Shown piece after piece: positions 1 through 64,000 of a DNA stretch of 64,000 nucleotides. The translations under genes were made by a program, and so were the position numbers. Where the stretch lies: NCBI GenBank assembly GCA_038228295.1, contig JBBRPH010000002.1:39293-103292 (forward strand), written 5' to 3'. Position 1 is the stretch's first letter; each line of letters starts with the position of its first letter. The stretch comes from Chloroflexia bacterium. Its GTDB lineage: Bacteria; Chloroflexota; Chloroflexia; QHBQ01; JAICKM01. The notes under the pieces were generated by a model. That model saw only the letters and a program-made list of their open reading frames with translations. It was not told where the DNA came from and searched no databases.

Positions 1-718
1 CCTGTTTGCCGAGCGGGTCATCGCCTATACCATCGGGGCGCATCTCGACAAACCCCTGGTACGCGACCAGGGCTGGAATCCCGGCCAGCCGCTCGACGGC
101 TCCGGGTTCGCCCAGGCCATCCAATATCTGCTCGATCTCTACCCGCGCGAAGTCACTGAGGTACAGCTGAACCTGCTCGACAGCCACGATACGGCGCGCT
201 TCCTGAGCATGGCGCGCGACGATGTGACGGCGCTCACCCTGGCGACACTGTTCCAGATGAGCTATCCCGGTGCGCCTTCGATCTACTACGGCGACGAGAT
301 CGGCCTGGCCGGTCGTCGTGATCCCGACTGCCGGCGCAGCTTCCCGTGGGACGAGCGCGCCTGGAATAGCGACTTGCGCGCCTATTTCAAGCAGGCTATC
401 GCCATGCGGCACGCCCACCCGGCCTTACGGACCGGCAGCTACACCGGCTTATACGCGAGCGACGGCGTGTATGCGTTCGCGCGTCGCCTAGACGACGATT
501 ACGTGGTGGTAGCGCTGAACACGGCGCGGGCCAAACGTAATGTCCCCCTGCCGCTGGCTGAGTCGCTGGCGGCGCAGGAACCGTGGCGGACGCTGATCGG
601 CACCGGCACGGCTACCGTCCGTGGCGCTACCCTCGAGCTTGCGCTGCCGCCCCGTAGCGGATTGGCCCTGACGCCGCCGGCCGGAGCTATTGGAGGGGTC
701 ACTGCACCTGGATCATGA
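1..718 (+). CDS. Glycoside hydrolase family 13 (alpha-amylase/neopullulanase-like), C-terminal part; 5' end outside window
   Basis: Frame 2 is open from the window edge to TGA 716-718. My translation of nt 2-208 (LFAERVIAYTIGAHLDKPLVRDQGWNPGQ...VQLNLLDSHDTARFLS) joins tracked ORF 209-718. 'LLDSHDT' and 'YYGDEIG' are GH13 conserved-region motifs. Confidence 0.8.
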   Translation, partial: LFAERVIAYTIGAHLDKPLVRDQGWNPGQPLDGSGFAQAIQYLLDLYPREVTEVQLNLLDSHDTARFLSMARDDVTALTLATLFQMSYPGAPSIYYGDEIGLAGRRDPDCRRSFPWDERAWNSDLRAYFKQAIAMRHAHPALRTGSYTGLYASDGVYAFARRLDDDYVVVALNTARAKRNVPLPLAESLAAQEPWRTLIGTGTATVRGATLELALPPRSGLALTPPAGAIGGVTAPGS

Positions 719-814
719 TACCCCAGTGATGCGCGACTACCATCTGGACAGTTCGGTGCGCGGCTGAACGCGCTCAACCGAACACGGGTAGTGCAACCCG
801 CCTGAGCGCCGGCG

Positions 815-1957
815 CTACGGCGTGGGGCCGGCGTTGCCTGTCACTGAGGGCGTAGTAGACGCGGCCGGTAGGGTAGGTTGCGCTGTACTGTCGGGCACCG
901 TGGGTGTGCTTGTTGGCGGTATGCTCGTCAGTGGTGTTGGTTCCGCAGGACGGCCTGCGCCTGGATTGAGACTAGTGGTAGCAGCCGGTTGCGGAGCCGC
1001 GGTCGGAGTAGCGCTTGGCGTGGCTGTATTCTTAGGGCGCGGGGTGGAGGGTCGGGTCGGCAGCAGTTTGCCGGTGGTCGTCGCGCGTTGCGGTGTAGCG
1101 GTCGGCTTGTGGACCGCCACCACAGCGGTGGGTCGTGGGGTGGCCTGGGCGACGGCTGTATCTGTTACGGTCGGCGCAACAGTAGTAGCGGTCGCCTCGA
1201 CAGCGGTAGCCGTGGGCGGGGCGACAGTAGCGACGGCGGGAAGATCCGTAGCTGTGAGCGGTATAAGCACGGCGGGGGTGTTGATCACGGCGCTCACCTG
1301 CGCCGGCGTAGCGACGGCTTGCGCGACGGGCACGGTCAGGGTGGGCGGCGGATCCAACCGGATCGTCAGCGCACGGCTGCCGCCGGTGATTTCCTCGCCG
1401 ACTCCGCGCGCCACTGCGCCGACCACCGGAGTGCCGCTGATCCGAGTTTGTGGGCCGATCAGTACATCCTTGCCCGCGATGCGCCAGTGGTCGCCGGCGA
1501 TGGCCTCAACGGGATCATTATAGCTCAACAGGTGGGAGGCGACCGGCGCCGGTTTCAGCAGCGGCCAGAGCGCGAAGCCCAGCCCGCCTAAGACGATTAG
1601 GCCGATCACCCACGGCCCCACTACCCGCAGGCCGACCCGGCGCCGGCTGTGGCTCACTGCGGGCGTAGGGCTGACGACCACACGCGGTTGGTAGAGGGTC
1701 GGTGTCGGCAACGGCAGGTCGGCACTCTCGGCTGACCAGCCCGCAATTTGCCCGGTGCCGCCGGCCTTGAGTCGCGCCGCCTGCACCGCCGCGACCGTGC
1801 CTAGCAGCAACTCTAGCTCGGCGTGGTACTGCGGATGCTGGGCTAGTACTGCCGCAACAGGCTGACCGGCTTGTACTTGGGCAGCAGCTTCAGCGAACAA
1901 CGCCTCTTTAGGATCGGCAGGTTCGGGTTGCTCTAGCGGGTCTTCTGAGTCAAACAC
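815..1957 (-). CDS. Membrane protein, paralogue of 2164-3930 (anti-sigma-like N-terminus, one TM helix, Pro/Thr/Ala-rich tail)
   Basis: 380-aa ORF with GTG start and GAGGAG ~11 nt upstream. The N-terminus 'MFDSEDP..VAAVLAQHPQYHAELELLLGTV' parallels 'MFERNSP..EAVLAQYPDQAPELVGLLQTV' of the neighbour. TM segment 'VVGPWVIGLIVLGGLGFALWPLL'. Shared 24-aa segment: 'WRIAGKDVLIGPQTRISGTPVVGA' vs 'WQVGDDEILITPNTAIYGQPVVGA'. Confidence 0.6.
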   Translation of the reverse strand: MFDSEDPLEQPEPADPKEALFAEAAAQVQAGQPVAAVLAQHPQYHAELELLLGTVAAVQAARLKAGGTGQIAGWSAESADLPLPTPTLYQPRVVVSPTPAVSHSRRRVGLRVVGPWVIGLIVLGGLGFALWPLLKPAPVASHLLSYNDPVEAIAGDHWRIAGKDVLIGPQTRISGTPVVGAVARGVGEEITGGSRALTIRLDPPPTLTVPVAQAVATPAQVSAVINTPAVLIPLTATDLPAVATVAPPTATAVEATATTVAPTVTDTAVAQATPRPTAVVAVHKPTATPQRATTTGKLLPTRPSTPRPKNTATPSATPTAAPQPAATTSLNPGAGRPAEPTPLTSIPPTSTPTVPDSTAQPTLPAASTTPSVTGNAGPTP

Positions 1958-1995
1958 AGTGCGCCAATCTCCTCAGTGCGATCTCTAGCAGAGTG

Positions 1996-2024
1996 TTTGT
2001 ACCATGCCCTCCCCTGCTTGTCAA
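1996..2024 (-). promoter_or_regulatory. Putative sigma-70-type promoter for 815-1957
   Basis: Minus strand reads TTGACA (2024-2019), 17-nt spacer, TACAAA (2001-1996), ~40 nt upstream of GTG 1957. Confidence 0.3.
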
Positions 2025-2163
2025 GTTTGCCTAGCCGACCTACGCTCCTCGGACGATGGATACCGCAAAGGCGCGCAGGCTGGAAGTACACGAAGCTTTG
2101 AGGATAATCCGCTTGTTCTTGGGGCCTTTACAGCGCGGACAGGTTAGCCATAGTCGGCAGGTG

Positions 2164-3930
2164 CTAGGGGTGGGGTGTATGGGTCGGTTCCTGTATGTGG
2201 CTTGGTGACGATGTACCGTCCTCACCGCCGCCCCCACCGCCGTAATACGGTGTTGGCGTTGGTTGTGGTGTATTGCTGGGATGCGGAGTGTCGTGTGGCT
2301 CCACGGTTTCGCTGGGCCGGGGCGTTTGCGTGACCTGCGGCGTATTGCTAGGGTGCGGAGTCGCGTGCGGTTCTTGTGTAGCACTAGGCGGGATCGCTGT
2401 AGCACTAGGCGGGACTGTGGTAGAGCTAGGCGGCACTGATGTAGCGCTAGGTGGGACCGCTGTAGCGCTAGGTGGGATCGCTGTAGCACTAGGCGGGATC
2501 GCTGTAGCACTAGGCGGGATCGCTGTAGCACTAGGTGGGACCACTGTAGCGCTGGGTGGCACCGCTGTAGCGCTGGGCGGCACTGAAGTAGCGCTGGGTG
2601 GCACCGGCCTAGTCGTCGGCGCCGGCGTGTCGGTGGGGAGCGGTTCCGCTGTGTTGGTCGGCGGCGGTGTGGCCGATGGGACGGTTCCGGCTGTCGGCTC
2701 CGGCGTATATGTCGTGCTATGCGGCGTGGCCGTGCGGGTCGGCACGACGGGCGAGGGCGTGCCTGTCGGCAAGTGGGTGCTGGTTGGTACAGCCGTCGGT
2801 ACGTCGGTCGGCGTATCCGTCGGCATGGTACGGGGCGTTATAATCGGCACCGCTGTATCTGTCGGCATGATACGGGGCGTTATAATCGGCACCGCTGTAT
2901 CCGTCGACCCGTGCGTCGCGGTGATCCAGCCGGCATCGGCTGGTGTGCGCGTGGCGGGGAGTGGGGTTCGGGTCGCCCAGCCCGGAAGCACGACGAGCGG
3001 GGTGGCGGTTGCCGCTAGCGGTGATGGGGGCAGCGACCCGCCGGCAGGGGTCACGGTCGCCGGCGCAGGCAAAGTGGGCGGTGTTGTGACGGTAGGCAGT
3101 TGCGGCAGTGCGTTCGGCGGGCCGCTGGTTGCCGGCAGCGGTGACGGCGGGCCGGCGGTTGCGGCAGCCGTTGCGCTAGGCGCGCTGTCCGCTGTTGCCG
3201 TAGACGCATGGGTCGGCGCCACAAGCGCGGTCGCGGCGGGAGTGGGACTGATCGCGGTGGGCGACGGAGTGTGGGTTGCCTCCTCAACGATGATGCGCAG
3301 CGCCTTGATACGGTGGGTACGCGCATCCAAGTCGCCGGTGCAGACGGCCCGCGCCCCGACCACCGGTTGCCCATAAATCGCCGTATTGGGTGTAATCAGG
3401 ATTTCATCATCACCGACCTGCCAGGCTGTATCGGCGAGGGTGTGGCGGCTGCCGTCAGGGTGGTTTACGTAGGTCGCATTGGCTCCCAATGCGCTGATCA
3501 CGCCACTATAGGTCTGGGGGGTGGTAGCAGGCTGTAAGATAGTGTTCAACAGGCCGGCTAGCGCCAACACCACCAGTGTCAGAGCGGCCAGGTTGGCGCG
3601 CAGCGGCCGGTCGAATAGCGTGGTGTACCAGGGTCGGCGGCGCAGGATGCGCGTCTCCTCCTCGGTGCGCCGGGTCGGCTGGACGGCTACGCCGCGGCGC
3701 CGACCCGGCACCGCCTGCTGGGCGCGTGCCTGGATGCGGGTCAGTGCCTCTGCCGATAGGCTTGGCGGCGGCACAGTAGCGTGCACGGTTTGTACCGTCT
3801 GTAACAGCCCAACCAATTCCGGAGCCTGGTCAGGGTACTGGGCCAGCACCGCTTCCAATGACTGACCGGCGCGCAGTTGTTCCGACGCACGGCTGAAGAT
3901 TTCTTCGATTGGGCTATTGCGCTCAAACAT
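2164..3930 (-). CDS. Putative anti-sigma-like membrane protein with long Pro/Thr/Ser-rich repetitive extracytoplasmic tail
   Basis: 588-aa ORF starting 15 nt downstream of the ECF sigma gene stop on the same strand. One TM helix ('LAALTLVVLALAGLLNTIL'). Paralogous to 815-1957. The C-terminal half is dominated by PPSATA(V/I) heptapeptide repeats and other PT-rich repeats. Confidence 0.65.
   Translation of the reverse strand: MFERNSPIEEIFSRASEQLRAGQSLEAVLAQYPDQAPELVGLLQTVQTVHATVPPPSLSAEALTRIQARAQQAVPGRRRGVAVQPTRRTEEETRILRRRPWYTTLFDRPLRANLAALTLVVLALAGLLNTILQPATTPQTYSGVISALGANATYVNHPDGSRHTLADTAWQVGDDEILITPNTAIYGQPVVGARAVCTGDLDARTHRIKALRIIVEEATHTPSPTAISPTPAATALVAPTHASTATADSAPSATAAATAGPPSPLPATSGPPNALPQLPTVTTPPTLPAPATVTPAGGSLPPSPLAATATPLVVLPGWATRTPLPATRTPADAGWITATHGSTDTAVPIITPRIMPTDTAVPIITPRTMPTDTPTDVPTAVPTSTHLPTGTPSPVVPTRTATPHSTTYTPEPTAGTVPSATPPPTNTAEPLPTDTPAPTTRPVPPSATSVPPSATAVPPSATVVPPSATAIPPSATAIPPSATAIPPSATAVPPSATSVPPSSTTVPPSATAIPPSATQEPHATPHPSNTPQVTQTPRPSETVEPHDTPHPSNTPQPTPTPYYGGGGGGEDGTSSPSHIQEPTHTPHP
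2378..2608. repeat. 11 tandem copies of a 21-nt unit (GTAGCACTAGGCGGGATCGCT and variants) inside CDS 2164-3930
   Basis: Read directly: units at 2378, 2399, 2420 ... 2588. They encode the (V/I)PPSATA heptapeptide x11 on the minus strand. No spacers, so not a CRISPR array. Confidence 0.9.
2814..2906. repeat. 42-nt unit x2.2 inside CDS 2164-3930
   Basis: TATCCGTCGGCATGGTACGGGGCGTTATAATCGGCACCGCTG (2814-2855) is repeated at 2856-2897 with 2 substitutions, followed by a partial third copy. Encodes 'DTAVPIITPR(I/T)MPT' x2. Confidence 0.85.
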
Positions 3931-3944
3931 GATCCGATTTTCCT

Positions 3945-4565
3945 CTACGCCGAACGTGTCTCTTCCTCTGGGACGCCCTGCGTCAGCGTGCGACGGAGTG
4001 CCTGCACTCCTCGATAATATAGACTTTTAACTGAAGGCAAGCTACGGTCCAACAACTTTGCCACCTGCGGCATCTCCCAACCCTCGACGATGTGCATCAG
4101 GATCACCTGCCGCTGTTCGTCGGTTAGTTCCGCCAACGCTGCTTGCAGTGCGTCGCGATCGCCCAGACTGTCAATCGTGCGGTCTAGGCCACCCGGCTCT
4201 CGACTGGGATCGTCGGCCAGCCAGCCCTCAAATGAGGTCTGCGGCCGGCGCTTGCGGCTGCGGTAATGGTCGGCGACTAGGTTACGGGCAATGCGAAACA
4301 GCCACGCCTGAAACGGCGTGCGGTCGAACACATAGCGATCAATGCTCTGCACCATACGCACCATCACCTCCGACACTACATCTTCGGCGGCGGCTGCGTC
4401 TTGCAACTGATAATAGGCATAGCGGTAGAGCGCCGGTGCGTGCTGCTGCACCACGTGTTCAATGGCGTGCGCATCACCTTGCTGTAGCCCGGCTACCAGG
4501 GCCGCATCATCCATGAGCAGTTGGGTGCGGTGGTCGGATCGTGTCCATACCTGCGGTTGTAGCAT
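3945..4565 (-). CDS. ECF (group 4) RNA polymerase sigma-70 family factor
   Basis: Region 2 ('FQAWLFRIARNLVADHYR') and region 4 HTH ('LTDEQRQVILMHIVEGWEMPQVAKLLDRSLPSVKSLYYRGVQALR'). The start may be the internal ATG at 4514 ('MDDAALVAGLQQGD'), because a promoter-like TTGACA-17-TACAAC overlaps the annotated ATG. Confidence 0.9.
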   Translation of the reverse strand: MLQPQVWTRSDHRTQLLMDDAALVAGLQQGDAHAIEHVVQQHAPALYRYAYYQLQDAAAAEDVVSEVMVRMVQSIDRYVFDRTPFQAWLFRIARNLVADHYRSRKRRPQTSFEGWLADDPSREPGGLDRTIDSLGDRDALQAALAELTDEQRQVILMHIVEGWEMPQVAKLLDRSLPSVKSLYYRGVQALRRTLTQGVPEEETRSA

Positions 4566-4584
4566 AGCGCCTTCGGTGTGTCAA
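4556..4584 (-). promoter_or_regulatory. Putative promoter of the ECF sigma gene
   Basis: Minus strand reads TTGACA (4584-4579), 17 nt, TACAAC (4561-4556). The -10 overlaps the longest-ORF start codon (4565-4563), which argues for the 4514 start. Confidence 0.3.
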
Positions 4585-4649
4585 GTGCCCTCAATCCCGG
4601 CAGCCGTTGCACCCGCAGCGGTCGGCAGCCCCGTTCACTCTGCACAACG

Positions 4650-4681
4650 CCCACGCCCCGCTAAAAGTAGCGGGGCGTGGG
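4650..4681 (-). terminator. Perfect 14-bp GC-rich hairpin downstream of 4718-5653
   Basis: CCCACGCCCCGCTA (4650-4663), loop AAAG, TAGCGGGGCGTGGG (4668-4681); every pair checked. Lies 37 nt after the stop of the minus-strand cupredoxin gene. Only a weak U tract (CGUUGUG) follows on the minus strand. Confidence 0.5.
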
Positions 4682-4717
4682 GACTACGTGCCTAGCCGAT
4701 TTGGGCCGCTTGGCCGG

Positions 4718-5653
4718 CTATTTCACCAGGATCGTCATCTGCATCAGTGGGTGGATCGTGCAGTAGATCGTGTAAGTGCCGGGGGTCATGAATTGGTGGC
4801 TGTAACTGTCACCCTTCTTTAGCACATTCGACGACCAATTGCCGTTCTTTTCCCCTACCGTATGGATCGTCGGTCCCTCGTTGGTCCAGGTGACGATCGT
4901 GCCCGTCGCGATGCTCAGGCTGGAAGGGGCGAAATCGAAGTCGAACTCCCGCACCTGGACTGCTCCGCCGGCCGCAGGAGTGGGGCCGGCGGTCGGGACG
5001 GCCGTCGGGCTACTACCGCCGTATTGCGCTTTGTAGCGGAAGGTGCCCAGTTGCGACAGCAACACATTATAGGGCGGCTGATTTTCGGGATGCATTTCGA
5101 ATACCGCGCGCTCGAAGTACTGCACGGTGTAGGACTTACCGTTCAGATCGCTGACCTCGCTGAACTCGTCGGAAATTGGATAACCCTGCTGGGCCAAGCC
5201 GCCGTGGCTCTCCCAGTAGGTGCGAAACACGCCGCCCAATGTGTGGCCGGTTTCGGCGAAGCGGCGCGGGTTGCTGGTACTGACCTGCTGACTGGGTGCG
5301 CCGGTGGGGTATTTAGCTTTGTAGCGGAAGGTGCCCAATTGGCTTAACAAGGTATCGAACGGCGGCTTGTTCTCGGGATGCTTCTCAAAGACGGCGCGCT
5401 CGAAGTATTGCACCGTATAGTTCTGACCGTTGAGGTCACTTTTCTCTTGCAGCTCTTCCGAAATAGGGTAGCCCTGTTGGGCCAGGCCGCCATGCCCATC
5501 CCAGTAGGTCAAGAATTGGCCGCTCACGGTGTGACCGGTTTGGGGAAACGTGCGGCTACCGCTCTGCGCCTGCCCCGCTGCCGGCCCGGCCAGCAACAGC
5601 CCACCCAACGCGAGCAGGCCAATGGATCGCGCAATCCAAGATGTCGGTTTCAT
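4718..5653 (-). CDS. Secreted protein: signal peptide, two ~80-aa 'GGLAQQGYPIS' repeats, C-terminal type-1-copper cupredoxin domain
   Basis: Signal-like N-terminus 'MKPTSWIARSIGLLALGGLLLAGPAAGQA'. Two ~70%-identical repeats ('GHT..G.F.TYW..HGGLAQQGYPIS.E..E.SDLNG..YTVQYFERAVFE.HPEN.PP...LLSQLGTFRYKA.Y'). The C-terminus has the ligand pattern H ('PTIHTV') ... 'CTIHPLM' (amicyanin/plastocyanin-like C-x2-H-x2-M). Confidence 0.8.
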   Translation of the reverse strand: MKPTSWIARSIGLLALGGLLLAGPAAGQAQSGSRTFPQTGHTVSGQFLTYWDGHGGLAQQGYPISEELQEKSDLNGQNYTVQYFERAVFEKHPENKPPFDTLLSQLGTFRYKAKYPTGAPSQQVSTSNPRRFAETGHTLGGVFRTYWESHGGLAQQGYPISDEFSEVSDLNGKSYTVQYFERAVFEMHPENQPPYNVLLSQLGTFRYKAQYGGSSPTAVPTAGPTPAAGGAVQVREFDFDFAPSSLSIATGTIVTWTNEGPTIHTVGEKNGNWSSNVLKKGDSYSHQFMTPGTYTIYCTIHPLMQMTILVK

Positions 5654-5676
5654 AGTAATCTCCTTGTGACTTTATA

Positions 5677-6360
5677 TTACTTGACAATAACGGTGCTGAT
5701 CATATCCGGATGTAGCGTGCAGATCACCGTGATCGTGCCCGGCGTGTTAAACGTATAGCGGTACTTCTGGCCCGTTTTCAAGATGTCGGATGACCAGCTT
5801 ACTTTGTCGTCGGCCACCGTATGGTCCGTCGGTCCGACGTTGGTCCACTCGATAGTGGTGCCCCGATCAATCGTGATCGTGGCCGGGGCAAACGCGAAGT
5901 CCTTTTCCACGACGGCCACCACTTTGGCGGCAGGCGCGACTGTGGGCTTGGCTGTCGGCCGGACGGTAGGCGGTAGCGGCTTGGGAGTAGGCGGTAGCGG
6001 CTTGAGAGTGGGTGGTACGTTCGTCGCGACGACCACCGGAGCGGTGGTGGCGGTGGGCGCAACCGCCACCGTGGCCGTGGGCGCCGCGACGGTAGGTGCC
6101 GCGACGGTGTCGGTGGGCGCGGCTACCGTGTCGGTAGGTGCCGCGACGGTTGCTACCGCGGCGAGTGTAGCGGTGGGTGCGGCCGTCGTATCAGTCGGCT
6201 GGGCAACCACAGCGGTGGCGGCGACCGTATCTATGGCGGCGACAGTCGGCACCACCGTGGCGGTCGGATCGGTGCCGCCGCAAGCCGCCAGCAGCAGCAA
6301 CAACCCTAGCGCACCGCCGCTTACGCTGCGCCGCCCCTGATTCCAAGCAATTCCCCTCAT
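5677..6360 (-). CDS. Lipoprotein with Thr/Ala/Pro-rich linker and C-terminal type-1-copper cupredoxin domain
   Basis: Lipobox 'LLLLAACGG'. ~130-aa TAP-rich linker with internal repeats ('APTDTVA' x2, 'LKPLPPTPKPLPPT'). The C-terminal domain is homologous to that of 4718-5653, with 'PTDHTV' ... 'CTLHPDM'. Confidence 0.8.
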   Translation of the reverse strand: MRGIAWNQGRRSVSGGALGLLLLLAACGGTDPTATVVPTVAAIDTVAATAVVAQPTDTTAAPTATLAAVATVAAPTDTVAAPTDTVAAPTVAAPTATVAVAPTATTAPVVVATNVPPTLKPLPPTPKPLPPTVRPTAKPTVAPAAKVVAVVEKDFAFAPATITIDRGTTIEWTNVGPTDHTVADDKVSWSSDILKTGQKYRYTFNTPGTITVICTLHPDMISTVIVK

Positions 6361-6402
6361 ACCAGTAAAATCCTCTCAGTGCTGTATGCTAAAGTATCCT
6401 TG

Positions 6403-6411
6403 ATTATAACA
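6403..6411 (-). promoter_or_regulatory. Extended -10 element (TGTTATAAT) upstream of 5677-6360
   Basis: Minus strand reads TGT-TATAAT at 6411-6403, ~45 nt upstream of ATG 6360. GAGAGGA RBS lies 10 nt before the ATG. No good -35. Confidence 0.3.
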
Positions 6412-6520
6412 CGGCTGTAGCGGTTTCGGTTTTAGAGATCACTTATCGTATTCTTCGGCTCTCCAGGTCTCGGTGGTGCCGTCTTGTGCATGATTCAGAT
6501 CACAGTCAGCACTTGCCTGC

Positions 6521-6549
6521 TTGTCGGACCCCGGCGGCCCCGCTATAAT
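6521..6549 (+). promoter_or_regulatory. Putative promoter of the thioredoxin-fold/NHL gene
   Basis: TTGTCG (6521-6526), 17 nt, TATAAT (6544-6549). The implied TSS would lie very close to the GGAGGAGG RBS (6554-6561), so this is uncertain. Confidence 0.3.
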
Positions 6550-6568
6550 GCGGGGAGGAGGCAGTACG

Positions 6569-8146
6569 ATGGACGAGATGGGGACTAGCGTGATTCATGC
6601 CCCGGCATTTCAGACGGGGCTGGACTGGATCAACACCGTGGGCGGCGCGCCGCTCACGCTGAGCGAGTTGCGCGGCAAGATCGTGTTGCTGGATTTCTGG
6701 ACATACGGCTGAATCAACTGCATCCATATTCTGCCGCAGTTGCGGCAGTTGGAGGCGCAGTTTCCTGATGAACTCGTTGTGATTGGCGTGCATTCAGGCA
6801 GATATACTGCCGAGCGCGACACGGCCAATGTGCGCGATGCTGTACTACGGCTGGGCCTAGATCATCCGGTGGTCAACGACCGCCAGTTCCGCATCTGGAA
6901 GAGCTATGCCGTCAACGCTTGGCCGACCGTGGTGCTGGTGGACCCGCGCGGCTATTACATCGGCAGCCATGCCGGGGAAATTACTGCTGAGGACTTCGGC
7001 CCGGTGATCGCGCAGGCGGTTGCCACGTTTGACCGGCTAGGCACGCTCGACCGCCGGGTGGTGCCTTTTCACCCGGCCCACCTGGATGAACCGGCGCGCC
7101 CGCTGCGCTACCCCGGCAAGGTGCTGGCGGTGGCCGGCACCGCCGGCGCGGCCGACCGCCTATTTATCGCCGATAGCGATCACCACCGCATCATCGGCAC
7201 GCACCTGGCCGCCGATGGGCACAGTGCCGCTGTAGATTGGGTCGCGGGGAGCGGCACAGCGGGAGCTGCCGACGGTCCCTTTGCCGGCGCGCAATTCTAC
7301 CGCCCACAGGGTATGGCCCTGGCCGGTGATACGCTTTATGTGGCCGACAGCGAAAACCACGCCATTCGCCGCCTAGCATTGGGCGCGAGGCAAGTGACGA
7401 CAGTGGCCGGGACGGGCGAGATCGGCGCGTATCAGCGCACCGGCGGCCCGGCTCGCACCACCGCGCTTAACTCGCCGTGGGATCTGGCTTGGGTCGGCAA
7501 TCGACTGTACATTGCGATGGCGGGATACCACCAGTTGTGGGTCTACGATCCTGTTGCGGACACAGCGCTGCCCTATGCCGGCACCGGGCGTGAAGCCCTC
7601 GGCGACGGCAAACTGTGGACCGCCGCCCTGAACCAGGCGCGCACAATGGACGATCTGCGCGGTTACGCCAGCCTAGCCCAACCGACCGGCTTGACTAGCG
7701 ACGGCACGCAGCTCTATTTTGCGTGCAGCGAAGCACAAGCGATTCGCACAGTCGATCTGAGGGTGGGTGACGTGCAAACACTGGTCGGTACCGGCCTGTT
7801 CGATTTCGCGGATAAGGACGGCGTGGGTGACGCAGTGCGCCTGCAACACCCCTTCGGCTTGGCCTATCACGCGGGCAGCGGGTGCTTGCTGGTAGCCGAT
7901 ACTTACAACAGCAAAATCAAACGGCTCGACCCGGCCACGCGCACCGTGACAACTTGGCTGGGCGGCAACCCGCGTGCGCTGACCAATGGCCCCGCCGCCG
8001 AGGCGCGCTTCAATGAGCCGGAAGGTGTGAGCGTGGCGGGCGACCGGCTGTATATCGCCGACACCAACAACCACGCCATCCGCGTGGTGGACTTGACGGA
8101 TCCGGCGGGGCACGTCACGACGCTGGAGTTGCGTGGCCTGGCTTAA
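6569..8146 (+). CDS. Thioredoxin-fold + NHL-repeat beta-propeller protein (NHLRC2-like) with in-frame TGA at 6710-6712: candidate selenoprotein or freshly disrupted gene
   Basis: Tracked ORFs 6521-6712 and 6740-8146 share one frame and are split only by TGA 6710-6712. The junction reads '[12 protein letters not shown][TGA][17 protein letters not shown]' (thioredoxin-fold active-site region). NHL repeats: '[11 protein letters not shown]', '[14 protein letters not shown]', '[14 protein letters not shown]', '[14 protein letters not shown]'. ATG 6569 follows GGAGGAGG. Coordinates assume read-through. Confidence 0.6.
6716..6762 (+). promoter_or_regulatory. SECIS-like two-tier stem-loop immediately downstream of the in-frame TGA
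   Basis: Lower stem AACTGC (6716-6721) / GCAGTT (6757-6762). Upper stem CTGCCGC (6731-6737) / GCGGCAG (6742-6748). Apical loop AGTT (6738-6741) contains G-U, ~27 nt after the UGA. Confidence 0.4.
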
Positions 8147-10322
8147 ACGCGCATCCGTGGACCCGTGGCTATGGGCGATCCTGGCAGGCGCGTTGCTACT
8201 GCGGCTGGGCTACCCGGTCCTGGTCGGCCTGCCGGCGCGCACGCCCCTGCACGGCTTTGTGATTGACGAGCAAGAGTACTTTGGGGCTGCATCCGTCTTC
8301 GCTGATGGGCGCGGTTTGCATTTCTATGACACGTTTCTCTGGACGCGCACGCCGCTTTACCCGCTGCTGGTCGGCGTGCTGTTCCGGCTATTCGGGCAAA
8401 ATACCGGACCGGTCTTTGCCTTACAAGCCGTCCTGTCCACGCTGACGCTGGTAGGGATTGCTGCCCTCGCCGCCCGTTGCGCCGCCCGCGCCCCGGCGCT
8501 CGGCCTGTCTCCGCGCGCCGCCGCTCGCCTCAGCGCACTACTCGGCGCGCTCTGGTTGCCCCTCACCCTGTTCAGCAACCTACTGTTGAGCGAGACGCTG
8601 TTCCTGCTGTTGGTGGTTGCCGCGTTCCTGTGCTTGCTGCGCTGGGCCGACAGTCGTCAGTCGTCAGCAACTTACGCATTACGTTTTACGCATTACGCTT
8701 CACTTTCCACTGCGGGCCTATGCCTGGGCTTGGCGGCCTTGACGCGGGCGACGGCATTGGCCTTTGTGCCGGTGGTGGGGCTGTGGGTGCTGTGGCTAGT
8801 GCGCCGCGCCGGCGCAGGGCAGGCGTTAGCGGTGCTGCTGATCGGGTTGGCGCTGCCGGTGGGGGCGGGGGTGGCCTATAATTACAGCGCGTATCATACA
8901 CTGATCCTCGGTGATACGAGTAGCGGCTATAACCTGTGGCTGGCGAGTACCGGCGTGCGCGATGCCGAACGGCTCAACAGCGACCTGCGGGCCATTGCCG
9001 ACCCGGTAGCGAAAGGCCGTTATGCGGCCGGTAAGGCGTGGGAAAATATCACGGCCCGGCCCGGCGATTTTGTGATCAAAGGCGTGAAAGAATTGCTTGA
9101 TTTTTGGCGCATCAACTTTGGCTCGGAGGAACGGCAGGTGCGCGGCTATAGCTGGGGACGTGTTCCCGCCCGCTTGCTCCTCAGCTTGCTGGTCGGCGAA
9201 GACGGCCTGTATATTGCCGTCGCGCTGCTGGCGCTGCTGGGCCTAGCTGCCGCGCCGCCCGATCCGCTGAAGGCACTCACCGCACTCTGGACGCTGACCT
9301 GGATGGCGGTGGTGTTTGTCTTTTTCGCTGTCAGCCGCTTTCGCTTGCCGGTGGTCGTGCTGTTGCTGCCCTGGACCTCGCTGGGCTTGGCTTATCTCCG
9401 CAAGGTGCTACAACGCAGCAAGCAAAAATACATATCCCGGAAGAACGGCCGACTAGCTGCGGGACTAGCTCTGGCGTTCCTGATCGTGGTCCTGCCTAGT
9501 CTGCCCGACGACATGGCGGCGGTAGCGCTGGGCGTGAGCAAGTGGATCGCGCAAGCGCCTTATCGGGCGGCTGTGCCGTTGCTTGGTCCCGGCGGCGACC
9601 CGGCGGCAGCTTTAGCCCGCTTGGCGCAGGCGGACCAAACCGTGCCGGATAGCCAGTGGGCGACTGACGCGGCGCAACTGGCCCAGACGGGGGCGGATTG
9701 GGCGGGGTTGGCCCAGCGCCCGGAGATCGCATTGGGGCGTGATAGCCCCCTAGCCGATCAGTACGAGCCGTTCCTGTTGAGCGGCGCGATTGCGCGGGAA
9801 CAAGGCCGAGCCGGCAACGCGCAAACGGCGTTCAACGCCCGTCCGGTGCAACTCGCCGGCTGGGCGGCGGTGGATTGGGCGGCGCGTTTTCTGCCCGCCC
9901 CGTCGGCCGCGCGGGTGGACGTGGGTAGCACGCTGGATTGGGGCGCGGTGGCCGGCTTCTACGGCAGTGAAACTGTCGGCAATGGGGCCGCAGTTGTGAC
10001 CTATCGTTGGAGTGGGCCGACCGCGACCGTGCGTATACCTGTCACTGTTGCGACCCGACAACTGATTGTCCGTTGCAATGGCGGACGGCCGGCAGATGTG
10101 TCGCCCGCGACGGTGCAATTGCAGGCTACGGGATCGCAGGGGCTACAGGCGCCGCGCAGCTATACGCTCCCGACTGCCGCCGGTTGGCAGGAGATCAGCC
10201 TGCCTGTCATGCCGCCCGCTGCCGGCTGGATGACGTTGACCCTCCGCACCGCCGGTTTTGTGCCGGGCGGCTATGATCCGCGCTTGCTGGGAGTGCAAGT
10301 GGATTGGGTGGAGGCGCGCTGA
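8133..10322 (+). CDS. GT-C fold membrane glycosyltransferase (family 39 / ArnT-PMT-like) with large C-terminal extracytoplasmic domain
   Basis: 729 aa with many TM helices. The first-loop acidic motif 'VIDEQEYFGAA' is typical of the PMT/ArnT family. GTG 8133 follows GGAG and overlaps the previous stop by 14 nt. Confidence 0.7.
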   Translation: MAWLKRASVDPWLWAILAGALLLRLGYPVLVGLPARTPLHGFVIDEQEYFGAASVFADGRGLHFYDTFLWTRTPLYPLLVGVLFRLFGQNTGPVFALQAVLSTLTLVGIAALAARCAARAPALGLSPRAAARLSALLGALWLPLTLFSNLLLSETLFLLLVVAAFLCLLRWADSRQSSATYALRFTHYASLSTAGLCLGLAALTRATALAFVPVVGLWVLWLVRRAGAGQALAVLLIGLALPVGAGVAYNYSAYHTLILGDTSSGYNLWLASTGVRDAERLNSDLRAIADPVAKGRYAAGKAWENITARPGDFVIKGVKELLDFWRINFGSEERQVRGYSWGRVPARLLLSLLVGEDGLYIAVALLALLGLAAAPPDPLKALTALWTLTWMAVVFVFFAVSRFRLPVVVLLLPWTSLGLAYLRKVLQRSKQKYISRKNGRLAAGLALAFLIVVLPSLPDDMAAVALGVSKWIAQAPYRAAVPLLGPGGDPAAALARLAQADQTVPDSQWATDAAQLAQTGADWAGLAQRPEIALGRDSPLADQYEPFLLSGAIAREQGRAGNAQTAFNARPVQLAGWAAVDWAARFLPAPSAARVDVGSTLDWGAVAGFYGSETVGNGAAVVTYRWSGPTATVRIPVTVATRQLIVRCNGGRPADVSPATVQLQATGSQGLQAPRSYTLPTAAGWQEISLPVMPPAAGWMTLTLRTAGFVPGGYDPRLLGVQVDWVEAR
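8651..8706. repeat. Heptanucleotide array (8 units) inside CDS 8133-10322
   Basis: CAGTCGT CAGTCGT CAGCAAC TTACGCA TTACGTT TTACGCA TTACGCT TCACTTT. Locally AT-rich. Translated as 'SRQSSATYALRFTHYASLS'. Confidence 0.8.
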
Positions 10323-11911
10323 TGAGAAGCAAGCGCGGCGATTGGGCGACGTGGGCGCTGGGCGGGGCGTTGGCCCTGCTGGCGCTGCTGCTGACTTTGC
10401 GTGTGCTGGATAATGCGCGCATCATGGCCGGGCTGTTCGTCTGGCCGTTTCAGCACGACGAGTCGGAGAGCATGATCGTAGCCGAGACGTTGCTGCTCGA
10501 TCATGGCGTGAATATCTATGCCAAATTGACCCCGCAGCAGTTTATCGCCGCACCCTATCCGCCGCTCTACTATCTGCTCAACTGGCCGGCTATCCACCTG
10601 CTCGGCCCGACGTTCAAGGTGGGGCGTGCCTTGTCGCTGGCGGCGACATTGGCGGTGGGGCTGTTGCTGATCGCGCTGACCCGCCGCCTGACGGGCGACC
10701 GGCTAGCGGCCGTAATCGCGGCGCCGGCGTGGGGCGCAATCGGCATTGTGGGCTTCTGGGGGGTGTTGGTCAAGCCCGATATGCTAACCGTCGCGCTGGG
10801 CCTAGCCGGGTTGCTCTGGTTGTTGCGGGCGATTGCGGGACAAGGGCACATCTGGGGGGCGTTGCCGCTGTTCTGGGCCGCCTTCTATAGCAAGCAAACC
10901 GCCGTTGCCGCCGCCGTTGCCGCTTGTGTCTGGCTGATTTTGCGCGATTGGCGACGCGGCCTGATTTTCAGCACTCTCTATGCGGTGGGTGCCGGCGGCG
11001 GCACGCTGTTGCTCAACTGGTGGACCGCCGGCGGCTACTTCTATCACGAGTTCACCGAGCACAACCTGCCCTGGTTCCCTGCTGCTTACTGGGATGCGTT
11101 TAGCAATTGGGCCGGCAGCTACTGGGCGTTGCTGCTGCCGGGCTTGCTGGGTCTGGTGTTCGCGCTGCGGCAGGGGACTGCCCTCACTCCTCAATCCCCT
11201 TTCCTACCAGGAGAGGAGGAGAATGGCACAGGTTCCCCTCTGCTAAAGTGGCTGCGGTCGCCGGCGGTCCTTGCGGCCGGCTACGCGGGCATGAGCCTGA
11301 TCATGTCGAGCGGCGCGGGTACGTTGGGCGGCAACCACAATCATCTGTTGGATCTGACGGCAGCGCTGTGTTGGGGATTAGGTATAGCAGTGGCGGTGCT
11401 GCGGGCGGCACCGCGTCCGCTGGGACAAGTGCTAGGGGCGGCGGCGGTGCTGGCGCTGTGTGTGGGAGTAGGTACGTCGGCCGGCACGCCGCACTGGTTG
11501 AGCCAGGAGTTTCGCGTGCTGCCGCGCACAGTGCTTGATGGGATGCCCAATGTAGCTCAGTATACCAGCAACACCGCCGGGCCGGTCTACTCCACCGACC
11601 TGAGTGTGCTGCTCGTCACCGACAAGTGGCGCGTGCGCCTGTGGACCACCGATCCCTATACTCAGACCCACGCCGGGTCGGCGCAAATCCATCGTCTGGC
11701 GGTGGATCGGTGGGACGAGTCGGCCTTGATCGCAGCGGTGCGGCGGCATTATTTCAGCCTGATCGTGCTACGCTTCAACCTCAACCCGGACGATCCCAAC
11801 TACGGGGCCGCCGGCGATCTCTCTCCAGGCATGGCACAGGCCGTGCGCGACTCGTACCAGTTGGACCAGAGCAATGTGCGCTTCCTGTATAAGCCGAAGC
11901 CCCAGCCTTAG
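10322..11911 (+). CDS. Polytopic membrane protein, probable second GT-C-like glycosyltransferase
   Basis: ORF track start is 10304 (TTG). I prefer ATG 10322 (TGATG overlap with the upstream stop, GGAGG 6 nt upstream). >=10 hydrophobic segments and an early acidic loop 'FQHDESESMIVAE'. The family call is weak. Confidence 0.55.
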   Translation: MRSKRGDWATWALGGALALLALLLTLRVLDNARIMAGLFVWPFQHDESESMIVAETLLLDHGVNIYAKLTPQQFIAAPYPPLYYLLNWPAIHLLGPTFKVGRALSLAATLAVGLLLIALTRRLTGDRLAAVIAAPAWGAIGIVGFWGVLVKPDMLTVALGLAGLLWLLRAIAGQGHIWGALPLFWAAFYSKQTAVAAAVAACVWLILRDWRRGLIFSTLYAVGAGGGTLLLNWWTAGGYFYHEFTEHNLPWFPAAYWDAFSNWAGSYWALLLPGLLGLVFALRQGTALTPQSPFLPGEEENGTGSPLLKWLRSPAVLAAGYAGMSLIMSSGAGTLGGNHNHLLDLTAALCWGLGIAVAVLRAAPRPLGQVLGAAAVLALCVGVGTSAGTPHWLSQEFRVLPRTVLDGMPNVAQYTSNTAGPVYSTDLSVLLVTDKWRVRLWTTDPYTQTHAGSAQIHRLAVDRWDESALIAAVRRHYFSLIVLRFNLNPDDPNYGAAGDLSPGMAQAVRDSYQLDQSNVRFLYKPKPQP

Positions 11912-11914
11912 CAT

Positions 11915-12058
11915 CTAGCCGATAGCACCGGAGCCGGACCAGGCGGCGCGTTGCGCCCATTCCGCACTCTCGATGCCTTCGCGGCTGTCGGCGCCCCAAC
12001 GCAGGGCGGCGAGATCGAGGATCACTAACAAAGCTAGGCTAATCAACAGTTCCATCAT
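11915..12058 (-). CDS. Small (47 aa) single-TM protein, not in the ORF track (below its length cut-off)
   Basis: My translation: MMELLISLALLVILDLAALRWGADSREGIESAEWAQRAAWSGSGAIG*. GAAGGAG RBS ends 4 nt before the ATG (12058). Hydrophobic N-terminal helix followed by 'RWG.DSR'. Sits in an otherwise empty 280-nt gap. Confidence 0.55.
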   Translation of the reverse strand: MMELLISLALLVILDLAALRWGADSREGIESAEWAQRAAWSGSGAIG

Positions 12059-12075
12059 CAGGCTCCTTCACGCTC

Positions 12076-12104
12076 TTGACGACTACATTCTAACCCTTTA
12101 TAAT
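12076..12104 (+). promoter_or_regulatory. Near-consensus sigma-70-type promoter upstream of the CGNR zinc-finger gene
   Basis: TTGACG (12076-12081), 17 nt, TATAAT (12099-12104), in a markedly AT-rich intergenic island ~100 nt upstream of ATG 12206. Confidence 0.45.
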
Positions 12105-12205
12105 CCTTATCACTGGTTATATTGTAGATCAGAATCTCTAACCTGTCAATAGGTCTTTGCTGGTTAGAAGACCGATCTTGACTACACCATTTGATGGAGC
12201 AGCGC

Positions 12206-12844
12206 ATGAGCGAAAGTCCCGACCTCACCACCTTACGTCTGCTGGGGGGGCGGTTGTGTTTGGATTTTGTTAACACCATAGACGGCGGTTACGACCAGCC
12301 GCAGCGCGACTGGTTGGCGAGCTACGCCGATTTGGTAGCCTGGAGCCGGCACGCCGGGGCGCTGGACGCGCCGGCGGCGGCGACTTTGCACAAGGCAGGG
12401 GCACAGCGGCCTGACGCAGCAGCGAAGGCGTTAGCGGCTGCCGTGGCCTTGCGCGCGGCGCTCTACCGGATTTTCCGTGCCGTGAGCGACGCACAGCCGC
12501 CCCCCGCTGCGGCGCTGGCGACGCTAAACTTGGCGCTGGCGGACGCGGGGAGCTACGCTTGTCTGGTGCCGGTAGCCGGTGGGTTCGCGTGGGGTTGGAC
12601 CCCGGCGACCGACCGGCTGGATCGCGTACTATGGCCGGTAGTCCGTTCGGCGGCAGAGCTATTGCCGGCCCCTGACCTCGCCCGCGTGCGCGAATGTGCC
12701 GGCGACTCGTGCGCGTGGCTGTTTGTGGACACTAGCCGCAACGGCAGCCGCCGCTGGTGCGATATGCAAGACTGCGGCAACAAGGCCAAAGCGCGGCGCC
12801 ATTACCAGCGCCGCAACGGATCGCGTATAATGCCTTCAGATTAA
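12206..12844 (+). CDS. CGNR zinc-finger domain protein (ABATE + zf-CGNR)
   Basis: C-terminal '[39 protein letters not shown]' matches the CGNR zinc-finger signature. ATG 12206 lies 7 nt after GGAG (the ORF track starts at 12191). Confidence 0.85.
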
Positions 12845-12912
12845 ACAGGCGCACCCAAGCGCGTCGCTATAACTTAGCGTACTTGCAACTTTTCACTCGT
12901 GATGGAGGCAAC

Positions 12913-13155
12913 ATGAGCGCAAACGTCAATAGCATTCCGCAGGACTTACTGGACATCCTGGTGTGTCCACTGGATCACGGCAAGGTGAATCTCCAGGGTG
13001 AGGAATTGGTCTGTGCCACCTGCGGCCGAGCCTATCCGGTGCGCGACGGCATCCCGGTGATGCTGCTGGACGAGGCCCGGTTGCCTGCCGATGGGACCGG
13101 CGCAGCGGCCGCTGTAGTCGGACGCACGCCGGGTGCCGCCGAAAGTGCCGAATAA
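12913..13155 (+). CDS. Trm112-family small zinc-ribbon protein
   Basis: '[14 protein letters not shown]...[24 protein letters not shown]' is the Trm112/UPF0434 signature. ATG 12913 follows GGAGG. The tracked ORF (12757) is an upstream extension. Confidence 0.85.
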
Positions 13156-14374
13156 AGGGGTCGTCTTTTTCTATCCGCGCCTTAAAAAGCTGACCGGGGC
13201 CGAGCGGCTTATCCTCAAGCTAGCCGATTATGTGGGCCGTGCCGGGGTGCCGGTCACGCTGTTGACGCAGCGCCTGGCCCCGGCTTGCCGGCCCGAACTA
13301 GCGCCGCACGTCCGCCTGCGGCAGATGGGCCGCCGTCTGGAATGGACCGGGCGGCATTACGCCGATGCCGCGCTGGAATATGGGCTGGGGCCGTGGCTCT
13401 TGCGTGGCTTACCGCCGTTGCGCGAGATCGCGGGGCTCTGTTTTTTCGGCCCACCCAGCCTCCCAGCGCTGTGGTGGGCCAAGCGGGTGCTGTTGCCGTT
13501 GCGTGGGCGGCGCGATATTCCCTGTCTCTATTTCTGCTTCGAGCCGCCACGGGTAATTTACAGCGACACGGCCGCCATTAGCCGCCGCTTGGGGCGGGCG
13601 GGCGGGCTGTTGCGCGTGGCGGCGCGGCTCTACAAAGGCATAGACCGCCGCATGGTCGCTGCTGCCGATGCGCTGCTGGGCAATAGCCCGTTTGGGGCGG
13701 CGCTGCTGGCGGCGGCCTACAGGCGGCCCGCCGTGGTGCTGCCGCATGGCGTAGACTTCCTGCCGCCGTCGCCCGCCGCCGTCACTACGACGCGCGCCGC
13801 CTTCGGCCTGGGTGATCGCCTGCTAGCGATCACGGTTAACCACCTGCACCCGCGCAAACGGGTGGACTTGTTCTTACGCGCCCTAGCCCAGGCGCGAGCC
13901 GATGGCGCAGATGTGGGCGGGGTGATCGTCGGTGGTGGGCCGGAGCGTACAGCGCTCGAAGCCCTCGCCCGCGAATTAGCGATCAGCGATCATGTCTACT
14001 TCACCGGCTTTGTGCCCGAAGCCGACCTGCCCGCCACCTACGCCGCCGCCGATTTCTATGTCCACACGGGAGTGCAAGAGAGCTTCGGCCTGTCGGTGAT
14101 CGAAGCCGCCGCGTTGGGTTTGCCGGTCATCGCCGTGGCTGAGGGCGGCCCCACCGCCACCGTGCAAGACGGCGTGACCGGCCTACTGGTCGCCGCCACG
14201 CCTACCGCCCTCGCTACCGCCGTCACACACCTGGCCGCCGACCCCACCTTACGCCGGCGCATGAGCCGGGCGGCCGCCGCACACATCGCCGGCGCCTATC
14301 GCTGGACCGACGGGGCGGCGGTGTTCCTGGCACAACTGGCGTTGGCGCAGGAGCGCGTAAAACGTAAAAGGTGA
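13133..14374 (+). CDS. Glycosyltransferase family 4 (GT-B, Glycos_transf_1)
   Basis: '[38 protein letters not shown]' is the GT4 E-x7-E region. Start uncertain (GTG 13133 or GTG 13145). Confidence 0.85.
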
Positions 14375-14398
14375 GTATAGGTGGTGGCACCTTTTACG
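14363..14398. terminator. 11-bp hairpin built from inverted heptamer-repeat arms between convergent genes
   Basis: CGTAAAAGGTG (14363-14373) pairs with CACCTTTTACG (14388-14398), with a 14-nt loop. Overlaps the TGA stop 14372-14374 and lies 12 nt from the stop of the minus-strand gene (14410). Confidence 0.5.
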
Positions 14399-14409
14399 CT
14401 TCACGCCGC

Positions 14410-16683
14410 TTACCGATTGTCCCTCTCTGCCCCCGCCGCCTCGGCGTAGCGCGAATGTGGGCCGTACCGCCAGTCGTAGTAGTGGCGGCCCACGTTGCCC
14501 ATTTCCACCTGCCAAGCCGGGGCATTGGTGGGCACATAGGTGAGCACACGGCGCTGGTAGGCTTGGATCAGTGCCCACTGATCGGCTCCGGCGATGCGGA
14601 TACGGACCCAGTAGGCTTCGCTGATCGGGTAGCCTAGGTCGAATAGCGGGTCCACAACGGCCCCTTGCACCAACCCACCGTTCTGGTAGATCAGCCCCTG
14701 CCGAGCTTGGAACGCGGCGAAGACGTTGGGGATGTTGTGGCCTAGCGTCGGCTCATAGCGCGCCTGGGTTACGCCCGCCAATGCACCGGCCGGCACTTGG
14801 CCGGTGCCGTCACCGACGGTCCCCGCCCGATCGAGCGTGGCCGTGACCGGCGTGCCGGTGAGGTCATCGGCCCGGTTGTCCCCGTGCAACGATGCGACAC
14901 GGGCCATCGTGGCATAGGTCGGCGCATCGGGGCTATCGCTATCGCCGGCCACCGGCACTGGGTTCGGGGCCGCCGCCTGCGGGTCGAATTGGGTGTCGCC
15001 GGTCTGCACCTGCCCCGTCATCATCTCAACCACCAGCAGGCCGTTGGTCACGAACCATTTGGCCGCCGCGTCCGCCGCCGGATTGTTGATCTCCATACGC
15101 GCTTTGTCAAAATATTGCACTAGTCGCTGCCCGTTCTTGCCTTGCGTGTAGGGTTCATTGCCCGCCGCGAAGGGCGCCGGCCCCCAGATCCAGGGCCGCG
15201 CCGCTTGGCCGTCACGCACCGGGCGGTCGCTGCGTTCCCAGACGCGGGCGAAGGCAGGGTCCACAAAGTCTTTGGCCGGCGCGGGTGTGAAGGTTGGGTT
15301 AGCAGTGGGGTTGCCGCCGGCGGTCGGGACCGGAGCCGCGCCGGTTAATTGACCGTTGATGTTGACCGCGTAGATGTTTTGGTCGCCCAACCGTGTATCC
15401 ACCCAGGCCACCGAGGCCCGCCCGGCCACCGCGTCCACCTGGATATAGTCGCCGATCAACGTGCCGCCGAAGCCGATGCTGGGATCGCTTTGCGCGTCGC
15501 CGATCCGCACCTCCGGCGCGAAGCTGCGCCCGTCGTCGCTGGACTGGGTGTAGTAGGGCGAGAAGGTCAGGTTATGCGGGTCGTCGCGGCGGTCGAGCCA
15601 AGCGACATGCAGCACACCGTCGGGACCGAAGACCAGCGTTGGAAAGAACTGGTCGGCGTTGCCGCTGTCGCTGTTGAGGCGGGTCGGTGCGCTCCAGGTG
15701 CGTCCGTTGTCGCGCGAGCGAGTGAGCAGGATGTCACTGTTGCCGGGGTAGTCGTTCCAAACGGCGGCCAATGTGCCGTCGAGCGGGTTACTCGCCAGTT
15801 GCGGCAGCACAAACATCCGAAACTTGCTGGTGGGCAGTGGTGTGGGCGGGTCATGCACATCGGCGACTTTGACCGGCGGCGCGAAGCTGCGCCCCCCATC
15901 GCTGCTGCGCCCCAGCCAGAGGCCCGCCTTACTGGTCTGGTCATAGTACAGCACATTGAGGTCGCCCGCCGGACCGACGGCCGGGAAGGCGCCTTGTACA
16001 TCGGTCTGGTCGTGCGTGCGGCTGATCTGCACCGGCGTGCTCCAGGTTGCGCCCGCATCGGTCGAGCGGATTTCCACGATGTCGCCGCGCTGCTCCTTAT
16101 CGTTGATCGTGGTGAAGCGGGTCCAGGTGAGATAGAGTGTGCCGCGCGTGGCCGTGGCGCTGCGATCGACGGTTAGCCATTCTTTGTCGTTGAAAATCTT
16201 AGCGCTATTGGCCTGCGCCAGGACCGGCGTACTCCACGTTGCGCCGTCGTCGCTCGAATGGGCCACGAACAGCCCGCCTTTGTTGAAATCGGCCTGATCA
16301 TAGCCGATCACGCTGGTATAGGCGATGCCGTCAGCGTTGTAGACCACCACCGGATCGCTCTGATTGGGCAAATCGGCGGGCAAACCGGGTAGATGGCCGT
16401 CGGTCCAGGTCGCGCCGCCGTCGCTGGAGCGGTAGTGCCAGACTTGCTTCTCGCCGTTACGCCAGTCTTTGGCGGCGGCGATCAAGTGCTGCGGGTCTTT
16501 GGGATTGACCGCCAGCGTCGGTTCCTGCTGCTGGTCGGTCTGCGTCACATTAACGCGCACATTGGCGCTGAAACCGGCCTGTGCGGGGACGGCTGCGTTG
16601 GTCTGACCGGCTGCCCCCGCCAGTAGCGGCAGCAGCAACAGCATAGGCACCAGGCGCAGGGTTGGACGATGGGTGAGTTGCAT
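14410..16683 (-). CDS. Secreted BNR/Asp-box repeat (sialidase-fold) protein with extra C-terminal domains
   Basis: Signal peptide 'LVPMLLLLPLLAGAAGQTNA'. Six Asp-box motifs (SSDGGATW, SSDDGATW, STDAGATW, SSDGGRSF, SRDNGRTW, SSDDGRSF). C-terminal ~280 aa are non-BNR. Confidence 0.8.
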   Translation of the reverse strand: MQLTHRPTLRLVPMLLLLPLLAGAAGQTNAAVPAQAGFSANVRVNVTQTDQQQEPTLAVNPKDPQHLIAAAKDWRNGEKQVWHYRSSDGGATWTDGHLPGLPADLPNQSDPVVVYNADGIAYTSVIGYDQADFNKGGLFVAHSSDDGATWSTPVLAQANSAKIFNDKEWLTVDRSATATRGTLYLTWTRFTTINDKEQRGDIVEIRSTDAGATWSTPVQISRTHDQTDVQGAFPAVGPAGDLNVLYYDQTSKAGLWLGRSSDGGRSFAPPVKVADVHDPPTPLPTSKFRMFVLPQLASNPLDGTLAAVWNDYPGNSDILLTRSRDNGRTWSAPTRLNSDSGNADQFFPTLVFGPDGVLHVAWLDRRDDPHNLTFSPYYTQSSDDGRSFAPEVRIGDAQSDPSIGFGGTLIGDYIQVDAVAGRASVAWVDTRLGDQNIYAVNINGQLTGAAPVPTAGGNPTANPTFTPAPAKDFVDPAFARVWERSDRPVRDGQAARPWIWGPAPFAAGNEPYTQGKNGQRLVQYFDKARMEINNPAADAAAKWFVTNGLLVVEMMTGQVQTGDTQFDPQAAAPNPVPVAGDSDSPDAPTYATMARVASLHGDNRADDLTGTPVTATLDRAGTVGDGTGQVPAGALAGVTQARYEPTLGHNIPNVFAAFQARQGLIYQNGGLVQGAVVDPLFDLGYPISEAYWVRIRIAGADQWALIQAYQRRVLTYVPTNAPAWQVEMGNVGRHYYDWRYGPHSRYAEAAGAERDNR

Positions 16684-16886
16684 TAATGTGGGATCTCCCT
16701 CTATTAGTTAGCTATGGCTGTGCAAGGGTTCTACCCTATATACGCCCTGCGGTCGGAGATGGTTCGTTTCCCGGCACGGCCGTAGTAAGCCGCTTCGGTA
16801 CCCCGGAACCGCCAGAGGCACAGGCTGTGCTAGTGCAGGTTCAGATGCGAGGTAGTTCCGATTCAGTACACAAAGGAGGCACTCGA

Positions 16887-17171
16887 ATGGCTTGGCTTCA
16901 TGTGCATCATAAGGTGCAAGACTATAACCAGTGGCGGCAGGTGTGGGACCGCACGGCCGAGTACAAGCGACACCAGGGTTGGAAACGGTTTCGCCTGTTC
17001 CAGGTGGCCGGCGACCGTACCGATTTGATCGTTATGGAGCAGTTCGGCACGCTCGAACAGGCGCAAGCCTATGCCGCGTCGGACGTGCTGCAAAAGTCAC
17101 TGCAACAGGCCGGGGTGATCGCGCCCGCCGAAATCGTGGTCCTGGATGGGCTGGAAGAGGGGCCGGCGTGA
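16887..17171 (+). CDS. Small conserved cytoplasmic protein (94 aa), function unknown
   Basis: ATG 16887 is preceded by AAAGGAGG. 'MAWLHVHHKVQDYNQWRQVWD...' resembles small alpha+beta stress/ABM-like proteins. Its stop overlaps the next start (GTGA). The tracked ORF 16686 is an upstream extension. Confidence 0.55.
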   Translation: MAWLHVHHKVQDYNQWRQVWDRTAEYKRHQGWKRFRLFQVAGDRTDLIVMEQFGTLEQAQAYAASDVLQKSLQQAGVIAPAEIVVLDGLEEGPA

Positions 17172-18112
17172 CGCAGGCGGCGACGATCCGCGGCGAAGCG
17201 CAATTCATCGAAACCAACGGTGTGCGGCTCCATGTGGTGCTGGCTGGGCCGCAAGACGGGCCGCTGGTGGTGCTGCTGCACGGCTTCCCCGACTTCTGGT
17301 ACGGCTGGCGCAAGCAAATCCCCGCGTTGGCGGCGGCGGGTTACCGTGTAGCTGTGCCGGATCAACGCGGCTATGGGCGCAGCGACAAGCCCCGTGGTAT
17401 CGCGGCCTATAGCGTAGACCATTTGGCCGCCGACATCGCCGGGCTGATCCGCACGTTGGGTCACACGCAGGCGGCAGTGATCGGGCACGACTGGGGCGCG
17501 GCAGTGGCCTGGCACCTAGCCCTCACGCAGCCGGCTTATGTGGCGCGGCTGGGTATCCTCAACGTGCCGCACCCGGCGGTGATGGCCCAGCAACTGACGC
17601 ATAACCCGGCGCAACTCCTGCGTAGTTGGTATGCCTTCGCCTTCCAGTTGCCGGCTGTTCCGGAAGCCCTGTTCCGTGCCGCCGACTTTCGCGTGGGCGT
17701 GGCCGGGTTGGTGGTCAGCAGTCGGGTGGGGACGTTCACGGATGAGGATCTGCGCCATTACCGACGGGCGTGGGCGCAACCCTGGGCACTCACCTCGATG
17801 ATCCACTGGTATCGGGCGGCGGCGCGCAGCCTGGGCACCTTGCCGACTGATCTGCGGGTGCGGATGCCTGCGCTGATCATCTGGGGCACCGGCGATAAGT
17901 TTTTAGGTCGCGAAATGGCCCCGGCCAGCCTAGCCTATTGCGACGACGGGCGCTTGGAACTCCTGGAAGGTATTGGTCATTGGGTGCAAGACGAGGAACC
18001 GGCGCAAGTCAACCGCTTGCTACGCGATTTTCTTCTGTCGCCCGCGCAATCGCACGGTAGCAGGCGCGCAAATCGCGCCGCAGGCGGCGCCAATCGCCCG
18101 CCACGTCGCTAG
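17168..18112 (+). CDS. Alpha/beta hydrolase (epoxide-hydrolase-like)
   Basis: 'LLHGFPDFWYGWRKQIP', 'PDQRGYGRSDKP', nucleophile elbow 'GHDWGA'. GTG 17168 overlaps the upstream stop. The last ~30 aa overlap the convergent gene and may be spurious extension. Confidence 0.85.
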   Translation: MTQAATIRGEAQFIETNGVRLHVVLAGPQDGPLVVLLHGFPDFWYGWRKQIPALAAAGYRVAVPDQRGYGRSDKPRGIAAYSVDHLAADIAGLIRTLGHTQAAVIGHDWGAAVAWHLALTQPAYVARLGILNVPHPAVMAQQLTHNPAQLLRSWYAFAFQLPAVPEALFRAADFRVGVAGLVVSSRVGTFTDEDLRHYRRAWAQPWALTSMIHWYRAAARSLGTLPTDLRVRMPALIIWGTGDKFLGREMAPASLAYCDDGRLELLEGIGHWVQDEEPAQVNRLLRDFLLSPAQSHGSRRANRAAGGANRPPRR

Positions 18113-18620
18113 AGGCGCCGCTGGTGATGCGGTCTACCGTGGTGTTGGCCCGCACACGCAACTCCGCCGATTCGCGGGCTTGGGTTGGAGTGATGCCGAA
18201 GACGGCGCTGTGTAGCTCGACCATTGTGGCGAGGAATTCGGTCTTGTCGGGCTTACCGGACAGGCGGCGGTGGTCGTCATTGTAGCGCAGTTCCAGCGCG
18301 GCGACGCGCGCCGGGTCAAAGCGCAGGGTGGAATAGCGCCCGGCCAGCCAGTAAAACTTCTCGTAATATGCCTGCACTACCTGTGCATCGTGGTCACGCG
18401 GTACCCAAGCAATCGAGGCGCGTGTCACGTAGTAGGCCGCCTGCCAGGAGCGCGGGAAGGGAATGCGGAACTGCTCTTGACATAATCCGACAATCAGCCG
18501 CAGCAAGCGGCCCCAACGCCGGTCGTAGTAGGCCCGCCAGCCGGCGGCTTCAAAGTAGGCGACCCGGTCGGGATCAAAGCGCGGCTGTCTCTTCAGCTCC
18601 GGTCCAGTCGGTCCAGCCAA
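18009..18620 (-). CDS. Hypothetical protein
   Basis: 203-aa ORF with protein-like composition ('AYFEAAGWRAYYDRRWGRLLRLIVGLCQEQF'). No family recognised. Start uncertain. Confidence 0.45.
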   Translation of the reverse strand: MAGPTGPELKRQPRFDPDRVAYFEAAGWRAYYDRRWGRLLRLIVGLCQEQFRIPFPRSWQAAYYVTRASIAWVPRDHDAQVVQAYYEKFYWLAGRYSTLRFDPARVAALELRYNDDHRRLSGKPDKTEFLATMVELHSAVFGITPTQARESAELRVRANTTVDRITSGASSDVAGDWRRLRRDLRACYRAIARATEENRVASG

Positions 18621-19539
18621 ACTCCATGCCGTTTACACCTTGGATCAGGCTGCCGATTAGGTTGCCCTGTGCCCCACGCAGCGTTACTGCCCACGCGCCG
18701 TCGTCGTAGGCGACCAGATGTTCGCGCATCACCACATCGCCCGGCCCCGGCTGGCGCAGGCGGATACAGGCCGCGTCCAGTCGGAAAAGGGTTGTGCCCT
18801 CATCCGTCTCCGGTTCGCAGTCCAACAGAGCGTGATAACGGGCCGTGCTGGCCGCCCGATCTTGCACGGCCAGGGTGATCTCGGCCACGCCGGTCACGCC
18901 GTTGGCGTGCTCGCGTGCTGCGCCGGGCGGTACGCGCAGGTCACGTGCGGTCAAATCGGCGCACAGGAAAGGTAGGTCGGAAGTCAAGGGGATAGCTGTT
19001 TGCCAGGCGACGGTTTGGCCGTCGGGGCGTAGGCGGCTGCCGGGGGTGGGTCCGTCCAGTGAGAGGCCGCGTGCCTGAGCCGCTACCACATCTTCGTTAA
19101 TAGCCGTGGGTAGCAGAGCATAGTCAAGCAGGCCCGCGCCCATCGCCCGCCGCGCCATCCAGCGGCGGGTGAGCGCTGCCAGACCCGCCGATTGCGGTGT
19201 ACGCAGCGGTGCGTGCGACCGGCGGATAGTCTTCTCGCCTGCCCCATCCAGGGCAGCGGTCGGGACGAGCGCCGGCTCGCCCTTCGGTTTTGTCGGGTGG
19301 GCCGCCGCCTCAAGATCCGCTTTGCCTTTGGACGACAGGACGGGTGCCGGCGGGTCCGTATCGCGGAAGGCGATCAGTTCTAGGTAACTACCGTCGGCTA
19401 GGGCGATCAGCGCGTTGTGCGTTAAGCCGCCGGCGTGTTCGCCGCCGGGGGTGACCGTGAAACCGCGGGCAGTGTAATCTCTCTCGGCCTGCTCCAAGTC
19501 GGGCACCAGGATCACGATATGATCAATGCCGATAATCAT
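18574..19539 (-). CDS. VOC / glyoxalase-like domain protein
   Basis: 'MIIGIDHIVILVPDLEQAERDYTARGFTVTPGGEHAGGLTHNALIALADGSYLELIAF' is typical of the glyoxalase-like (VOC) fold. ATGA overlap with the upstream M20 gene. Confidence 0.7.
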   Translation of the reverse strand: MIIGIDHIVILVPDLEQAERDYTARGFTVTPGGEHAGGLTHNALIALADGSYLELIAFRDTDPPAPVLSSKGKADLEAAAHPTKPKGEPALVPTAALDGAGEKTIRRSHAPLRTPQSAGLAALTRRWMARRAMGAGLLDYALLPTAINEDVVAAQARGLSLDGPTPGSRLRPDGQTVAWQTAIPLTSDLPFLCADLTARDLRVPPGAAREHANGVTGVAEITLAVQDRAASTARYHALLDCEPETDEGTTLFRLDAACIRLRQPGPGDVVMREHLVAYDDGAWAVTLRGAQGNLIGSLIQGVNGMEFGWTDWTGAEETAAL

Positions 19540-20876
19540 GCGTGGGCCTCGCCGAAGCGTTGCAATACCTCATAGATCGCGTTAGCCCCGAACGCGACCG
19601 CCGCGACGGGGATGCGTTCGTCAGCGGCGTGGATCGTGGCCTGGAAGTCGAAATCAGGCGGTAGGTTCATGGGTAGGAACCCGTAGGTTTGGATGCCCAG
19701 GCGGGCAAAGTAGCGCCCGTCGGTCACAAAGGGCATCAAGGTGGGCAGAGGGATCGCCTGGGGGTCGGCGGCACGGATCACTGCGGCCAGCGTAGGAAAT
19801 AAGCCTAGGTCAGGGGCGGCGGGGCCGGCGTTTTCGCCCGTCACTTCCCACTCCACACCGGTGCCGCTCCAAGCGCGCAGTTCGGCGGCCAGATCGGCGG
19901 GACCGTAACCGGGCAGCGTGCGTCCGTCCAATTCCAGCATGATGCGGCTGGGGTGGACGTTGGCCGCTTCGCCCCCGGTCACGATGGTTGGACTGACTGT
20001 GTTGTGCAGTACCGGATCAAACAGCTTGCCGGTTGGTCCCATGCCGTCTAGCACGGTATCGGTCTGTGCGGGGTCCAGCAGGGCGCTGAGTGGTTGCCCC
20101 AATGCCGCCGGCAAGACCGGCACCATCGCCTCGATCATGTGCTTGACCACCGGCGTGATATGGACCGGCAGGCGTGCGCCGTCCAGCCGCCTCAGCAGGG
20201 TGCCCAATTGGGCCATCGCGCCGCCGCGTATGGGTTGCGAGGCGTGCCCGCCCGGCCCGCGCACCGTCGCCCGCACGCGACATGACTGTTTTTCGGCCAC
20301 CATGATCGGATAGAACACCTGCCCGGCCAGCCGCAATGGGAAGCCGCCGAACTCGCCCAGCGCATAATGCACGCCCGCGAAGCGATCCGCGTGGTCACGG
20401 ATCAGGAAGCCCGTACCCTCAATGCCGAAGGCTTCCTCGTCACTGACGAGCAGCAACAGCACATCGCCGGGTGGCGGCGTGGCCGCGGCTTGCGCCCGCA
20501 GCACGGCGGCGACCATCATCGCCACGCCGCCTTTCATATCCAACGCACCCCGGCCCCACAGATAGCCGTCGTGGATCTCGCCGCCGAAGGGTGGATGCTG
20601 CCAAGCTTGGTTGGCGGTGGTCACCACATCTACATGGCCCTGGAGCAACAGGGGCGGGGCTGTGCCGCGCCCCGGCAGGCGGGCCAGGAGGTTGGGCCGC
20701 GCCGGATCGTGCGCCAAAATCGCCGCCGGAATCCCGGCGGCGGTCAGCAGATCATGGACATAGGCGATACAAGCGGCTTCGGCTCCCGGCGGATTAGTTG
20801 TATCGAAGCGGATCAGCCGCTGCAACAGTTCCGCTGGGCGCGTGTATAGTGCGGAGTCGGCGCTGGTCGCGGTCAT
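19536..20876 (-). CDS. M20 family metallopeptidase (ArgE/DapE/CPG2-like)
   Basis: 'LQGHVDVV', 'WGRGALDMKGG' and 'LLLVSDEE' metal-ligand motifs of the M20 family. Confidence 0.85.
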   Translation of the reverse strand: MTATSADSALYTRPAELLQRLIRFDTTNPPGAEAACIAYVHDLLTAAGIPAAILAHDPARPNLLARLPGRGTAPPLLLQGHVDVVTTANQAWQHPPFGGEIHDGYLWGRGALDMKGGVAMMVAAVLRAQAAATPPPGDVLLLLVSDEEAFGIEGTGFLIRDHADRFAGVHYALGEFGGFPLRLAGQVFYPIMVAEKQSCRVRATVRGPGGHASQPIRGGAMAQLGTLLRRLDGARLPVHITPVVKHMIEAMVPVLPAALGQPLSALLDPAQTDTVLDGMGPTGKLFDPVLHNTVSPTIVTGGEAANVHPSRIMLELDGRTLPGYGPADLAAELRAWSGTGVEWEVTGENAGPAAPDLGLFPTLAAVIRAADPQAIPLPTLMPFVTDGRYFARLGIQTYGFLPMNLPPDFDFQATIHAADERIPVAAVAFGANAIYEVLQRFGEAHA

Positions 20877-20917
20877 AGATAGTCCTGCCTAGCGGCGCAA
20901 CGCGCCTAGATTGTCGG

Positions 20918-20946
20918 TTGACCTCGCCTCGCGCTTCTGCTACAAT
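20918..20946 (+). promoter_or_regulatory. Near-consensus promoter for small membrane protein gene
   Basis: TTGACC (20918-20923), 17 nt, TACAAT (20941-20946), then GAGGAGG RBS and ATG 20971. Confidence 0.45.
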
Positions 20947-20970
20947 CAGCCGCGAGGAGGAAGGTGCTAC

Positions 20971-21147
20971 ATGAATCAAATGATGATCGTGCGCTTGTTA
21001 TTCGTTGTCGTTGTCGTGCTCGGCTTGGCCCAACTACTGGATTGGGTGCCCGCCGGTCAGGGCAGCGTGTTCACTTGGATCCACATCATCGCCGGCTTGG
21101 CGCTCATTGTCCTGATGGAGCGGGTCTGGTCGGCCCGCACGCGCTAA
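20971..21147 (+). CDS. Small (58 aa) two-TM membrane protein
   Basis: 'MNQMMIVRLLFVVVVVLGLAQLL...WIHIIAGLALIVLMERVW'. Strong RBS and promoter upstream. The tracked ORF 20911 is an upstream extension. Confidence 0.5.
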   Translation: MNQMMIVRLLFVVVVVLGLAQLLDWVPAGQGSVFTWIHIIAGLALIVLMERVWSARTR

Positions 21148-21204
21148 CAAAGTCTGAGTTCTGAATTAGCAACTTAGCTCTAGCGCGCTAATGAAATCCG
21201 TAAC

Positions 21205-21876
21205 TCAGAACTCAGCCTTCAGAGCTTCGGTCGCTTGCCGGGCCAGGTTCTCAATTGCGGCCCAATCGCCGGCGCGTACAGCGGCGGCCGGTTGGATGGA
21301 GCCCGCGAGACCAATCACCTGCACGCCTGCCGCCAGATAATCACGAATAGCGGCCACCGTTGTACCACCCGCCGCCCAAAGGGGCAGGGTGGGCAAAGGG
21401 GCCATGATGTCGCGGAAGTAGGCCGGGCCGCCGACCGCACTGACCGGAAAGACCTTGACCAGATCCGCCCCTCGTTCCAGTGCGGCGAGGATCTCCGTCA
21501 CGGTGAGAGCGCCTAATACGGTGACCGCACCGTACTCCTGCGCCGCCGGCGCGAGGTCCGGCGCGCACGGCGCGACCAAAAAGCGTGCACCGGCATCCAG
21601 CGCGGTCCGTGCGGTGTCGGTGGTCAACACAGTGCCCGCGCCGATCAGGATGGCGGGGTCGCTACGGAAGCGGTCGGCCAGTTCGGTGATCAGCCCCGCC
21701 GCCCCCGGTGTGGTCATCGTGATCTCAACGCAGTTGATGCCGCCGCGTAGATAGGCCAACGCAATCTCGCGCGCCGCCGCCGCGTCGTCCACGCGCACTA
21801 CACCGACTAGCCGCGCCGCCCGCAGCGTGTCCATTGCCACCGTGCGCCCTTGTCGTTCCACGGCTGCTTCGTTCAT
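21205..21876 (-). CDS. eda: KDPG / 4-hydroxy-2-oxoglutarate aldolase
   Basis: 'GGINCVEITMTTPGA', 'IGAGTVL' and 'VKVFP' (Schiff-base Lys region) are typical of Eda-family class I aldolases. Confidence 0.85.
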   Translation of the reverse strand: MNEAAVERQGRTVAMDTLRAARLVGVVRVDDAAAAREIALAYLRGGINCVEITMTTPGAAGLITELADRFRSDPAILIGAGTVLTTDTARTALDAGARFLVAPCAPDLAPAAQEYGAVTVLGALTVTEILAALERGADLVKVFPVSAVGGPAYFRDIMAPLPTLPLWAAGGTTVAAIRDYLAAGVQVIGLAGSIQPAAAVRAGDWAAIENLARQATEALKAEF

Positions 21877-21885
21877 GGGTGGCTC

Positions 21886-21927
21886 CTAATGCGTAATACG
21901 TAAGGACGTAAGTGCGGGTTGCGGGTC
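21886..21927. repeat. Degenerate heptamer array in the eda 5' leader
   Basis: CTAATGC GTAATAC GTAAGGA CGTAAGT GCGGGTT GCGGGTC, starting 10 nt upstream of the eda ATG (21876). Confidence 0.6.
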
Positions 21928-21963
21928 GCAGGCCGGGCAGGAGATGCGGAACCGGCGTGCCTT

Positions 21964-21972
21964 ATTATAGCA
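21964..21972 (-). promoter_or_regulatory. Extended -10 (TGCTATAAT) for eda
   Basis: Minus strand reads TGC-TATAAT at 21972-21964, ~90 nt upstream of the eda ATG. Embedded between 8-nt inverted repeats GGCGTGCC/GGCACGCC. Confidence 0.35.
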
Positions 21973-22062
21973 CGTTTTGCCTTTTTTGGCACGCCGCCCG
22001 ACCTGACCCCCGCTTCTAAAGGGAAGGAGGTGTTGACGGAGACACCGCAGCCATTGAGCAGC

Positions 22063-22093
22063 AGGATCACCACTCCAAGTGGCGTGTGATCCT
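22063..22093 (-). terminator. Hairpin directly after the DinB-family gene stop
   Basis: AGGATCAC (22063-22070) pairs with GTGATCCT (22086-22093), with inner CCACT/AGTGG pairing. Abuts stop codon 22095-22097. No clear U tract. Confidence 0.3.
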
Positions 22094-22094
22094 G

Positions 22095-22586
22095 CTACAG
22101 GTGCAGCGTGTTCACGATGCGTTCAACCTGCTTGACGTGCGGCCGTTCATGGCGCGCCAGCCTCGCGGCATACGACAGCACGGTCCTTTCGAGAACCTTG
22201 CCCGCCCCCGTCACGGTCGCTGCCCGTGCCCAGTCTGCGGGGGCTAACGGTGCCAAGACGGCCAAGAGATCGGTCCGCTGCGCGGCAAAGGCGTGTAACG
22301 AGGGCTGAAATTCCTGTTCGCGATAGTCCGTTTGTTTGATCCAGGTCTTGGGATTGACCGCCCGCAGGGTCGGTCTGTCTTGGGCGATCATCGCCGCAAT
22401 GGCGTTGCCCCACATATCCGCACACGCACGCAGATGGGCCAGCACCTCGGTGGCGGACCACTGATCGGGGTGGGGGCGGGTATGCAATTGAGCTGGGGCC
22501 AGTCCGGCGGTAAGCGCAGCGAGGCGCGGCGACGTTGCTGCCAGCAGGGGCAGCACCTGCTCACTGCTGAGGGGGCTAGGGGGCAC
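22095..22586 (-). CDS. DinB-family (DinB_2) four-helix-bundle metalloprotein
   Basis: 'WSATEVLAHLRACADMWG' and C-terminal 'RHERPHVKQVE' histidine motifs typical of the DinB superfamily. Confidence 0.75.
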   Translation of the reverse strand: MPPSPLSSEQVLPLLAATSPRLAALTAGLAPAQLHTRPHPDQWSATEVLAHLRACADMWGNAIAAMIAQDRPTLRAVNPKTWIKQTDYREQEFQPSLHAFAAQRTDLLAVLAPLAPADWARAATVTGAGKVLERTVLSYAARLARHERPHVKQVERIVNTLHL

Positions 22587-22689
22587 AGGCGGTCTCCTTG
22601 CGCACAGACCCAGAGATATATGCGGTCAGCGCCATTAGAAGGTAGTGTTTAATTTCAGCTAGCTATTCTGCCAAGTGGCGTGAGATCCT

Positions 22690-22843
22690 GATCATAATGC
22701 GCCTTGCTCCCCCTCGCCCTTTAGACGCGGGGGAGGGGGAGCGGGGAGCGGCGACCCATTAGATAACACTGTACAGATCATAATCCGTCTTGCTCCCCCT
22801 CGTCCTTTAGGAGCGCGGGTCGGGGGGTGAGGTCGGCGATCCC
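22690..22843. repeat. Direct duplication (68 nt x2, period 86) covering the 3' end of the ClbS/DfsB-like gene
   Basis: GATCATAATGCGCCTTGCTCCCCCTCGCCCTTTAGACGCGGGGG... (22690-22757) vs GATCATAATCCGTCTTGCTCCCCCTCGTCCTTTAGGAGCGCGGG... (22776-22843). Copy B contains the stop and last ~12 codons of 22807-23352. Confidence 0.7.
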
Positions 22844-23352
22844 TGCGTCACCAGACTCTCGATCCACGCTTGATGCTCACGGAAGTGTTCCGCTGTGTTG
22901 CTGTAAATCAGGCCGAGCAGCGGCCGCTCATCGCGGTCGCCGGGGGCGGCGGGCAGGTAATCGCTGACCGCCTTGACCAGATCTGCATCGCTCAACGGCT
23001 CGATCAGGCGCAGGAGGCGGTTGTGTACTGTGCGCGAGTCGGCCAACGCCGCAGCCGACGCTGTATCCCTTCCCCTCGCCTGGATAGCCGCGTTGATGGT
23101 GTCATCGTCGCCACTGTCGTAGACTTCTTCGGTGATACCTAGCCCCTCGTGGCGGGGCCGGCCTTGCAGAACTACGATCACCGACCGCTCCCAGGCTGCC
23201 AGGTGAACCAGATGGTCTTTCACCGCCCAGCCCGCCGGATCGTGGATCTCGGTCATTTGCTCTTGTGTCAGCCCATCCAGGGCTCTATTGAGCCGGGTCC
23301 AAGCTGCGTCTATCTCCCGTACTAGCTCTGCCTTGTTATGGCGTGTCTCCAT
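22807..23352 (-). CDS. ClbS/DfsB-family (DUF1706) four-helix-bundle protein
   Basis: 'NKAELVREIDAAWTRLNRALDGLTQEQM...GWAVKDHLVHLAAWE' matches my recollection of the ClbS/DfsB N-terminal pattern. Confidence 0.65.
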   Translation of the reverse strand: METRHNKAELVREIDAAWTRLNRALDGLTQEQMTEIHDPAGWAVKDHLVHLAAWERSVIVVLQGRPRHEGLGITEEVYDSGDDDTINAAIQARGRDTASAAALADSRTVHNRLLRLIEPLSDADLVKAVSDYLPAAPGDRDERPLLGLIYSNTAEHFREHQAWIESLVTQGSPTSPPDPRS

Positions 23353-23386
23353 GGTATTTGTCTTACCCCCTAATAGCTATACTCAT

Positions 23387-23407
23387 GTTTCACGTTTCAC
23401 GTTTCAC
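23387..23407. repeat. (GTTTCAC)x3, i.e. (GTGAAAC)x3 on the minus strand, 11 nt downstream of the S8 protease stop
   Basis: Perfect three-unit heptamer array read directly. Confidence 0.9.
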
Positions 23408-23417
23408 GGTCTATGGC

Positions 23418-26400
23418 TCACGGCGTAGTGGTCAGCAGGCCGTCCACGATCTTTGCCAGTTGGGCGCGGGTGGCATAGGCGTTGGGGCGGAAGGTGTGGT
23501 CGCTGTAGCCACCGACTAGGCCGTGGAAGGCGACCTGAGCGATAGAGTCATAGGCCCAGTAGCCGCCCGGCACATCGCGGAAGCCGGGATCGGGTGGCGG
23601 GGCGGCGGACCACCCGGCCGCCCCGACGATCAACTTGGCGACCTGGGCGCGCGTCACCGGCGCGATGGGGTGGAAGCCGCCGTCGCTGTAGCCGCTGATC
23701 AGGCCGGAGTGCGCCGCCGTCTCGATATACGAGTAGCCCCAGAACGTCGGCGGCACATCGTTGAAGGTGGGCGTGGCCGGGGTGATCAGCGCCCAGTTGC
23801 GCGCGCGACCCAGCATCGCCAAGAACTGCACACGGCTAGTCAGGTCGCCGGGGTGGAATGTACGGTCAATGTAGCCGCCGACGATGCCCCGACAGTAGAG
23901 ATCGCGGATGGCGGCATAGGCCCAATACGAGGGCGGCACGTCGCTGATACTGGGTATGCAGGGATAGGGCGAGGGAGTCGGCTCCGGTGTAGGATGCCCA
24001 TAGCGCAGGGTCATCGGCAACGAAACTAACGCGGGCGCATCGGCCGGCCCGACAAACACCTTGCCGTCGTAGATGCCCGGCACGAGACCGGGGCGGTTAT
24101 AGCCGACCGTGAAAGTAAGGGTGGTGCCGGGCAGGACCGGTCCCGACACTCGCGCCGGGGTCACGCTCAGATCGCCACCGCGCACCGCTCGAATCGTCAG
24201 GTCAAACAGCCTGCCGCCGTCGGGCACGTTCAGGCCGCCGTCCACGCGCACGCGGTACTGTCCATCATGCGCCGGTTCGACGCGGAAGTATTGCGCCGGC
24301 CCGCCGCCGCCGCCCCCCCCCAGCCAGACCCAGCGTGTGCCGTCGTAGTAATCCACAAAGAGGTAGAGGTCCATATTCGTCGCGCTTTGCGTGCTGAACT
24401 CCACCGAGGCGGTGTTGCTCAGGGTTATCTCATAGAAGTAGGTGCCCTGCGCCTGGATCGGCTGATCGTGGATCATCTGGCGCTGGCTGAGACCGTAGCC
24501 GGTGACGGCCAAGCCTTTGGGCAACGTGATCGCTGTGGTCACGCTAATCACCGCCTGATCCTGCGTGCGGTCGCTGTCGAGGTTGATTGCGTCGGTACTG
24601 AGTGTGACCGTGCCCAGCGTGCCGGTAAACGGCTCGCTGACGGCCGCCCCGCTGTACCAGACGTTGTGCATCACTACTTCATGCAGGCCGGGCTGGCCGA
24701 TAGGGCCGCTAACCCATTCACTGGGTCCGTTTGTGGCCGTCTGCCAGCCCCACTGTCCACCGCCCTCGTAATTATAGACGCTGCCGCCGATGCCCCACAG
24801 GTCATAGGGACCGAAGCGGGTCGGGTCCGTCACTGAATAGTAGTCCCAGGGGGCCGCGCCGAGCAGGAAGGTGTCGTTGTCGGTAGGATAGTGCGGCCAG
24901 GTAGTATTGACCCACAAGAAGGTATTGGCCGGCGGGGTGCTGGGGTTGAAGGCGAAGAAATGCCGCCAGTCGCCGGAGTCGGGGCGCCAGGCCCAGTTGC
25001 CCGCACCGGTCATGCGTCCGCTGTCATAGACGGTCGGTGCGGGGGGCGTGCCGCCGAAGCTGCCCCCTAACTGCGGCAGGGCGACGTTCAGCGCGACCGG
25101 CACTAGGCTCGTCCCACTGCTGCTCGTCACGCGCACCGCCCCTTCGTAGGCACCGGCGGCGGTGCCTGGCGGCACGCGCAGGGTCAGCCCCACCGTGGCG
25201 CTGCCGCGTGCGGGTACGGTCGCCCCGGCAGCATCGGGAGTCAGTACCGTCCAGGGGCTGTGGCGGTAGAACGTCGCCCGCAGGGTGATGTGTGTATGTG
25301 GGATCGTGGCGATGCCGTCGGCGTGTTGTAGGCCGATCCAAAGGCCGTTGTGGCTACGCTCCAGCGGGCGCTCGATAAAGCCTTCCATGTTATCCGCTTT
25401 CGGATAGCTGTACCAGAAGCGATTGTACTCGCCGGTTTGGATTTCGCCCGCTTGTACTACCCCGTCGTGGTTTTGATCGGTCCACAGCCGCCCATCGCTG
25501 TTCTTATCTTGCCAGTCGTAGGCTAGTAGGCGGAAGGTGTTATGCCAGAACAGGAACTGCGATTGCGGGTCACTGAGGGTGAACTCGGTGTAGGAGATGA
25601 CCGCCTGCACGCGCAGCAGGTCGGTGCCGGGCGGGATTACGCCGGTCAGATCCTGCAAATAGTCGGGGCGGGTGAAGCCGCCGGGCGTTTCGACGGTGTT
25701 AGTGGTCGTTACGGTCCAATCGTAATGGCCGTTTTCGAGCAGCAGATCGCTGGCGACCGTCGCCGCTAAGGGGGCGGGACCGGGATTGGTCAGGGTCAAC
25801 GTGGTGGTGCTTGTGCTGCCCGGATAGACATAGCCCGCGAAAAACGGCGCGCTTTGGCCGGGGGTCCAACGCGCCGGCGAGACCCGCAACCCGCTATAGC
25901 CCGCCGCCAGTTGCACCAGCCGGTTGCCGTCTACCAGCCCCGCGCCCTGCGTGAAGGGGCCGTAGTGCAGGTCACGCGCCGACGAGGTGAGCAGTTCGCG
26001 CGCGGTAGCGGCGCTCGGCCAGCCGCCGGTGGCGCGGTGATAGGCGTTGTAGCCGAGCGCCAGCACGCCCGCCGTGATCGGGGTCGCCATGCTGGTGCCA
26101 CCCCACAGTTCGTAGGCGTTGGCCCCATCCTGGCTCGCGTTCGGCGCGCTGTCGGCGGTGCCCCAGGCACCCACCGCCACGACCGCCGGGCCGTTGTTGC
26201 CGCCAATGGTCGGACCACGGTCCGACCAGGGTTGGATGTCGCCCCAGGTGATCTCCTGCGTGGAAGAGATTGGCTCGAAGGTCGTTGTTTCGCCGTATTG
26301 GGTAGCTGCGCCGACGGCGATCACGTTGGGCGCGGCGGCGGGTGGGGTCATGCTGCCGTAGCCGGGACCGCCGTTGCCGGTGGCCGCCACAAAACTGAGA

Positions 26401-28067
26401 TTGGGCGCATCAGCCTGCAAATAGGCCAGGTAGCGCGATTGGAAATCCCAGCCGGAGTCTACGCCGCCCGCAAAGCCAAAGCTCATCGAGGCGATTTGCG
26501 GCTCATCGCCGCTGTTGGGTCGCCCATCGAGCCCATAGGTCGCCAGCATTTGGGCGTCGTAGATCGCCATGCCGCCCCGATAGACGTTGCCCATGGCGAT
26601 CAGTTTCGCGTCGGGAGCCATGCCCTGCACCATGCCGCCCACGCCGGGCGGCTTGTAGGCCGGGCGCAAGCCGGCCCCCGGCCCATCAATAATGCCCTGC
26701 GCGACGACCGACGACGCGCAGGCAGTGCCGTGGTGTTCGGCATAGTCATACGATCCCATCATGGCGACCAGCGCGCCGTTCGCCGGGGCCGCGAGACCAT
26801 ACATCCAATCACTGGCCGGTACGGCGTGTTGCCCGTCGGCGATAAAGTAGAGCATCCCCGTGGAGAGATCGTTTAGGCCGTCGTGGTTCAGATCAAGGCC
26901 GTCTACTTCGTGCCCTTTACGAAGAGCGCGGCCGCTGCGTAGATCGTGTGAATTGGTCAGGTCCACGTACACCGTGTCGTAGATCCCCGCCTGCTGTGTG
27001 TCGGCCACGACCACTACGATGTACTCCTGATAGAGATCGAACGCCAGGTGTTCGTCAGGGAAGATACCGATGTGGTAGACCCCACTGCGGCTGGTGCCGG
27101 GCATCTGGTAGGTGTGCGTGATCGGATCCATGTGGTTGGCGGTGGCGGTGACCGTCTGGAAGTCGCCTCGCTCACCGTGAATCGTGGCCGAGGTGTCAAT
27201 ATACCAGGAGCCATAGGAGCGGATCGCGTTGTTGATGTCGCCGACGATGCCGCCGGCCAGCAGTTCCATTGAAGTCGGGTCAAAGGCCATCGGCCAGCCG
27301 TAGTAGGGCGAGGCGGGATCTTCGACGCGGGCAAAGGTATTCGCCAGATCGGGGTGGCCGAAGTCTACGCCGGAGTCGATCAGCGCGACTTTGACCCCGC
27401 CGCCGCGATAACCCGCCTGCCAGGCCGGTCGCACGTCCTGCACATCAACGGTGTGCCAACTGTCCGGCTGTGCCGCTTTCTGCGTTGCGGGTTTTACGGT
27501 CTGCGGTGGCGAGCCTGCGGCGACCGGCGACTGCCGCCCGGCGACTGCCGCCGGAGTGCTGTTACCTGATGCCTGATGCCTGATCGCTGCATCTGGGCGA
27601 CCGCCGGCCTGACCGATGCCGCGCCCGGCGAGTTCGGGTGGCACGGGCGCGGTGGGCGCGGTGTCGGCTAGGACGGCGACGACGTTGGGTGTGGCGAGCG
27701 CGCTGATCTGCCCGGCGCGTACTCGGCCCTGCGTGAAGACGAGGCCGCGCGCATCTGGTCGGCGGGCGACGGCGCCTTGCAGCAAGCCCGTGGGTGCCGC
27801 GCCCTGGCTGACGACGATAACCGGCAGCAGCGTATCGGGGCCGGCGGCCGCAGCGACGGCCTGGCGTAGGGCCGGCGCGATACGTCCGGCGGCACGGTCG
27901 GCGCCGCTGCTGATTTGCGGCTTGCCGAGCGTGCTCACGGGCGGCGGTCCGCCGGCCGCGACACCGCCGGGCGTCGCAGGGCTGCCCAGCGCGAGCAGCA
28001 AGGCCAGGATCACAGGTGAGAACGCGAGCGCGCGCAAGGCTAGACGATGGCGCAGGACTGTAGGCAT
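23418..28067 (-). CDS. Very large secreted subtilisin-like (S8) serine protease with three C-terminal SLH domains
   Basis: Catalytic triad motifs 'VALIDSGVD', 'HGTACAS', 'GGTSMATPITAGV'. Signal peptide. Three SLH repeats ('FSDVPPSYWAYAAIRDL..', 'FNDVPPTFWGYSYIETA..', 'FRDVPGGYWAYDSIAQV..'). Confidence 0.9.
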   Translation of the reverse strand: MPTVLRHRLALRALAFSPVILALLLALGSPATPGGVAAGGPPPVSTLGKPQISSGADRAAGRIAPALRQAVAAAAGPDTLLPVIVVSQGAAPTGLLQGAVARRPDARGLVFTQGRVRAGQISALATPNVVAVLADTAPTAPVPPELAGRGIGQAGGRPDAAIRHQASGNSTPAAVAGRQSPVAAGSPPQTVKPATQKAAQPDSWHTVDVQDVRPAWQAGYRGGGVKVALIDSGVDFGHPDLANTFARVEDPASPYYGWPMAFDPTSMELLAGGIVGDINNAIRSYGSWYIDTSATIHGERGDFQTVTATANHMDPITHTYQMPGTSRSGVYHIGIFPDEHLAFDLYQEYIVVVVADTQQAGIYDTVYVDLTNSHDLRSGRALRKGHEVDGLDLNHDGLNDLSTGMLYFIADGQHAVPASDWMYGLAAPANGALVAMMGSYDYAEHHGTACASSVVAQGIIDGPGAGLRPAYKPPGVGGMVQGMAPDAKLIAMGNVYRGGMAIYDAQMLATYGLDGRPNSGDEPQIASMSFGFAGGVDSGWDFQSRYLAYLQADAPNLSFVAATGNGGPGYGSMTPPAAAPNVIAVGAATQYGETTTFEPISSTQEITWGDIQPWSDRGPTIGGNNGPAVVAVGAWGTADSAPNASQDGANAYELWGGTSMATPITAGVLALGYNAYHRATGGWPSAATARELLTSSARDLHYGPFTQGAGLVDGNRLVQLAAGYSGLRVSPARWTPGQSAPFFAGYVYPGSTSTTTLTLTNPGPAPLAATVASDLLLENGHYDWTVTTTNTVETPGGFTRPDYLQDLTGVIPPGTDLLRVQAVISYTEFTLSDPQSQFLFWHNTFRLLAYDWQDKNSDGRLWTDQNHDGVVQAGEIQTGEYNRFWYSYPKADNMEGFIERPLERSHNGLWIGLQHADGIATIPHTHITLRATFYRHSPWTVLTPDAAGATVPARGSATVGLTLRVPPGTAAGAYEGAVRVTSSSGTSLVPVALNVALPQLGGSFGGTPPAPTVYDSGRMTGAGNWAWRPDSGDWRHFFAFNPSTPPANTFLWVNTTWPHYPTDNDTFLLGAAPWDYYSVTDPTRFGPYDLWGIGGSVYNYEGGGQWGWQTATNGPSEWVSGPIGQPGLHEVVMHNVWYSGAAVSEPFTGTLGTVTLSTDAINLDSDRTQDQAVISVTTAITLPKGLAVTGYGLSQRQMIHDQPIQAQGTYFYEITLSNTASVEFSTQSATNMDLYLFVDYYDGTRWVWLGGGGGGGPAQYFRVEPAHDGQYRVRVDGGLNVPDGGRLFDLTIRAVRGGDLSVTPARVSGPVLPGTTLTFTVGYNRPGLVPGIYDGKVFVGPADAPALVSLPMTLRYGHPTPEPTPSPYPCIPSISDVPPSYWAYAAIRDLYCRGIVGGYIDRTFHPGDLTSRVQFLAMLGRARNWALITPATPTFNDVPPTFWGYSYIETAAHSGLISGYSDGGFHPIAPVTRAQVAKLIVGAAGWSAAPPPDPGFRDVPGGYWAYDSIAQVAFHGLVGGYSDHTFRPNAYATRAQLAKIVDGLLTTTP
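27564..27584. repeat. (ACCTGAT)(GCCTGAT)x2 heptamer array inside the S8 protease CDS
   Basis: Read directly. Translated on the minus strand as 'IRHQASG'. Confidence 0.8.
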
Positions 28068-28301
28068 GGGGTAGATCCTTTGCTGAGTGAGGGGCGGCTA
28101 GATCGCCCTTCATTATACCAGATACCAGATTTGCCCACCGCAGTTGTCCAGCAGACGCATATCGGCGGGCCGTGTTTTTGTCTGGGCGATTGGTAACGCC
28201 CGGCGCAGATCGACTATAATAGCACCGCTATGGGCAATGCCGGCGGAACGTGCGGCTGCGATCTCTGCTACCGATCAAGGGAAGGGAAAGGATACCACCT
28301 G

Positions 28302-29384
28302 ATGTATACGGTTACGCTTATTCCAGGCGACGGCATTGGCCCGGAGATCAGCGAGGCCACGCGGCGCGTGCTGGATGCGACCGGCGTAGCGTTCCAGTGG
28401 GATGTGCAAGAGGCAGGCACGGCGGTGGCCGAGCAGACTGGGACTGCGCTGCCGGAGTCGGTGATCGAATCGGTGCGGCGCAACAAGATCGCTATCAAAG
28501 GGCCAATCACCACGCCGGTCGGCAAGGGCTTTCGCAGCGCTAATGTCGGCCTCCGCAAGGCGCTCGATCTCTACGCTAATATACGGCCCTGTAAGACTCG
28601 GCCCGGCGTGCGCTCGCGCTACGACAATATTGACTTGATCGTGGTGCGCGAAAATACCGAAGACCTCTACGCCGGCATTGAGTTCTACGAAGGTAAGCCG
28701 GAGACGGCGGAATTGATCGCTTGGATCGCCGAAAACAACGGCGCTAAGATCCGGCCCGACTCGGCGATCAGCATCAAACCGATCAGCATCACCGGCAGCC
28801 GGCGCATCGTCAAGTTTGCTTTCGAGTATGCGCGGGCCAATGGGCGGCGCAAAGTGTCGGCGGTGCATAAAGCGAATATTATGAAGGCGACCGACGGCCT
28901 CTATCTGCAAACCGCTGAGGAAGTGGCGCGAGACTACTCGGACATCGCGTTCGAGAATGTGATCGTGGACAATATGTGTATGCAGTTGGTGCAGAAGCCC
29001 GACCTGTATGATGTGCTGGTGCTGCCCAATCTGTACGGCGATATCCTGTCGGATTTGTGCGCGGGGCTGGTCGGCGGCTTAGGTGTGGCTCCCGGCGCGA
29101 ATATCGGGGAGGGCGTGGCGCTGTTTGAGCCAATCCACGGCAGCGCGCCGAAATACGCGGGTCAGAACCGCGTCAACCCGATGGCGATGATGTACAGCGG
29201 GGTGATGATGCTGCACTACTTAGGCGAGACCGCCGCCGCCGACCGCTTGGAAGGCATCCTCGACAACCTGATCGCTGAAGGCAAATATGTCACCTATGAT
29301 CTCAAACCCGAACGCAACGATCCCACGGCTCTCAGCACATCGGCAGTGGCGGATGAGATCGTGCGCCGCTTGGGGAGTGCGTAA
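28302..29384 (+). CDS. Isocitrate/isopropylmalate dehydrogenase family enzyme, most like NAD-dependent isocitrate (or homoisocitrate) dehydrogenase
   Basis: '[11 protein letters not shown]', '[14 protein letters not shown]', '[14 protein letters not shown]', '[12 protein letters not shown]'. ATG 28302 (the tracked ORF 28230 is an extension). Confidence 0.85.
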
Positions 29385-29436
29385 AAGGTAAAAGGTAAAA
29401 GGTAGAAAGTAGAAAGTAATTAGGGTCAGGGTCAGA
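29381..29436. repeat. Heptamer array (GTAAAAG)x3 (GTAGAAA)x2 GTAATTA GGGTCAG GGTCAGA
   Basis: Read directly. The first unit contains the TAA stop (29382-29384) of the upstream gene. Confidence 0.9.
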
Positions 29437-29472
29437 ACGGAGGCTGTGCCGATCTGCGAACTGCGGCCCAAT

Positions 29473-29514
29473 CACTTTTCACTTTTCACTTTTCACTTTT
29501 CACTTTTCACGTTT
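29473..29514. repeat. Heptamer array (CACTTTT)x5 CACGTTT
   Basis: Read directly. Ends 8 nt before ATG 29523. Partly complementary (about 5 of 7 per unit) to the 29381 array. Confidence 0.9.
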
Positions 29515-29522
29515 TACGCGCC

Positions 29523-30728
29523 ATGCAGATCGCCCTCAACGGCTTCTACTGGGACCAACCCGATACCGGCAGCGGGCAGTATTTGCGGCGGCTGTGGCGC
29601 TATCTGCCGCGACTGCCGCCAGCGGCCGCGCACACGTTTGTGTTACTGCGCCCCGGTAACGGGCCGCCTGCCAATATGCCGCCGGCGCCGACGAACGCAC
29701 GGCTGTTGACAGTGGGACTGTGGCCGGCGGCGGGGCACGGCGGGCAGCGGGCCAAAATCTGGTGGGAGCAGGTCGGTTTGCCGGCGGCGGCGCGTCGAGT
29801 GGGCGCAGATCTGCTGCATTGCCCCTACCTGGCCGCGCCGCTGGTCGCCTTTTGTCCCACCGTGATTACGGTACATGACCTGATCCCGTGGGCTTTGCCG
29901 GCCTATCGGGCGGGGCGGGCGGTGCGCCTCTATCTGTCCCTAGCGCGCTTGGCCGCAGGCCGCGCTTCCCTCCTGCTGACCGACTCGGAAGCCTCGCGGC
30001 GTGATGTGCTACGCTATTTTCGCGTGCCGCCGGCGCAGGTTCGCACAGTGCTGCTGGGCATTGAGCCGGAGTTTGCCGTCGCGCCGCCCGCCGCCGATGT
30101 CGCCGCCATGCGGGTGCGCTTCGGCCTACCGCCGCGTTATGCGTTCTACATCGGTGGCTACGACCGGCGCAAGGATGTGCCTACCTTATTGCGCGTTTGG
30201 GCCGCCGCGTTGCCGCAACTGGCCGAGTCCGAGGAATCGCCGGTACTGGCATTGGCCGGGCGCATCCCCGCACCCGGTGGCCTTTACCCCGACATCACCA
30301 GCCTCGCCGCGCAGTTGGGGCTGATCACGCCCGACGCGACCACTGCGCCGCTACGCCTGCTAGGCCGGGTGAGCGAAGCCGACAAGCGCTTGCTACTGGC
30401 GGGGGCAACGGTGTTTCCTTTCCCCTCGCGCTACGAAGGTTTTGGCTACGATCCGCTGGAAGCGATGGCCGCCGGGGTGCCGGTGCTGGCGACTAACCGT
30501 AGCGCCCTGCCCGAAATCGTGGGCGACGCAGGCGACTTGCTGCCGGCGGGCGATATTCCTGCCTGGAGCGCCGCGCTCGTCCGCCTCTGGCGCGACCCCG
30601 CGCACCACGCGGATCGTGCCGCGCGCAGCCGCGCCCAGGCTGCGTGCTTTGACCCGGCGCGAACGGCGGCGGCGACGCTGGTGGGCTACTTGGACGTGCT
30701 GCGAGAAAGTGGTAAGCCGACCTTATGA
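29523..30728 (+). CDS. Glycosyltransferase family 4
   Basis: 'FPSRYEGFGYDPLEAMAAGVPVLATNRSALPEIVGDAG' GT4 signature. Confidence 0.85.
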   Translation: MQIALNGFYWDQPDTGSGQYLRRLWRYLPRLPPAAAHTFVLLRPGNGPPANMPPAPTNARLLTVGLWPAAGHGGQRAKIWWEQVGLPAAARRVGADLLHCPYLAAPLVAFCPTVITVHDLIPWALPAYRAGRAVRLYLSLARLAAGRASLLLTDSEASRRDVLRYFRVPPAQVRTVLLGIEPEFAVAPPAADVAAMRVRFGLPPRYAFYIGGYDRRKDVPTLLRVWAAALPQLAESEESPVLALAGRIPAPGGLYPDITSLAAQLGLITPDATTAPLRLLGRVSEADKRLLLAGATVFPFPSRYEGFGYDPLEAMAAGVPVLATNRSALPEIVGDAGDLLPAGDIPAWSAALVRLWRDPAHHADRAARSRAQAACFDPARTAAATLVGYLDVLRESGKPTL

Positions 30729-31912
30729 CCGAGCCGCGCAAGCCCCGCGTCCTCTGGATCTGGCACGCGGCGGTGATCGCCGAGTACCAGAAGCCGCTGG
30801 CGGCGCTGGCCGCCGCAGGGCGCTGGGATGTACATCTGCTGGTGCCGACGGCATGGCCGGAGCGCGCTGGGCAAATGGTGGCGTTGGAACGCCGCGCCGA
30901 CCCCGATTATACGATCCATGTCGGGCAAGTTTGGTTCCCGCAGCATTACTACATCTACCTCTTCCCCGGCCTGTTGGCGACCCTATGGCAGGTGCAGCCA
31001 ACCGTGTTGCATATCTACGAGGAAGCGCATAGCCTGCTGCCCGCGCTGATCCTGGCGCTGCGGCCGCTATTGGAGCGGCTGTGGCGGCGGCGCGTGCCGG
31101 TGATCCTGTACGCGGCGCAGAACATCGTTAAACGTTACCCGCCGCCGTTCCGTTGGTTCGAGCGCTTTTGCTTCCGCTACGCCGACGCGATCCTGCCCTG
31201 TGGCGTGGGCGTGGCGGCGACCCTGCGGCAGAAGGGCTATCGTGGGCCGTTGCCGCACGTGCCGCTGCCGACCGACCCGGCGGTATTCCGGCGCGATTCT
31301 GTAGCGGGCGCGGCGGTGCGCCAGGCAGTGGGCATTCCAGCCGCAGCGGTGGTAATCGGCTACGCGGGCAAGCTGGCGGCCGAAAAAGGTGTGATGACAC
31401 TGTTGCAAGCGTTCTTGACCCTACCTACCGTGGCCGATGGACCGCATCTGCTGATCGTGGGCGACGGGCCGTTGCGGCCGGCGTTGACGGCGGCGGCCAC
31501 GGCGGGGGGCGCGGCGGATCGCGTTCATCTGGTCGGCGCATTGGACCATGCCGCGCTGCCGGCGCACCTGAGCGCCGGCGATGTGTGGGTGGTGCCGTCG
31601 GAGACGCGCCCCAACTGGCGCGAACAGTTCGGGCGGGCGGCGGTTGAGGCGATGGCCTGTGGCAATGCCACCGTTGTCTCCGACTGCGGCGAACTGCCGC
31701 GTGTGGTCGGTCCCGCCGGGCAGGTGTTTCCCGAAGGTGACGTGCCGGCGCTGGCGGCGCTGCTGGCCGCGCTCTGCACCGACCCGGCGGCGCGGACCGC
31801 ATTGGGAGCCGCCGGGCGTGCTCGCGTGCTGGCCTGCTATACGCCGACCCAGGCGGCGCGCCTGTACAGCGCGGCTTATAGTGCAGCGTTGCACATGAAA
31901 CGTGAAACGTGA
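30725..31912 (+). CDS. Glycosyltransferase family 4
   Basis: 'EQFGRAAVEAMACGNATVVSDCGELPRVVGPAG'. ATGA overlap with the upstream GT4 gene. Confidence 0.85.
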   Translation: MTEPRKPRVLWIWHAAVIAEYQKPLAALAAAGRWDVHLLVPTAWPERAGQMVALERRADPDYTIHVGQVWFPQHYYIYLFPGLLATLWQVQPTVLHIYEEAHSLLPALILALRPLLERLWRRRVPVILYAAQNIVKRYPPPFRWFERFCFRYADAILPCGVGVAATLRQKGYRGPLPHVPLPTDPAVFRRDSVAGAAVRQAVGIPAAAVVIGYAGKLAAEKGVMTLLQAFLTLPTVADGPHLLIVGDGPLRPALTAAATAGGAADRVHLVGALDHAALPAHLSAGDVWVVPSETRPNWREQFGRAAVEAMACGNATVVSDCGELPRVVGPAGQVFPEGDVPALAALLAALCTDPAARTALGAAGRARVLACYTPTQAARLYSAAYSAALHMKRET

Positions 31913-31915
31913 TTA
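31895..31915. repeat. ATGAAAC GTGAAAC GTGATTA heptamers containing the TGA stop of 30725-31912
   Basis: Read directly. Same GTGAAAC unit, in the same orientation relative to the gene, as downstream of the S8 protease. Confidence 0.85.
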
Positions 31916-31950
31916 CGCACCTTTTTATGACTAACTAGACAGCTAGCACT

Positions 31951-33570
31951 ATGACCACTCATCCGCACTTCGTGCTTCGTACTCCGCGCTCCGCGCTCCG
32001 CCTTCTCCAAGCCTTGCTGGTTAGCGCGTTAATTGCGGGCGGGTGGTGGTCGGTGGCGGCGACGCAGGCGGGAGTGGCGTGGCAGGCGGGGAGGGCCTTG
32101 TTGGCGGCGCGACAGTATGGCGCGGCGGCGGCAGCATTAGAGCGCACGATTAGTGATGCACCGCCGGGGGATGGACCGGGCTACTCGGCAGCATGGGCAC
32201 ACCTGAGCCTGAGCGAGGCTTACTTGGCGCGCCGCGACACAACGCGAGCGGTAGCGGTGCTGCCCGAAGCGGGCGACAATCCGGCGCTGGCACGGGCCGT
32301 CGCGTTGCAACGCGGGCTGGTGGCGTTAGCGGCGGGTGACACGGCAACGGCCCGCCACGCACTAGACCGGGCCGTGGTCGTGCCGCTGACAGCGGGCGCG
32401 GATGCGGCGGTGCAACGGGCGGCGCTCTGGCACCGGGGCGAGGCGCGCTGGCGGGCCGGCGATCCGCAAGCACTCGGCGATTTCAGATCGCTGACTCAGG
32501 GTACGCCTCCCGCTGATTCCTACACGGTCGCGGCGTGGCTGCGGCAGGCGGCAGCGCTGGCGCGTGATGATCCGGCGCGGGCGGTGTACGCAGTGGCGGC
32601 GGCACGTGCTGCCTTGCTGCTGCGTACACCGCCGGGCCGCCCCGATCTGCACCTCGCCGATCTCCACTTGGACGAAGGCTTGCCGTCCGCTGTGATCAGC
32701 GATACCCTGCCCCGGTTGGAAGCCGCTTTGCGGGGCGTGGCGGCGGTACAAGGAGCGGGATCGGCGGCGCTCGATGTCTATTGGGGTCGCACCCTGGTCA
32801 GCTTGGAGTCGTGGCCGCAGGCGGCGGCGTTGCTGCGCCGAGCGCTGGCCGGCGACTCGACCCTGGCTGATGCGCACGCCTATTTAGGCCTCTGTCTGGA
32901 GCGTAGCGGCGATCCGGTGGGCGCCGAAGCCGAGTACCGTACTGCGGTGCGCCTGGCTCCGGCGCGTGATCTGAGCCGTCATCTGCTGGCGCGCTTCCTC
33001 ACCGCGCAGCGCCGTTTCGCCGAGGCCCGTCTGCTGCTGGACGCGGTGCTAGCCGCCGATGCGATGAATCCGGTCGTCCACCTGGACCTCGCGCTGTGGG
33101 GACAGGCGAGCGGCGACTATGCGCTGGCCGAACGTGAGTACACGGCCGCCGAGCAGACGCAGATCGGGCGGGAGCAGGCGGGCACGGCGGGGGTAGAGGA
33201 GCAGGCACTAAACACGTCGCTGCTGTTGGCGCAGTTCTATTTCGTGGCCGGCACCGTCGGCCATACTTGTCCGCCGGCGGTGGCCCCCGCCCAGCGCGCC
33301 GTCGCCCGACGGTCCGGTGCGGCGGAGTACGATACGCTGGGCTGGGCGCAATACCTGTGCGGTGATGCCCATAGCGCGGCGACGGCGCTGGCCCAGGCTG
33401 TGGCCCACGACCCGCTGCTGCCCGCCGCGCAGTACCACCTGGGCGTGCTCCTGGACGCACAGGGCGACCCCGCCGCCCGCGCCCACCTAACTGCCGCCCG
33501 CGACTTTGACCCCGGTGGCGTATGGGATCGCCGCGCGCTCGCGGTTTTGGCCTCGGCGCAGCAGCCGTAG
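31951..33570 (+). CDS. Membrane-anchored TPR-repeat protein
   Basis: N-terminal TM ('LLQALLVSALIAGGWWSVAA'), then Ala/Leu/Arg-rich helical repeats with TPR-like 'A...Y..A...P....A...LG' periodicity. Confidence 0.65.
   Translation: MTTHPHFVLRTPRSALRLLQALLVSALIAGGWWSVAATQAGVAWQAGRALLAARQYGAAAAALERTISDAPPGDGPGYSAAWAHLSLSEAYLARRDTTRAVAVLPEAGDNPALARAVALQRGLVALAAGDTATARHALDRAVVVPLTAGADAAVQRAALWHRGEARWRAGDPQALGDFRSLTQGTPPADSYTVAAWLRQAAALARDDPARAVYAVAAARAALLLRTPPGRPDLHLADLHLDEGLPSAVISDTLPRLEAALRGVAAVQGAGSAALDVYWGRTLVSLESWPQAAALLRRALAGDSTLADAHAYLGLCLERSGDPVGAEAEYRTAVRLAPARDLSRHLLARFLTAQRRFAEARLLLDAVLAADAMNPVVHLDLALWGQASGDYALAEREYTAAEQTQIGREQAGTAGVEEQALNTSLLLAQFYFVAGTVGHTCPPAVAPAQRAVARRSGAAEYDTLGWAQYLCGDAHSAATALAQAVAHDPLLPAAQYHLGVLLDAQGDPAARAHLTAARDFDPGGVWDRRALAVLASAQQP
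31966..32007. repeat. Degenerate heptamer array encoding the N-terminus of the TPR protein
   Basis: CACTTCG TGCTTCG TACTCCG CGCTCCG CGCTCCG CCTTCTC, translated as 'HFVLRTPRSALRLL'. Confidence 0.75.
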
Positions 33571-33584
33571 CACTCGCGCAGAAT

Positions 33585-33608
33585 CTCCGTGTCTCCGTGC
33601 CTCCGTGG
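33585..33608. repeat. Octamer array CTCCGTGT CTCCGTGC CTCCGTGG between convergent genes
   Basis: Read directly. Lies between stop 33570 (+) and stop 33632 (-). Confidence 0.85.
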
Positions 33609-33631
33609 TGTCGCCCCTAGCCGGCGGCAGG

Positions 33632-35563
33632 CTACGGCAGCGGCGACCAGACATCGCGCACGCCGGCGGCAAGAGTGAGTGCTGGGCCGGAGCCGAGCGG
33701 CCGGCCGATCAGCAGGCCGTCGGGGCGGATATAGGCCAGCAGAGTGCCACTGGGAGCCAGGGTGACGGTCGGCTGATCAGGTGCGCCGGGGGGATAGAAT
33801 GCGTCGAACAACGGTTGCATTGAGCCGTCTGCGCCCGCTCCTAAGGGCAGGCGGCTGAGGGTGTAGCGGGCGCGGGCGCGTTGCGAATGCGGCGGACTGA
33901 CCAGGGTGAGCAGCGCGTCGTCATGCAGCGTGACTTGGCTGAGGATGAGACTGCCCGCCGGCGCCGCCACCGGCACAACGCGCCCCGTGGTCTGCGCCGA
34001 CCCACCTAGTGGGCGCAACAGCACACGCGCCCCGTTCGCCGTGCCTTCCATCACCAGCAGGTAGCCGCCGCCGGGCGAGAAGAACGGGCCGACCTGCGCG
34101 GCCGATGGGGCCGCTCCCGGCCAGAACGAAGTTTGTACCCCGGTAGCTGCTTCATAAATGGAGACCTCGCGCCCGCTGTGGTCGCCGTGATTGACGACGA
34201 TGGTGGCGGCCCGACCGGGCGCGAACGCGCCTACGCTGCTGCCGCCGGTGGGTGCGTCGTCGGGCAGTACGAGGTGGTCCAGCATCCGTTCGCGCTCCAG
34301 CGGCATTCCGCCGGGGCCGTGCGGTAGCGTGCGGTCGTCGGGATCGATCCAGCGCAACAGGAGGCGGCTAGTAACAGCATCGGTGCGATCCGGCGGCCAC
34401 CAAATACCATAGCCCTCGCCGCTCTGCCCGAAGACGGTCATGGCGCCGCGTTGTTCCCGCGTGTATAGTACCCAACGGCCGTCGGGGCTGAGATCGGCGC
34501 TACGGATCGTGCCCGGCCCATCGGACAGAATACGTGGCGCGCGGCCGTCGGCTGCGGTCAGCAGCAGGCGGCTGTGTGGCCCATCGGCAGCGCTATAGAC
34601 CGCTTGCAGCAACAACTGTCCATGTGCCGCGTCGGCGGTTAGCAGGCTCACTCCTGCTGCTAAGGCAACTACAGTAGTATGCCCACTCGCGCTGCTATAA
34701 TTGCTGAGGGTGGGCGCGCTTTCCCGCATCCACCAGAAGCCGCCGGGATAGAACACCCCCCAACCGACCGGCGGCAGTGTGGCCGGCAGCGGCTGCACAG
34801 CCTGGATCGTTGTGGTGCGCGGATCCAGTTGGGCTAAGTAGAGCAAGCGCGTGCCGTCCGGCGCCGTGCCGTCATACACCACCTGATCGCCGGCAGGCGC
34901 AAAGGCCGCTATCACACTCGCAGCATCGCTGTGCGGCAAGCGGGGGGCTGGCGCTCCGACCTCGCCTTGCAGGTGTAGCCCCGCCTCCGGCCCGACTGTG
35001 CGATAGATCAGACCGCTAGCGGCACGGGCGGCAACGGCGGCGCGCGCTTGCGTGAGGCGCACCGGTAAATTGCTGTAGTCCGGTGCGACTAGCGCGGTGT
35101 CTTGCCAGAACTCTAAGGCGCCGGCCCAATCACCACGATCTGCGGCTGCCTGCCCCGCTGCATAAAACTGATTACGCAGCCCAATCTCATTTTGCGCCGT
35201 TTGCGCGCCGGCGGCGGCGTCACTGTAGTCGCCCGCTTGCCGATACGCTGCCAGCGCCGCTTCCCATTGGTGCTCGCCGGCGGCCCGTTGACCTGCTCGG
35301 TAGTGGGTGGCTTGCCAGCCGTGCAGACTTTGCAGCGCGACTGCTAGCGCGATGATCGCGAGTACCACGCCGACGCCGGCCCAGCGCCCCCAAGCAGGCC
35401 ACGCCTGCCGTAATCGGCGTATTGCTTCCAGCCGGCCGGTTGCCTGGGCACCTACGATCACGCGCCGCCGCGCCGGCGGTGAATCGCCGACCAGCGTCTC
35501 GCCGCAGTCTACGCAGAAGACGGCATAGGATTGATTGCGGCTGCGGCAGTAAGGACAAGTCAT
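33632..35563 (-). CDS. Zinc-ribbon / TM / TPR-like / TolB-like beta-propeller membrane protein (paralogue A)
   Basis: N-terminal 'MTCPYCRSRNQSYAVFCVDCGETL' (double CxxC zinc ribbon). TM 'WAGVGVVLAIIALAVALQSL'. Helical repeat region. C-terminal half has 'SPDGRWVLYTRE'-type PD40/TolB-like blades. Confidence 0.7.
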   Translation of the reverse strand: MTCPYCRSRNQSYAVFCVDCGETLVGDSPPARRRVIVGAQATGRLEAIRRLRQAWPAWGRWAGVGVVLAIIALAVALQSLHGWQATHYRAGQRAAGEHQWEAALAAYRQAGDYSDAAAGAQTAQNEIGLRNQFYAAGQAAADRGDWAGALEFWQDTALVAPDYSNLPVRLTQARAAVAARAASGLIYRTVGPEAGLHLQGEVGAPAPRLPHSDAASVIAAFAPAGDQVVYDGTAPDGTRLLYLAQLDPRTTTIQAVQPLPATLPPVGWGVFYPGGFWWMRESAPTLSNYSSASGHTTVVALAAGVSLLTADAAHGQLLLQAVYSAADGPHSRLLLTAADGRAPRILSDGPGTIRSADLSPDGRWVLYTREQRGAMTVFGQSGEGYGIWWPPDRTDAVTSRLLLRWIDPDDRTLPHGPGGMPLERERMLDHLVLPDDAPTGGSSVGAFAPGRAATIVVNHGDHSGREVSIYEAATGVQTSFWPGAAPSAAQVGPFFSPGGGYLLVMEGTANGARVLLRPLGGSAQTTGRVVPVAAPAGSLILSQVTLHDDALLTLVSPPHSQRARARYTLSRLPLGAGADGSMQPLFDAFYPPGAPDQPTVTLAPSGTLLAYIRPDGLLIGRPLGSGPALTLAAGVRDVWSPLP

Positions 35564-35601
35564 AGGCGCAGTGTTGAGCGTTGCGTTCCTGTGATCTCTA
35601 G

Positions 35602-37494
35602 CTAGTGTGTTAGCGCTACTTCACTGACGGGAGTGGGCAGGGCAAAGAGCGGTTGGGGCGCGGCCTGCCCGGTCCAGAAGGCGGTCGCGTCTTTGGCAAT
35701 GGGCAGATTATCGCTGCCGGAGAGGTGGACGGTGTACAGGCCCACCTCTGCTCCTCCATCGATCAATAGTAGTCGGCCCCCGTCGCGGCTGTAGCGTGGG
35801 CCGCTGCCGGGATGGGCGGCCGGGATAGCAAAAGGTAGATTTTCAGTATGGCGGATCAGCGGGTTTCCTTCTGCATCAGTGCCCAGGCTGACAGCACGCA
35901 GCAAGCGGCCGCCGTCGGGGGAACCGAAATCGTTCTGACTGATCAGTGTCTGCTGCCCATCGGCAGTAAAGTCGGCCCATGTGCCGGCGCGTAGATTGCC
36001 GGCGACGGGCAGCAGGCTACCGGTGGGGCCGAGCAATGATAGATTCGTTCGTGAGAGTGTGCCGGCCGGTTCTTGCACGGCCAGCCAGCCGGTGCCCGGT
36101 ACGGCCCAAAGCTGGGGACGAGCGGGGCTAGCCCCGCTCGTCCCGCTCCGTGTTAATAGGGTGGTTGGCATACCGGCTTCCCAGCGGCGCAGTGTCCAGC
36201 CTGCTTCGCTGGGGCTGAAAGTCAGCACGGCATGGCTGCCGGGTAGAAATGTGGCTTGCACCGCATCCGAGTCACGCGCGATACGTGGCACCTGCACCGT
36301 TAGCAAGGTTGTGCGTTGCGCGCCGGCCGGGGCGGCCAAGTTATGTAGCACCACCGTGATCGGTATCGTGTTGCCGTTGGGTAGCCCCTCTACCACATAG
36401 AGCAGGTCGCGCCCGTCGTCGCTGAAAACGGGCGCCAGCACCGTTCCCGGCTCATCGGCCAGTTGGCTGCGCTCGCTGCCGTCGGACGCACTGATCAGGA
36501 TGCGGCTATGCGCTGTGTCCAGCGAAGGTAGCAGGAAGCGGTTAAAGAGGAGTCGCTTGCCGGCGGGATCATACGCGGCGGGCAGTTCGGTTAGTTGGCG
36601 GCTGCTGTGGCTAGGGATATCGTAGTAAAACGCGGCCGTGTCGTAACTCCACCAAAAGCCTTGTCCATCGTTGCGAAATTGTACGTGCAGAGGGCCGGTT
36701 AAGTCGCGGAAGCGTTGCGCCAGCGAAGTTAATTGGCCGGTCTGGCGGTCGAACAGAAACGGACCGTCGTGATCGCGCCCGGCGGTAGCGCGAGGGCCGA
36801 AGCTATAGACTAATCGCCGCCCGTCGGGCGACAGCGCTGCGGGTTCCGACTCGCTGCCCGACAGCAGCCGCTGGGGGTTGCTGCCGTCGGCTTCAGCCGC
36901 CCAGAGGCTGAGGATGCCGTCCGGCCCCGGCGCGCGGTAGAAGATCGGGCCGGACTGCGCCTGGGCGTTGTGCAGCCGGGTGATTACATCCATGTAGGTT
37001 GGCTGGATGTCGCCGGCCTGGCGTAGGGCATAGGCGGCGTCCCACCAGGCTCCGAGATTGCCGAGTCGGACCCCATCCCGATAATGCGCTTCTAATGCCT
37101 GAACTTGCGGATTGAGGGCGCGGACATGCATGGGGGCATCGCGGTAGTTACCGGCGCGGGCAAAGGCGGCGCGCGCCCCGGCCAGGTCATGCGCGGCCTC
37201 GGCGGTCTGCCCGGCACGGTAGGCGCGCGCCTGTTCGGCCTGACCGGCTCCTTGCCAACCGGTTACCGTCGCCCAGAAGATGACCGCAACGACCAGTGCT
37301 ACGCCCAACGGCCGTTCCCAGCCCCCGTTCCAGCGCCTGCGGGCGCGGGCGGCTGCGACCGGCGCACGAGCGCCGGCGACCGGCACACTGATTGCGCCGG
37401 CGGGCGGGGCGGCTATCGCGTCCAGCGGTTCGCCACATTCGCTGCAAAAGGTCATCGCCGCGCGGTTGGCCGCGCCACAGGATGGACAACGCAT
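35602..37494 (-). CDS. Zinc-ribbon / TM / TPR-like / TolB-like beta-propeller membrane protein (paralogue B)
   Basis: 'MRCPSCGAANRAAMTFCSECGEPL'. TM 'LGVALVVAVIFWATVTGW'. 'SPDGRRLVYSF' and 'SDDGRDLLYVV' blades. Same architecture as 33632-35563. Confidence 0.7.
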   Translation of the reverse strand: MRCPSCGAANRAAMTFCSECGEPLDAIAAPPAGAISVPVAGARAPVAAARARRRWNGGWERPLGVALVVAVIFWATVTGWQGAGQAEQARAYRAGQTAEAAHDLAGARAAFARAGNYRDAPMHVRALNPQVQALEAHYRDGVRLGNLGAWWDAAYALRQAGDIQPTYMDVITRLHNAQAQSGPIFYRAPGPDGILSLWAAEADGSNPQRLLSGSESEPAALSPDGRRLVYSFGPRATAGRDHDGPFLFDRQTGQLTSLAQRFRDLTGPLHVQFRNDGQGFWWSYDTAAFYYDIPSHSSRQLTELPAAYDPAGKRLLFNRFLLPSLDTAHSRILISASDGSERSQLADEPGTVLAPVFSDDGRDLLYVVEGLPNGNTIPITVVLHNLAAPAGAQRTTLLTVQVPRIARDSDAVQATFLPGSHAVLTFSPSEAGWTLRRWEAGMPTTLLTRSGTSGASPARPQLWAVPGTGWLAVQEPAGTLSRTNLSLLGPTGSLLPVAGNLRAGTWADFTADGQQTLISQNDFGSPDGGRLLRAVSLGTDAEGNPLIRHTENLPFAIPAAHPGSGPRYSRDGGRLLLIDGGAEVGLYTVHLSGSDNLPIAKDATAFWTGQAAPQPLFALPTPVSEVALTH

Positions 37495-37508
37495 GGGCTG
37501 ATCTCCTT

Positions 37509-37522
37509 GCTCTATTATACCA
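37509..37522 (-). promoter_or_regulatory. Extended -10 promoter core TGGTATAATAGAGC
   Basis: Minus strand reads TGG-TATAAT-AGAGC, followed by AAGGAG RBS and ATG 37494. An identical 14-mer occurs at 49967-49980 (+), and 12 of 14 positions match at 41440-41453 (-). Confidence 0.4.
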
Positions 37523-37525
37523 CTC

Positions 37526-37560
37526 GTAATGAGTAATGCGTAATGAGTAATGCGTTCGAT
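37526..37560. repeat. Heptamer array GTAATGA GTAATGC GTAATGA GTAATGC GTTCGAT
   Basis: Read directly (a 14-mer x2 plus a degenerate unit). Occupies the -35 region of the promoter core at 37509-37522. Confidence 0.85.
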
Positions 37561-37742
37561 GGGTGGTAGGAGTGTTCCGAGTTACTATGAATACCGACAT
37601 CAGGCGGGCCGAGTTCAAAGGTCGGCGGGTGCCGACCTGCTGATTGAAATCTCGGCACAGAATGCGGCATAATAGCGCGACAACACGCCGCGCTCTAAAC
37701 TGTTCGTTTCGTATTGTAGCCGGTATAGAGGAAGCCGCGTCA

Positions 37743-38696
37743 GTGGGCGACATCGTAGCCATTCAACCGACCGGCAGTAGACCGGTAGACGCGGCCCTGA
37801 GGCGGATCATTGCGGCGTTCGAGGTGCAGTTTCCGGGTCGCGTGCGCGGCTATTATGTGGAGGGCAGTTATGCCGATGCCACCGGTGTGCCGACCAGCGA
37901 TCTGGACCTGTTGATCCTATTTGCGGACGGCTTTGTGCCGGACGAAGCGGCACAAGCGAGGGCCGTACTGACGGAGCAGGCGCTGGTGTGCGCGTTGGAG
38001 TTGGACGGGACAGTCCTGGCCGAAGCGGATATGGTGGTGGGGGTAGACCCGGCGTTCAAATATGCGGCGCGGCTGGTCTACGGCACCGACAGCCGCGCCG
38101 ATCTGCCGCTGCTGCCTTTGGCGGCCTGGACCCGTGATCGGATGCACAGCTCGTATGGTCGGCTTGTGTGGCTGACTGGGCGACCCCCGCTGGTGCGCCC
38201 GCCGCTCGACTACCCCGACCCGGCGGACGAGTTTTATGGTTATGTCCGGCGCCCGTTACGCCTCGCCGATGGGCGCCTAGTGCCGGGTACGCGCGACCTG
38301 ATTCGCCTGGTGGGCTGGGCCGCGACTGCCCGGCTGGCCTGGGAGACCGGCACTTACGTGGCGCGCAAGGGTGATTGTGCCCGCCTGTACCGGGCGCAGA
38401 TCGGCGATGAGTGGGCGGATCTGCTGGATGCACTGTACGACCAATGCCGGGGCCGCTGGGCTTACCGGGTGCCCAACACCGCGGCGGAAAGGACGCAGTT
38501 GCGGGCCGTTTGTGCGCGCACACTGGCGTTCGAGAACCATTTTCTGGCTGTCTACCGCCGCTTCGTGGCGGCGGAACTCGCCGGGGCAGGACCCGCGCAG
38601 GCGGCGGCCTTGCGGATCTTGACCGCCATTCCCTGTGATGATCCGGCGATCCAGGCGGCGGTGGCCGCTGCTATAGGGCGAGATGCCGGTGTATAG
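37743..38696 (+). CDS. Nucleotidyltransferase-domain protein (ANT/AadA-like Pol-beta superfamily)
   Basis: 'YYVEGSYADATGVPTSDLDLLILF' is the G-S-x(n)-D-x-D NTase motif, followed by a helical C-terminal domain. GTG 37743 lies 8 nt after AGAGGAAG (the ORF track starts at 37644). Confidence 0.6.
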   Translation: MGDIVAIQPTGSRPVDAALRRIIAAFEVQFPGRVRGYYVEGSYADATGVPTSDLDLLILFADGFVPDEAAQARAVLTEQALVCALELDGTVLAEADMVVGVDPAFKYAARLVYGTDSRADLPLLPLAAWTRDRMHSSYGRLVWLTGRPPLVRPPLDYPDPADEFYGYVRRPLRLADGRLVPGTRDLIRLVGWAATARLAWETGTYVARKGDCARLYRAQIGDEWADLLDALYDQCRGRWAYRVPNTAAERTQLRAVCARTLAFENHFLAVYRRFVAAELAGAGPAQAAALRILTAIPCDDPAIQAAVAAAIGRDAGV

Positions 38697-38717
38697 AGCC
38701 GTACTCAGGAGGAACCG

Positions 38718-39242
38718 ATGCGTGTTATCTTGCTGGCCGCCGTGTCACTCGACGGCAAACTGGCCCGCGATGCCGCTCACCTGTCGGACTGGAGTTCGCC
38801 CGAAGATAAACGGCTGTTCCGCGCCGAGACGCGGCGGGCGGGCGTGCTGATTTTGGGCCACAATACCTACAAGACGTTGGCGCGCCCGCTGCCGGGCCGC
38901 CTCCATATCGTGCTGACGCGCACGCCGCCGGCTCAGGCCGGCATTCCGGGCGTAGTCGAGTTCACTGCCGCGCCGCCCGCCGCCCTGCTGGCCGATCTAG
39001 CCAAGCGCGGCTACACCAGCGCCGCGCTAATCGGCGGCGCGCAAATCAACGCGCTGTTCCTGGCCGCCGATCTGGTAGATGAGCTTTGGCTGACGGTGGA
39101 GCCGCTGATCTTCGGCGAAGGCATCCCGCTATTCACCGGCCGATCTTTCGACCGTCGCGCCCGCTTACTGGCCCTCACTCCTCTGAATGCCGATACGTTT
39201 CTGGCGCGCTATAGCTTGCGTGCGCCAGGCGGCGCATCTTAG
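38718..39242 (+). CDS. Dihydrofolate-reductase-family (RibD C-terminal domain) protein
   Basis: 'MRVILLAAVSLDGKLA...WSSPEDKRLF...AGVLILGHNTYKTL...GGAQINALFLAADLVDELWLTVEPLIFGEG'. Confidence 0.8.
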   Translation: MRVILLAAVSLDGKLARDAAHLSDWSSPEDKRLFRAETRRAGVLILGHNTYKTLARPLPGRLHIVLTRTPPAQAGIPGVVEFTAAPPAALLADLAKRGYTSAALIGGAQINALFLAADLVDELWLTVEPLIFGEGIPLFTGRSFDRRARLLALTPLNADTFLARYSLRAPGGAS

Positions 39243-39274
39243 CGCTACAGCGGTAGTCCGCCGGGCAAGGAAAA

Positions 39275-39303
39275 GCCCCAGTGGTTGGGCGAACCACCGG
39301 GGC
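39275..39303 (-). terminator. Rho-independent terminator (copy 1)
   Basis: 12-bp stem (one A.C mismatch), loop GGGCG. On the minus strand it is followed by CTTTTCC. Confidence 0.6.
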
Positions 39304-39420
39304 GATCCAAAGGAGGAAAGGTTCTTCTAATTAGTGTAACGCTTGAGCGTGCCCCGCGCTTCCATCACCATAAACGAGTTTTGCCGCGATTTTGCCGGCG
39401 GTATAAGCGGCAAAGGAAAA

Positions 39421-39449
39421 GCCCCAGCGGTTGGGCAGACCGCCGGGGC
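39421..39449 (-). terminator. Rho-independent terminator (copy 2), first terminator after pepF
   Basis: Same hairpin with a compensatory pair change (T:A to C:G), followed on the minus strand by CTTTTCCTTT. Lies ~90 nt after the pepF stop. Confidence 0.6.
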
Positions 39450-39538
39450 AATCCAAAGGAGGAAAGGTTCTTCTAATTAGTGTAACGCTTGAGCGTGCCC
39501 TGCGCTTCCATTCCTCTCCACGAATTTGGTGATCAATT

Positions 39539-41374
39539 TTATGCCGGTTGTGCCGGGGGTAGATTGCCGGTCGCGCCCAGCAGGCGCTCCATTTCGTCAA
39601 GCATCCCGCTGAACACATCGAGTGCCTGACGCACGGGTTCCGGCGAGGTCATATCCACTCCGGCATCGCGCAACAGGTCAATCGAGTAGGTGCTGCTGCC
39701 GCGCCCCAGGAAGCGCAAGTAGCGATCCACCGCCGGCTTGCCTTCGCGGATAATACTCTGGGCTAGCGCATTGGCCGCCGAGATGCCGGTAGCGTACTTG
39801 TAGACGTAGAAGCTGCTATAGAAATGCGGGATGCGAGCCCACTCGATAGCAATGGTTTCATCCGATATCACGCCGCTGCCGTAGTAGAGTTTGTTCAGAT
39901 CATAGTACAGTTCCGAAAGCCGATCGGCGGTTAGTGCTTCGCCGGCTTCCGCCGTTTCGTGCGCCAGCTTTTCGAACTCGGCGAACATCGTTTGGCGATA
40001 GAGCGTGGCGCGGAAGCCGTCGAGTTCGTTGTTGACTACCGCCAAGCGCAACTTGGGATCGCCTTCCTGCTGCAACAGGTGGTGGGTGAGCAGTGCCTCG
40101 TTGAGCGTGGAGGCCACCTCGGCCACGAAAATGGTGTAGTTGCCGTAGACAAAAGGCTGACCCCGGCGTGTGAAGTAGGAGTGCATGGCATGGCCCAGTT
40201 CGTGGGCCAGCGTAAACACATCGTTCAGCGTGTCCTGGTAGTTGAGCAAGATATACGGCGGAGTCGTGTACGATCCCCAGCTATACGCGCCGGAGCGTTT
40301 GTTGGGCGTTTCGTACACATCCACCCAGCGGCTGCTCATCAGGCCGGTTGTCGCGGCCTCACCGTAGGTTGTGCCCAGCGGGCGGAGCGCATCCAGCACC
40401 GTCTGCCGCGCCGCCGCGTAGGGGATCTGGGCAGCGCTCTCACCGATCAGCGGCACATGGAGGTCATACATATGTAATTGTTCCAGCCCCAACACGCGGC
40501 GGCGCAGATCTAGATAGCGGTGCAGCAGCGGCAGGCCGTTATGCACGGTGTCGATCAGGTTGGTGTAGACGGCGGAGGGGATGTTATCGCCGTAGAGCGC
40601 GGCTTCGAGGGCCGAGCCGTATTTGCGCGTGCGCGCTTGGAAGACGTTAGCCTTGACATTGGCTGCATATAGCGCGGCGCAGGTGTTGCGGTGAGCCTGA
40701 TAGGTCGCGTGCATTTTGAGGAACGCTTCGGCACGCAGCGGGCGATGTTGCGACTGCATGAACCGTCCGTAGCGGCCGTGCGTCAACGTAACTTCGGCCC
40801 CGCTTTCATCGGTCACGGTGCCGTAGGTCATGTCGGCGTTGTTCAACATGGAGAACACTGTGCCGGGCGCGTCGGCGATCTCGCTCATGCCGGCCAGAAG
40901 ATTTTCTTCCGCCGCCGATAGTACATGAGGCTTTTCCCGCAGCAGGTCGGCAAAAACATGGGCGTAGCCCTGGAGGTCCGGCTCCTCGCGCATATAGCGT
41001 TCCAGGGTGCCGTCGGGCAGCGCCAGCAGCTCCGGGCGCACAAACGAGCCGGCCGCGCCGACGCGGCTCATTAACTGCTGGGCGCGGTCAGCCGGCGCTT
41101 GATAGGCTGCATCGGTGGTGTCTTCATCGCGCTTCAGCATGGCGTAGACGGCTAATTGGTAGGTCAGTTCATGGATGCGGTCTTGTAGGCGGGTTGCCGC
41201 TAGCAGAGTCGCCGCGTCGGCCCCCAGGCGACCCTGGTAGCCGGTCAGTTCATCCAGCAGCGGCGTGATACGCGCGAAATCGGTTTCCCAGTGCGCGTTA
41301 TCGGCATACACCGGCGTGAGATCCCAGGTCAGTTCGACGGGCACCTCAGCGCGTGTCGGTAGCGTTGCGGTCAT
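39539..41374 (-). CDS. pepF: Oligoendopeptidase F (M3B family)
   Basis: 'HELGHAMHS' zinc motif and typical PepF N-terminus 'RAEVPVELTWDLTPVYADNAHWETDF'. ATG 41374 follows GAGAGGAGACAAGGAG (the tracked ORF extends 50 codons upstream). Confidence 0.9.
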   Translation of the reverse strand: MTATLPTRAEVPVELTWDLTPVYADNAHWETDFARITPLLDELTGYQGRLGADAATLLAATRLQDRIHELTYQLAVYAMLKRDEDTTDAAYQAPADRAQQLMSRVGAAGSFVRPELLALPDGTLERYMREEPDLQGYAHVFADLLREKPHVLSAAEENLLAGMSEIADAPGTVFSMLNNADMTYGTVTDESGAEVTLTHGRYGRFMQSQHRPLRAEAFLKMHATYQAHRNTCAALYAANVKANVFQARTRKYGSALEAALYGDNIPSAVYTNLIDTVHNGLPLLHRYLDLRRRVLGLEQLHMYDLHVPLIGESAAQIPYAAARQTVLDALRPLGTTYGEAATTGLMSSRWVDVYETPNKRSGAYSWGSYTTPPYILLNYQDTLNDVFTLAHELGHAMHSYFTRRGQPFVYGNYTIFVAEVASTLNEALLTHHLLQQEGDPKLRLAVVNNELDGFRATLYRQTMFAEFEKLAHETAEAGEALTADRLSELYYDLNKLYYGSGVISDETIAIEWARIPHFYSSFYVYKYATGISAANALAQSIIREGKPAVDRYLRFLGRGSSTYSIDLLRDAGVDMTSPEPVRQALDVFSGMLDEMERLLGATGNLPPAQPA

Positions 41375-41439
41375 AACTCCTTGTCTCCTCTCGCAGCCCA
41401 CCGAATCGCAGGTTGGGCCGCTGCTAATCCTTTGCGTCT

Positions 41440-41453
41440 GCTCTATTATACTC
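41440..41453 (-). promoter_or_regulatory. -10 core GAGTATAATAGAGC upstream of pepF
   Basis: Minus strand reads TATAAT at 41450-41445, followed by AGAGC, ~70 nt upstream of the pepF ATG. Confidence 0.35.
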
Positions 41454-41547
41454 GATTCCCGGTTTTCAGCGATCTTCCGGTCCCTTTTAGGGCAAAAGAA
41501 GGTGGGACTTGGGGCAGTGGGCATACTTTCTGCTGGGGAGGGCGGTG

Positions 41548-42627
41548 ATGAAGTACGAAACCGAAATTTGGGCTGTGGACCCGCAATATCCCGACTTGGC
41601 CTTGCTGGCGCGAGCGGCCGTCCGGTTGTGTGCCGGCGAACTGGTAGCCTTTCCCACTGAGACCGTCTACGGTTTGGGGGCTAATGCTTTGGATGCGGGG
41701 GCGGTGGCGCGTATCTTCGCCGCCAAAGAGCGGCCCGCCGCCGATCCGCTGATTGTGCATATCGCCGACATGAGCGGTCTGGCCGAGGTCGCTGCCGACT
41801 GGCCGGCGTTAGTCGCGCCGCTGGCGGCGGCGTTTTGGCCGGGGCCGCTGACGCTGGTGCTGCCGCGTGGCCCCGCTGTGCCCCTCGCGGTGACGGCGGG
41901 CGGTGATACGGTGGCCGTGCGTATGCCGGCACACCCGATTGCGCACGGCCTGATCCGGGCGGCAGGCGTGCCGGTGGCCGCCCCCAGCGCCAACCGCTTC
42001 ACCCGCCCCAGCCCGACCCGCGCCGCCGATGTCGCCGCCGACCTCGCCGGTCGCCTGCCGCTCATCCTCGATGGTGGCCCCACTCTACACGGTGTGGAAT
42101 CGACTGTGCTGGACCTCACCAGCGATCTGCCGCGCCTGCTGCGGCCTGGTGCGATCCCTCTGGAGCAATTGCGCCGCCTGCTGCCCGACTTGGCGGCTGC
42201 GTCAGCGCCCGGCGCAATCAATGCCGCCGTTCTCCGCTCGCCGGGTACGATGCTCAAGCATTACGCGCCGCAGGCCGAACTCTGGCTGTTCGACGGCCCC
42301 GATCCGGCGCGTGTGCTGGCAGCTCTGGCCGCCGCCGTGACACAGGTGCGCGCCGCCGGGGGGCGGGCCGGTCTCTTGCTCACCCGCGAGGCCGCCGGTG
42401 CGCTCGGCCCGGCCCTACCTGGGCCGGACCTCGTGTGGGCCGATCTCGGCGCCGCTGCCGATCTTCCCGACCAAGCCCACCGCCTCTTCGCCGCCCTGCG
42501 TGACCTTGATAGCGCCGGCGTGACACACATCTTCGCGCAGGCTCCCGCCGCGCATGGCCTCGCCCTGACGCTGCGCGACCGCCTGATCCGCGCTGCGTCG
42601 GGGCGCGTGCGCTACGTTGAGGTTTGA
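41548..42627 (+). CDS. tsaC: L-threonylcarbamoyladenylate synthase (YrdC + Sua5 domains)
   Basis: 'VAFPTETVYGLGANALD..AVARIFAAKERPAADPLIVHI', 'SANRFTRPSPT', and a C-terminal Sua5 domain. ATG 41548. Confidence 0.9.
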   Translation: MKYETEIWAVDPQYPDLALLARAAVRLCAGELVAFPTETVYGLGANALDAGAVARIFAAKERPAADPLIVHIADMSGLAEVAADWPALVAPLAAAFWPGPLTLVLPRGPAVPLAVTAGGDTVAVRMPAHPIAHGLIRAAGVPVAAPSANRFTRPSPTRAADVAADLAGRLPLILDGGPTLHGVESTVLDLTSDLPRLLRPGAIPLEQLRRLLPDLAAASAPGAINAAVLRSPGTMLKHYAPQAELWLFDGPDPARVLAALAAAVTQVRAAGGRAGLLLTREAAGALGPALPGPDLVWADLGAAADLPDQAHRLFAALRDLDSAGVTHIFAQAPAAHGLALTLRDRLIRAASGRVRYVEV

Positions 42628-42663
42628 GTTTGGCGTTCGGCGTTTGGGTTTGTCCGCGTTGAA
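42622..42663. repeat. T-rich 7-nt periodic tract containing the tsaC TGA stop
   Basis: GTTTGAG TTTGGCG TTCGGCG TTTGGGT TTGTCCG CGTTGAA. Degenerate, but phase-locked T runs recur every 7 nt. Confidence 0.5.
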
Positions 42664-43018
42664 TTGTGGATCTGTAACCTGAGCGGGCTAATTCGTTAGC
42701 TTCGTGATTCTGGGCGACCTTTGGGGAGGAAACGAAACCCGTCTGCGCGTTTTTGCGACCGGCAAGTAGCGGTTGCCGGAGATGTACCCTCCGCACCGGC
42801 CCCGTCCCCTCGGCGGACCCGGTGCGGAAGTTGCATCTTTCCCAACGCCACCCTGCTACGAAAAGTAGCGGCCTCTAGCCGGACATTCCCACGATCCACA
42901 AAAATAAATCTCAGCACCCTACACGTTGCGCGTTTGTGGCACGCGCAATGCTGCACACTCGGCAAACCCCGGCTCGTCCGCCGGACCTACCCCACCACCG
43001 GTTAGAGGAGATCCACTC

Positions 43019-45211
43019 ATGCCGACTGCGACTCAGCAACTCGTTCTGAAAGAAGATGATGTGTTTATCGTCACCGACCAGTACGGCAATATTCCCGCCG
43101 GTAGCCCGCTGGGGCTGTACTATCGGGATACGCGCTATCTCAGCCTGTTCAATCTGTGCCTCAACGGGCGCGAGCTGGAATTGCTCAAAGCCACCAACGT
43201 CGAGAGCTTTCTGGTCAACCTGCAATTCGCCAACGAGTTAATCGTGCTGGAGGACGGGAGCCGGGTGCTGCCTCAGACCATTGGTATTCGGCGTAATCGG
43301 CTGGTCTTGGGCGGGCTGCACGAGCAGATTCTCCTGACGAACTTTAACCGGGAACCGGTACCGGTGTGCTTGCAACTGGAAATCGGGGCCGACTTTCGCG
43401 ATATGTTCGATGTACGCGGCTTCCCGCGCGCCCGCTGGGGGGAGGTCCACCCGCCGACCCTTGACGGAACGACACTCCATTTGCGCTACAGCGGCCTAGA
43501 TGGGCTGGACCGGCACGCCACGGCGGTGTTTAGCTTGCCGCCTGACGGCACCGAGTGGCCGGATGCCGATCCAGCGCCGGCTGCACCGGACGGTGGTGTG
43601 ATGATCCCCTCGGTGGATATGGCCGCCCCGCGCCCCATCATCTCCAGCCACCCGATCCGGCTTACCTGGAACCTGACCTTGCCGCCCGACGCGGCGGTAG
43701 AAATCCAGTTCACTGTCGCTCCCGAAGACAAAGGCGTGCCCTTTGCCGCCCTATCGTTCGACCAGACCGCGACCCGCTTGCGCCAGGCGCATATTGATTG
43801 GCAGCAGGGCAGCACCGCTATTCACACCGCTAACGAGCAGTATACGCGCCTGTTGCGCCAGGGCGCCGCCGACCTGCGCATCTTGTCGCAGGCGGTAGAC
43901 GACGGCTACTTTCCCACCGCCGGTATCCCCTGGTATGCTGTACCCTTCGGCCGCGACAGCCTGATTACTGCCTTGCAGACGCTTATCCTGAATCCGGCGC
44001 TGGCGCGCGGCACGCTGGCGGTGTTGGCCGCCCACCAGGGGCGTGTGGTAGACCTCTGGCGTGAAGAGCAGCCCGGCAAGATTCTGCACGAAATCCGCTT
44101 CGGCGAGATGGCGCGTCTCAAAATGGTGCCCCACACCCCCTATTACGGCAGCGTGGATGCCACGCCGCTGTTTATCATGTTGTTTGTTGAAACGATGCGT
44201 TGGACCGCCGATGAAAGCGTATATACCAAGTTTTTGCCCCATGCCCTGGCGGCGCTCGATTGGATCGATCAGTACGGCGATGTGGACGGCGACGGCTTTG
44301 TGGAGTACCTGGCCCGCGACGCGCCCAACGGCATCCGCAATCAGGTCTGGAAAGACAGCGGCGACTCGACGCAGTTCCCCGACGGTACCCTGGCCGAAAC
44401 GCCGCTGGCCGCCTGCGAAGTGCAGGGCTATGTCTACGCCGCTAAAGTGGGCTTGGGCGCGCTGTTGGCGGCCCACGGCGATATGGATCGCGCTGCTCGC
44501 CTAGCCGCCGAGGCCGCCCTGCTCAAAGCGCGTTTCAACACGGCGTTCTGGCTGGAAGAGGTCGGCTTTTACGCGCAAGGGCTGGACGCGGGCAAGCGCC
44601 CCATCCCGACGATCACCAGCAACCCCGGCCATTGCCTGTGGACCGGCATCGCTGATCCTGACAAAGCCGCCCTGGTTGCCCAGCGTATGACCGCGCCCGA
44701 TATGGCCTCCGGCTGGGGCGTGCGCACGATCAGCCGCGACAGCCCCTCTTACAACCCGATGAGCTATCACAACGGCTCGATCTGGCCGCATGATAACGCG
44801 ATCCTGATCGCGGGACTGCGCCGCTATGGCTTGCGCGATGCGGCGGTAGCTGTAGCGACCCAACTCTATGAAGCGGGCTTGCAGTTCCCCTTCTATCGCC
44901 TGCCCGAACTCTACTGCGGTTTCGCTCGTGAGCAGGGCAGCGGGGTTGGTCCCGCCGAGTACCCGGTCTCGTGCAGTCCGCAAGCTTGGGCCGCCGGTGC
45001 GCCCTTTCTGCTCACGCAGAGTCTACTGGGCCTCGAACCGACTGCTGGGGGCGGAATCCACACCGACCCGTGGCTGCCCGCCTGGTTGTCCGACGTGACG
45101 ATCGGCAACCTAGCCGTCGGCGTGCGCCGTTACCGCTTGCATATTGCCGTGCGCGCCGGTGCACCGGTGGTGGATTGTACGGAGGAAGCTGCACATACCA
45201 ATGCCGAATGA
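43019..45211 (+). CDS. Amylo-alpha-1,6-glucosidase / glycogen-debranching-enzyme family protein (GDE N-terminal + (alpha/alpha)6 C-terminal domain)
   Basis: 'LKEDDVFIVTDQYGNI...GLYYRDTRYLS' and 'PWYAVPFGRDSLITA', 'KILHEIRFGEMA', 'GFVEY..........NQVWKDS', 'SYHNGSIWPHDN' motifs. ATG 43019 follows AGAGGAG. Confidence 0.85.
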   Translation: MPTATQQLVLKEDDVFIVTDQYGNIPAGSPLGLYYRDTRYLSLFNLCLNGRELELLKATNVESFLVNLQFANELIVLEDGSRVLPQTIGIRRNRLVLGGLHEQILLTNFNREPVPVCLQLEIGADFRDMFDVRGFPRARWGEVHPPTLDGTTLHLRYSGLDGLDRHATAVFSLPPDGTEWPDADPAPAAPDGGVMIPSVDMAAPRPIISSHPIRLTWNLTLPPDAAVEIQFTVAPEDKGVPFAALSFDQTATRLRQAHIDWQQGSTAIHTANEQYTRLLRQGAADLRILSQAVDDGYFPTAGIPWYAVPFGRDSLITALQTLILNPALARGTLAVLAAHQGRVVDLWREEQPGKILHEIRFGEMARLKMVPHTPYYGSVDATPLFIMLFVETMRWTADESVYTKFLPHALAALDWIDQYGDVDGDGFVEYLARDAPNGIRNQVWKDSGDSTQFPDGTLAETPLAACEVQGYVYAAKVGLGALLAAHGDMDRAARLAAEAALLKARFNTAFWLEEVGFYAQGLDAGKRPIPTITSNPGHCLWTGIADPDKAALVAQRMTAPDMASGWGVRTISRDSPSYNPMSYHNGSIWPHDNAILIAGLRRYGLRDAAVAVATQLYEAGLQFPFYRLPELYCGFAREQGSGVGPAEYPVSCSPQAWAAGAPFLLTQSLLGLEPTAGGGIHTDPWLPAWLSDVTIGNLAVGVRRYRLHIAVRAGAPVVDCTEEAAHTNAE

Positions 45212-45250
45212 TCACAATTATCTGTGGGTACGGTTTATGCTTAAAAAGAC

Positions 45251-45275
45251 GCAACCGGTTTCTGAAACCGGCTGC
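45251..45275 (-). terminator. Intrinsic-terminator-like hairpin oriented for the minus strand
   Basis: GCAACCGGTTT / AAACCGGCTGC (10 of 11 bp, loop CTG). AAAAA (45243-45247) on the plus strand gives GUCUUUUUAA after the hairpin on the minus strand. No minus-strand gene lies upstream of it. Confidence 0.4.
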
Positions 45276-45456
45276 CCGGCCAGTGGGCTTGCCGGGTGTG
45301 CTATCAGGGCAGAGACGCCAGGATCAATGAGTGGGAGAAGCAGTAGCAAATAGATGCGCGCCGGCGCTGTCTTCTACCGGGGATAGCGCAAATTGCCGGC
45401 AGGTCTGCCGCTTGTTGGGCTGGGTCGTCTAAAACAACTTTCAAGGAGGAAAGAGT

Positions 45457-47166
45457 ATGAAGGCTAAAAGTTTGATGGGTTTGGCCGGCTCTGTGCTGGT
45501 CGGCTCAATGTTACTCAGCGCGTGCGGGGATACAGCGGCTACCACGGTGCCACAGGCAGGCGCGACGGCGGGTGCAGCGATGGGCACGGCCGGGGCAGGC
45601 GCAAGTACCGCTGTCACCGGCGCGGGTAGCGCCGCCGGCACGGCCGCAGCGGGCGCGGGCACCGCCGTCAGCGGCGCCGCCGGCACGGTCGGCGCGGGCG
45701 CGGGCACGGCGGCGGCGGGCGCAGGCACGGCTGTCAGCGGCGCAGCAGGCACGGTCGGCGCGGGCGCAGGCGATGTCATGGCGACCACCACCGCTGCCCA
45801 GGGCATGAACCAGGGCAATGCGATGGCGACCGGCACCGCGATGGCCGGCAACATGGCGATGGCAACGATGACCGCCGGTAGCATGATGACCGGCACCATG
45901 ATGCCTGGCGGCACCGCTACACCGAGCAGCATGATGGGCGGCATGGCTGCGTTCGATCCCGCTATGGTCAAAAAGGCCGATGTTGAGGCGGGTGCGACAA
46001 TCCGCATCTCCGGTGGTGGCAGCACCGCCGAGCAAGAGCAGTTTAAGCAACAACTGGCGCGCTTCGCCCAGGTCTATCCGGATATCAAAGTCAACTATGA
46101 GCCGAACCCGGAAGGCTACAACGATAAGTTGAAAGCGCAATTCACCAGCAACACCCAACCCGACGTTTTCAACTTTGAGCCGGGTCTGACCGACGTTTTG
46201 ATTGGTTCCAATAAAGTGCTGGATCTCGCCCCCTACATGACTGCTGCCGGCCATGCACCTAGCGACTATTTTCCGGGCCTGATCGCGATCTACCAACGTG
46301 GCGCTAAGGTCTACGGCTTGCCGCGTGACTTTAACTCACTAATGGTCTTCTACAATACCGATATGCTTGCTAAAACCGGGGCCACTGCGCCTAAAGACGG
46401 TTGGACGCAGGATGATTTCACGGCCTTCGCCAAAGCGATGACTAGCGGCACCGATAAGGCGACCAAAATCTACGGTACTGATACCGAAGCCGACTACGCC
46501 CGTTGGATGCCGTTCGCCCTTGCTAATGGGGCTAAACTGATGGACAACGGCAAATGCGCCATCAATAGCCCCATTGCCGTAGACGCGCTCAACTACTGGT
46601 ACGGCCTATGGAAAGCAGGCACCGCCTCGCAGAAATCTGATGTCGGTGCTGGTTGGGCCGGCGAAGCATTCGCTAAGCAACGTTCCGCGAGCGCCGTCGA
46701 AGGTGGTTGGCTGGTGCCCTTCCTATCCGATCCGAAGGGTGGATTCCAGAACGTGAAATACGATGTGGCTCCCCTGCCGGTTGGTAAGAACGGCGGCAAG
46801 GCTAACTTCCTATTCACCAACGCCTGGGGCGGTTCGGCCTCCAGCAAGTTCCCGAAGGCTACCGCCGCACTGATCATGTTCCTAGCCGGCCGCGAAAACG
46901 AGCAGCAAGTGTTGCAGTCCGGTTTCGCTCTGCCCTCGCTCAAGGGTTTCGATAACGATGCCTTCTTCCAGGGAACCGGCATCGTCAACAAGGTTGCAAA
47001 AGTCAACTACGCCTCCGGTGCCTATGGCATTGCCGACTACTATGGGCCTTCAACTAGCGCGATCCAAAAGGCACTCTCGAAGGCGTTGGAGCAGACCTTC
47101 GCCGGTACCGATGCCAAGACTGCCCTTGATGGCGCGTGCAAAGCTATTGATGCTGAAGCGCCGTAG
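45457..47166 (+). CDS. Sugar ABC transporter substrate-binding lipoprotein (family 1) with long low-complexity Ala/Gly/Thr/Met-rich linker
   Basis: Lipobox 'MLLSACGD'. ~150-aa linker, then a typical SBP_bac_1 domain ('IRISGGGSTAEQEQFKQQLARF..YPDIKVNYEP'). Strong RBS AAGGAGGAAAG. Confidence 0.85.
   Translation: MKAKSLMGLAGSVLVGSMLLSACGDTAATTVPQAGATAGAAMGTAGAGASTAVTGAGSAAGTAAAGAGTAVSGAAGTVGAGAGTAAAGAGTAVSGAAGTVGAGAGDVMATTTAAQGMNQGNAMATGTAMAGNMAMATMTAGSMMTGTMMPGGTATPSSMMGGMAAFDPAMVKKADVEAGATIRISGGGSTAEQEQFKQQLARFAQVYPDIKVNYEPNPEGYNDKLKAQFTSNTQPDVFNFEPGLTDVLIGSNKVLDLAPYMTAAGHAPSDYFPGLIAIYQRGAKVYGLPRDFNSLMVFYNTDMLAKTGATAPKDGWTQDDFTAFAKAMTSGTDKATKIYGTDTEADYARWMPFALANGAKLMDNGKCAINSPIAVDALNYWYGLWKAGTASQKSDVGAGWAGEAFAKQRSASAVEGGWLVPFLSDPKGGFQNVKYDVAPLPVGKNGGKANFLFTNAWGGSASSKFPKATAALIMFLAGRENEQQVLQSGFALPSLKGFDNDAFFQGTGIVNKVAKVNYASGAYGIADYYGPSTSAIQKALSKALEQTFAGTDAKTALDGACKAIDAEAP
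45637..45768. repeat. 66-nt tandem duplication inside the SBP linker
   Basis: Units 45637-45702 and 45703-45768 both encode 'GTAAAGAGTAVSGAAGTVGAGA' with synonymous differences. Confidence 0.85.
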
Positions 47167-47172
47167 TATCTA

Positions 47173-47200
47173 GTAGGGGCACGGCGCGCCGTGCCCCTAC
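47173..47200. terminator. Perfect 28-nt palindrome (14-bp stem) just after the SBP gene: probable intra-operon attenuator/stabiliser
   Basis: GTAGGGGCACGGCG|CGCCGTGCCCCTAC, 7 nt after the TAG stop. A further 11-bp hairpin lies at 47287-47318. Confidence 0.5.
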
Positions 47201-47364
47201 CCCAATCCGGCGAGGAGTCATCATGGCAATATGATTCCGTCGCCGGAATCTCCGCACACGGTTCGCCGTGTCCAGACACACAACCCCTGTAGCCACCTGA
47301 TCCGTCGGGTGGCTACAGAACCCGGCGGCTCTCTCCGCAGAACCGCCGACTCCCGGAGGCGCAC

Positions 47365-48297
47365 ATGGCTAGTGAAGCCGCTCCCCTGTCCAAACCGTCC
47401 GGTATGAGCCGCCAACGGACCGAAGCCCTTACCGGCTACCTCTTTGTCCTGCCTTTTCTGCTCGTCGCCGGGGTGTTTGTCTTCGGCGCAATGCTCTACA
47501 CACTGTATATCAGCTTCACCGATCTCCAGTTGTTTAACACCCCCTCCTTTGTCGGTTTCAGACAGTATGATCGGGTGCTGCACAACGATCTGTTCTGGAC
47601 AGCCGTACGCAACACCGTCACCTACTCGGTCGTTGTGGTCTTTTTCCAGACTTGGTTGGCCTTGCTGCTGGCGGTGGTCCTCAACGGCAAGATTCGCGGG
47701 CGGCAGTTTTTCCGCGTCGCTTGGTATGCGCCTAGCGTCACCTCCTCGGTCGTGATTTCGCTGGTCTTTATCTGGATTTTCCAGTCTACCGGCGTGTTGA
47801 ACTATCTGCTGTCGAGCCTGTTCGGCTGGGCCGGCTTCCAACCGGTCGGCTGGCTCACCGATGCCAAAGCGCACACGGCCTTGCCGGCGCTGATGCTGCT
47901 CAATATTTCGACTACCGCGCCGACCTTTATGCTGTTTTTCTTGGCTGCCCTGCAAGACATCCCGCAGGAGATTTACGAAGCGGCCAGTCTCGACGGTGCA
48001 GTAGGCGCACAGCAATTTTGGAAGATCACCGTACCGATGTTGCGCCCCATCTTCCTGCTGGTGATCGTACTGGGTACCATCGGCACGCTGCAAGTCTTTG
48101 ATCAGGTCTACATCATGACCGCCGGCGGCCCGCTCGATCAGACAACGACGATCAACTATCTGGTCTATGATGCCGCCTTCACGCAGTCCAAGATGGGCTA
48201 CGCATCTGCAATGGCCGTGGTCCTATTCGTGATTATCTTCGTGTTGTTCCTGGTTCAGCGCCGCCTCATCGGTGGCGAAGATCAAAACGCCCGCTAA
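47365..48297 (+). CDS. Carbohydrate ABC transporter permease (MalF-like)
   Basis: Six TM segments and the EAA-loop region 'EIYEAASLDGAVGAQQFWKITVPMLRP'. Confidence 0.9.
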   Translation: MASEAAPLSKPSGMSRQRTEALTGYLFVLPFLLVAGVFVFGAMLYTLYISFTDLQLFNTPSFVGFRQYDRVLHNDLFWTAVRNTVTYSVVVVFFQTWLALLLAVVLNGKIRGRQFFRVAWYAPSVTSSVVISLVFIWIFQSTGVLNYLLSSLFGWAGFQPVGWLTDAKAHTALPALMLLNISTTAPTFMLFFLAALQDIPQEIYEAASLDGAVGAQQFWKITVPMLRPIFLLVIVLGTIGTLQVFDQVYIMTAGGPLDQTTTINYLVYDAAFTQSKMGYASAMAVVLFVIIFVLFLVQRRLIGGEDQNAR

Positions 48298-48314
48298 CGG
48301 AACGGAGACGAGAG

Positions 48315-49226
48315 ATGGCAACTCGCGCAAGCATCCAAACCGGCACAGTCACCGCACCGCGCGCCGGAGCTGAAACTCCCGGCCCAGGTTTTTACATTCG
48401 CCAGATCGTGCGCTATCTCCTAATGGCCGTCGTAACGGTGCTGCTGCTCGGCCCCTTCATCCTGGCCTTTTTCGGCTCGTTCAAAACGACCGCCGAAGTG
48501 CTGGCCTGGCCGCCGACACTGTTGCCGACAGAGATCCGGTTAGCAAACTACAACGATGTATGGAACGTGCTGAAAGATCCCAGCGGCAATTCCTACCTGC
48601 CCCGCTGGATCTTTAACAGCGCCCTCCTGTCGGCCACCGTCGTCCTGACCCAACTCTTTTTCTGCTCGTTGGCCGCCTATGCTTTCGCCCGGCTGCGCTT
48701 CCCCGGCCGCGAGGCCATCCTGGCAGCGGCGCTGGCAACTCTCATGGTGCCCGGCATGGTCATCCTAATCCCCAAGTATCAGATCCTGAACGCCATGCAC
48801 CTGCTCAATAACTACGGCGGCATCATCTTGCCGGGGTTGGTCGGCGCGTCGGGCATCTTCCTGCTCACCCAGTTTTTCCGCAGCATCCCGCGCGACCTTG
48901 AGGAAGCTGCCTATATTGACGGCGCGGGTATTTTCACCACCTATTGGCGCATCGTCCTGCCCCTGGCCCGCCCGGCGCTGGCAACCCTGGCTGTGTTGAC
49001 CTTCCAGGGCGTGTGGAACGATTTTCTCACGCCGCTGGTGGTGATGAACACCACTGATATGTACACGCTTACGGTGGGCCTCAGCTTCCTGAAAGGGCAG
49101 TACGGCACGTTCTACAATTTAGTGCTGGCCGGCTCGATGTTCAACACCATCCCGATGCTAATCCTGTTCACAATCTTCTCACGCTTTTATGTGCAGGGTT
49201 CAACCTACTCCGGCGTGAAAGGCTAA
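48315..49226 (+). CDS. Carbohydrate ABC transporter permease (MalG-like)
   Basis: EAA loop 'DLEEAAYIDGAGIFTTYWRIVLPLARPAL'. Confidence 0.9.
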   Translation: MATRASIQTGTVTAPRAGAETPGPGFYIRQIVRYLLMAVVTVLLLGPFILAFFGSFKTTAEVLAWPPTLLPTEIRLANYNDVWNVLKDPSGNSYLPRWIFNSALLSATVVLTQLFFCSLAAYAFARLRFPGREAILAAALATLMVPGMVILIPKYQILNAMHLLNNYGGIILPGLVGASGIFLLTQFFRSIPRDLEEAAYIDGAGIFTTYWRIVLPLARPALATLAVLTFQGVWNDFLTPLVVMNTTDMYTLTVGLSFLKGQYGTFYNLVLAGSMFNTIPMLILFTIFSRFYVQGSTYSGVKG

Positions 49227-49246
49227 GGGCATCGCCCACGTCGCTT

Positions 49247-49906
49247 ATGCGTCCATTGTTGCGTGCGTTCACAAAAGCGGTTGAGGACTGGTGGTACGGG
49301 ATGATCCCGTTCGCCGTCCTCAACCTGCTGTGGTTTGTCTGCGTTCTGACGGTAGTCGCCGGTCCGCCCGCGACTGCCGCGTTGCTTTCGGTTGCGCGCG
49401 ACGCAGCGATCGGGCAAGGCGCAGAGCCGAGCAGCTTTTTCTACGCTTTCCGCCGCCTGTTCTGGCGCAGTTGGCAGTTGGGCGCGTTCACCGCCGCCGG
49501 CACTTTCTTCTTGGTGCTCGACATCCGCTTTTACGGGTTGCTCCTGAGCGGCAATAGCTTGATCTACGGCATGGGCATGACGATGCTGGTCTACCTCCTA
49601 CTGCTCTGGTGCGAGGGGCTGCTGATCGCATGGCCGCTGCTGGTCAATCAGCCGCAAATGGCGCTACGCGACCTACTCCGCAACACGGTGGTCTTTATCC
49701 TACGTGCACCGCTGCTGAACCTGGGGCTGACGGCTATCGTCGCGCTACTCATGTTGTTCGGCCTGGTCGTCAGCTTCATCATTCCGCTGGCGCTCGGCTC
49801 CATCCTTGCCCTGCTCGTTCAGCACTATCTCCACCTCCAAGCTCCCACCCTCGCCGCCTGGCCGCCCTCACCCGGCGAGACGAGTGCGCCGAGTTCCGAG
49901 TTCTGA
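49247..49906 (+). CDS. DUF624/YesL-like membrane protein associated with sugar ABC operons
   Basis: 'AVEDWWYGMIPFAVLNLLWFVCVLTVVAGPPATAALLSVAR' resembles the YesL family. Its position after the permeases is typical. Confidence 0.65.
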   Translation: MRPLLRAFTKAVEDWWYGMIPFAVLNLLWFVCVLTVVAGPPATAALLSVARDAAIGQGAEPSSFFYAFRRLFWRSWQLGAFTAAGTFFLVLDIRFYGLLLSGNSLIYGMGMTMLVYLLLLWCEGLLIAWPLLVNQPQMALRDLLRNTVVFILRAPLLNLGLTAIVALLMLFGLVVSFIIPLALGSILALLVQHYLHLQAPTLAAWPPSPGETSAPSSEF

Positions 49907-49966
49907 GCTACGTGCGCCGCGCGGTTTATGCTTCACGCCACTCGCCCCACACAGCAAAGCAACCTA

Positions 49967-49980
49967 TGGTATAATAGAGC
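49967..49980 (+). promoter_or_regulatory. Extended -10 promoter core TGGTATAATAGAGC upstream of yvcK-like gene
   Basis: TGG-TATAAT (49967-49975) + AGAGC. Identical 14-mer to 37522-37509 (-). It implies a TSS near 49982, which excludes the tracked GTG 49984 start. Confidence 0.4.
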
Positions 49981-50076
49981 GCCGTGTTTATGGGCGATAG
50001 GGGAGGGGTAACATTGCCGCAGCAAGGGCAAAGCGCAGCACAGGATCAAGATCGGCGTAGCCGCACGGAGCGCGGC

Positions 50077-51408
50077 ATGAGCAATTGGCTGCCTGCCGGA
50101 TTAGGCTTGCGGCCGTGGGCGGCCTTGATGATCGTCGGCCTGGCAATATTGGCTATGGCGCTGGCGATGTTGTTGACCAACCTGTATCGAATGTTCATCT
50201 TGCCGCAAAGCGGTACGCCGCTGGTCTACGCCTTGTCGCTCCAATTTATTCCCCATCCCTGGCGCGAAATCCTGGTTGGCGGGGTCGGCGTGGCGTTGAC
50301 GCTGATCGGCTATCAGGGGCTGGCGCGGGCCGTGCGGGCGGCTAGTATCAGTGGGCGGCCGGTGGGGCGGCCGGCGGTGTTGGCCCCGTTGCGCCTGCAG
50401 CCGCCGCGCGACGGTATCCGCGTCGTTTCGGTCGGTGGTGGCACCGGCCAACCGACCGTGTTGCGAGGCTTCAAGCCGCACACCGACCATATCACCGCCG
50501 TGGTGACGGTCGCCGATGACGGCGGTTCATCAGGTCGGCTGCGTCGTGACCTCGGCATCCTGCCGCCCGGCGACTTCCGCAACTGCCTAGTGGCCCTCTC
50601 TGATGTGGAACCGCTACTGGAAGAGTTGTTCCAATATCGTTTCGGCGCCGATGCCGGCGATTTGCAAGGCCATCCCTTCGGCAACCTATTCCTAGTAGCG
50701 ATGGCCGGCGTGACCGGCGGCAATTTCGAGACGGCGATCCGCGAGTGTTCGCGCGTGCTGGCGGTGCGGGGCGATGTATTGCCCTCCACGCTGGCGAATG
50801 TCACGCTGCACGCCGAACTCGCCGACGGCACCATTATCTCCGGCGAGTCGCATCTGCCCAAAGGCAAAGCCGCTGTGCGGCGCGTTTTTCTCACGCCGGA
50901 GCAGCCGCACGGCTACCCCGACGCAGTGGCAGCCATTCTGGATGCCGACCTGATCGTGCTGGGGCCCGGATCGCTTTACACCAGCCTCATCCCCAACCTG
51001 CTGGTGCCCGACATCGTGCGTGCGGTGCGCTCGTCGCCGGCAGTCAAAGTCTATGTCTGCAATGTTGCTACCCAGCCCGGCGAAACCGATCAGTTCGGGG
51101 TGCTGGAACATATCCAGGCGTTGCGCGAACACGTTGGACCGGGCGTGTTCGACTATGTGTTGGTCAACGCCGACCTGACTCCGGCGGCGCATATCCGGCC
51201 GGAATGGCAGGTGCAGCCGGTTGTGGTGCCGCCCGACCTTGCCTACCCCGGCGTGGAGTTTGTGCGCGCCGCTGTGGTCAACCCCGACAACCCCCTGCGC
51301 CACGATCCCGCCCGACTGGCAACGGCGTTGTTACAGTTATATGAGGAGAAGCGCGGGCGCGGCGCAGGCCGCGCTAACGGCTATCTCCCCCAAGAAGCCC
51401 ACCTGTAG
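50077..51408 (+). CDS. yvcK: YvcK/CofD-family gluconeogenesis-factor-like protein with ~114-aa two-TM N-terminal extension
   Basis: 'VVSVGGGTGQPTVLRGFK...ITAVVTVADDGGSSGRLRRDLGILPPGD.RNCLVALS' is the UPF0052/YvcK signature. ATG 50077 lies 6 nt after GGAG. Confidence 0.85.
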   Translation: MSNWLPAGLGLRPWAALMIVGLAILAMALAMLLTNLYRMFILPQSGTPLVYALSLQFIPHPWREILVGGVGVALTLIGYQGLARAVRAASISGRPVGRPAVLAPLRLQPPRDGIRVVSVGGGTGQPTVLRGFKPHTDHITAVVTVADDGGSSGRLRRDLGILPPGDFRNCLVALSDVEPLLEELFQYRFGADAGDLQGHPFGNLFLVAMAGVTGGNFETAIRECSRVLAVRGDVLPSTLANVTLHAELADGTIISGESHLPKGKAAVRRVFLTPEQPHGYPDAVAAILDADLIVLGPGSLYTSLIPNLLVPDIVRAVRSSPAVKVYVCNVATQPGETDQFGVLEHIQALREHVGPGVFDYVLVNADLTPAAHIRPEWQVQPVVVPPDLAYPGVEFVRAAVVNPDNPLRHDPARLATALLQLYEEKRGRGAGRANGYLPQEAHL

Positions 51409-52503
<1,095 letters not shown>

Positions 52504-52513
52504 GACGTGATTA

Positions 52514-52596
52514 CACCACCAACGCACACCAGACACCAAGCGTTTTCACCGCAAGCGACCTATTGCATTCTTTGTGTCTAGTGCGCGTTGGTGGTG
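52514..52596 (+). promoter_or_regulatory. Long (23-bp, 2 mismatches) hairpin followed by a U-rich tract between gap and pgk: attenuator/processing-site candidate
   Basis: CACCACCAACGCACACCAGACAC (52514-52536) pairs with GTGTCTAGTGCGCGTTGGTGGTG (52574-52596). It is followed by CCACTTTCTTTTGT, then the RBS GGAG and GTG 52622. Confidence 0.5.
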
Positions 52597-52621
52597 CCAC
52601 TTTCTTTTGTAGGAGACTACC

Positions 52622-53818
52622 GTGGTAAAACGCACGATAGACGACCTTGAGCTACAGGGTAAACGCGCCCTCGTCCGCGTGGACTTCAATGTACCGCTTG
52701 ATAAGCAGAGCGGCGCGATCACGGATGATACCCGTATCCGCGCCGCCTTGCCGACGATTCATGCGCTGCTGGAGCGCGGCGCATCGGTCATCTTGATGTC
52801 GCACCTGGGCCGCCCCAAAGGGGTGACCCCCAGCCTGTCGCTGGCTCCTATCGCCGCACGCCTGTGTGAACTACTACCCGGCGTGGCAGTGGCCTTCGCC
52901 CTTGACTGCGTGGGACCGCAAGCTACGGCGGCCGCCCAGGCGCTGCAACCGGGCAGTATCTTGCTGCTGGAAAATCTACGCTACCACCCCGAAGAAGAGG
53001 CCAACGATCCGGCTTTCGCTGCCCAACTGGCCGCGCTGGGGGATGTGTATGTCAATGATGCGTTCGGCAGCGCACACCGGGCCCATGCTTCGACTGAAGG
53101 CGTGGCTCACCTGCGACCCGCCGCGCTGGGTTTGCTGATGGAGCGGGAAGTAGCGATTATGGGTGCGGCGCTGGAGTCGCCGGCCCGCCCATTTGTGGCG
53201 GTGCTGGGCGGCGCCAAAGTCAGCGATAAGATGGGCGTGATCACCAACCTGCTGGGCAAGGTGGACAGCTTGCTGATCGGCGGCGGTATGGCGAACACCT
53301 TTCTGGCCGCGCAGGGCTACGACGTCGGCGACTCGTTGCTGGAGGCCGACCGGGTGGCCGAAGCCGGCGGGCTGATCCGGCAGGCACAGGAGCGTGGCGT
53401 AGCCCTGTTGCTGCCCGACGACGTGGTGATTGCGAGCGCCTTTGCCGCTGATGCCGAGAGCCGCGTGGTCGCCGCCGATGCAGTGCCCACCGGTTGGCGT
53501 ATCCTCGACATTGGCCCGGCGACCACGCGACGCTATGTTGCCGCCGTCCTCACTGCGCGCACAGTAGTCTGGAACGGGCCGATGGGCGTGTTCGAGTTTC
53601 CGCGCTTTGCCGCCGGTACGCACGCGCTGGCCCAGGCCGCCGCCGCCGCCACCCACGCCGGCGCGACCACGATCATCGGCGGCGGCGACTCGGTGGCCGC
53701 CGTGGAAGAAGCGGGCTTGGCAGATCAGATCAGTCATATCTCAACCGGTGGCGGCGCGTCGCTGGAGTTTTTGGAAGGCCACACCCTACCCGGCGTCGCC
53801 GCCGTCGGAGAGCGCTAG
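52622..53818 (+). CDS. pgk: Phosphoglycerate kinase
   Basis: 'RVDFNVP', 'MSHLGRPKG', '[13 protein letters not shown]'. Confidence 0.95.
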
Positions 53819-53820
53819 CT

Positions 53821-54594
53821 ATGCCCAGTCCCCGCCTGCCGATCATCGCCGGCAACTGGAAAATGCACACCACGCCCGACGAAGCGATGGTGCTTGTTGA
53901 AGATATGCTGGACGATCTCGAATCCATCGAAGCGGTTGAGATCGTCCTCTGCCCCCCGGTGATCAGCTTGGTATTAGTAGCTGAAATGCTGGGCGACAGC
54001 TCGGTGTTGCTTGGCGCGCAAAATATGTATTGGGCCAATAGCGGCGCCTACACCGGCGAGATCGCGCCGCCTATGTTGGCGCCCTACTGCCGCTATGTTA
54101 TTCTCGGCCACTCGGAACGGCGCAACCTGTTTGGTGAAACCGACGAGATGGTAGCGCGTAAAGTGCAGGCCGCGCTGGCCCACGGTCTGCAGCCTATCGT
54201 CTGCGTAGGCGAAAACCTGCTGGAGAACCAGGCGCATGAACGCGCCGCTGTGCTGGACCGTCAAGTACGGGCCGTCTTCACCGGCCTGGACCCGGCACAA
54301 GCACATGATTGCGTGATCGCCTATGAGCCGATCTGGGCCATCGGCACGGGACTCGCCGCCACGGCCCTGGATGCCCAATTGGCGATCCACGGCATCCGCG
54401 ACCTGCTGGGTTACTTGGTCGGCTCGGCCACCGCCGCCGCCATACGCATCCAGTACGGCGGCAGTGTTACTGCCGCCAACGCTGCCGAGTTACTGGCTCA
54501 GCCCGATATAGACGGTGCGCTGGTCGGTGGGGCCAGCCTCAAAGCCGCCGACTTCGTGCGGATTTGCGCCCTGGCCCAGCAAGCCAAGCACTAG
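53821..54594 (+). CDS. tpiA: Triosephosphate isomerase
   Basis: 'IIAGNWKMH', 'GHSERR', 'IAYEPIWAIGTG'. ATG 53821 (the tracked ORF 53494 is an extension inside pgk). Confidence 0.95.
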   Translation: MPSPRLPIIAGNWKMHTTPDEAMVLVEDMLDDLESIEAVEIVLCPPVISLVLVAEMLGDSSVLLGAQNMYWANSGAYTGEIAPPMLAPYCRYVILGHSERRNLFGETDEMVARKVQAALAHGLQPIVCVGENLLENQAHERAAVLDRQVRAVFTGLDPAQAHDCVIAYEPIWAIGTGLAATALDAQLAIHGIRDLLGYLVGSATAAAIRIQYGGSVTAANAAELLAQPDIDGALVGGASLKAADFVRICALAQQAKH

Positions 54595-54645
54595 CCGCAT
54601 CTTGTCCCGATGCGTCAACCCAGCGCTGCTCAACCTCTTTCCCAC

Positions 54646-54801
54646 GCTCAGTTCCTCTTTATCTACCAGGAGGTAGTAATAAAACGAGCCTTTCGGTGCG
54701 CCGCTTTTCCTTAGGATCTGGTTCAGCCTGGTCGCATGATAACCTTGTGCTTCCAGCAGGGCAGCGGTGGTTGCGATAATTTGTTCATGCATATTGCTCA
54801 A
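54646..54801 (-). pseudogene. Truncated TetR/AcrR-family N-terminal HTH remnant
   Basis: 'MHEQIIATTAALLEAQGYHATRLNQILRKSGAPKGSFYYYL..KEEL' matches the TetR HTH region. The ligand-binding domain is missing: the ORF runs antisense into tpiA. The flanking region is unusually AT-rich. Confidence 0.5.
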
Positions 54802-55131
54802 GCCCGTATTGTAGCAACTGATCTATATAAGATTAAGCCTTACCTATCGGCTGTTAGATCCCAACTATTCCTGAAGATTTTGCGGTACAATAGACTCGGT
54901 AAACACTTGTCTACTGATAGCGCCCTGCCTCAGCAGGTCAGCGGCGTAGTATATGCCTGCCGTTTGGCGGCATGGTGAAAGTGTTACTGCAGGAAAGGAG
55001 TGGTTTACAGCTTGACCCCGACCTGTCTAGTCGCTAACGGAGCGTAAAGGCAGGCGTGTTGCTGGATCCAGGCAACGATGGAACACGATCTACCCTACTT
55101 CACTGTCTATTGGCTGAAGGAGATACTACTC

Positions 55132-57861
55132 ATGCGTCGTCTTATAATCTTCGTGCCGGTATTGTTGCTGCTTGCCATGGTCTTGATTTTGGCGAACCAC
55201 GAACACAGCACCCTCCATGCCGCACCGGCTCCTGCTGCACCGCCGCCGGCAAACACTGCTGCTCCGCTGTGGCGCACGGTGGCCGAAACCGACTTCGTGG
55301 TGCGGGGTACGCGCCTAATCACACCTGCGGTCTATCGTACCACGGCTCTTGACGAGCCGGCCCTGAGCACTGTGCTGGCCCAAGCGCCGCTGGAGAACAC
55401 GGTCACCCATGGCGCGGGCGTGCTACTCAGCCTGCCGCTGCCCGACGGCACTCTGGCGCGCTTCCGTGTGGTCGAGGCGCCGATCATGGCCCCCGCACTG
55501 ACCGCGCAATTCCCGCAGATCCGGACCTATCTGGGCCAGGGCATAGACGATCCGACTGCCACGCTGCGCTTCGACCGCACGCCGGCCGGCTTCCATGCCT
55601 TGATCCTGGGTGCAAGCGGGTCTATTTTCATAGATCCCTATAGCCGCAACGATACCACGCACTACATCAGTTATTTCGCCAAAGACTACACCCTGCCGCC
55701 CGGCTCACATTTCGCGGAACTGGGAATGGTCCAGACGCAGCCGTTGACCCCGCACCTACCGCACCCGGCCGTTGCCGCCGGTCCCACGCTACGAACCTAC
55801 CGTCTAGCGCTGGCCGCCGACGGCGAATACACCCAGTTCTCCGGCGGCACCGTTCCTGCGGCGTTGGCGGCGATGGTTACCACCATGAACCGCGTGGACG
55901 GTGTGTATGAGCGCGAACTGGCGATCCGCCTCGTGTTGATCGCTAACGAAACCGCCATCATCTACACCAATCCGACCACTGACCCCTACACCAACGACAA
56001 TGGCGAGACGATGCTCACGGAGAACCAGAACAACCTGGACACGGTGATCGGTAATGCCAACTATGACATCGGCCATGTGTTCAGCACCGGCGGCGGTGGT
56101 ATCGCCGGCTTGGGCGTGATTTGTAGCACCCAATTCAAAGGGCAGGGCGTGACCGGCAAAACCGATCCGGTCGGCGATCCTTTTGATATTGACTACGTGG
56201 CACACGAAATGGGTCACCAATCGGGAGCTAATCACCCCTTTAACGCCACCACCGGCAGTTGCGGCGGCAACCGCAGCGACACAACGGCCTATGAACCAGG
56301 CAGCGGCTCCACCATCATGTCCTATGCGGGCATCTGTGGGGCCGAAGACCTGCAACGACATAGCGATCCCTACTTCCACACCATCAGCTTCGATCAGATC
56401 ATGGATTATACGACGAACGGCACGGGCGCGACCTGTGCGGCCACCAGCGCGACCGGTAACCACGCGCCGGTACCCAATGCGGGGGCGAGTTACACGATCC
56501 CGCAGCAGACCGCCTTTCGCCTGACCGGCAGCGCCACGGATGCCGATGGCGATGCCCTCACCTACGGCTGGGAGCAATTTAACCTCGGCGCGGCGGCCCC
56601 GCCCGATACGGATGACGGGTCCCGCCCGATCTTCCGCTCGTTCAACCCCACGACCAGCCCCATCCATCTCTTCCCCCAACTGACCAGCATCCTGAGCAGC
56701 ACCACGATCTTGGGTGAGTCGCTACCGACGACCAACCGCACGTTGACCTTCCGCCTGACGGTGCGCGACAACCGCGCCGGCGGCGGCGGGGTGGATCATG
56801 CCACGGTCAATATTCCGGTGACGACCAGTGCGGGACCGTTCCGCGTTACGGCGCCCAACACTGCCGTGACCTGGCCGGCGGCCAGCAGCCAGACTGTTAC
56901 CTGGAATGTGGCAAACACCACCGCCGCCCCGGTTAGCTGCCCCGCCGTCAACATCGTGCTGTCCTACGACGGCGGCTATAGCTTCCCGGCGACCCTAGCG
57001 GCAGGCGCCCCCAATAACGGTACCGCGCAAATCACCGTGCCGAACATTGACACGGCACAGGCCCGCGTGCAGGTGGCCTGCGCCAATAACATCTTCTTCG
57101 ACATCTCGCGGAGTGATTTCACCATCAGCGGCGGTGTTACCGCAACCGCGACCACCACACCAGCGGCCGGCACCGCCACCGCCACGCCGCTTGCCGGCAC
57201 CGCGACCGTCACACCGCCCGCCGGCACCGCCACCGCCACGTCCTGCGCGATCCGCTTCACGGATGTGACGGATACAAGTGCCTACTACTATCAAGGGGTA
57301 TACTACCTAGCCTGTCGTGGGGTGATCAGCGGCTACAGCGACGGCACGTTCAAGCCGTTCAACAACACCACGCGCGCCCAGATGACCAAGATCGTCACGT
57401 TGGCCTTCAATATCGCGCTCGTGACTCCCCCCGCGACCGGCACTTTCGCCGATGTGGACCCTAGCAGCGTCTTCTATCAGTTGGTCGAGACCGCTGCCGC
57501 ACGAGGCATCGTCAGCGGCTATAGCTGCGGCGGGGTCAATCCCCAAACGGGAGCCGACGAACCGTGTGACACCGGCAGCCGCCCCTACTTCCGCCCCAAC
57601 AACGCGGTGACGCGCGGGCAGTTGGCAAAAATCGTGGTGATTGGGGCCGGCTGGGCACTGCGTACTCCGGCGACGCCGAACTTCAGCGATGTGCCCACTA
57701 GTAGCGTGTTCTATTCGTTCATCGAGACAGCGGTCTGCCACGGCGCGGTGGGCGGCTACAGCGACAGCACGTTCCGCCCCAACAACTACGCCTTCCGCGG
57801 CCAAATCGCCAAGATCGTCTACCTGGCCGTCACCAATCCACCCGGCATATGTGCACCGTAG
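55132..57861 (+). CDS. Secreted metzincin (reprolysin/M12B-like) zinc metalloprotease with three C-terminal SLH domains
   Basis: 'HEMGHQSGANH' (HExxHxxGxxH). Signal/TM 'MRRLIIFVPVLLLLAMVLILA'. SLH repeats ('FTDVTDTSAYYYQGVYYL..', 'FADVDPSSVFYQLVETA..', 'FSDVPTSSVFYSFIETA..'). ATG 55132 lies 9 nt after AAGGAG. Confidence 0.85.
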   Translation: MRRLIIFVPVLLLLAMVLILANHEHSTLHAAPAPAAPPPANTAAPLWRTVAETDFVVRGTRLITPAVYRTTALDEPALSTVLAQAPLENTVTHGAGVLLSLPLPDGTLARFRVVEAPIMAPALTAQFPQIRTYLGQGIDDPTATLRFDRTPAGFHALILGASGSIFIDPYSRNDTTHYISYFAKDYTLPPGSHFAELGMVQTQPLTPHLPHPAVAAGPTLRTYRLALAADGEYTQFSGGTVPAALAAMVTTMNRVDGVYERELAIRLVLIANETAIIYTNPTTDPYTNDNGETMLTENQNNLDTVIGNANYDIGHVFSTGGGGIAGLGVICSTQFKGQGVTGKTDPVGDPFDIDYVAHEMGHQSGANHPFNATTGSCGGNRSDTTAYEPGSGSTIMSYAGICGAEDLQRHSDPYFHTISFDQIMDYTTNGTGATCAATSATGNHAPVPNAGASYTIPQQTAFRLTGSATDADGDALTYGWEQFNLGAAAPPDTDDGSRPIFRSFNPTTSPIHLFPQLTSILSSTTILGESLPTTNRTLTFRLTVRDNRAGGGGVDHATVNIPVTTSAGPFRVTAPNTAVTWPAASSQTVTWNVANTTAAPVSCPAVNIVLSYDGGYSFPATLAAGAPNNGTAQITVPNIDTAQARVQVACANNIFFDISRSDFTISGGVTATATTTPAAGTATATPLAGTATVTPPAGTATATSCAIRFTDVTDTSAYYYQGVYYLACRGVISGYSDGTFKPFNNTTRAQMTKIVTLAFNIALVTPPATGTFADVDPSSVFYQLVETAAARGIVSGYSCGGVNPQTGADEPCDTGSRPYFRPNNAVTRGQLAKIVVIGAGWALRTPATPNFSDVPTSSVFYSFIETAVCHGAVGGYSDSTFRPNNYAFRGQIAKIVYLAVTNPPGICAP

Positions 57862-57898
57862 GTATAACGCCTCTCTGCTAACCCCGTATGGACCACGC

Positions 57899-57934
57899 AA
57901 ACCGCCGGCGCACATTTCGTGCGCCGGCGGTTTT
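57899..57934. terminator. Bidirectional rho-independent terminator between convergent genes
   Basis: AAACCGCCGGCGCAC, loop ATTTC, GTGCGCCGGCGGTTTT: 13-15-bp GC-rich stem flanked by an A run and a T run. Confidence 0.75.
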
Positions 57935-57966
57935 AGTAGAGAACCTGTGACAGGGCGTAATGCCGG

Positions 57967-59217
57967 CTAATACAGCCGGGGCAGATTCTTTTTCCAGCCG
58001 GCGGGCAGCAGCACATCCAGCACATCGTCTACCGTGACGATGCCGAGCATTCCGCGCGTGTTGCCGACAACGGGTACGGCCAACAGATCATACTTGGTCA
58101 GCACACCGGCCACTTCAGCTTGCGGCGTTTGTGCGTTGACGCTGATCACCGGCGTGGTCATAAACTCGCGCACCGGCGCGTCGGGGGCGGCCACGATCAG
58201 GTCACGCAGCGAGAACACGCCGATCAATGTTTCGTCGGCCTCGGTGACGTAGATGTAATAGCTCTCCACTTCAGCGGTCTGGCGCACGTAATCCATCGCT
58301 TGCGTCGCCGTTAGGTCGGGTAGCACCGTCAGGTAGTCGGTGGTCATACGCCCGCCCGCGCTCTCTTCGGGGTAGGCCAGCAGTTCGCGCACATCGGCGG
58401 CTTCCACCGGCTCCATGTGAGCCAACAGTTCGGCGGCGCGGCCCTCCGACAGATCGGCCAGCAGGTCGGCGGCCTCGTCGGGTGGCATCCGATCAAGAAT
58501 ATCGGCGGCGTGTTCGGTGTCGAGATGTTCGATCAACTGGGCTTGTGAGGCGGGTTCGACTTCTTGCAAGGTATCGGCGGCGGTTTCGGCATCGAGGCTG
58601 GACAGCAGATAGCCGCCGGCGGCTTGATCAAGCTGCTCCACGATGTCGGCCAGATCCGCCGGGTGCATACGCCCCAGCGCAGTGTGATCGGTCTTGAGCG
58701 GGATACCCGCCGGCCCAATCGCCACCGGGTCCAGTTGGTTCCAGGGGATGCAACCGTCGCCCAGTGCCTTGTCGCGGTGTAGCAGGCGCAACACGCTGCC
58801 GGCTGGCCCTTCGAGGCCCAAGCGGCGCAGCATGGCGCGTGGGGTCGAATCAATGCCGACCAGCCGGTAGTGGCCGTTGGTGCGTGCCAGTTGCAGATCG
58901 TGGACGCGCACAACGCGCCGGCCATGCACGTCAATGATCTGACGGTCCATCACCTGCTGGGCTAAGCCGATTTCGTCGCCGCGCGCCTCATACATCGCCA
59001 GATCGCGCAACCGTTCGCGCAGCACGATCCCGCCGTTGTCGAGTGCCGAAATATCTACGGCAGCGATCAGAAAGTCGCCGTTCTGGCGGTGCAGGCCGAT
59101 AGCAACCACGGCGGGAAAGCCCTCTACCGGGTCCACATACACATCGCTGCATTTGCCGACGGTTTCGCCCCGCCCGTCGCGCACGGGCCGGTTCAGCAGT
59201 TCACTCAAGAAGGGCAC
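57967..59217 (-). CDS. PRC-barrel + MgtE N-terminal domain + CBS-pair protein (no MgtE membrane domain)
   Basis: 'LLNRPVRDGRGETVGKCSDVYVD' (PRC-barrel-like). 'HLDTEHAADILDRMPPDEAADLLADLSEGRAAELLAHMEPVEAADVRELLAYPEESAGGRMTTDY' (MgtE_N). Two CBS motifs. The protein ends right after them. GTG 59217 lies 8 nt after AGGAGG; the tracked start 59226 abuts the RBS. Confidence 0.8.
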   Translation of the reverse strand: MPFLSELLNRPVRDGRGETVGKCSDVYVDPVEGFPAVVAIGLHRQNGDFLIAAVDISALDNGGIVLRERLRDLAMYEARGDEIGLAQQVMDRQIIDVHGRRVVRVHDLQLARTNGHYRLVGIDSTPRAMLRRLGLEGPAGSVLRLLHRDKALGDGCIPWNQLDPVAIGPAGIPLKTDHTALGRMHPADLADIVEQLDQAAGGYLLSSLDAETAADTLQEVEPASQAQLIEHLDTEHAADILDRMPPDEAADLLADLSEGRAAELLAHMEPVEAADVRELLAYPEESAGGRMTTDYLTVLPDLTATQAMDYVRQTAEVESYYIYVTEADETLIGVFSLRDLIVAAPDAPVREFMTTPVISVNAQTPQAEVAGVLTKYDLLAVPVVGNTRGMLGIVTVDDVLDVLLPAGWKKNLPRLY

Positions 59218-59502
59218 AGATTCCACCTCCTTTCTCCGCTTGCACGCGGCGACAGGAGTGGGGCGGCGCAGGGCCGCCTGGGGAAGCTAGCGGTGGAAGG
59301 CCGGTAGCAGTGAGGCGGTCCGACAATCGAGCGCTTGTCCGCCCGACCGATGGTCCCATGCACCCTGTCGTCGGGTGCGATTATTTAACTGATGCGAGTT
59401 ATGCAACGGTGTCGCCCACGGGGCCGTCTGTCGTGCGCCGGCGATGTCCCGGCTCGACGTGGGCTGTCTACCTGGACCGCAGTCCATATAAGCTACCCTG
59501 CG

Positions 59503-59613
59503 CTTTCGTTAGCGAACTTTCCGCCGCCTAGCGCCCGCCGTCCAACGGCGGGTACAGAGCCGACACACCGGCCGGCTTGGAATTGCGGCATGGAATGGAA
59601 AGTTCTCACCTAG
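59503..59613 (-). promoter_or_regulatory. Structured 5' leader element with M-box-like terminal motifs (riboswitch candidate)
   Basis: The minus-strand RNA starts at the predicted TSS: CUAGGUGAGAACUUUCC...GGAAAGUUCGCUAACGAAAG. A 9-bp closing helix (59605-59597 / 59522-59514) encloses GCCGC/GCGGC, AGCCG/CGGCU and CCCGCCG/CGGCGGG helices. 'AGGUGAG' and 'GCUAA' recall the ykoK/M-box ends, but the element is shorter than canonical. Confidence 0.3.
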
Positions 59614-59618
59614 TACCC

Positions 59619-59647
59619 AGTATACGCCCGTCTCCGGCACTTGTCAA
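59619..59647 (-). promoter_or_regulatory. Near-consensus sigma-70-type promoter
   Basis: Minus strand reads TTGACA (59647-59642), 17 nt, TATACT (59624-59619), immediately after the stop of the upstream gene and ~390 nt before the CBS/MgtE-N gene start. Confidence 0.55.
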
Positions 59648-59652
59648 TGCGA

Positions 59653-59979
59653 TCAGGGCGCGGCGGCAGGCGGGGGCGTTTTGCCTTCCAATGCGCCGAG
59701 GCTGCCCATAGCCGACCAGAGGAAATCGTCTACCGACATTCCGCCGGCCTGTAATAGACGGCCCAACAGATGGGGCAACACCTCGCGTACCAGTGCGCTT
59801 TGCTGCTCCGGCGAAAGGCCGACGAGAAATTGATCCACGACGTGTTCCAGCAGGCCACGTCGCTCGTCGGGCGTGAGGCTCGCCAGCATCTTGTCGGCAA
59901 AGCTCACCATCAGGTGCAGGCGCTCGTCCGGTTCCAGCCCTTTCAGCGCTTGATCCATCAGGTTTTCGAGTAAGCTCAT
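59653..59979 (-). CDS. Hypothetical helical protein (108 aa)
   Basis: ATG 59979 ('MSLLENLMDQALKGLEPDERLHLM...'). Three internal 'L(E/T/S)P(D/E)(E/Q)..L' segments. No family recognised. The tracked ORF extends 25 codons upstream. Confidence 0.45.
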   Translation of the reverse strand: MSLLENLMDQALKGLEPDERLHLMVSFADKMLASLTPDERRGLLEHVVDQFLVGLSPEQQSALVREVLPHLLGRLLQAGGMSVDDFLWSAMGSLGALEGKTPPPAAAP

Positions 59980-60004
59980 AAAGGTAACTCCGTTGAGTAT
60001 CCAG

Positions 60005-60517
60005 TTACGACTCGTTGATCGGCCGGGCAGGGACCAGGGCCGGCGGGTCAGCATCGGTCAAAGCGACGACGTGCGCGTGACTGGCGTCCACCAAATCGGT
60101 GGGCGTGATTAGGATCTCCTCGCCCCATTGCCCAGTGCCCACGCCCAGCAGTGGCTCGGCCAGTAGAGACGCTTCTAGGAAGGTGCGAAAGCCGGCTGGT
60201 TGCCAGTGAAACGGGGGAATGGAGCCGATCACATAACCGGTAATGGCTTGCACAGTTGCGGGAGTAGCCATGCGGATGTTGCGCGAGCCGATAGCCTTTT
60301 TAAGCCGACCCGACACGGCGTTCTGATCGCCGCCCAGCATCACTAACACGCGCTCACCTGCATCCGTTTCAAAAATCAAGGTTTTGACCATCTGACGTTC
60401 GCGGTAGCCTAATGCGTGCGCTACGGAGGCCGCGCCCTTCTCAATATCGGGCGAGAAACTTCGCCGCTCGTAGGGAATACCGCAGGTGTCAAGGTAATCA
60501 TGGGCCGGAAGATTCAT
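60005..60517 (-). CDS. YbaK/EbsC-family aminoacyl-tRNA editing (deacylase) domain protein
   Basis: 'VKTLIFETDAGERVLVMLGGDQNVS..LKKAIGSRNIRMATPATVQAITGYVIGSIPPF' is typical of the YbaK/ProX family. Confidence 0.8.
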   Translation of the reverse strand: MNLPAHDYLDTCGIPYERRSFSPDIEKGAASVAHALGYRERQMVKTLIFETDAGERVLVMLGGDQNAVSGRLKKAIGSRNIRMATPATVQAITGYVIGSIPPFHWQPAGFRTFLEASLLAEPLLGVGTGQWGEEILITPTDLVDASHAHVVALTDADPPALVPARPINES

Positions 60518-60644
60518 GCTGGGGCCTCCGCTGGTAGCTTGCCGCTGGTCTTAGTCAGTAAGGCAAGCAAGATAGATGCCGGGGAATCGCGTATAATTGG
60601 GCATACGCCTGCCGCTAGCAGGCCCACACAGGAGGAGGCAACTG

Positions 60645-61442
60645 ATGGCAAGAGTAGATTTGCACGATCAAGTGGTGATGATCAGCGGCGCGTCAAGCGG
60701 ATTTGGCGCGGCGGCGGCGCTAGCGTTCGCGGCGGAGGGCGCGCGGCTGGCGCTGTGTGCCCGGCGGCAGGATCGGCTGGATGCTGCGGTCGCGGCGCTA
60801 ACAGCGGCGGGTGCCCCACGCGTGCTGACGTTCGCCGCCGATGTGCGCGAGCCGAATCAAGTAGCAGGCTTTGTCCAGGCGACGCTGGATGCGTTTGGCC
60901 GTATTGACATCCTGGTGAACAACGCGGGCCTGGCGCGGCGCACCGACCCGATTGCGTCACAAGAGGATGCGACCTGGGATGCCTGGAACGAAATGCTGGA
61001 CACCAACGTGAAAGGCTTGCTGGCGCTCACCCGCCGCGTGTTGCCGACCATGCTGGCGCAGGAGAGTGGGCACATCATCAATCTGAGTTCCATCGCTGCG
61101 CACGTTTCCTACGAAGGAGGCAGCGTCTACGCCGGCAGCAAGCACGCCGTCCGGGCGATCACCCAGGCGCTGCGACTGGAAGTGGCCGACCGGCGCGTGC
61201 GCGTAACGGCGATTTCGCCGGGGCTGGCTGAGACCGAGTTCAGCGTGGTGCGCTTCAGCGGCGATCAAGCGCGCGCCGACGCGGTCTATGCCGGCATGAC
61301 CCCGCTCACGGCGGAGGATGTGGCGGACTGCATTGTGTTCGCGGCCAGTCGCCCGTGGCACGTCAACGTGGATGAGATGATCATCAAGCCCACTGACCAG
61401 CCCGCCGTCCACAAAGTGATCCGCCGCCCGCCCGCCCAGTAG
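60645..61442 (+). CDS. Short-chain dehydrogenase/reductase (SDR)
   Basis: 'ISGASSGFG' (TGxxxGxG-type), 'NNAG', 'YAGSKHAV' (YxxxK). ATG 60645 lies 6 nt after GGAGGAGG. Confidence 0.9.
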   Translation: MARVDLHDQVVMISGASSGFGAAAALAFAAEGARLALCARRQDRLDAAVAALTAAGAPRVLTFAADVREPNQVAGFVQATLDAFGRIDILVNNAGLARRTDPIASQEDATWDAWNEMLDTNVKGLLALTRRVLPTMLAQESGHIINLSSIAAHVSYEGGSVYAGSKHAVRAITQALRLEVADRRVRVTAISPGLAETEFSVVRFSGDQARADAVYAGMTPLTAEDVADCIVFAASRPWHVNVDEMIIKPTDQPAVHKVIRRPPAQ

Positions 61443-61480
61443 AGCCACGGCGCGCTGTGGCCCCACGCGCTGTGGCTCTA
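61440..61480. terminator. Hairpin between convergent genes
   Basis: TAGAGCCAC (61440-61448) pairs with GTGGCTCTA (61472-61480). Overlaps the TAG stop of the SDR gene. Confidence 0.35.
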
Positions 61481-61491
61481 CGGCCTACGGC

Positions 61492-63162
61492 TTACCGCCG
61501 CCGCTGCGCCCGCCACCACCGCAGGCCGATCAGCGCGGTGGCGGTGATGGCGGCGGCGGTGGTGGTCACCGCGACGGAGCGGGCGCTGGGCGGGGCCAGC
61601 AGCGCCTGGGCGGCTAGGTAGCCACTGGTGCCGTTGGTGCCTGCCCCCGGCCAGGTGCCCGCGCCGACCATGTAGAGGCCGCGTACCGGCATCGTATAGG
61701 TGGACGCGCCCAGCCAGGGCCGCCAGAGGAAGTTTTGCCGCAGGTGGTGGCTGCCGCCCACGCTGTCGCCACCCACCAAGTTCGGGTTGGCGTGCGCCAA
61801 GTCGGTCGGCGAGTAGACGACCCGCTCCAAGATCAGGTCGCGGATGCCTGGCGCGTATTGCTCCAGCTTGGCGATCACGCGGTCGGCATAGGCTTCTTTC
61901 GCGTCATCCCAGGTGCGGGCCGTGATCGCGCCGGCCGCATCGCCCCGGATCTCGTTGGGCAGCGTGCGGACCTGGATCCAGAGGATCGCGCCGTGACCCG
62001 GCACGCGGCTGGGGTCTACAACCGAGGTTTGTCCGACGATCAGCAACGGGCTGTCGGGCAGCAGGCCGGCTAGCGACTGGGTGTAGGTGCGATCCAGATC
62101 GTCCACCGTCGGCGGGATATGCACATAGGCGAACTCGCTGATCTCCGGCCCGGCGGCCCATTGCGGCGGCTCGCGCAAGGCGAGATGGACCATCATCGTG
62201 CCGGGGCCGTACTTGTAGGCTTTGACGCGGCGGCGCACGTCTAACGGCAGGGGGTAGTCGGCCAACATATCGCCGAACAGCACGCCGGGGGTCAGGTTGG
62301 CGATCACGGCGCGCGTCGCCGCGATTTCGGTGCCGTCGTGCAGAATCACGCCGGTGGCGTGGTCGCCTTCGATGCGGATGCGGCGCACCGGCGCTTCGGT
62401 CCGCACGGTGCCGCCGTACTCACGCAGCAGGCCGGCCAACGCCTCCGGCATCTTGGACGCGCCGCCCTGGGCCAGGGCCATGCCTTGCTCCATGTCGGTG
62501 AACGCTTCGAGGAAGGGGAAGGTTGCGCCACCCGACACGCTGGGGCCGAAATCGAGGTGCATTCCCCAGGTGGCGATCAGCGCACGCGCTTCGGGGCTGG
62601 CGAAATAGGTCTCGCCCAACTCGCGTGTCGAACTGAGCAGGATGCCGGCCAGCGTGCCCAATTCGCGCGGCCCGGCCGTCAGCAGCGCCTTGACCAACAC
62701 CCAGGCGGCGGCCGGCGAGGGCAACGGCACGCCATAGAGCGGCAGCAGGGTCTTGGTGAACTGCTTGTATTGCGCGTAGAGCCGCCGCCAACCGTCGGCA
62801 TCGGCGGCATTATGCGCTTGGAGCAGCGCCAGCGTGCGCTCCTGGTCCTTATACACCCGCAGGCTGCTGCCGTCGGGAAACACGTTGCAGTAGGGTTTGT
62901 CGGACACGACATATTGGAGGCCGTGCCGCTCCAGATCGGCCTTTAGCTCCTTGTAGACCGGCGAGCCGCGAAACAGGTTTTGGTTGGTGGACCACAGATC
63001 GTGGACAAAGCCGGGCCGCGTAATCGCGCCGCTCTGCACCGCACCGCCGATTTGGGCGTTGCGTTCCAGCACCAACGTCTTCCAGCCGGCTCGCGCCAAG
63101 TAGAGCGCCGTGACGAGGCCGTTGTGCCCGGCCCCAATAATAATCGCGTCGTAAGTGTCCAT
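61492..63162 (-). CDS. Phytoene-desaturase-family (CrtI-like) FAD/NAD(P)-dependent oxidoreductase with C-terminal membrane anchor
   Basis: 'YDAIIIGAGHNGLVTALYLARAGWKTLVLERNAQIGGA' dinucleotide-binding motif. C-terminal 'VAVTTTAAAITATALIGLRWW'. Confidence 0.85.
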   Translation of the reverse strand: MDTYDAIIIGAGHNGLVTALYLARAGWKTLVLERNAQIGGAVQSGAITRPGFVHDLWSTNQNLFRGSPVYKELKADLERHGLQYVVSDKPYCNVFPDGSSLRVYKDQERTLALLQAHNAADADGWRRLYAQYKQFTKTLLPLYGVPLPSPAAAWVLVKALLTAGPRELGTLAGILLSSTRELGETYFASPEARALIATWGMHLDFGPSVSGGATFPFLEAFTDMEQGMALAQGGASKMPEALAGLLREYGGTVRTEAPVRRIRIEGDHATGVILHDGTEIAATRAVIANLTPGVLFGDMLADYPLPLDVRRRVKAYKYGPGTMMVHLALREPPQWAAGPEISEFAYVHIPPTVDDLDRTYTQSLAGLLPDSPLLIVGQTSVVDPSRVPGHGAILWIQVRTLPNEIRGDAAGAITARTWDDAKEAYADRVIAKLEQYAPGIRDLILERVVYSPTDLAHANPNLVGGDSVGGSHHLRQNFLWRPWLGASTYTMPVRGLYMVGAGTWPGAGTNGTSGYLAAQALLAPPSARSVAVTTTAAAITATALIGLRWWRAQRRR

Positions 63163-63467
63163 AGCTACTCCCTTATTGATCCATGCAGAAGCCCCAAGAA
63201 TTGCTTTGATCGGTTAGAGCGAAAGCAAAGCAAGGGCTGATCCACGGCGCGGGCCGGCGCAACCGCTACCCAGGGGGTTCGTCTCTCGTGTAGCGGCCGC
63301 TTGTTGGCGTGCGGCGTGGCGTGCCGGGTTGCGGAACTTTTTCGTGCGCCCCACCATCTAATATGTGTGCCCTGTGGGGTGCGGGCGGCCGACGTGGCGC
63401 AGCCCTGATAATAGCAACTACGGAGCATTGGCGCAAGCGATCTCGGTAGCACAAAAGGAGAAACATC

Positions 63468-64000
63468 ATGAAACAACGGTTCCATTCGCTCGTCCTCGTC
63501 GGCAGCGGTATCGTCCTCGGCCTACTGATCGCCGGTGGCCTGCATACCCTCAACACGGCGGCGCAGACCGCCGGCGGCTGCCAGACCTTTCCGCAGACCG
63601 GTCATACGCTGTGCGGTCGCTTTCTGAGCTACTGGCAGGGGCACGGCGGGCTGGCCCAGCAGGGCTACCCGATCTCGGAAGAATTCATCGAAACCAACGA
63701 CCTGAACGGTAAACCCTACACGGTGCAGTATTTCGAGCGGGCCGTGTTTGAGTTGCATCCGGAGAACGCGCCGCCGTTTGATGTGCTGCTCTCGCAACTC
63801 GGTACCTTCAGCGGTCATACCAAGTATCCGCAGGGCTTTGCCGCGCATAGCGGTGATTCGCCGTTTTACGAAAACCGCACTGATGCCGCCGGCACGTTGA
63901 AGTCGTTCTACAACGCCGTTAACCGCAAAGAATATGAGCGTGCCTACGGCTACTACCAGGGCGCACCCAACCCGCAACCCAGCCTCGCACCGCCTTTCGC
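63468..64000 (+). CDS. Secreted/anchored protein with one 'GGLAQQGYPIS' repeat; 3' end outside window (absent from ORF track)
   Basis: My translation from ATG 63468 (AAAAGGAG RBS 7 nt upstream): MKQRFHSLVLVGSGIVLGLLIAGGLHTLNTAAQTAGGCQTFPQTGHTLCGRFLSYWQGHGGLAQQGYPISEEFIETNDLNGKPYTVQYFERAVFELHPENAPPFDVLLSQLGTF... The frame is open to the window end. ~70% identical to the repeats in 4718-5653. Confidence 0.75.
   Translation, partial: MKQRFHSLVLVGSGIVLGLLIAGGLHTLNTAAQTAGGCQTFPQTGHTLCGRFLSYWQGHGGLAQQGYPISEEFIETNDLNGKPYTVQYFERAVFELHPENAPPFDVLLSQLGTFSGHTKYPQGFAAHSGDSPFYENRTDAAGTLKSFYNAVNRKEYERAYGYYQGAPNPQPSLAPPF

Follow-up and report, generated by a model that had tools for sequence, protein, structure and literature searches.

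A probable UxxC selenoprotein with the thioredoxin-NHL architecture of NHLRC2 and SOQ1 in Chloroflexota

NHLRC2, the human protein of FINCA disease, is inactive in classical thioredoxin assays. [quoted passage not shown] Bacterial homologues of NHLRC2, those of Chloroflexi included, and a subgroup that lacks the CTD were noted by Biterova et al. 2018 (PMC6107167), and DipZ from M. tuberculosis has an active site of this xCINC type, SCINC (PMC6107167).

Among the catalogued selenoproteins, the UxxC proteins described as 'Thiol-disulfide isomerase-like / Redoxin family' (PMC13188914 Table 1; representatives MGB1650493.1 and HEU0032618.1) share with the protein analyzed here a TlpA/redoxin-type thioredoxin (Trx) fold, a Sec in first position, a bSECIS element directly downstream and many Cys homologues. 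As far as that table shows, these entries consist of a single Trx-type domain, and would in this differ from our protein. An NHL, NHLRC2 or SOQ1 architecture is named in none of the 119 families of the catalogue (PMC13188914), and we likewise found no mention of NHL in the BSepDB, deep-Sep, GOS and ISME papers. A Sec form of the NHLRC2/SOQ1 family is not mentioned in the literature that we searched, in which the matches were unrelated.

We analyzed a 64-kb stretch of DNA (the window) in which an earlier note had proposed a Sec-containing Trx-NHL protein. We consider it very probable, judging from the sequence, that positions 6569-8146 are one gene that encodes a 525-residue UxxC selenoprotein with Sec at UGA 6710-6712.

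Gene structure and domain architecture

The ORF listing and translation confirmed that two ORFs (6521-6712 and 6740-8146) lie in the same frame, parted by an in-frame TGA at 6710-6712, and that reading through gives the junction LLDFWTYG-[TGA] described in the earlier note. The complete coding sequence would run on the + strand from ATG 6569 to the TAA ending at 8146 (525 codons plus TAA), with the UGA as codon 48, and the read-through product matches the Pfam families Thioredoxin_8, AhpC-TSA, Redoxin and NHL. We rejected TTG 6521, the mechanical start of the first ORF, as the start codon in favor of ATG 6569, which has the Shine-Dalgarno-like GGAGGAGG (6554-6561, + strand, read from the sequence) 7 nt upstream; relatives have AGGAGG at the equivalent place ahead of the homologous ATG, and the N-terminus MDEMGTS is kept among them. 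Further upstream, at 6521-6549 (+ strand), TTGTCG and TATAAT separated by a 17-nt spacer agree with 10 of 12 consensus positions, a consensus match with putative promoter function.

The N-terminal part of the product (6599-6970, + strand; residues ~11-134) is a thioredoxin-like domain of the TlpA/ResA/DipZ type, matched by Pfam Redoxin over residues 12-134 and Thioredoxin_8 over residues 36-129, and by the Trx domains of DipZ, ResA and TlpA in the PDB. The NCBIfam matches to ResA, StoA and TlpA all fell under their cut-offs, and none of the NCBIfam selenoprotein models scored above its cut-off for the Trx-NHL protein. Automatic annotation cuts this domain at the UGA. The remainder forms a six-bladed NHL beta-propeller (7097-8140, + strand; residues ~177-524; NHL Pfam E 2e-25) that can be aligned with 7djm and 6g7w, constructs of the NHL domain alone, and a comparison of lengths indicated that the protein ends with the final NHL blade, without a CTD. 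The gene's stop is overlapped by 14 nt by a downstream ORF for a 729-aa membrane protein without a Pfam hit (8133-10322, + strand), which is followed by a PMT_2-like ORF. The 729-aa ORF is probably in the same operon as the Trx-NHL gene, and gene calls in four related loci (L001, L003, L004 and L008) show the same overlapping neighbor downstream.

Comparison of the product to solved structures (phmmer against the PDB) yielded SOQ1 (7djj; E 8e-103, residues 4-524) and NHLRC2 (6gc1; E 1e-92, residues 10-510), matches strong enough to settle the fold. The alignment to human NHLRC2 (6gc1/6g7w) and to the SOQ1 lumenal domains (7djj-7djm) is full length, and the FWTYxxINC stretch is co-located, such that U48-I-N-C51 fills the columns of the core redox pair. 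In contrast to the C-C-I-N-C of NHLRC2 and SOQ1, however, the window protein reads G-U-I-N-C, with Sec for the second Cys and Gly for the first; moreover, it lacks the CTD and its Cys pair, and has neither a HAD domain nor a transmembrane helix. The CTD is missing in 54 of 56 Sec forms, and present in 29 of 31 complete Cys forms. Since a CTD-less subgroup was already recognized, its absence defines a subtype and is compatible with membership in the NHLRC2/SOQ1 family. Likewise, the first position of CCINC is Cys in 17/33 Cys forms and 41/52 Sec forms, and Gly in the rest, as in the window protein (Gly47); this position is variable, and the first Cys of CC(I/V)NC does not seem to define the family among bacteria. 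Among single Trx domains of solved structure, the closest is the C-terminal Trx-like domain of DipZ (2hyx/5cyy; E 1.5e-23), although DipZ differs from the window protein in being a membrane electron-transfer fusion, with Cys instead of Sec and no NHL propeller.

The Sec/Cys column and the downstream hairpin

The codon in the column of the in-frame UGA is TGA in 56 cases and TGC or TGT in 33, and never TAA or TAG (window plus 88 related loci). In an alignment to SOQ1 of solved structure, the TGA sits under the second Cys of CCINC (FWTYCCINC), giving G-U-I-N-C in the window. Thus, the TGA stands exactly in the catalytic-Cys (CxxC) column, as had been claimed, and alternates there only with TGC/TGT. 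The proposed selenocysteine (codon 48; 6710-6712, + strand) is thereby the first position of the U-I-N-C redox motif, and codon 51 (TGC 6719-6721, + strand), the putative resolving Cys of UxxC, is Cys in 85/85 distinct sequences. A scan of genome contigs found TGA forms in Chloroflexia, Dehalococcoidia, Anaerolineae, Ardenticatenia, Thermomicrobia, Dormibacterota and NC10, the closest relative in that scan being 70% identical, and the TGA is kept across independent assemblies as protein identity falls to ~47%. Within the window's clade, at a synonymous divergence of ~0.5, pN/pS is ~0.31 before the TGA and ~0.18 after it; both halves of the gene are under purifying selection.

Downstream of the UGA we found a hairpin (6731-6748, + strand) that is part of the MFE fold, with a 7-bp stem (CUGCCGC, 6731-6737, paired with GCGGCAG, 6742-6748) and the apical loop AGUU (6738-6741), which presents G-U. 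The loop begins 25 nt past the A of the UGA, rather than the ~27 nt given before. The upper hairpin (30 nt) has a folding energy of -13.3 kcal/mol (z -3.64), and none of 200 shuffled sequences was as stable; in contrast, the 71-nt two-tier fold of the single sequence is unremarkable (z -1.75; 10/200 shuffles fold as well). Like the elements described by the bSECISearch model, of which E. coli fdhF is the archetype, the window hairpin is intragenic and lies just 3' of the UGA, with a 7-bp upper stem and a small apical loop of G then U; it differs in that the loop is the 4-nt AGUU and that no conserved bulged U was identified, and recognition by SelB is a prediction. In fdhF, the G-U presumably lies ~7 nt nearer the UGA than in the window hairpin. 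The hairpin also falls within all four bSECIS criteria (loop of 3-9 nt with a G in the first two loop positions; upper stem of 4-16 bp; 16-37 nt from the UGA; MFE <= -7.5 kcal/mol) (PMC13188914), having a 4-nt loop with G at position 2 followed by U, 7 bp, a distance of 25 nt and -13.3 kcal/mol. We scanned 1.47 Mb of DNA for in-frame TGA codons that have, 18-34 nt downstream, a hairpin with 7 bp or more and an NGUN loop, and found 51 instances at the gene's own site compared to 3 elsewhere. Searches of Rfam returned only chance matches, both for the whole window at the gathering threshold and for 6600-6900 at E <= 10.

In 49 relatives, the upper helix is paired in 95.3% of cells, and 5 of its 7 pairs have changed on both sides, with double changes among CUG/CAG, UUU/AAA and CUC/GAG and from CCGC/GCGG to CCCC/GGGG or CCUC/GAGG. 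The lower stem that the earlier note had included (6716-6762, + strand; AACUGC 6716-6721 with GCAGUU 6757-6762) is part of the window's MFE fold, but its equivalents in the same 49 relatives are paired in only 65.7% of cells (66-71% for the lower tier), compared to 40-53% in slid controls. Thus, of the proposed two-tier stem-loop, both stems occur in the MFE fold and the upper one is conserved (95% of cells paired), but the lower stem is specific to the window sequence. On the alignment of relatives, we rejected the lower stem and the middle helix of the window's MFE fold as conserved features. We also rejected as SECIS the invariant helix preferred by RNAalifold (CAACUGC 6715-6721 with GCAGUUG 6736-6742), which is weaker than the SECIS stem in 45/49 relatives, has zero covariation, and cannot form in variants such as L062 that keep the hairpin at its usual place.

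The hairpin is a property of the Sec forms. Mean local MFE is -10.8 kcal/mol in Sec forms compared to -3.0 kcal/mol in Cys forms (P = 1.5e-12, a value that ignores phylogeny and treats as independent forms that are not). Synonymous variation is suppressed at codons +7 to +11 (CCG CAG UUG CGG) in Sec forms only, while the Cys forms read P-D-L-K at the equivalent codons, with free codon choice. Hence the TGA relatives do share a conserved downstream structure, with compensatory changes, and the Cys relatives are without it. One TGA relative, L039, has no convincing hairpin.

The same arrangement is found in metagenomes, in which at least 120 contigs contain FWT[YF][GC]-TGA-[IV]NC. Among 113 distinct metagenomic variants, 110 fall within the bSECIS criteria, and they do so with many unrelated stems (CCCUG-GGU-CAGGG, CUGCCG-AGUUA-CGGCAG, CCCCUC-GGU-GAGGGG and CCAGAGC-UGGAC-GCUCUGG, for example), the loop always presenting G-U or G-G at 22-30 nt from the UGA. 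A single-domain sibling of ~190 aa, which shares the FWTYG-U-INC motif and the PQLR hairpin, is also abundant in metagenomes and may be what the catalogued thiol-disulfide isomerase-like/Redoxin entries describe.

Sec machinery and other readings of the UGA

Neither the 64-kb window nor any of 209 related loci yielded selA, selB, selD or tRNA-Sec; specifically, ARAGORN found no tRNA-Sec in the window, in 50 loci and then in all loci, and Pfam found no selenium-related genes among 30 ORFs of the window. The tRNA-Sec of Chloroflexi can, however, have an 8/4 acceptor/T-arm, a form that ARAGORN may overlook. The sole match of the machinery search in the related loci was EF-Tu in L040. The genes of the Sec machinery are normally unlinked to selenoprotein genes, and thus their absence from the window and related loci is uninformative. 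One of the TGA carriers (L036; contig DCAE01000079.1, TGA at locus position 9971) is from Dehalococcoidia bacterium UBA1141, to which BSepDB assigns 49 selenoprotein genes (PMC13326102), and Chloroflexi are a Sec-decoding phylum (PMC5322559; PMC5389517).

We considered that the hairpin might direct recoding with a residue other than Sec, either Cys from a tRNA(Cys) that resembles tRNA(Sec), or Trp or Cys by hairpin-stimulated near-cognate read-through. A UGA and a hairpin signal alone cannot name the amino acid inserted, the sequence examined (64-kb window and related loci) contains no Sec machinery, and unusual tRNA(Sec)-like species have been described, in Chloroflexi as well (PMC5389517). 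Nevertheless, we judge such recoding unlikely, as the hairpin agrees with the SelB-type bSECIS model in four of four criteria, the column alternates with Cys just as in the catalogued UxxC selenoproteins, one carrier genome is documented as rich in selenoproteins, and a costly arrangement of UGA plus hairpin has little point if Cys is inserted.

Even less probable is a true split gene, in which translation yields a 47-residue peptide up to the UGA and, by internal initiation, a separate NHL protein, with the hairpin acting in coupling, re-initiation or mRNA stability. All public gene callers do annotate two ORFs (46-48 aa and 449-470 aa), and there is an in-frame TTG at 6740, but this TTG lies inside the stem and has no Shine-Dalgarno sequence ahead of it, and the stretch that separates the TGA from the earliest possible restart (residues 49-57) is conserved at the protein level. 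Moreover, the stop would sever the thioredoxin fold within CxxC, yet both parts are under purifying selection; it is TGA in 56/56 loci, rather than TAA or TAG; and 33 homologues of full length have Cys in this column.

The alternative that the earlier note had left standing was a recent nonsense mutation from TGC to TGA or a base-call error; we considered it as a pseudogene reading, together with an error of assembly. The mutation would take the change of one base, and the window comes from a metagenome-type assembly, but 55 other loci from independent assemblies have this TGA as well, as do the metagenome contigs described above, over identities down to ~47% and with pN/pS far under 1 to either side, and the TGA co-occurs with a hairpin missing from the Cys forms. 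Thus, we regard this alternative as excluded for practical purposes. Least probable of all, to the point of being negligible, is that UGA has become a sense codon (for Trp or Gly, for example) throughout the genome. The in-frame TGA itself speaks for this reading and nothing further does; against it, 13 of the 39 long ORFs in the window end at TGA (17 at TAG, 9 at TAA), a scan of the window found no other TGA-split coding ORF resembling a split gene or carrying a redox motif, and homologues have Cys at the aligned position, rather than Trp or Gly. The claim that all other genes use TGA as a stop was therefore loose, but the conclusion drawn from it, that a recoded genetic code is excluded, holds.

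Overall, the sequence evidence argues that the protein is a genuine UxxC selenoprotein, a member unnamed in current catalogues. The Sec-containing Trx-NHL protein first suggested for this locus is supported, with each of the counter-observations named for it that we checked turning out in favor of Sec.

Proposed mechanism and meaning for the family

In the selenoprotein reading, SelB carrying Sec-tRNA(Sec) would recognize the hairpin at 6731-6748 once the ribosome reaches the UGA, and Sec would be inserted at 6710-6712 in place of termination. The predicted product would be a cytoplasmic-looking enzyme of two domains, without a signal peptide, in which G-U48-I-N-C51 would be placed at the N-terminus of helix alpha-1 of the TlpA/DipZ-type Trx-like domain and, by homology with NHLRC2 and SOQ1, would face a cleft formed with the six-bladed NHL propeller. 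Sec48 would make the nucleophilic attack and Cys51 would act as the resolving residue, the two forming a selenenylsulfide/selenol-thiol couple, and the propeller might be expected to hold a protein substrate. The likely activity would be reduction of an oxidized protein partner, through either disulfide/selenenylsulfide exchange or a methionine-sulfoxide-type repair as reported for SOQ1.

[quoted passage not shown] The family appears widespread in Chloroflexota and is systematically mis-annotated as two genes. The public gene calls that we found for the window's clade are all split at the UGA, and the larger ORF (449-470 aa) or the 46-48 aa ORF is named 'alkyl hydroperoxide reductase', 'YvrE' or 'YncE'; therefore, the redox domain is lost from the annotations of many Chloroflexota genomes. 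The locus and its relatives also provide a large and clean set of SECIS variants, in which one design of spacing and loop is built from many stems, and which would be useful for training predictors of bacterial SECIS elements and selenoproteins. The protein itself offers a tractable, naturally 'super-nucleophilic' bacterial orthologue for substrate trapping.

It is established that Sec/Cys pairs mark cysteines with a catalytic redox role, and the presence of such a pair at the second Cys of CCINC argues that in the NHLRC2/SOQ1 family this motif acts as a genuine redox nucleophile. If the proposal is correct, the natural exchange of Cys for Sec would single out the second Cys of CCINC as the nucleophile of redox catalysis in a family whose biochemical activity in humans is disputed. 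Sec and the absence of a CTD go together almost perfectly, which would then imply that the Sec enzyme acts straight on its substrate, without relaying electrons to a CTD.

Position of the in-frame TGA in a Trx-NHL gene

We examined the gene at 6569-8146 (+), which encodes a Trx-NHL protein and which, according to an earlier note, carries an in-frame TGA that is a candidate Sec codon. As that note had observed, TGA 6710-6712 is the sole break between the same-frame ORFs 6521-6712 and 6740-8146, and translation of the window from ATG 6569 gives a frame of 525 codons that ends at TAA 8144-8146, with the read-through junction ...LLDFWTYG-[UGA].... A mechanical ORF call began at TTG 6521; we rejected this start because GGAGGAGG (6554-6561, +; read from the sequence) and a promoter-like TTGTCG-17-TATAAT (6521-6549, +) both precede ATG 6569, and relatives use a homologous start, MD(E/D/T)M.... 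Thus, the start is at 6569.

With Cys put in place of the TGA, the 525-codon product matched Pfam Thioredoxin_8, AhpC-TSA and Redoxin within residues 11-134, and the remainder comprises NHL repeats. A PDB sequence search matched the lumenal domains of Arabidopsis SOQ1 (7djj) to residues 4-524 (E 8e-103) and human NHLRC2 (6gc1) over essentially the full length (E 1e-92); the Trx domains of DipZ, ResA and TlpA were weaker matches, to the N-terminal part only. The proposal that the TGA occupies the catalytic-Cys column held up, since FWTYG[C]INC aligned beneath FWTYCCINC of SOQ1, and the TGA therefore corresponds to the second Cys of CCINC, with which the CxxC pair begins. Whereas SOQ1 and NHLRC2 carry a C-terminal domain (CTD), the window protein ends directly after the last NHL blade and lacks it. 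By homology, the gene product is a predicted Sec-bearing, CTD-less member of the NHLRC2/SOQ1 family.

The earlier note had allowed, as an alternative to Sec, that the TGA arose by a recent nonsense mutation or through a base-call error. A search of 5.8 billion proteins showed that annotation gives each of the 13-14 nearest relatives (64-100% identity) 449-470 aa and no Trx domain, and that homologues at ≤55% identity are full length. The DNA of eight close relatives has, in each case, an upstream ORF of 46-48 aa with its TGA stop in the same column. We scanned one genome per GTDB species, which yielded 80 loci, and pooled these with the loci collected earlier and the window; the column held TGA in 56, TGC in 23, TGT in 10 and TAA or TAG in none. 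Record titles place the TGA forms in Chloroflexia, Dehalococcoidia (many complete MAG chromosomes), Anaerolineae, Ardenticatenia, Thermomicrobia and Dormibacterota, as well as one NC10 bacterium and one Chthonomonadia MAG. The window's own clade has a synonymous divergence of ~0.5; the non-synonymous value is 0.15 for the 40 codons that precede the TGA and 0.09 for the 70 that follow. Both halves have therefore long been kept as protein, which excludes a recent mutation or an error. Genome-wide reassignment of UGA is likewise rejected because TGA ends 13 of the 39 long ORFs in the window; this fraction, about a third, upholds the earlier note's view that the code is not reassigned, but not its statement that all other genes stop at TGA.

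A conserved hairpin downstream of the UGA

Both stems named in the earlier note, a lower stem (6716-6721/6757-6762) and an upper stem (6731-6737/6742-6748), exist in the MFE fold of 6705-6775. The 71-nt fold itself has a z of -1.75, ordinary for G+C-rich sequence; the upper hairpin (6725-6754) reaches -13.3 kcal/mol with a z of -3.64, and none of 200 shuffles was equally stable. The model for a bacterial SECIS hairpin (bSECIS), as quoted in a review, specifies an apical loop of 3-9 nt on a stem of 4-16 bp, a G at loop position 1 or 2 that is usually followed by G or U, a UGA-to-loop distance of 16-37 nt and an MFE of -7.5 kcal/mol or lower (PMC13188914). The window element agrees on all four counts (4-nt loop A-G-U-U, 7-bp stem, 25 nt from the UGA, -13.3 kcal/mol).

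In an alignment of 49 distinct TGA sequences, the upper helix was paired in 95.3% of cells, compared to 22-53% for slid-partner controls, and 5 of its 7 pairs displayed two-sided changes: the base of the stem varies among CUG/CAG, UUU/AAA, CUU/AAG and CUC/GAG, and inner pairs change from G-C to C-G or U-A. Thus TGA-bearing relatives do share a hairpin. The lower stem (66% of cells paired in these 49 sequences) and a middle helix present in the MFE fold of the window (71%) had little covariation; we rejected the latter as a family feature, and both belong to the window sequence rather than to the family. A different helix came from RNAalifold: in it, CAACUGC 6715-6721 (the I-N-C codons) pairs with its perfect complement GCAGUUG 6736-6742, which spans the 3' end of the SECIS 5' arm, the loop and the first base of the 3' arm, making the two structures mutually exclusive. 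This helix is nearly invariant in Sec forms (homologues with TGA in the nucleophile column), without covariation, and is therefore uninformative; the SECIS stem is the more stable of the two in 45 of 49 sequences, and individual MFE folds contained the SECIS stem in 37 cases versus 4 for this helix. This helix could be a coincidence or a conformational alternative pairing.

The hairpin accompanies the TGA. Sec forms encode P-Q-L-R after the motif with nearly fixed codons (CCG 48/51, CAG 50/50, UUG 50/52, CGG 45/48), whereas Cys forms encode P-D-L-K with free codon choice (e.g., five Leu codons). Mean local folding energy was -10.8 kcal/mol for 42 distinct Sec forms and -3.0 for 33 Cys forms (Mann-Whitney p 1.5e-12, a value that ignores shared ancestry). 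We also screened 1.47 Mb of DNA for in-frame TGAs open for at least 30 codons on each side and followed, 18-34 nt downstream, by a hairpin that has an NGUN loop and a stem of 7 bp or more; there were 51 matches at the gene's own site and 3 elsewhere.

JGI metagenomes, scanned for the exact pattern FWT[YF][GC]-TGA-[IV]NC, gave at least 120 contigs. Among the matches listed, 110 of 113 distinct variants agreed with the bSECIS model. Many have stems as unlike as UUCCCUG-GGU-CAGGGAA, CUGCCG-AGUUA-CGGCAG, CCCCUC-GGU-GAGGGG and CCAGAGC-UGGAC-GCUCUGG, yet all of them present G-U or G-G in a small loop that lies 22-30 nt from the UGA. This conservation of structure without conservation of sequence is the strongest evidence here that the hairpin functions as a SECIS. 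Again among the matches listed, about 37 contigs encode Trx-NHL proteins, and these are outnumbered by a sibling single-domain redoxin of ~190 aa (at least 61 of 114 contigs), which shares FWTYG-U-INC and often the same PQLR hairpin, CCG CAG UUG CGG (e.g., metagenome loci L099 6927 and L117 6450). The sibling is mostly annotated as a truncated protein of 103 aa, one cluster of which has 416 member sequences.

Sec/Cys exchange, the CTD and gene neighbourhood

Among the window and loci L010-L089, the CTD is missing from 54 of 56 Sec forms (Trx-NHL only, 442-479 aa after U; exceptions L019 and L039) and present in 29 of 31 complete Cys forms (573-619 aa after the Cys codon; exceptions L052 and L078), an association that is largely one clade's history and confounded by phylogeny. 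In a crude NJ tree most Sec forms cluster, the Sec forms L062 and L039 fall among Cys forms, and the Cys forms L049 and L070 lie near Sec forms; these placements suggest a few independent Sec/Cys exchanges. Since L062 9962 (NC10 CSP1-5) groups with Cys forms yet has its own unrelated hairpin, CCAGAGC-UGGAC-GCUCUGG, it suggests an independent Cys-to-Sec conversion. In L039 9660 (Chthonomonadia MAG), the in-frame TGA is combined with Cys-type P-D-L-K codons, and no hairpin there is convincing (-5.7 kcal/mol); an atypical SECIS, a pseudogene or an error may explain this locus.

Members of the window's clade share the genes around the Trx-NHL gene. The upstream, divergent side (3945-6360, -) encodes an ECF-type sigma-70 factor as well as two cupredoxin/plastocyanin-like proteins, whose long linkers are rich in Pro, Thr and Ala. 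The downstream side (8133-11911, +) encodes a 729-aa membrane protein with no Pfam match, the start of which has a 14-nt overlap with the Trx-NHL stop, and then a PMT_2-like protein. The related loci L003, L004 and L009 also have the sigma factor, the cupredoxin and the downstream gene. Elsewhere in the window, and unrelated to the selenoprotein, 23418-28097 (-) encodes a subtilase of 1559 aa (Peptidase_S8) that carries S-layer homology domains at its C terminus. A 90-nt 'tRNA-Val(GAC)' called by ARAGORN at 31450-31539 is almost certainly a false positive, since it has no Rfam tRNA match and lies inside a glycosyltransferase ORF (30716-31912; Glycos_transf_1).

Probable Sec decoding and annotation of the family

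This one gene combines a Sec/Cys column at the CxxC nucleophile position with a covarying bSECIS, which supports the Sec interpretation; on this comparative evidence, UGA 6710-6712 is very probably decoded as Sec. The 64-kb window, in which 30 ORFs have ordinary Pfam assignments, contained no tRNA-Sec, no Rfam match and no SelA, SelB or SelD homologue, and neither tRNA-Sec nor SelA, SelB or SelD was found across the 209 related loci. Published work offers indirect support: Sec-decoding phyla include Chloroflexi (PMC5322559), in which an unusual 8/4 tRNA-Sec has been found (PMC5389517), and the TGA-carrying locus L036 derives from Dehalococcoidia bacterium UBA1141, which BSepDB ranks with the bacteria richest in selenoproteins (49 genes; PMC13326102).

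In the mechanism we envisage, SelB with Sec-tRNA(Sec) would bind the 6731-6748 hairpin and UGA 6710 would be read as Sec48, which would partner Cys51 in a selenol/thiol to selenenylsulfide couple where helix alpha-1 begins. The NHL propeller would hold a protein substrate for reduction by Sec; in NHLRC2/SOQ1 the redox site faces a conserved cleft with the propeller (PMC6107167). For SOQ1, a preprint reports methionine sulfoxide reductase activity of the lumenal domains and electron transfer from the Trx-like domain to two Cys residues of the CTD (10.1101/2024.11.01.621559); the window protein has no CTD.

Thioredoxin-fold selenoproteins that have UxxC and a bSECIS downstream form a well-known class. 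A 2026 catalogue of 119 prokaryotic selenoprotein families includes 'Redoxin family protein' (PF08534), 'Thiol:disulfide interchange protein' (PF13098) and 'Prx-like thiol:disulfide oxidoreductase' (PF00578) (PMC13188914). The selenoprotein literature searched does not mention NHL, NHLRC2 or SOQ1, the NHLRC2 and SOQ1 literature searched does not mention Sec forms, and NCBIfam selenoprotein models gave zero matches to the protein. The family may be silently inside BSepDB under a redoxin label. We do not see a new kind of system here; the protein is very probably a genuine selenoprotein, and its mechanism is textbook.

Among public proteins, none that spans the TGA exceeds 62% identity over the Trx domain. 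NCBI names the relatives 'alkyl hydroperoxide reductase', truncated at the TGA, and other pipelines use 'sugar lactone lactonase YvrE' or 'DNA-binding beta-propeller fold protein YncE' (truncated proteins P0002, P0004, P0008 and P0009); none of the annotations of these four recognises a selenoprotein. The finding corrects a widespread mis-annotation of this gene, and it provides evolutionary evidence that the CCINC motif is a catalytic redox centre in a disease-linked, functionally obscure protein family.

Follow-up and report, generated by a model that had tools for sequence, protein, structure and literature searches.

Several groups of bacterial small RNAs (sRNAs) are close to the locus described here. 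RsaE/RoxS of Firmicutes and NfeR1/alpha-r14 of rhizobia use unpaired C/U-rich motifs which complement GGAGG-type Shine-Dalgarno sequences and repress the translation of multiple targets. The enterobacterial RybB, MicA, and MicL are short, are made from ECF-sigma promoters, and combine a conserved 5'-terminal seed with a Rho-independent terminator. These sigma-E sRNAs lower the synthesis of abundant exported envelope proteins, including the lipoprotein Lpp in the case of MicL. NsiR1 is found in tandem arrays, whose units are each equipped with a promoter and a terminator. In Rhizobiales (Agrobacterium, Sinorhizobium, Brucella), AbcR1 and AbcR2 are tandem homologous sRNA genes with CU-rich motifs of the anti-Shine-Dalgarno type, and their main regulon is formed by periplasmic binding proteins of ABC transporters (PMC4152367, PMC3712013).

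The locus under study lies in a window, i.e., the whole stretch of analysed DNA, of 64,000 nt from a Chloroflexia bacterium. An earlier note on this DNA had pointed to a tandemly duplicated module of about 100 nt between two convergent genes. In the reading which we favour, and hold to be reasonably probable, each copy is a self-contained minus-strand gene for a trans-acting sRNA of about 62 nt, which would pair with Shine-Dalgarno regions and lower translation. The 5' ends given below were placed by promoter geometry and the onset of sequence invariance, the 3' ends by the terminator.

38718-39242, plus strand: RibD_C/DHFR-like gene, convergent with the sRNA pair (PF01872, 8.4e-18; PF00186, 6.4e-14)
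39267-39328, minus strand: predicted sRNA copy 1, ~62 nt, laid out as 5'-AGAAGAACCUUUCCUCCUUUGGAUC-hairpin-UUUUCCUU-3' (covariance model 95.1 bits at 39261-39366)
39275-39303, minus strand: copy 1 terminator, a 12-bp hairpin whose loop CGCCC lies in the invariant GCCCAA; as a stem extension, GGA at 39306-39308 pairs with UCC at 39269-39271
39309-39328, minus strand: seed of copy 1, AGAAGAACCUUUCCUCCUUU, with CCUCC at 39312-39316
39337-39363, minus strand: putative core promoter of copy 1, GGAAGC at 39363-39358 (-35-like), N16, CGTTA at 39341-39337 (-10-like)
39364-39400, minus strand: upstream A-tract element of copy 1, UP-element-like, GGCAAAATCGCGGCAAAACTCGT...
39413-39474, minus strand: predicted sRNA copy 2, ~62 nt (covariance model 97.2 bits at 39407-39512), with seed at 39455-39474, hairpin at 39421-39449, and U-tract at 39413-39420
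39483-39509, minus strand: putative core promoter of copy 2, GGAAGC at 39509-39504, N16, CGTTA at 39487-39483, beginning 30 nt past the pepF stop codon
39539-41524, minus strand: pepF (oligopeptidase F, peptidase M3; PF01432, 5.8e-77; PF08439, 6.4e-25), the upstream neighbour of the sRNA pair on the same strand
45442-45459, plus strand: candidate target site, CAAGGAGGAAAG followed by AGT and ATG, the RBS of a sugar-type solute-binding lipoprotein (SBP_bac_1 match at C2:85310-86191), predicted to be complementary to the seed over 11 nt

With AbcR1/AbcR2 the locus has in common the tandem sRNA genes, the exposed anti-Shine-Dalgarno motif, and, as predicted here, its pairing with initiation regions and the binding-protein targets. 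The AbcR RNAs depend on Hfq and are of greater length, with several hairpins, whereas the window RNA would consist of a single 5' seed and one hairpin, in a genome where Hfq went undetected. There was no similarity in sequence or structure and no Rfam match at any threshold used, and both the phylum and the promoter type are different. As far as sequence can tell, the resemblance to AbcR is functional and architectural only, and is not one of homology. The sigma-E sRNAs (RybB, MicA, MicL) are Hfq-dependent and pair mostly outside the Shine-Dalgarno core, while the seed here holds the full CCUCC; furthermore, the ECF dependence here is putative, from a promoter motif with AAG instead of AAC in the -35. 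RsaE/RoxS and NfeR1/alpha-r14, which have no homology to the window RNA, present several short loop motifs in place of one stretch at the 5' end that holds 19-20 invariant nt. NsiR1 (RF02399), a cyanobacterial nitrogen-stress sRNA, is about 60 nt long, as is predicted for the window RNA, which is not a member of that family. The Rfam scan that the earlier note had proposed (Rfam 15, 4227 covariance models, including Chloroflexi and alpha-proteobacterial sRNA motifs, Spot 42, and NsiR1) brought no model up to its gathering score anywhere in the 64-kb window. The best sub-threshold match was NsiR1, with 19.4 bits where the gathering score is 39 and E = 0.43, and it covered essentially the terminator hairpin alone. 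On sequence grounds, the module is a putative new sRNA family of a known kind, without an Rfam counterpart.

The repeat itself was confirmed by two methods. A repeat search placed 39262-39381 against 39408-39527, with a period of 146 nt and 88% identity over 120 nt, and BLAST of the repeat core gave 94% identity across 99 nt; both agree on two direct copies between pepF and the DHFR-like gene. No further copies were found elsewhere in the 5.68-Mb assembly, where a genome-wide search had been suggested. Intrinsic terminators on the minus strand, also noted before, were called in both copies at 39303-39275 and 39449-39421. Pairwise alignment showed six core substitutions: one in the promoter spacer (CGG/CAG), one at the stem base (C/T), two in the upper stem/loop (UC/CU), and, exactly as described earlier, the compensatory pair, which on the RNA strand is U-A in copy 1 (T39282:A39296) and C-G in copy 2 (C39428:G39442). 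It also showed the 50 nt GGGCACGCTCAAGCGTTACACTAATTAGAAGAACCTTTCCTCCTTTGGAT to be the same in both copies. The spacer between the copies has about 50% identity, because the conserved A-tract block recurs there. The module of about 100 nt is thus real as a repeat, but it is composed of about 40 nt of promoter plus the RNA, and the predicted transcript is about 62 nt and not the 100 nt expected earlier. The pattern within the window (four of six substitutions in the hairpin and a 50-nt identical run) is statistically weak, and the case for an sRNA rests on the relatives.

Full-length covariance-model matches, scoring 92-117 bits, were obtained from 38 of 40 species genomes of one uncultured Chloroflexia order, spanning three families and five genera, while a search of about 210 other Chloroflexia genomes outside the order found no module. 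Every module-bearing genome had one locus, with a single copy in most lineages and two to three tandem copies in the genus of the window. A sequence pattern for the module matched 13 metagenome contigs. All matching records were metagenome-assembled genomes, and the collections searched held no cultured representative of the order. Absence from close relatives, or a CCUCC core that dissolved once more copies were aligned, had been named earlier as grounds to doubt a functional RNA. The distribution speaks otherwise on the first point, and on the second the core belongs to a stretch that is invariant in 44 distinct copies.

Two parts of the RNA are conserved in different ways. Firstly, the 5' segment AGAAGAAC(C)UUUCCUCCUUU was invariant in the 44 distinct homologs, the one difference being an additional C in the sublineage of the window. 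The seed AGAAGAA(C)CUUUCCUCCUUU makes up 19-20 invariant nt outside the hairpin, and in the MFE or centroid folds it was left unpaired in all five members folded; the invariance begins at the predicted +1 and coincides with the stretch predicted to be single-stranded in these five. Secondly, the hairpin helix covaries in related genomes, where the earlier note had proposed to look. In the 44-sequence alignment 99.2% of the cells were paired and seven of the 11 pairs had compensatory changes, and none of 500 shuffled controls was as good. The basal pairs, GGA with UCC, were paired in 100% of cases, with G-C to A-U changes in five sequences, and the loop GCCCAA was invariant. On the minus strand, UUUUCCUU comes after the stems, which measure 12 and 11 bp, as in an intrinsic terminator; the U-tract is interrupted (UUUUCC, UUUGUCC). 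Conservation and predicted folding together show an RNA made of an unstructured invariant 5' segment and one long hairpin. A pseudoknot between UUGGG and the GCCCAA loop was considered but is sterically doubtful, since its linkers would be just 0-1 nt.

The promoter region consists of phased A-tracts followed by xGAAGC-N16-CGTTA. In 44 copies GAAG and CGT were invariant and the N16 spacing was fixed, while the spacer sequence varied freely. In most homologs an AAAWTTG-N7-AAAAYTSG block is present upstream of the -35, regardless of the adjacent gene. As this conserved two-block promoter belongs to each copy, the suggestion that the RNA could be 3'UTR-derived had to be abandoned. A scan for housekeeping sigma-70 promoters gave no match at the module. 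An ECF -10 element reads CGT(A/C/T) at 16-17 nt after the -35, and CGT after N16 was present in 44 of 44 copies; the -35 box is (T/G)GAAG(C/A), with an invariant AAG in place of the canonical ECF AAC. In short, the promoter is unlike sigma-70 and resembles the ECF (stress-responsive) type. A PWM made from the sRNA promoters matched GTGAAACTTTT-N-CGTTATAT upstream of a gene for a 377-aa group-2-like sigma factor, where the box TGAAAC-N17-CGTTA is nearly identical to that of the sRNA. Across the order, about 24 of the 29 orthologous loci keep this sigma gene box, with a spacer that varies; it reads TGAAAC(TTTT) and agrees with the ECF-class consensus of B. subtilis, tGAAACnTTTt / CGTA-CGTC (PMC5758882). 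There is a precedent for a sigma-70-type gene under ECF control (PMC12019637), and the promoter type common to the sRNA and the group-2 sigma gene points to a conserved alternative-sigma regulon. The genome has 29 sigma-70-family genes that we found, about 24 of them ECF-sized; among these 29, in an assembly about 90% complete, there was no strong match for a cognate ECF sigma with a matching autoregulatory promoter. One candidate on contig C12 was rejected, its motif being weak and inside a 294-aa coding frame. The bare promoter pattern occurred 45 times in the window's own genome versus 48 times expected, i.e., without enrichment, and none of these matches had a sigma gene downstream. A looser promoter scan added a few intergenic boxes, C20:2955 and C26:65031. 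A helix joining the promoter blocks (CGAAC...GTTCG) in some genomes of genus g3 was 69% paired in an inconsistent register, and was read as spacer.

Candidate targets were sought by complementarity to the seed. Fifteen non-self genomic sites had at least 11 contiguous nt, 14 of them containing the GGAGG core. Eleven of these sites lie 6-13 nt upstream of the start codon of an ORF of at least 88 aa, and six RBS-located ones fall among the 19 SBP_bac_1/8 genes of the genome. Furthermore, GGAGGAAAG was found at ten RBSs, in seven cases with a lipobox protein downstream, and the seed-complementary flank was on average 2.04 nt for lipobox proteins versus 0.99 nt at other GGAGG RBSs (Mann-Whitney p = 2.5e-7). 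The top target by energy was a 467-aa SBP_bac_8 lipoprotein. Its 13-nt match, UCCA(A/G)AGGAGGAA, was kept in orthologs from all three families, and most orthologs keep (U)UUCCA(A/G)AGGAGGAA in 5'UTRs that are otherwise unalignable. The A-to-G change preserves pairing as G.U, and the UCC flank of the site finds no complement in the 16S tail GGAUCACCUCCUUUCU. A candidate leader of this kind is the region upstream of C1:221911 in genome G000, with UUCCAAAGGAGGAAG. The genome's longest match, of 14 nt, is at cbiM, which was rejected as a conserved target, as the match is not conserved in its orthologs. The enrichment of SBP genes is confounded by the strong A-rich Shine-Dalgarno sequences that these genes possess in any case. 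The SBP RBSs of two Chloroflexia genomes without the sRNA were similar, with a mean duplex energy of about -15.8 versus -18.2 kcal/mol in small samples, in which leaders from genomes with and without the sRNA did not differ clearly. The target class can thus be separated only in part from the effect of strong Shine-Dalgarno sequences. With this in mind, we infer that mRNAs for extracellular solute-binding lipoproteins of ABC transporters are the best-supported target class, and that further targets may be found among other transport or exported proteins whose Shine-Dalgarno sequences are A-rich and extended. Searches for Hfq and CsrA by tblastn, a weak test with approximate query sequences and an assembly 90% complete, gave no convincing homolog.

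Transcription of the proposed sRNA would start at about 39328 (copy 1) and 39474 (copy 2) from the ECF-like promoter, and end at the covarying intrinsic terminator. The CUUUCCUCCUUUGGA part would pair with (U)CCAAAGGAGGAA(AG) Shine-Dalgarno regions, block the binding of 30S, and in this way reduce translation and perhaps mRNA stability too. The sRNA thereby probably lowers the translation of nutrient-uptake binding proteins. The two to three tandem copies in the genus of the window would most simply provide a higher dosage. It may be speculated that a stress sigma factor turns on the sRNA plus the group-2 sigma gene with the same type of promoter, so that the synthesis of abundant exported proteins is curbed. 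The CCUCCUUU contained in the RNA is identical to part of this genome's 16S tail GGAUCACCUCCUUUCU, which would make the sRNA a competitor for the same mRNA sites. The flanks are different, CA- and -CU in the 16S tail and CUUU- and -GGAU in the sRNA, so that the sRNA should prefer CCAAAGGAGGAAAG and the 16S AGAAAGGAGGUG. A stronger version can be offered only tentatively, as one possibility and not the expected one: the RNA may be a stress-induced "ribosome-competitor", an ECF-switched extended copy of the anti-Shine-Dalgarno sequence that outcompetes 30S on the strongest A-flanked sites and reprogrammes the exported and transport proteome across the order without Hfq. An ECF-type sigma factor would then switch on the sRNA together with the group-2 sigma gene, and solute-binding lipoproteins would be affected first. 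Additional interaction sites would be provided by AGAAGAAC at the 5' end and by the GCCCAA loop, two invariant parts which fall outside what the mRNA-pairing model explains.

The same surplus of conservation, i.e., 19-20 invariant nt when anti-Shine-Dalgarno pairing takes about 13 nt, plus the loop, suits an RNA that binds protein. Such a decoy, which we regard as unlikely but worth keeping in view, would mimic the 16S 3' tail or form a protein site by its 5' segment, and titrate a factor that normally acts on the 16S tail, or on RNA rich in purines (AGA AGA AC); an RNase, S1/bS21, an initiation or hibernation factor, and a toxin nuclease are candidates. It would be in line with the 8 nt shared with the 16S tail, with target evidence partly confounded by Shine-Dalgarno strength, with the non-conserved cbiM match, and with the outcome of the Hfq search. 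On the other hand, no candidate protein partner was identified, the mimicry extends over just 8 nt between flanks unlike those of 16S, and a pure decoy would not predict a 13-nt complement in an SBP leader that is conserved in three families with a change preserving G.U pairing.

The genomic context bears on two further alternatives. Genes neighbouring the module vary between lineages, and the arrangement with pepF is kept only within the genus of the window. About ten loci of genus g3 have a large same-strand gene 118-460 nt downstream, and in many genomes of the second family the gene downstream is that of a secreted protein with over 1000 aa, which might suggest a cis-acting leader or attenuator, where promoter and terminator switch read-through into the next gene. 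We consider this improbable: the downstream gene is convergent in the window, the contexts differ among the families, and the large downstream genes have their own canonical promoters (TTGnnn/TATAAT in some lineages) between the terminator and the start codon. Moreover, there is no conserved anti-terminator fold, the 5' segment is predicted to be unpaired, and tandem copies would make no sense in such a switch. Even less credible is that the pepF 3'UTR/terminator duplication, which the earlier note had offered beside a regulatory RNA, is passive and functionless, its two copies being alike only through its recency. The copies do follow right after the pepF stop codon with terminators in the pepF direction, the nearly identical promoter spacers mean that the duplication or gene conversion was recent, and the nearest species genome has one copy; but the module is present in 38 of 40 genomes, mostly away from pepF, with invariant nucleotides outside the hairpin and conserved promoter-like blocks, and this comparative evidence favours the regulatory RNA.

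A function of the plus strand or of the DNA, either as hairpin plus perfect AAAGGAGG RBS of a small ORF or as a protein-binding or REP-like repeat, can be dismissed as very improbable: that strand does present a hairpin and then AAAGGAGGAAAG, which is a perfect Shine-Dalgarno sequence, and its fold is as stable as that of the minus strand, but no start codon is conserved 5-12 nt after the Shine-Dalgarno sequence, the 63-aa ORF reads the two copies in different frames since 146 is not a multiple of 3, the minus-strand reading has about 18 G.U cells, which would become A.C mismatches, against four non-standard cells (at least one C.A), the U-tract after the hairpin and the promoter blocks suit the minus strand only, and the single locus per genome means that the module is no dispersed repeat. 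A small minus-strand ORF at the repeat start, MEA(R/Q)GTLKRYTN, was also rejected; its frame and stop are not conserved in relatives and its middle is the freely varying promoter spacer.

For Chloroflexota we know of no sRNA with a defined function. The family which we propose is nearly universal in its order, has a clean anatomy of promoter, seed, and terminator, and is ready to be put forward to Rfam as a candidate new family. Its seed-target prediction is testable, namely that UUCCUCCUUUGGA pairs with UCCAAAGGAGGAA in the conserved leader of a sugar-binding protein. The promoter type in common with the group-2 sigma gene makes the putative alternative-sigma regulon mappable by comparative genomics alone. 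If the ribosome-competitor reading is true, the phylum would gain its first defined sRNA regulon and sigma-sRNA circuit. The module also opens a way to study how abundant soil bacteria control nutrient uptake at the post-transcriptional level.

The 296-nt gap between two convergent genes held both copies of the repeat, as follows:

38718-39242, plus strand: RibD_C/DHFR-like gene, flanking the gap on its 5' side
39262-39381: first direct copy
39408-39527: second direct copy
39539-41524, minus strand: oligopeptidase F gene (pepF), convergent with the RibD_C/DHFR-like gene

Direct comparison bore out the description in the earlier note. The copies have a period of 146 nt and 88% identity over 120 nt (94% across the ~100-nt core), share a 50-nt identical stretch, and show six core substitutions, among them the compensatory pair T39282:A39296 versus C39428:G39442. 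On the minus strand both end in a G+C-rich hairpin (12 or 11 bp), followed by UUUUCCUU. No further copies were found in the 5.68-Mb assembly. The substitution pattern within the window is by itself statistically weak, and the case rests on the relatives. A 95-aa ORF (39331-39618, minus strand), running from within the pepF 3' end via copy 2 into copy 1, is almost certainly spurious, since a promoter and a terminator lie within it and its frame is not the same in one copy as in the other.

An alignment of 44 distinct copies gave the anatomy of the module, i.e., a putative promoter and a predicted minus-strand sRNA, from 5' to 3':

(a) phased A-tracts, AAAWTTG-N7-AAAAYTSG
(b) -35-like block, xGAAGC, with GAAG invariant in the 44 copies
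(c) spacer of 16 nt, no sequence conservation
(d) -10-like block, CGTTA, with CGT invariant in the 44 copies
(e) about 8 variable nt after CGTTA
(f) seed, AGAAGAA(C)CUUUCCUCCUUU, invariant in the 44 copies
(g) hairpin, GGAUA and an 11-12 bp stem, loop with invariant GCCCAA
(h) U-rich tail with a conserved UCC

The CCUCC tract noted earlier lies in the seed, the invariant 5' segment of the predicted sRNA, whose extra C occurs in the window's sublineage only. The first 19-20 nt were unpaired in predicted folds of five members. The hairpin, too, was kept among relatives, the stem being 99.2% paired with changes on both sides in 7 of 11 pairs, values matched by none of 500 shuffles. GGA:UCC pairing, which lengthens the stem, was 100% paired and changed from G-C to A-U in five sequences. 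A helix across the 16-nt spacer was rejected, as just 69% was paired. In the minus-strand reading, G.U cells outnumbered non-standard cells (among which any A.C or C.A pairs would fall) about fourfold, and this excess, together with the U-tract, marks the minus strand as the transcribed one. The phased A-tracts account for the ~50% identity that the window's inter-copy spacer retains. The promoter spacer is nearly identical in both window copies while the A-tract region has diverged, which suggests that the core was recently gene-converted or re-duplicated.

With one copy as BLAST query against 60 relatives, strong matches were obtained in three families of one order of uncultured Chloroflexia, and noise elsewhere. 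An exact-pattern scan of species genomes gave 37 contigs, every one labelled as an uncultured Chloroflexia or Chloroflexota MAG. A covariance model made from 35 distinct copies found full-length matches of 92-117 bits in 38 of the order's 40 species genomes, and merely weak terminator-only matches in the other genomes of the 251-genome class sample. The module was also present on 13 JGI metagenome contigs. Most lineages carry one copy, as does the species genome closest to the window's, and five of the seven genomes of the window's genus carry two or three, mostly in tandem. Two metagenome loci from close relatives of the window species (L202 and L207, from Ga0123336/Ga0123338), which share the GAACC insertion with it, have two copies 555 nt apart; their promoter spacers have diverged, which makes that duplication older than the nearly identical tandem pair of the window.

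Genes adjoining the module were kept within genera and differed between genera. The upstream neighbour is pepF in the window's genus and, for much of the second family, a 355-aa membrane protein (C-terminus ...WYxVWxxLVFP...LGWF) whose stop codon falls within the -35-like box; the third family has another, different membrane protein there, and the remaining loci have divergent genes upstream. Therefore the module is not a duplicated pepF 3'UTR, one of the options raised earlier. In many second-family genomes (genus g3, loci L044, L047, L049, L056, L057, L060, L066, and L067) the sRNA gene lies between the membrane-protein gene and a gene for a secreted protein of >1000 aa with the motif SLVISQVYGGGGNSGA.YKNDFIE and an SLH-like C-terminus. 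This large same-strand downstream gene is served by a canonical -35/-10 promoter of its own (TTGCTT/TATAAT), which rules out the module as its leader. Given the varied neighbours and this separate promoter, the module behaves as an autonomous gene. Short tandem repeats were seen nearby in some relatives: heptamers (CACGCAT)n and (GATCCCT)n ~40-90 nt upstream in L023 and L024 (genomes G008 and G007, respectively), and (GACGCCAA)n-like and (GGACGAT)n repeats downstream in L047 and L055.

The two blocks at fixed spacing around a free spacer are promoter-like, as judged from their conservation. A sigma-70 consensus scan at the module gave no match. A PWM of the sRNA promoter, applied to the upstream regions of the genome's 29 sigma-70-family genes, gave one outlier, GTGAAACTTTT-N-CGTTATAT at contig C80:10371-10404 (outside the window), which lies ~150 nt ahead of the gene for a 377-aa group-2-like sigma-70 factor. 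The corresponding box, [G/C/T]TGAAAC(TT)-N~17-CGTTA(A/T)ATA with a variable spacer, is found ahead of ~24 of 29 orthologous loci (L151-L180), with all three families represented; in the window's genome it is located downstream of a canonical TTGACA-N17-TACAAT promoter. It equals the B. subtilis ECF-class consensus, tGAAACnTTTt and CGTA/CGTC (PMC5758882), and the sRNA box differs from it by one -35 base (AAG for AAAC-type AAC) and one nt of spacing. The conserved box suggests a cascade from an alternative sigma to the group-2 sigma, and Streptomyces offers a documented case of a sigma-70-type gene under ECF control (PMC12019637). None of the 29 sigma-70-family genes was found to be a cognate ECF sigma gene preceded by an sRNA-type box, and the bare pattern was not enriched genome-wide; hence an ECF-like promoter for the sRNA is a supported analogy only. 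Further intergenic GAA[AG]C-N16-17-CGT[TA]A matches at C20:2955 (+), C26:65031 (+), and C127:3291 (-), e.g., AGTGAAACCTTTGTTGGGGAGAGCGCGTTATTAGG, are possible extra members of the same regulon. Solved ECF open complexes have the C of CGT at -12 (PMC12019637); applied to the module, this numbering would put the transcription start at the first A of the invariant segment (copy 1, 39328; copy 2, 39474) and predict RNAs of ~62 nt.

The seed includes CCUCCUUU, shared base for base with this genome's 16S tail (GGAUCACCUCCUUUCU), and would pair with Shine-Dalgarno regions of target mRNAs. Its flanks are unlike those of the 16S tail, so the ideal partner is AUCCAAAGGAGGAAAG. Complementarity of at least 11 contiguous nt occurred at 15 non-self genomic sites, in 11 cases 6-13 nt before a start codon whose ORF spans at least 88 aa. 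Six of these start-proximal sites belong to the genome's 19 SBP_bac_1/SBP_bac_8 genes for ABC-transporter solute-binding proteins (SBPs), an enrichment to be read with the caveat that SBP genes in general carry strong, A-rich Shine-Dalgarno sequences; two Chloroflexia genomes that lack the sRNA have SBP leaders much like these. Outside the sRNA genes GGAGGAAAG occurs 16 times, ten times at ribosome-binding sites, seven of these ahead of lipobox proteins. Among 1120 GGAGG-type ribosome-binding sites, seed-complementary flanks were longer at lipobox proteins (mean 2.04 vs 0.99 nt, p = 2.5e-7), and CC preceded AAAGGAGG at 10 of 40 such sites against ~10% expected. Solute-binding lipoprotein genes across this genome (e.g., C2:151746, C3:140531, C15, C34, C38, and C106) have nearly the same initiation region, AGGAGGAAAG-N2-4-ATG/GTG; next come a Lys/Arg-rich N-terminus and an LxxCG lipobox, in proteins that are otherwise highly diverged. 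One predicted site lies in the window:

45442-45453: CAAGGAGGAAAG, 6 kb from the sRNA pair

The candidate with the best energy, an SBP_bac_8 lipoprotein of 467 aa, has orthologs of 67-86% identity, and most of these, with all three families represented, retain (U)UUCCA(A/G)AGGAGGAA in 5'UTRs that are unalignable outside this block. The A-to-G change keeps pairing with the seed as G.U, and the UCC flank has no possible pairing with 16S. This block is the strongest single item of evidence for the predicted targets. As a conserved target cbiM was rejected, its 14-nt match not being kept in orthologs.

A protein-binding RNA or a mimic of the 16S tail is a competing model, kept alive by two invariant parts that go beyond the needs of Shine-Dalgarno pairing, the 5' AGAAGAAC and the GCCCAA loop. 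A tblastn search for Hfq and CsrA homologs, a weak test with approximate queries on an assembly ~90% complete, yielded neither.

Sigma-E-dependent sRNAs use a 5' seed and curb abundant envelope proteins, and the predicted sRNA, read as pairing with SBP mRNAs, resembles them in its way of working. AbcR1/AbcR2 are tandem sRNAs whose anti-SD-type motifs repress ABC-transporter binding proteins (PMC4152367, PMC3712013); the predicted pair is also tandem, with an anti-SD seed and ABC-transporter SBPs as inferred targets. Since the module matched no Rfam family, it is a member of neither group. The predicted sRNA family is new, of a known functional kind, and confined to one uncultured order.
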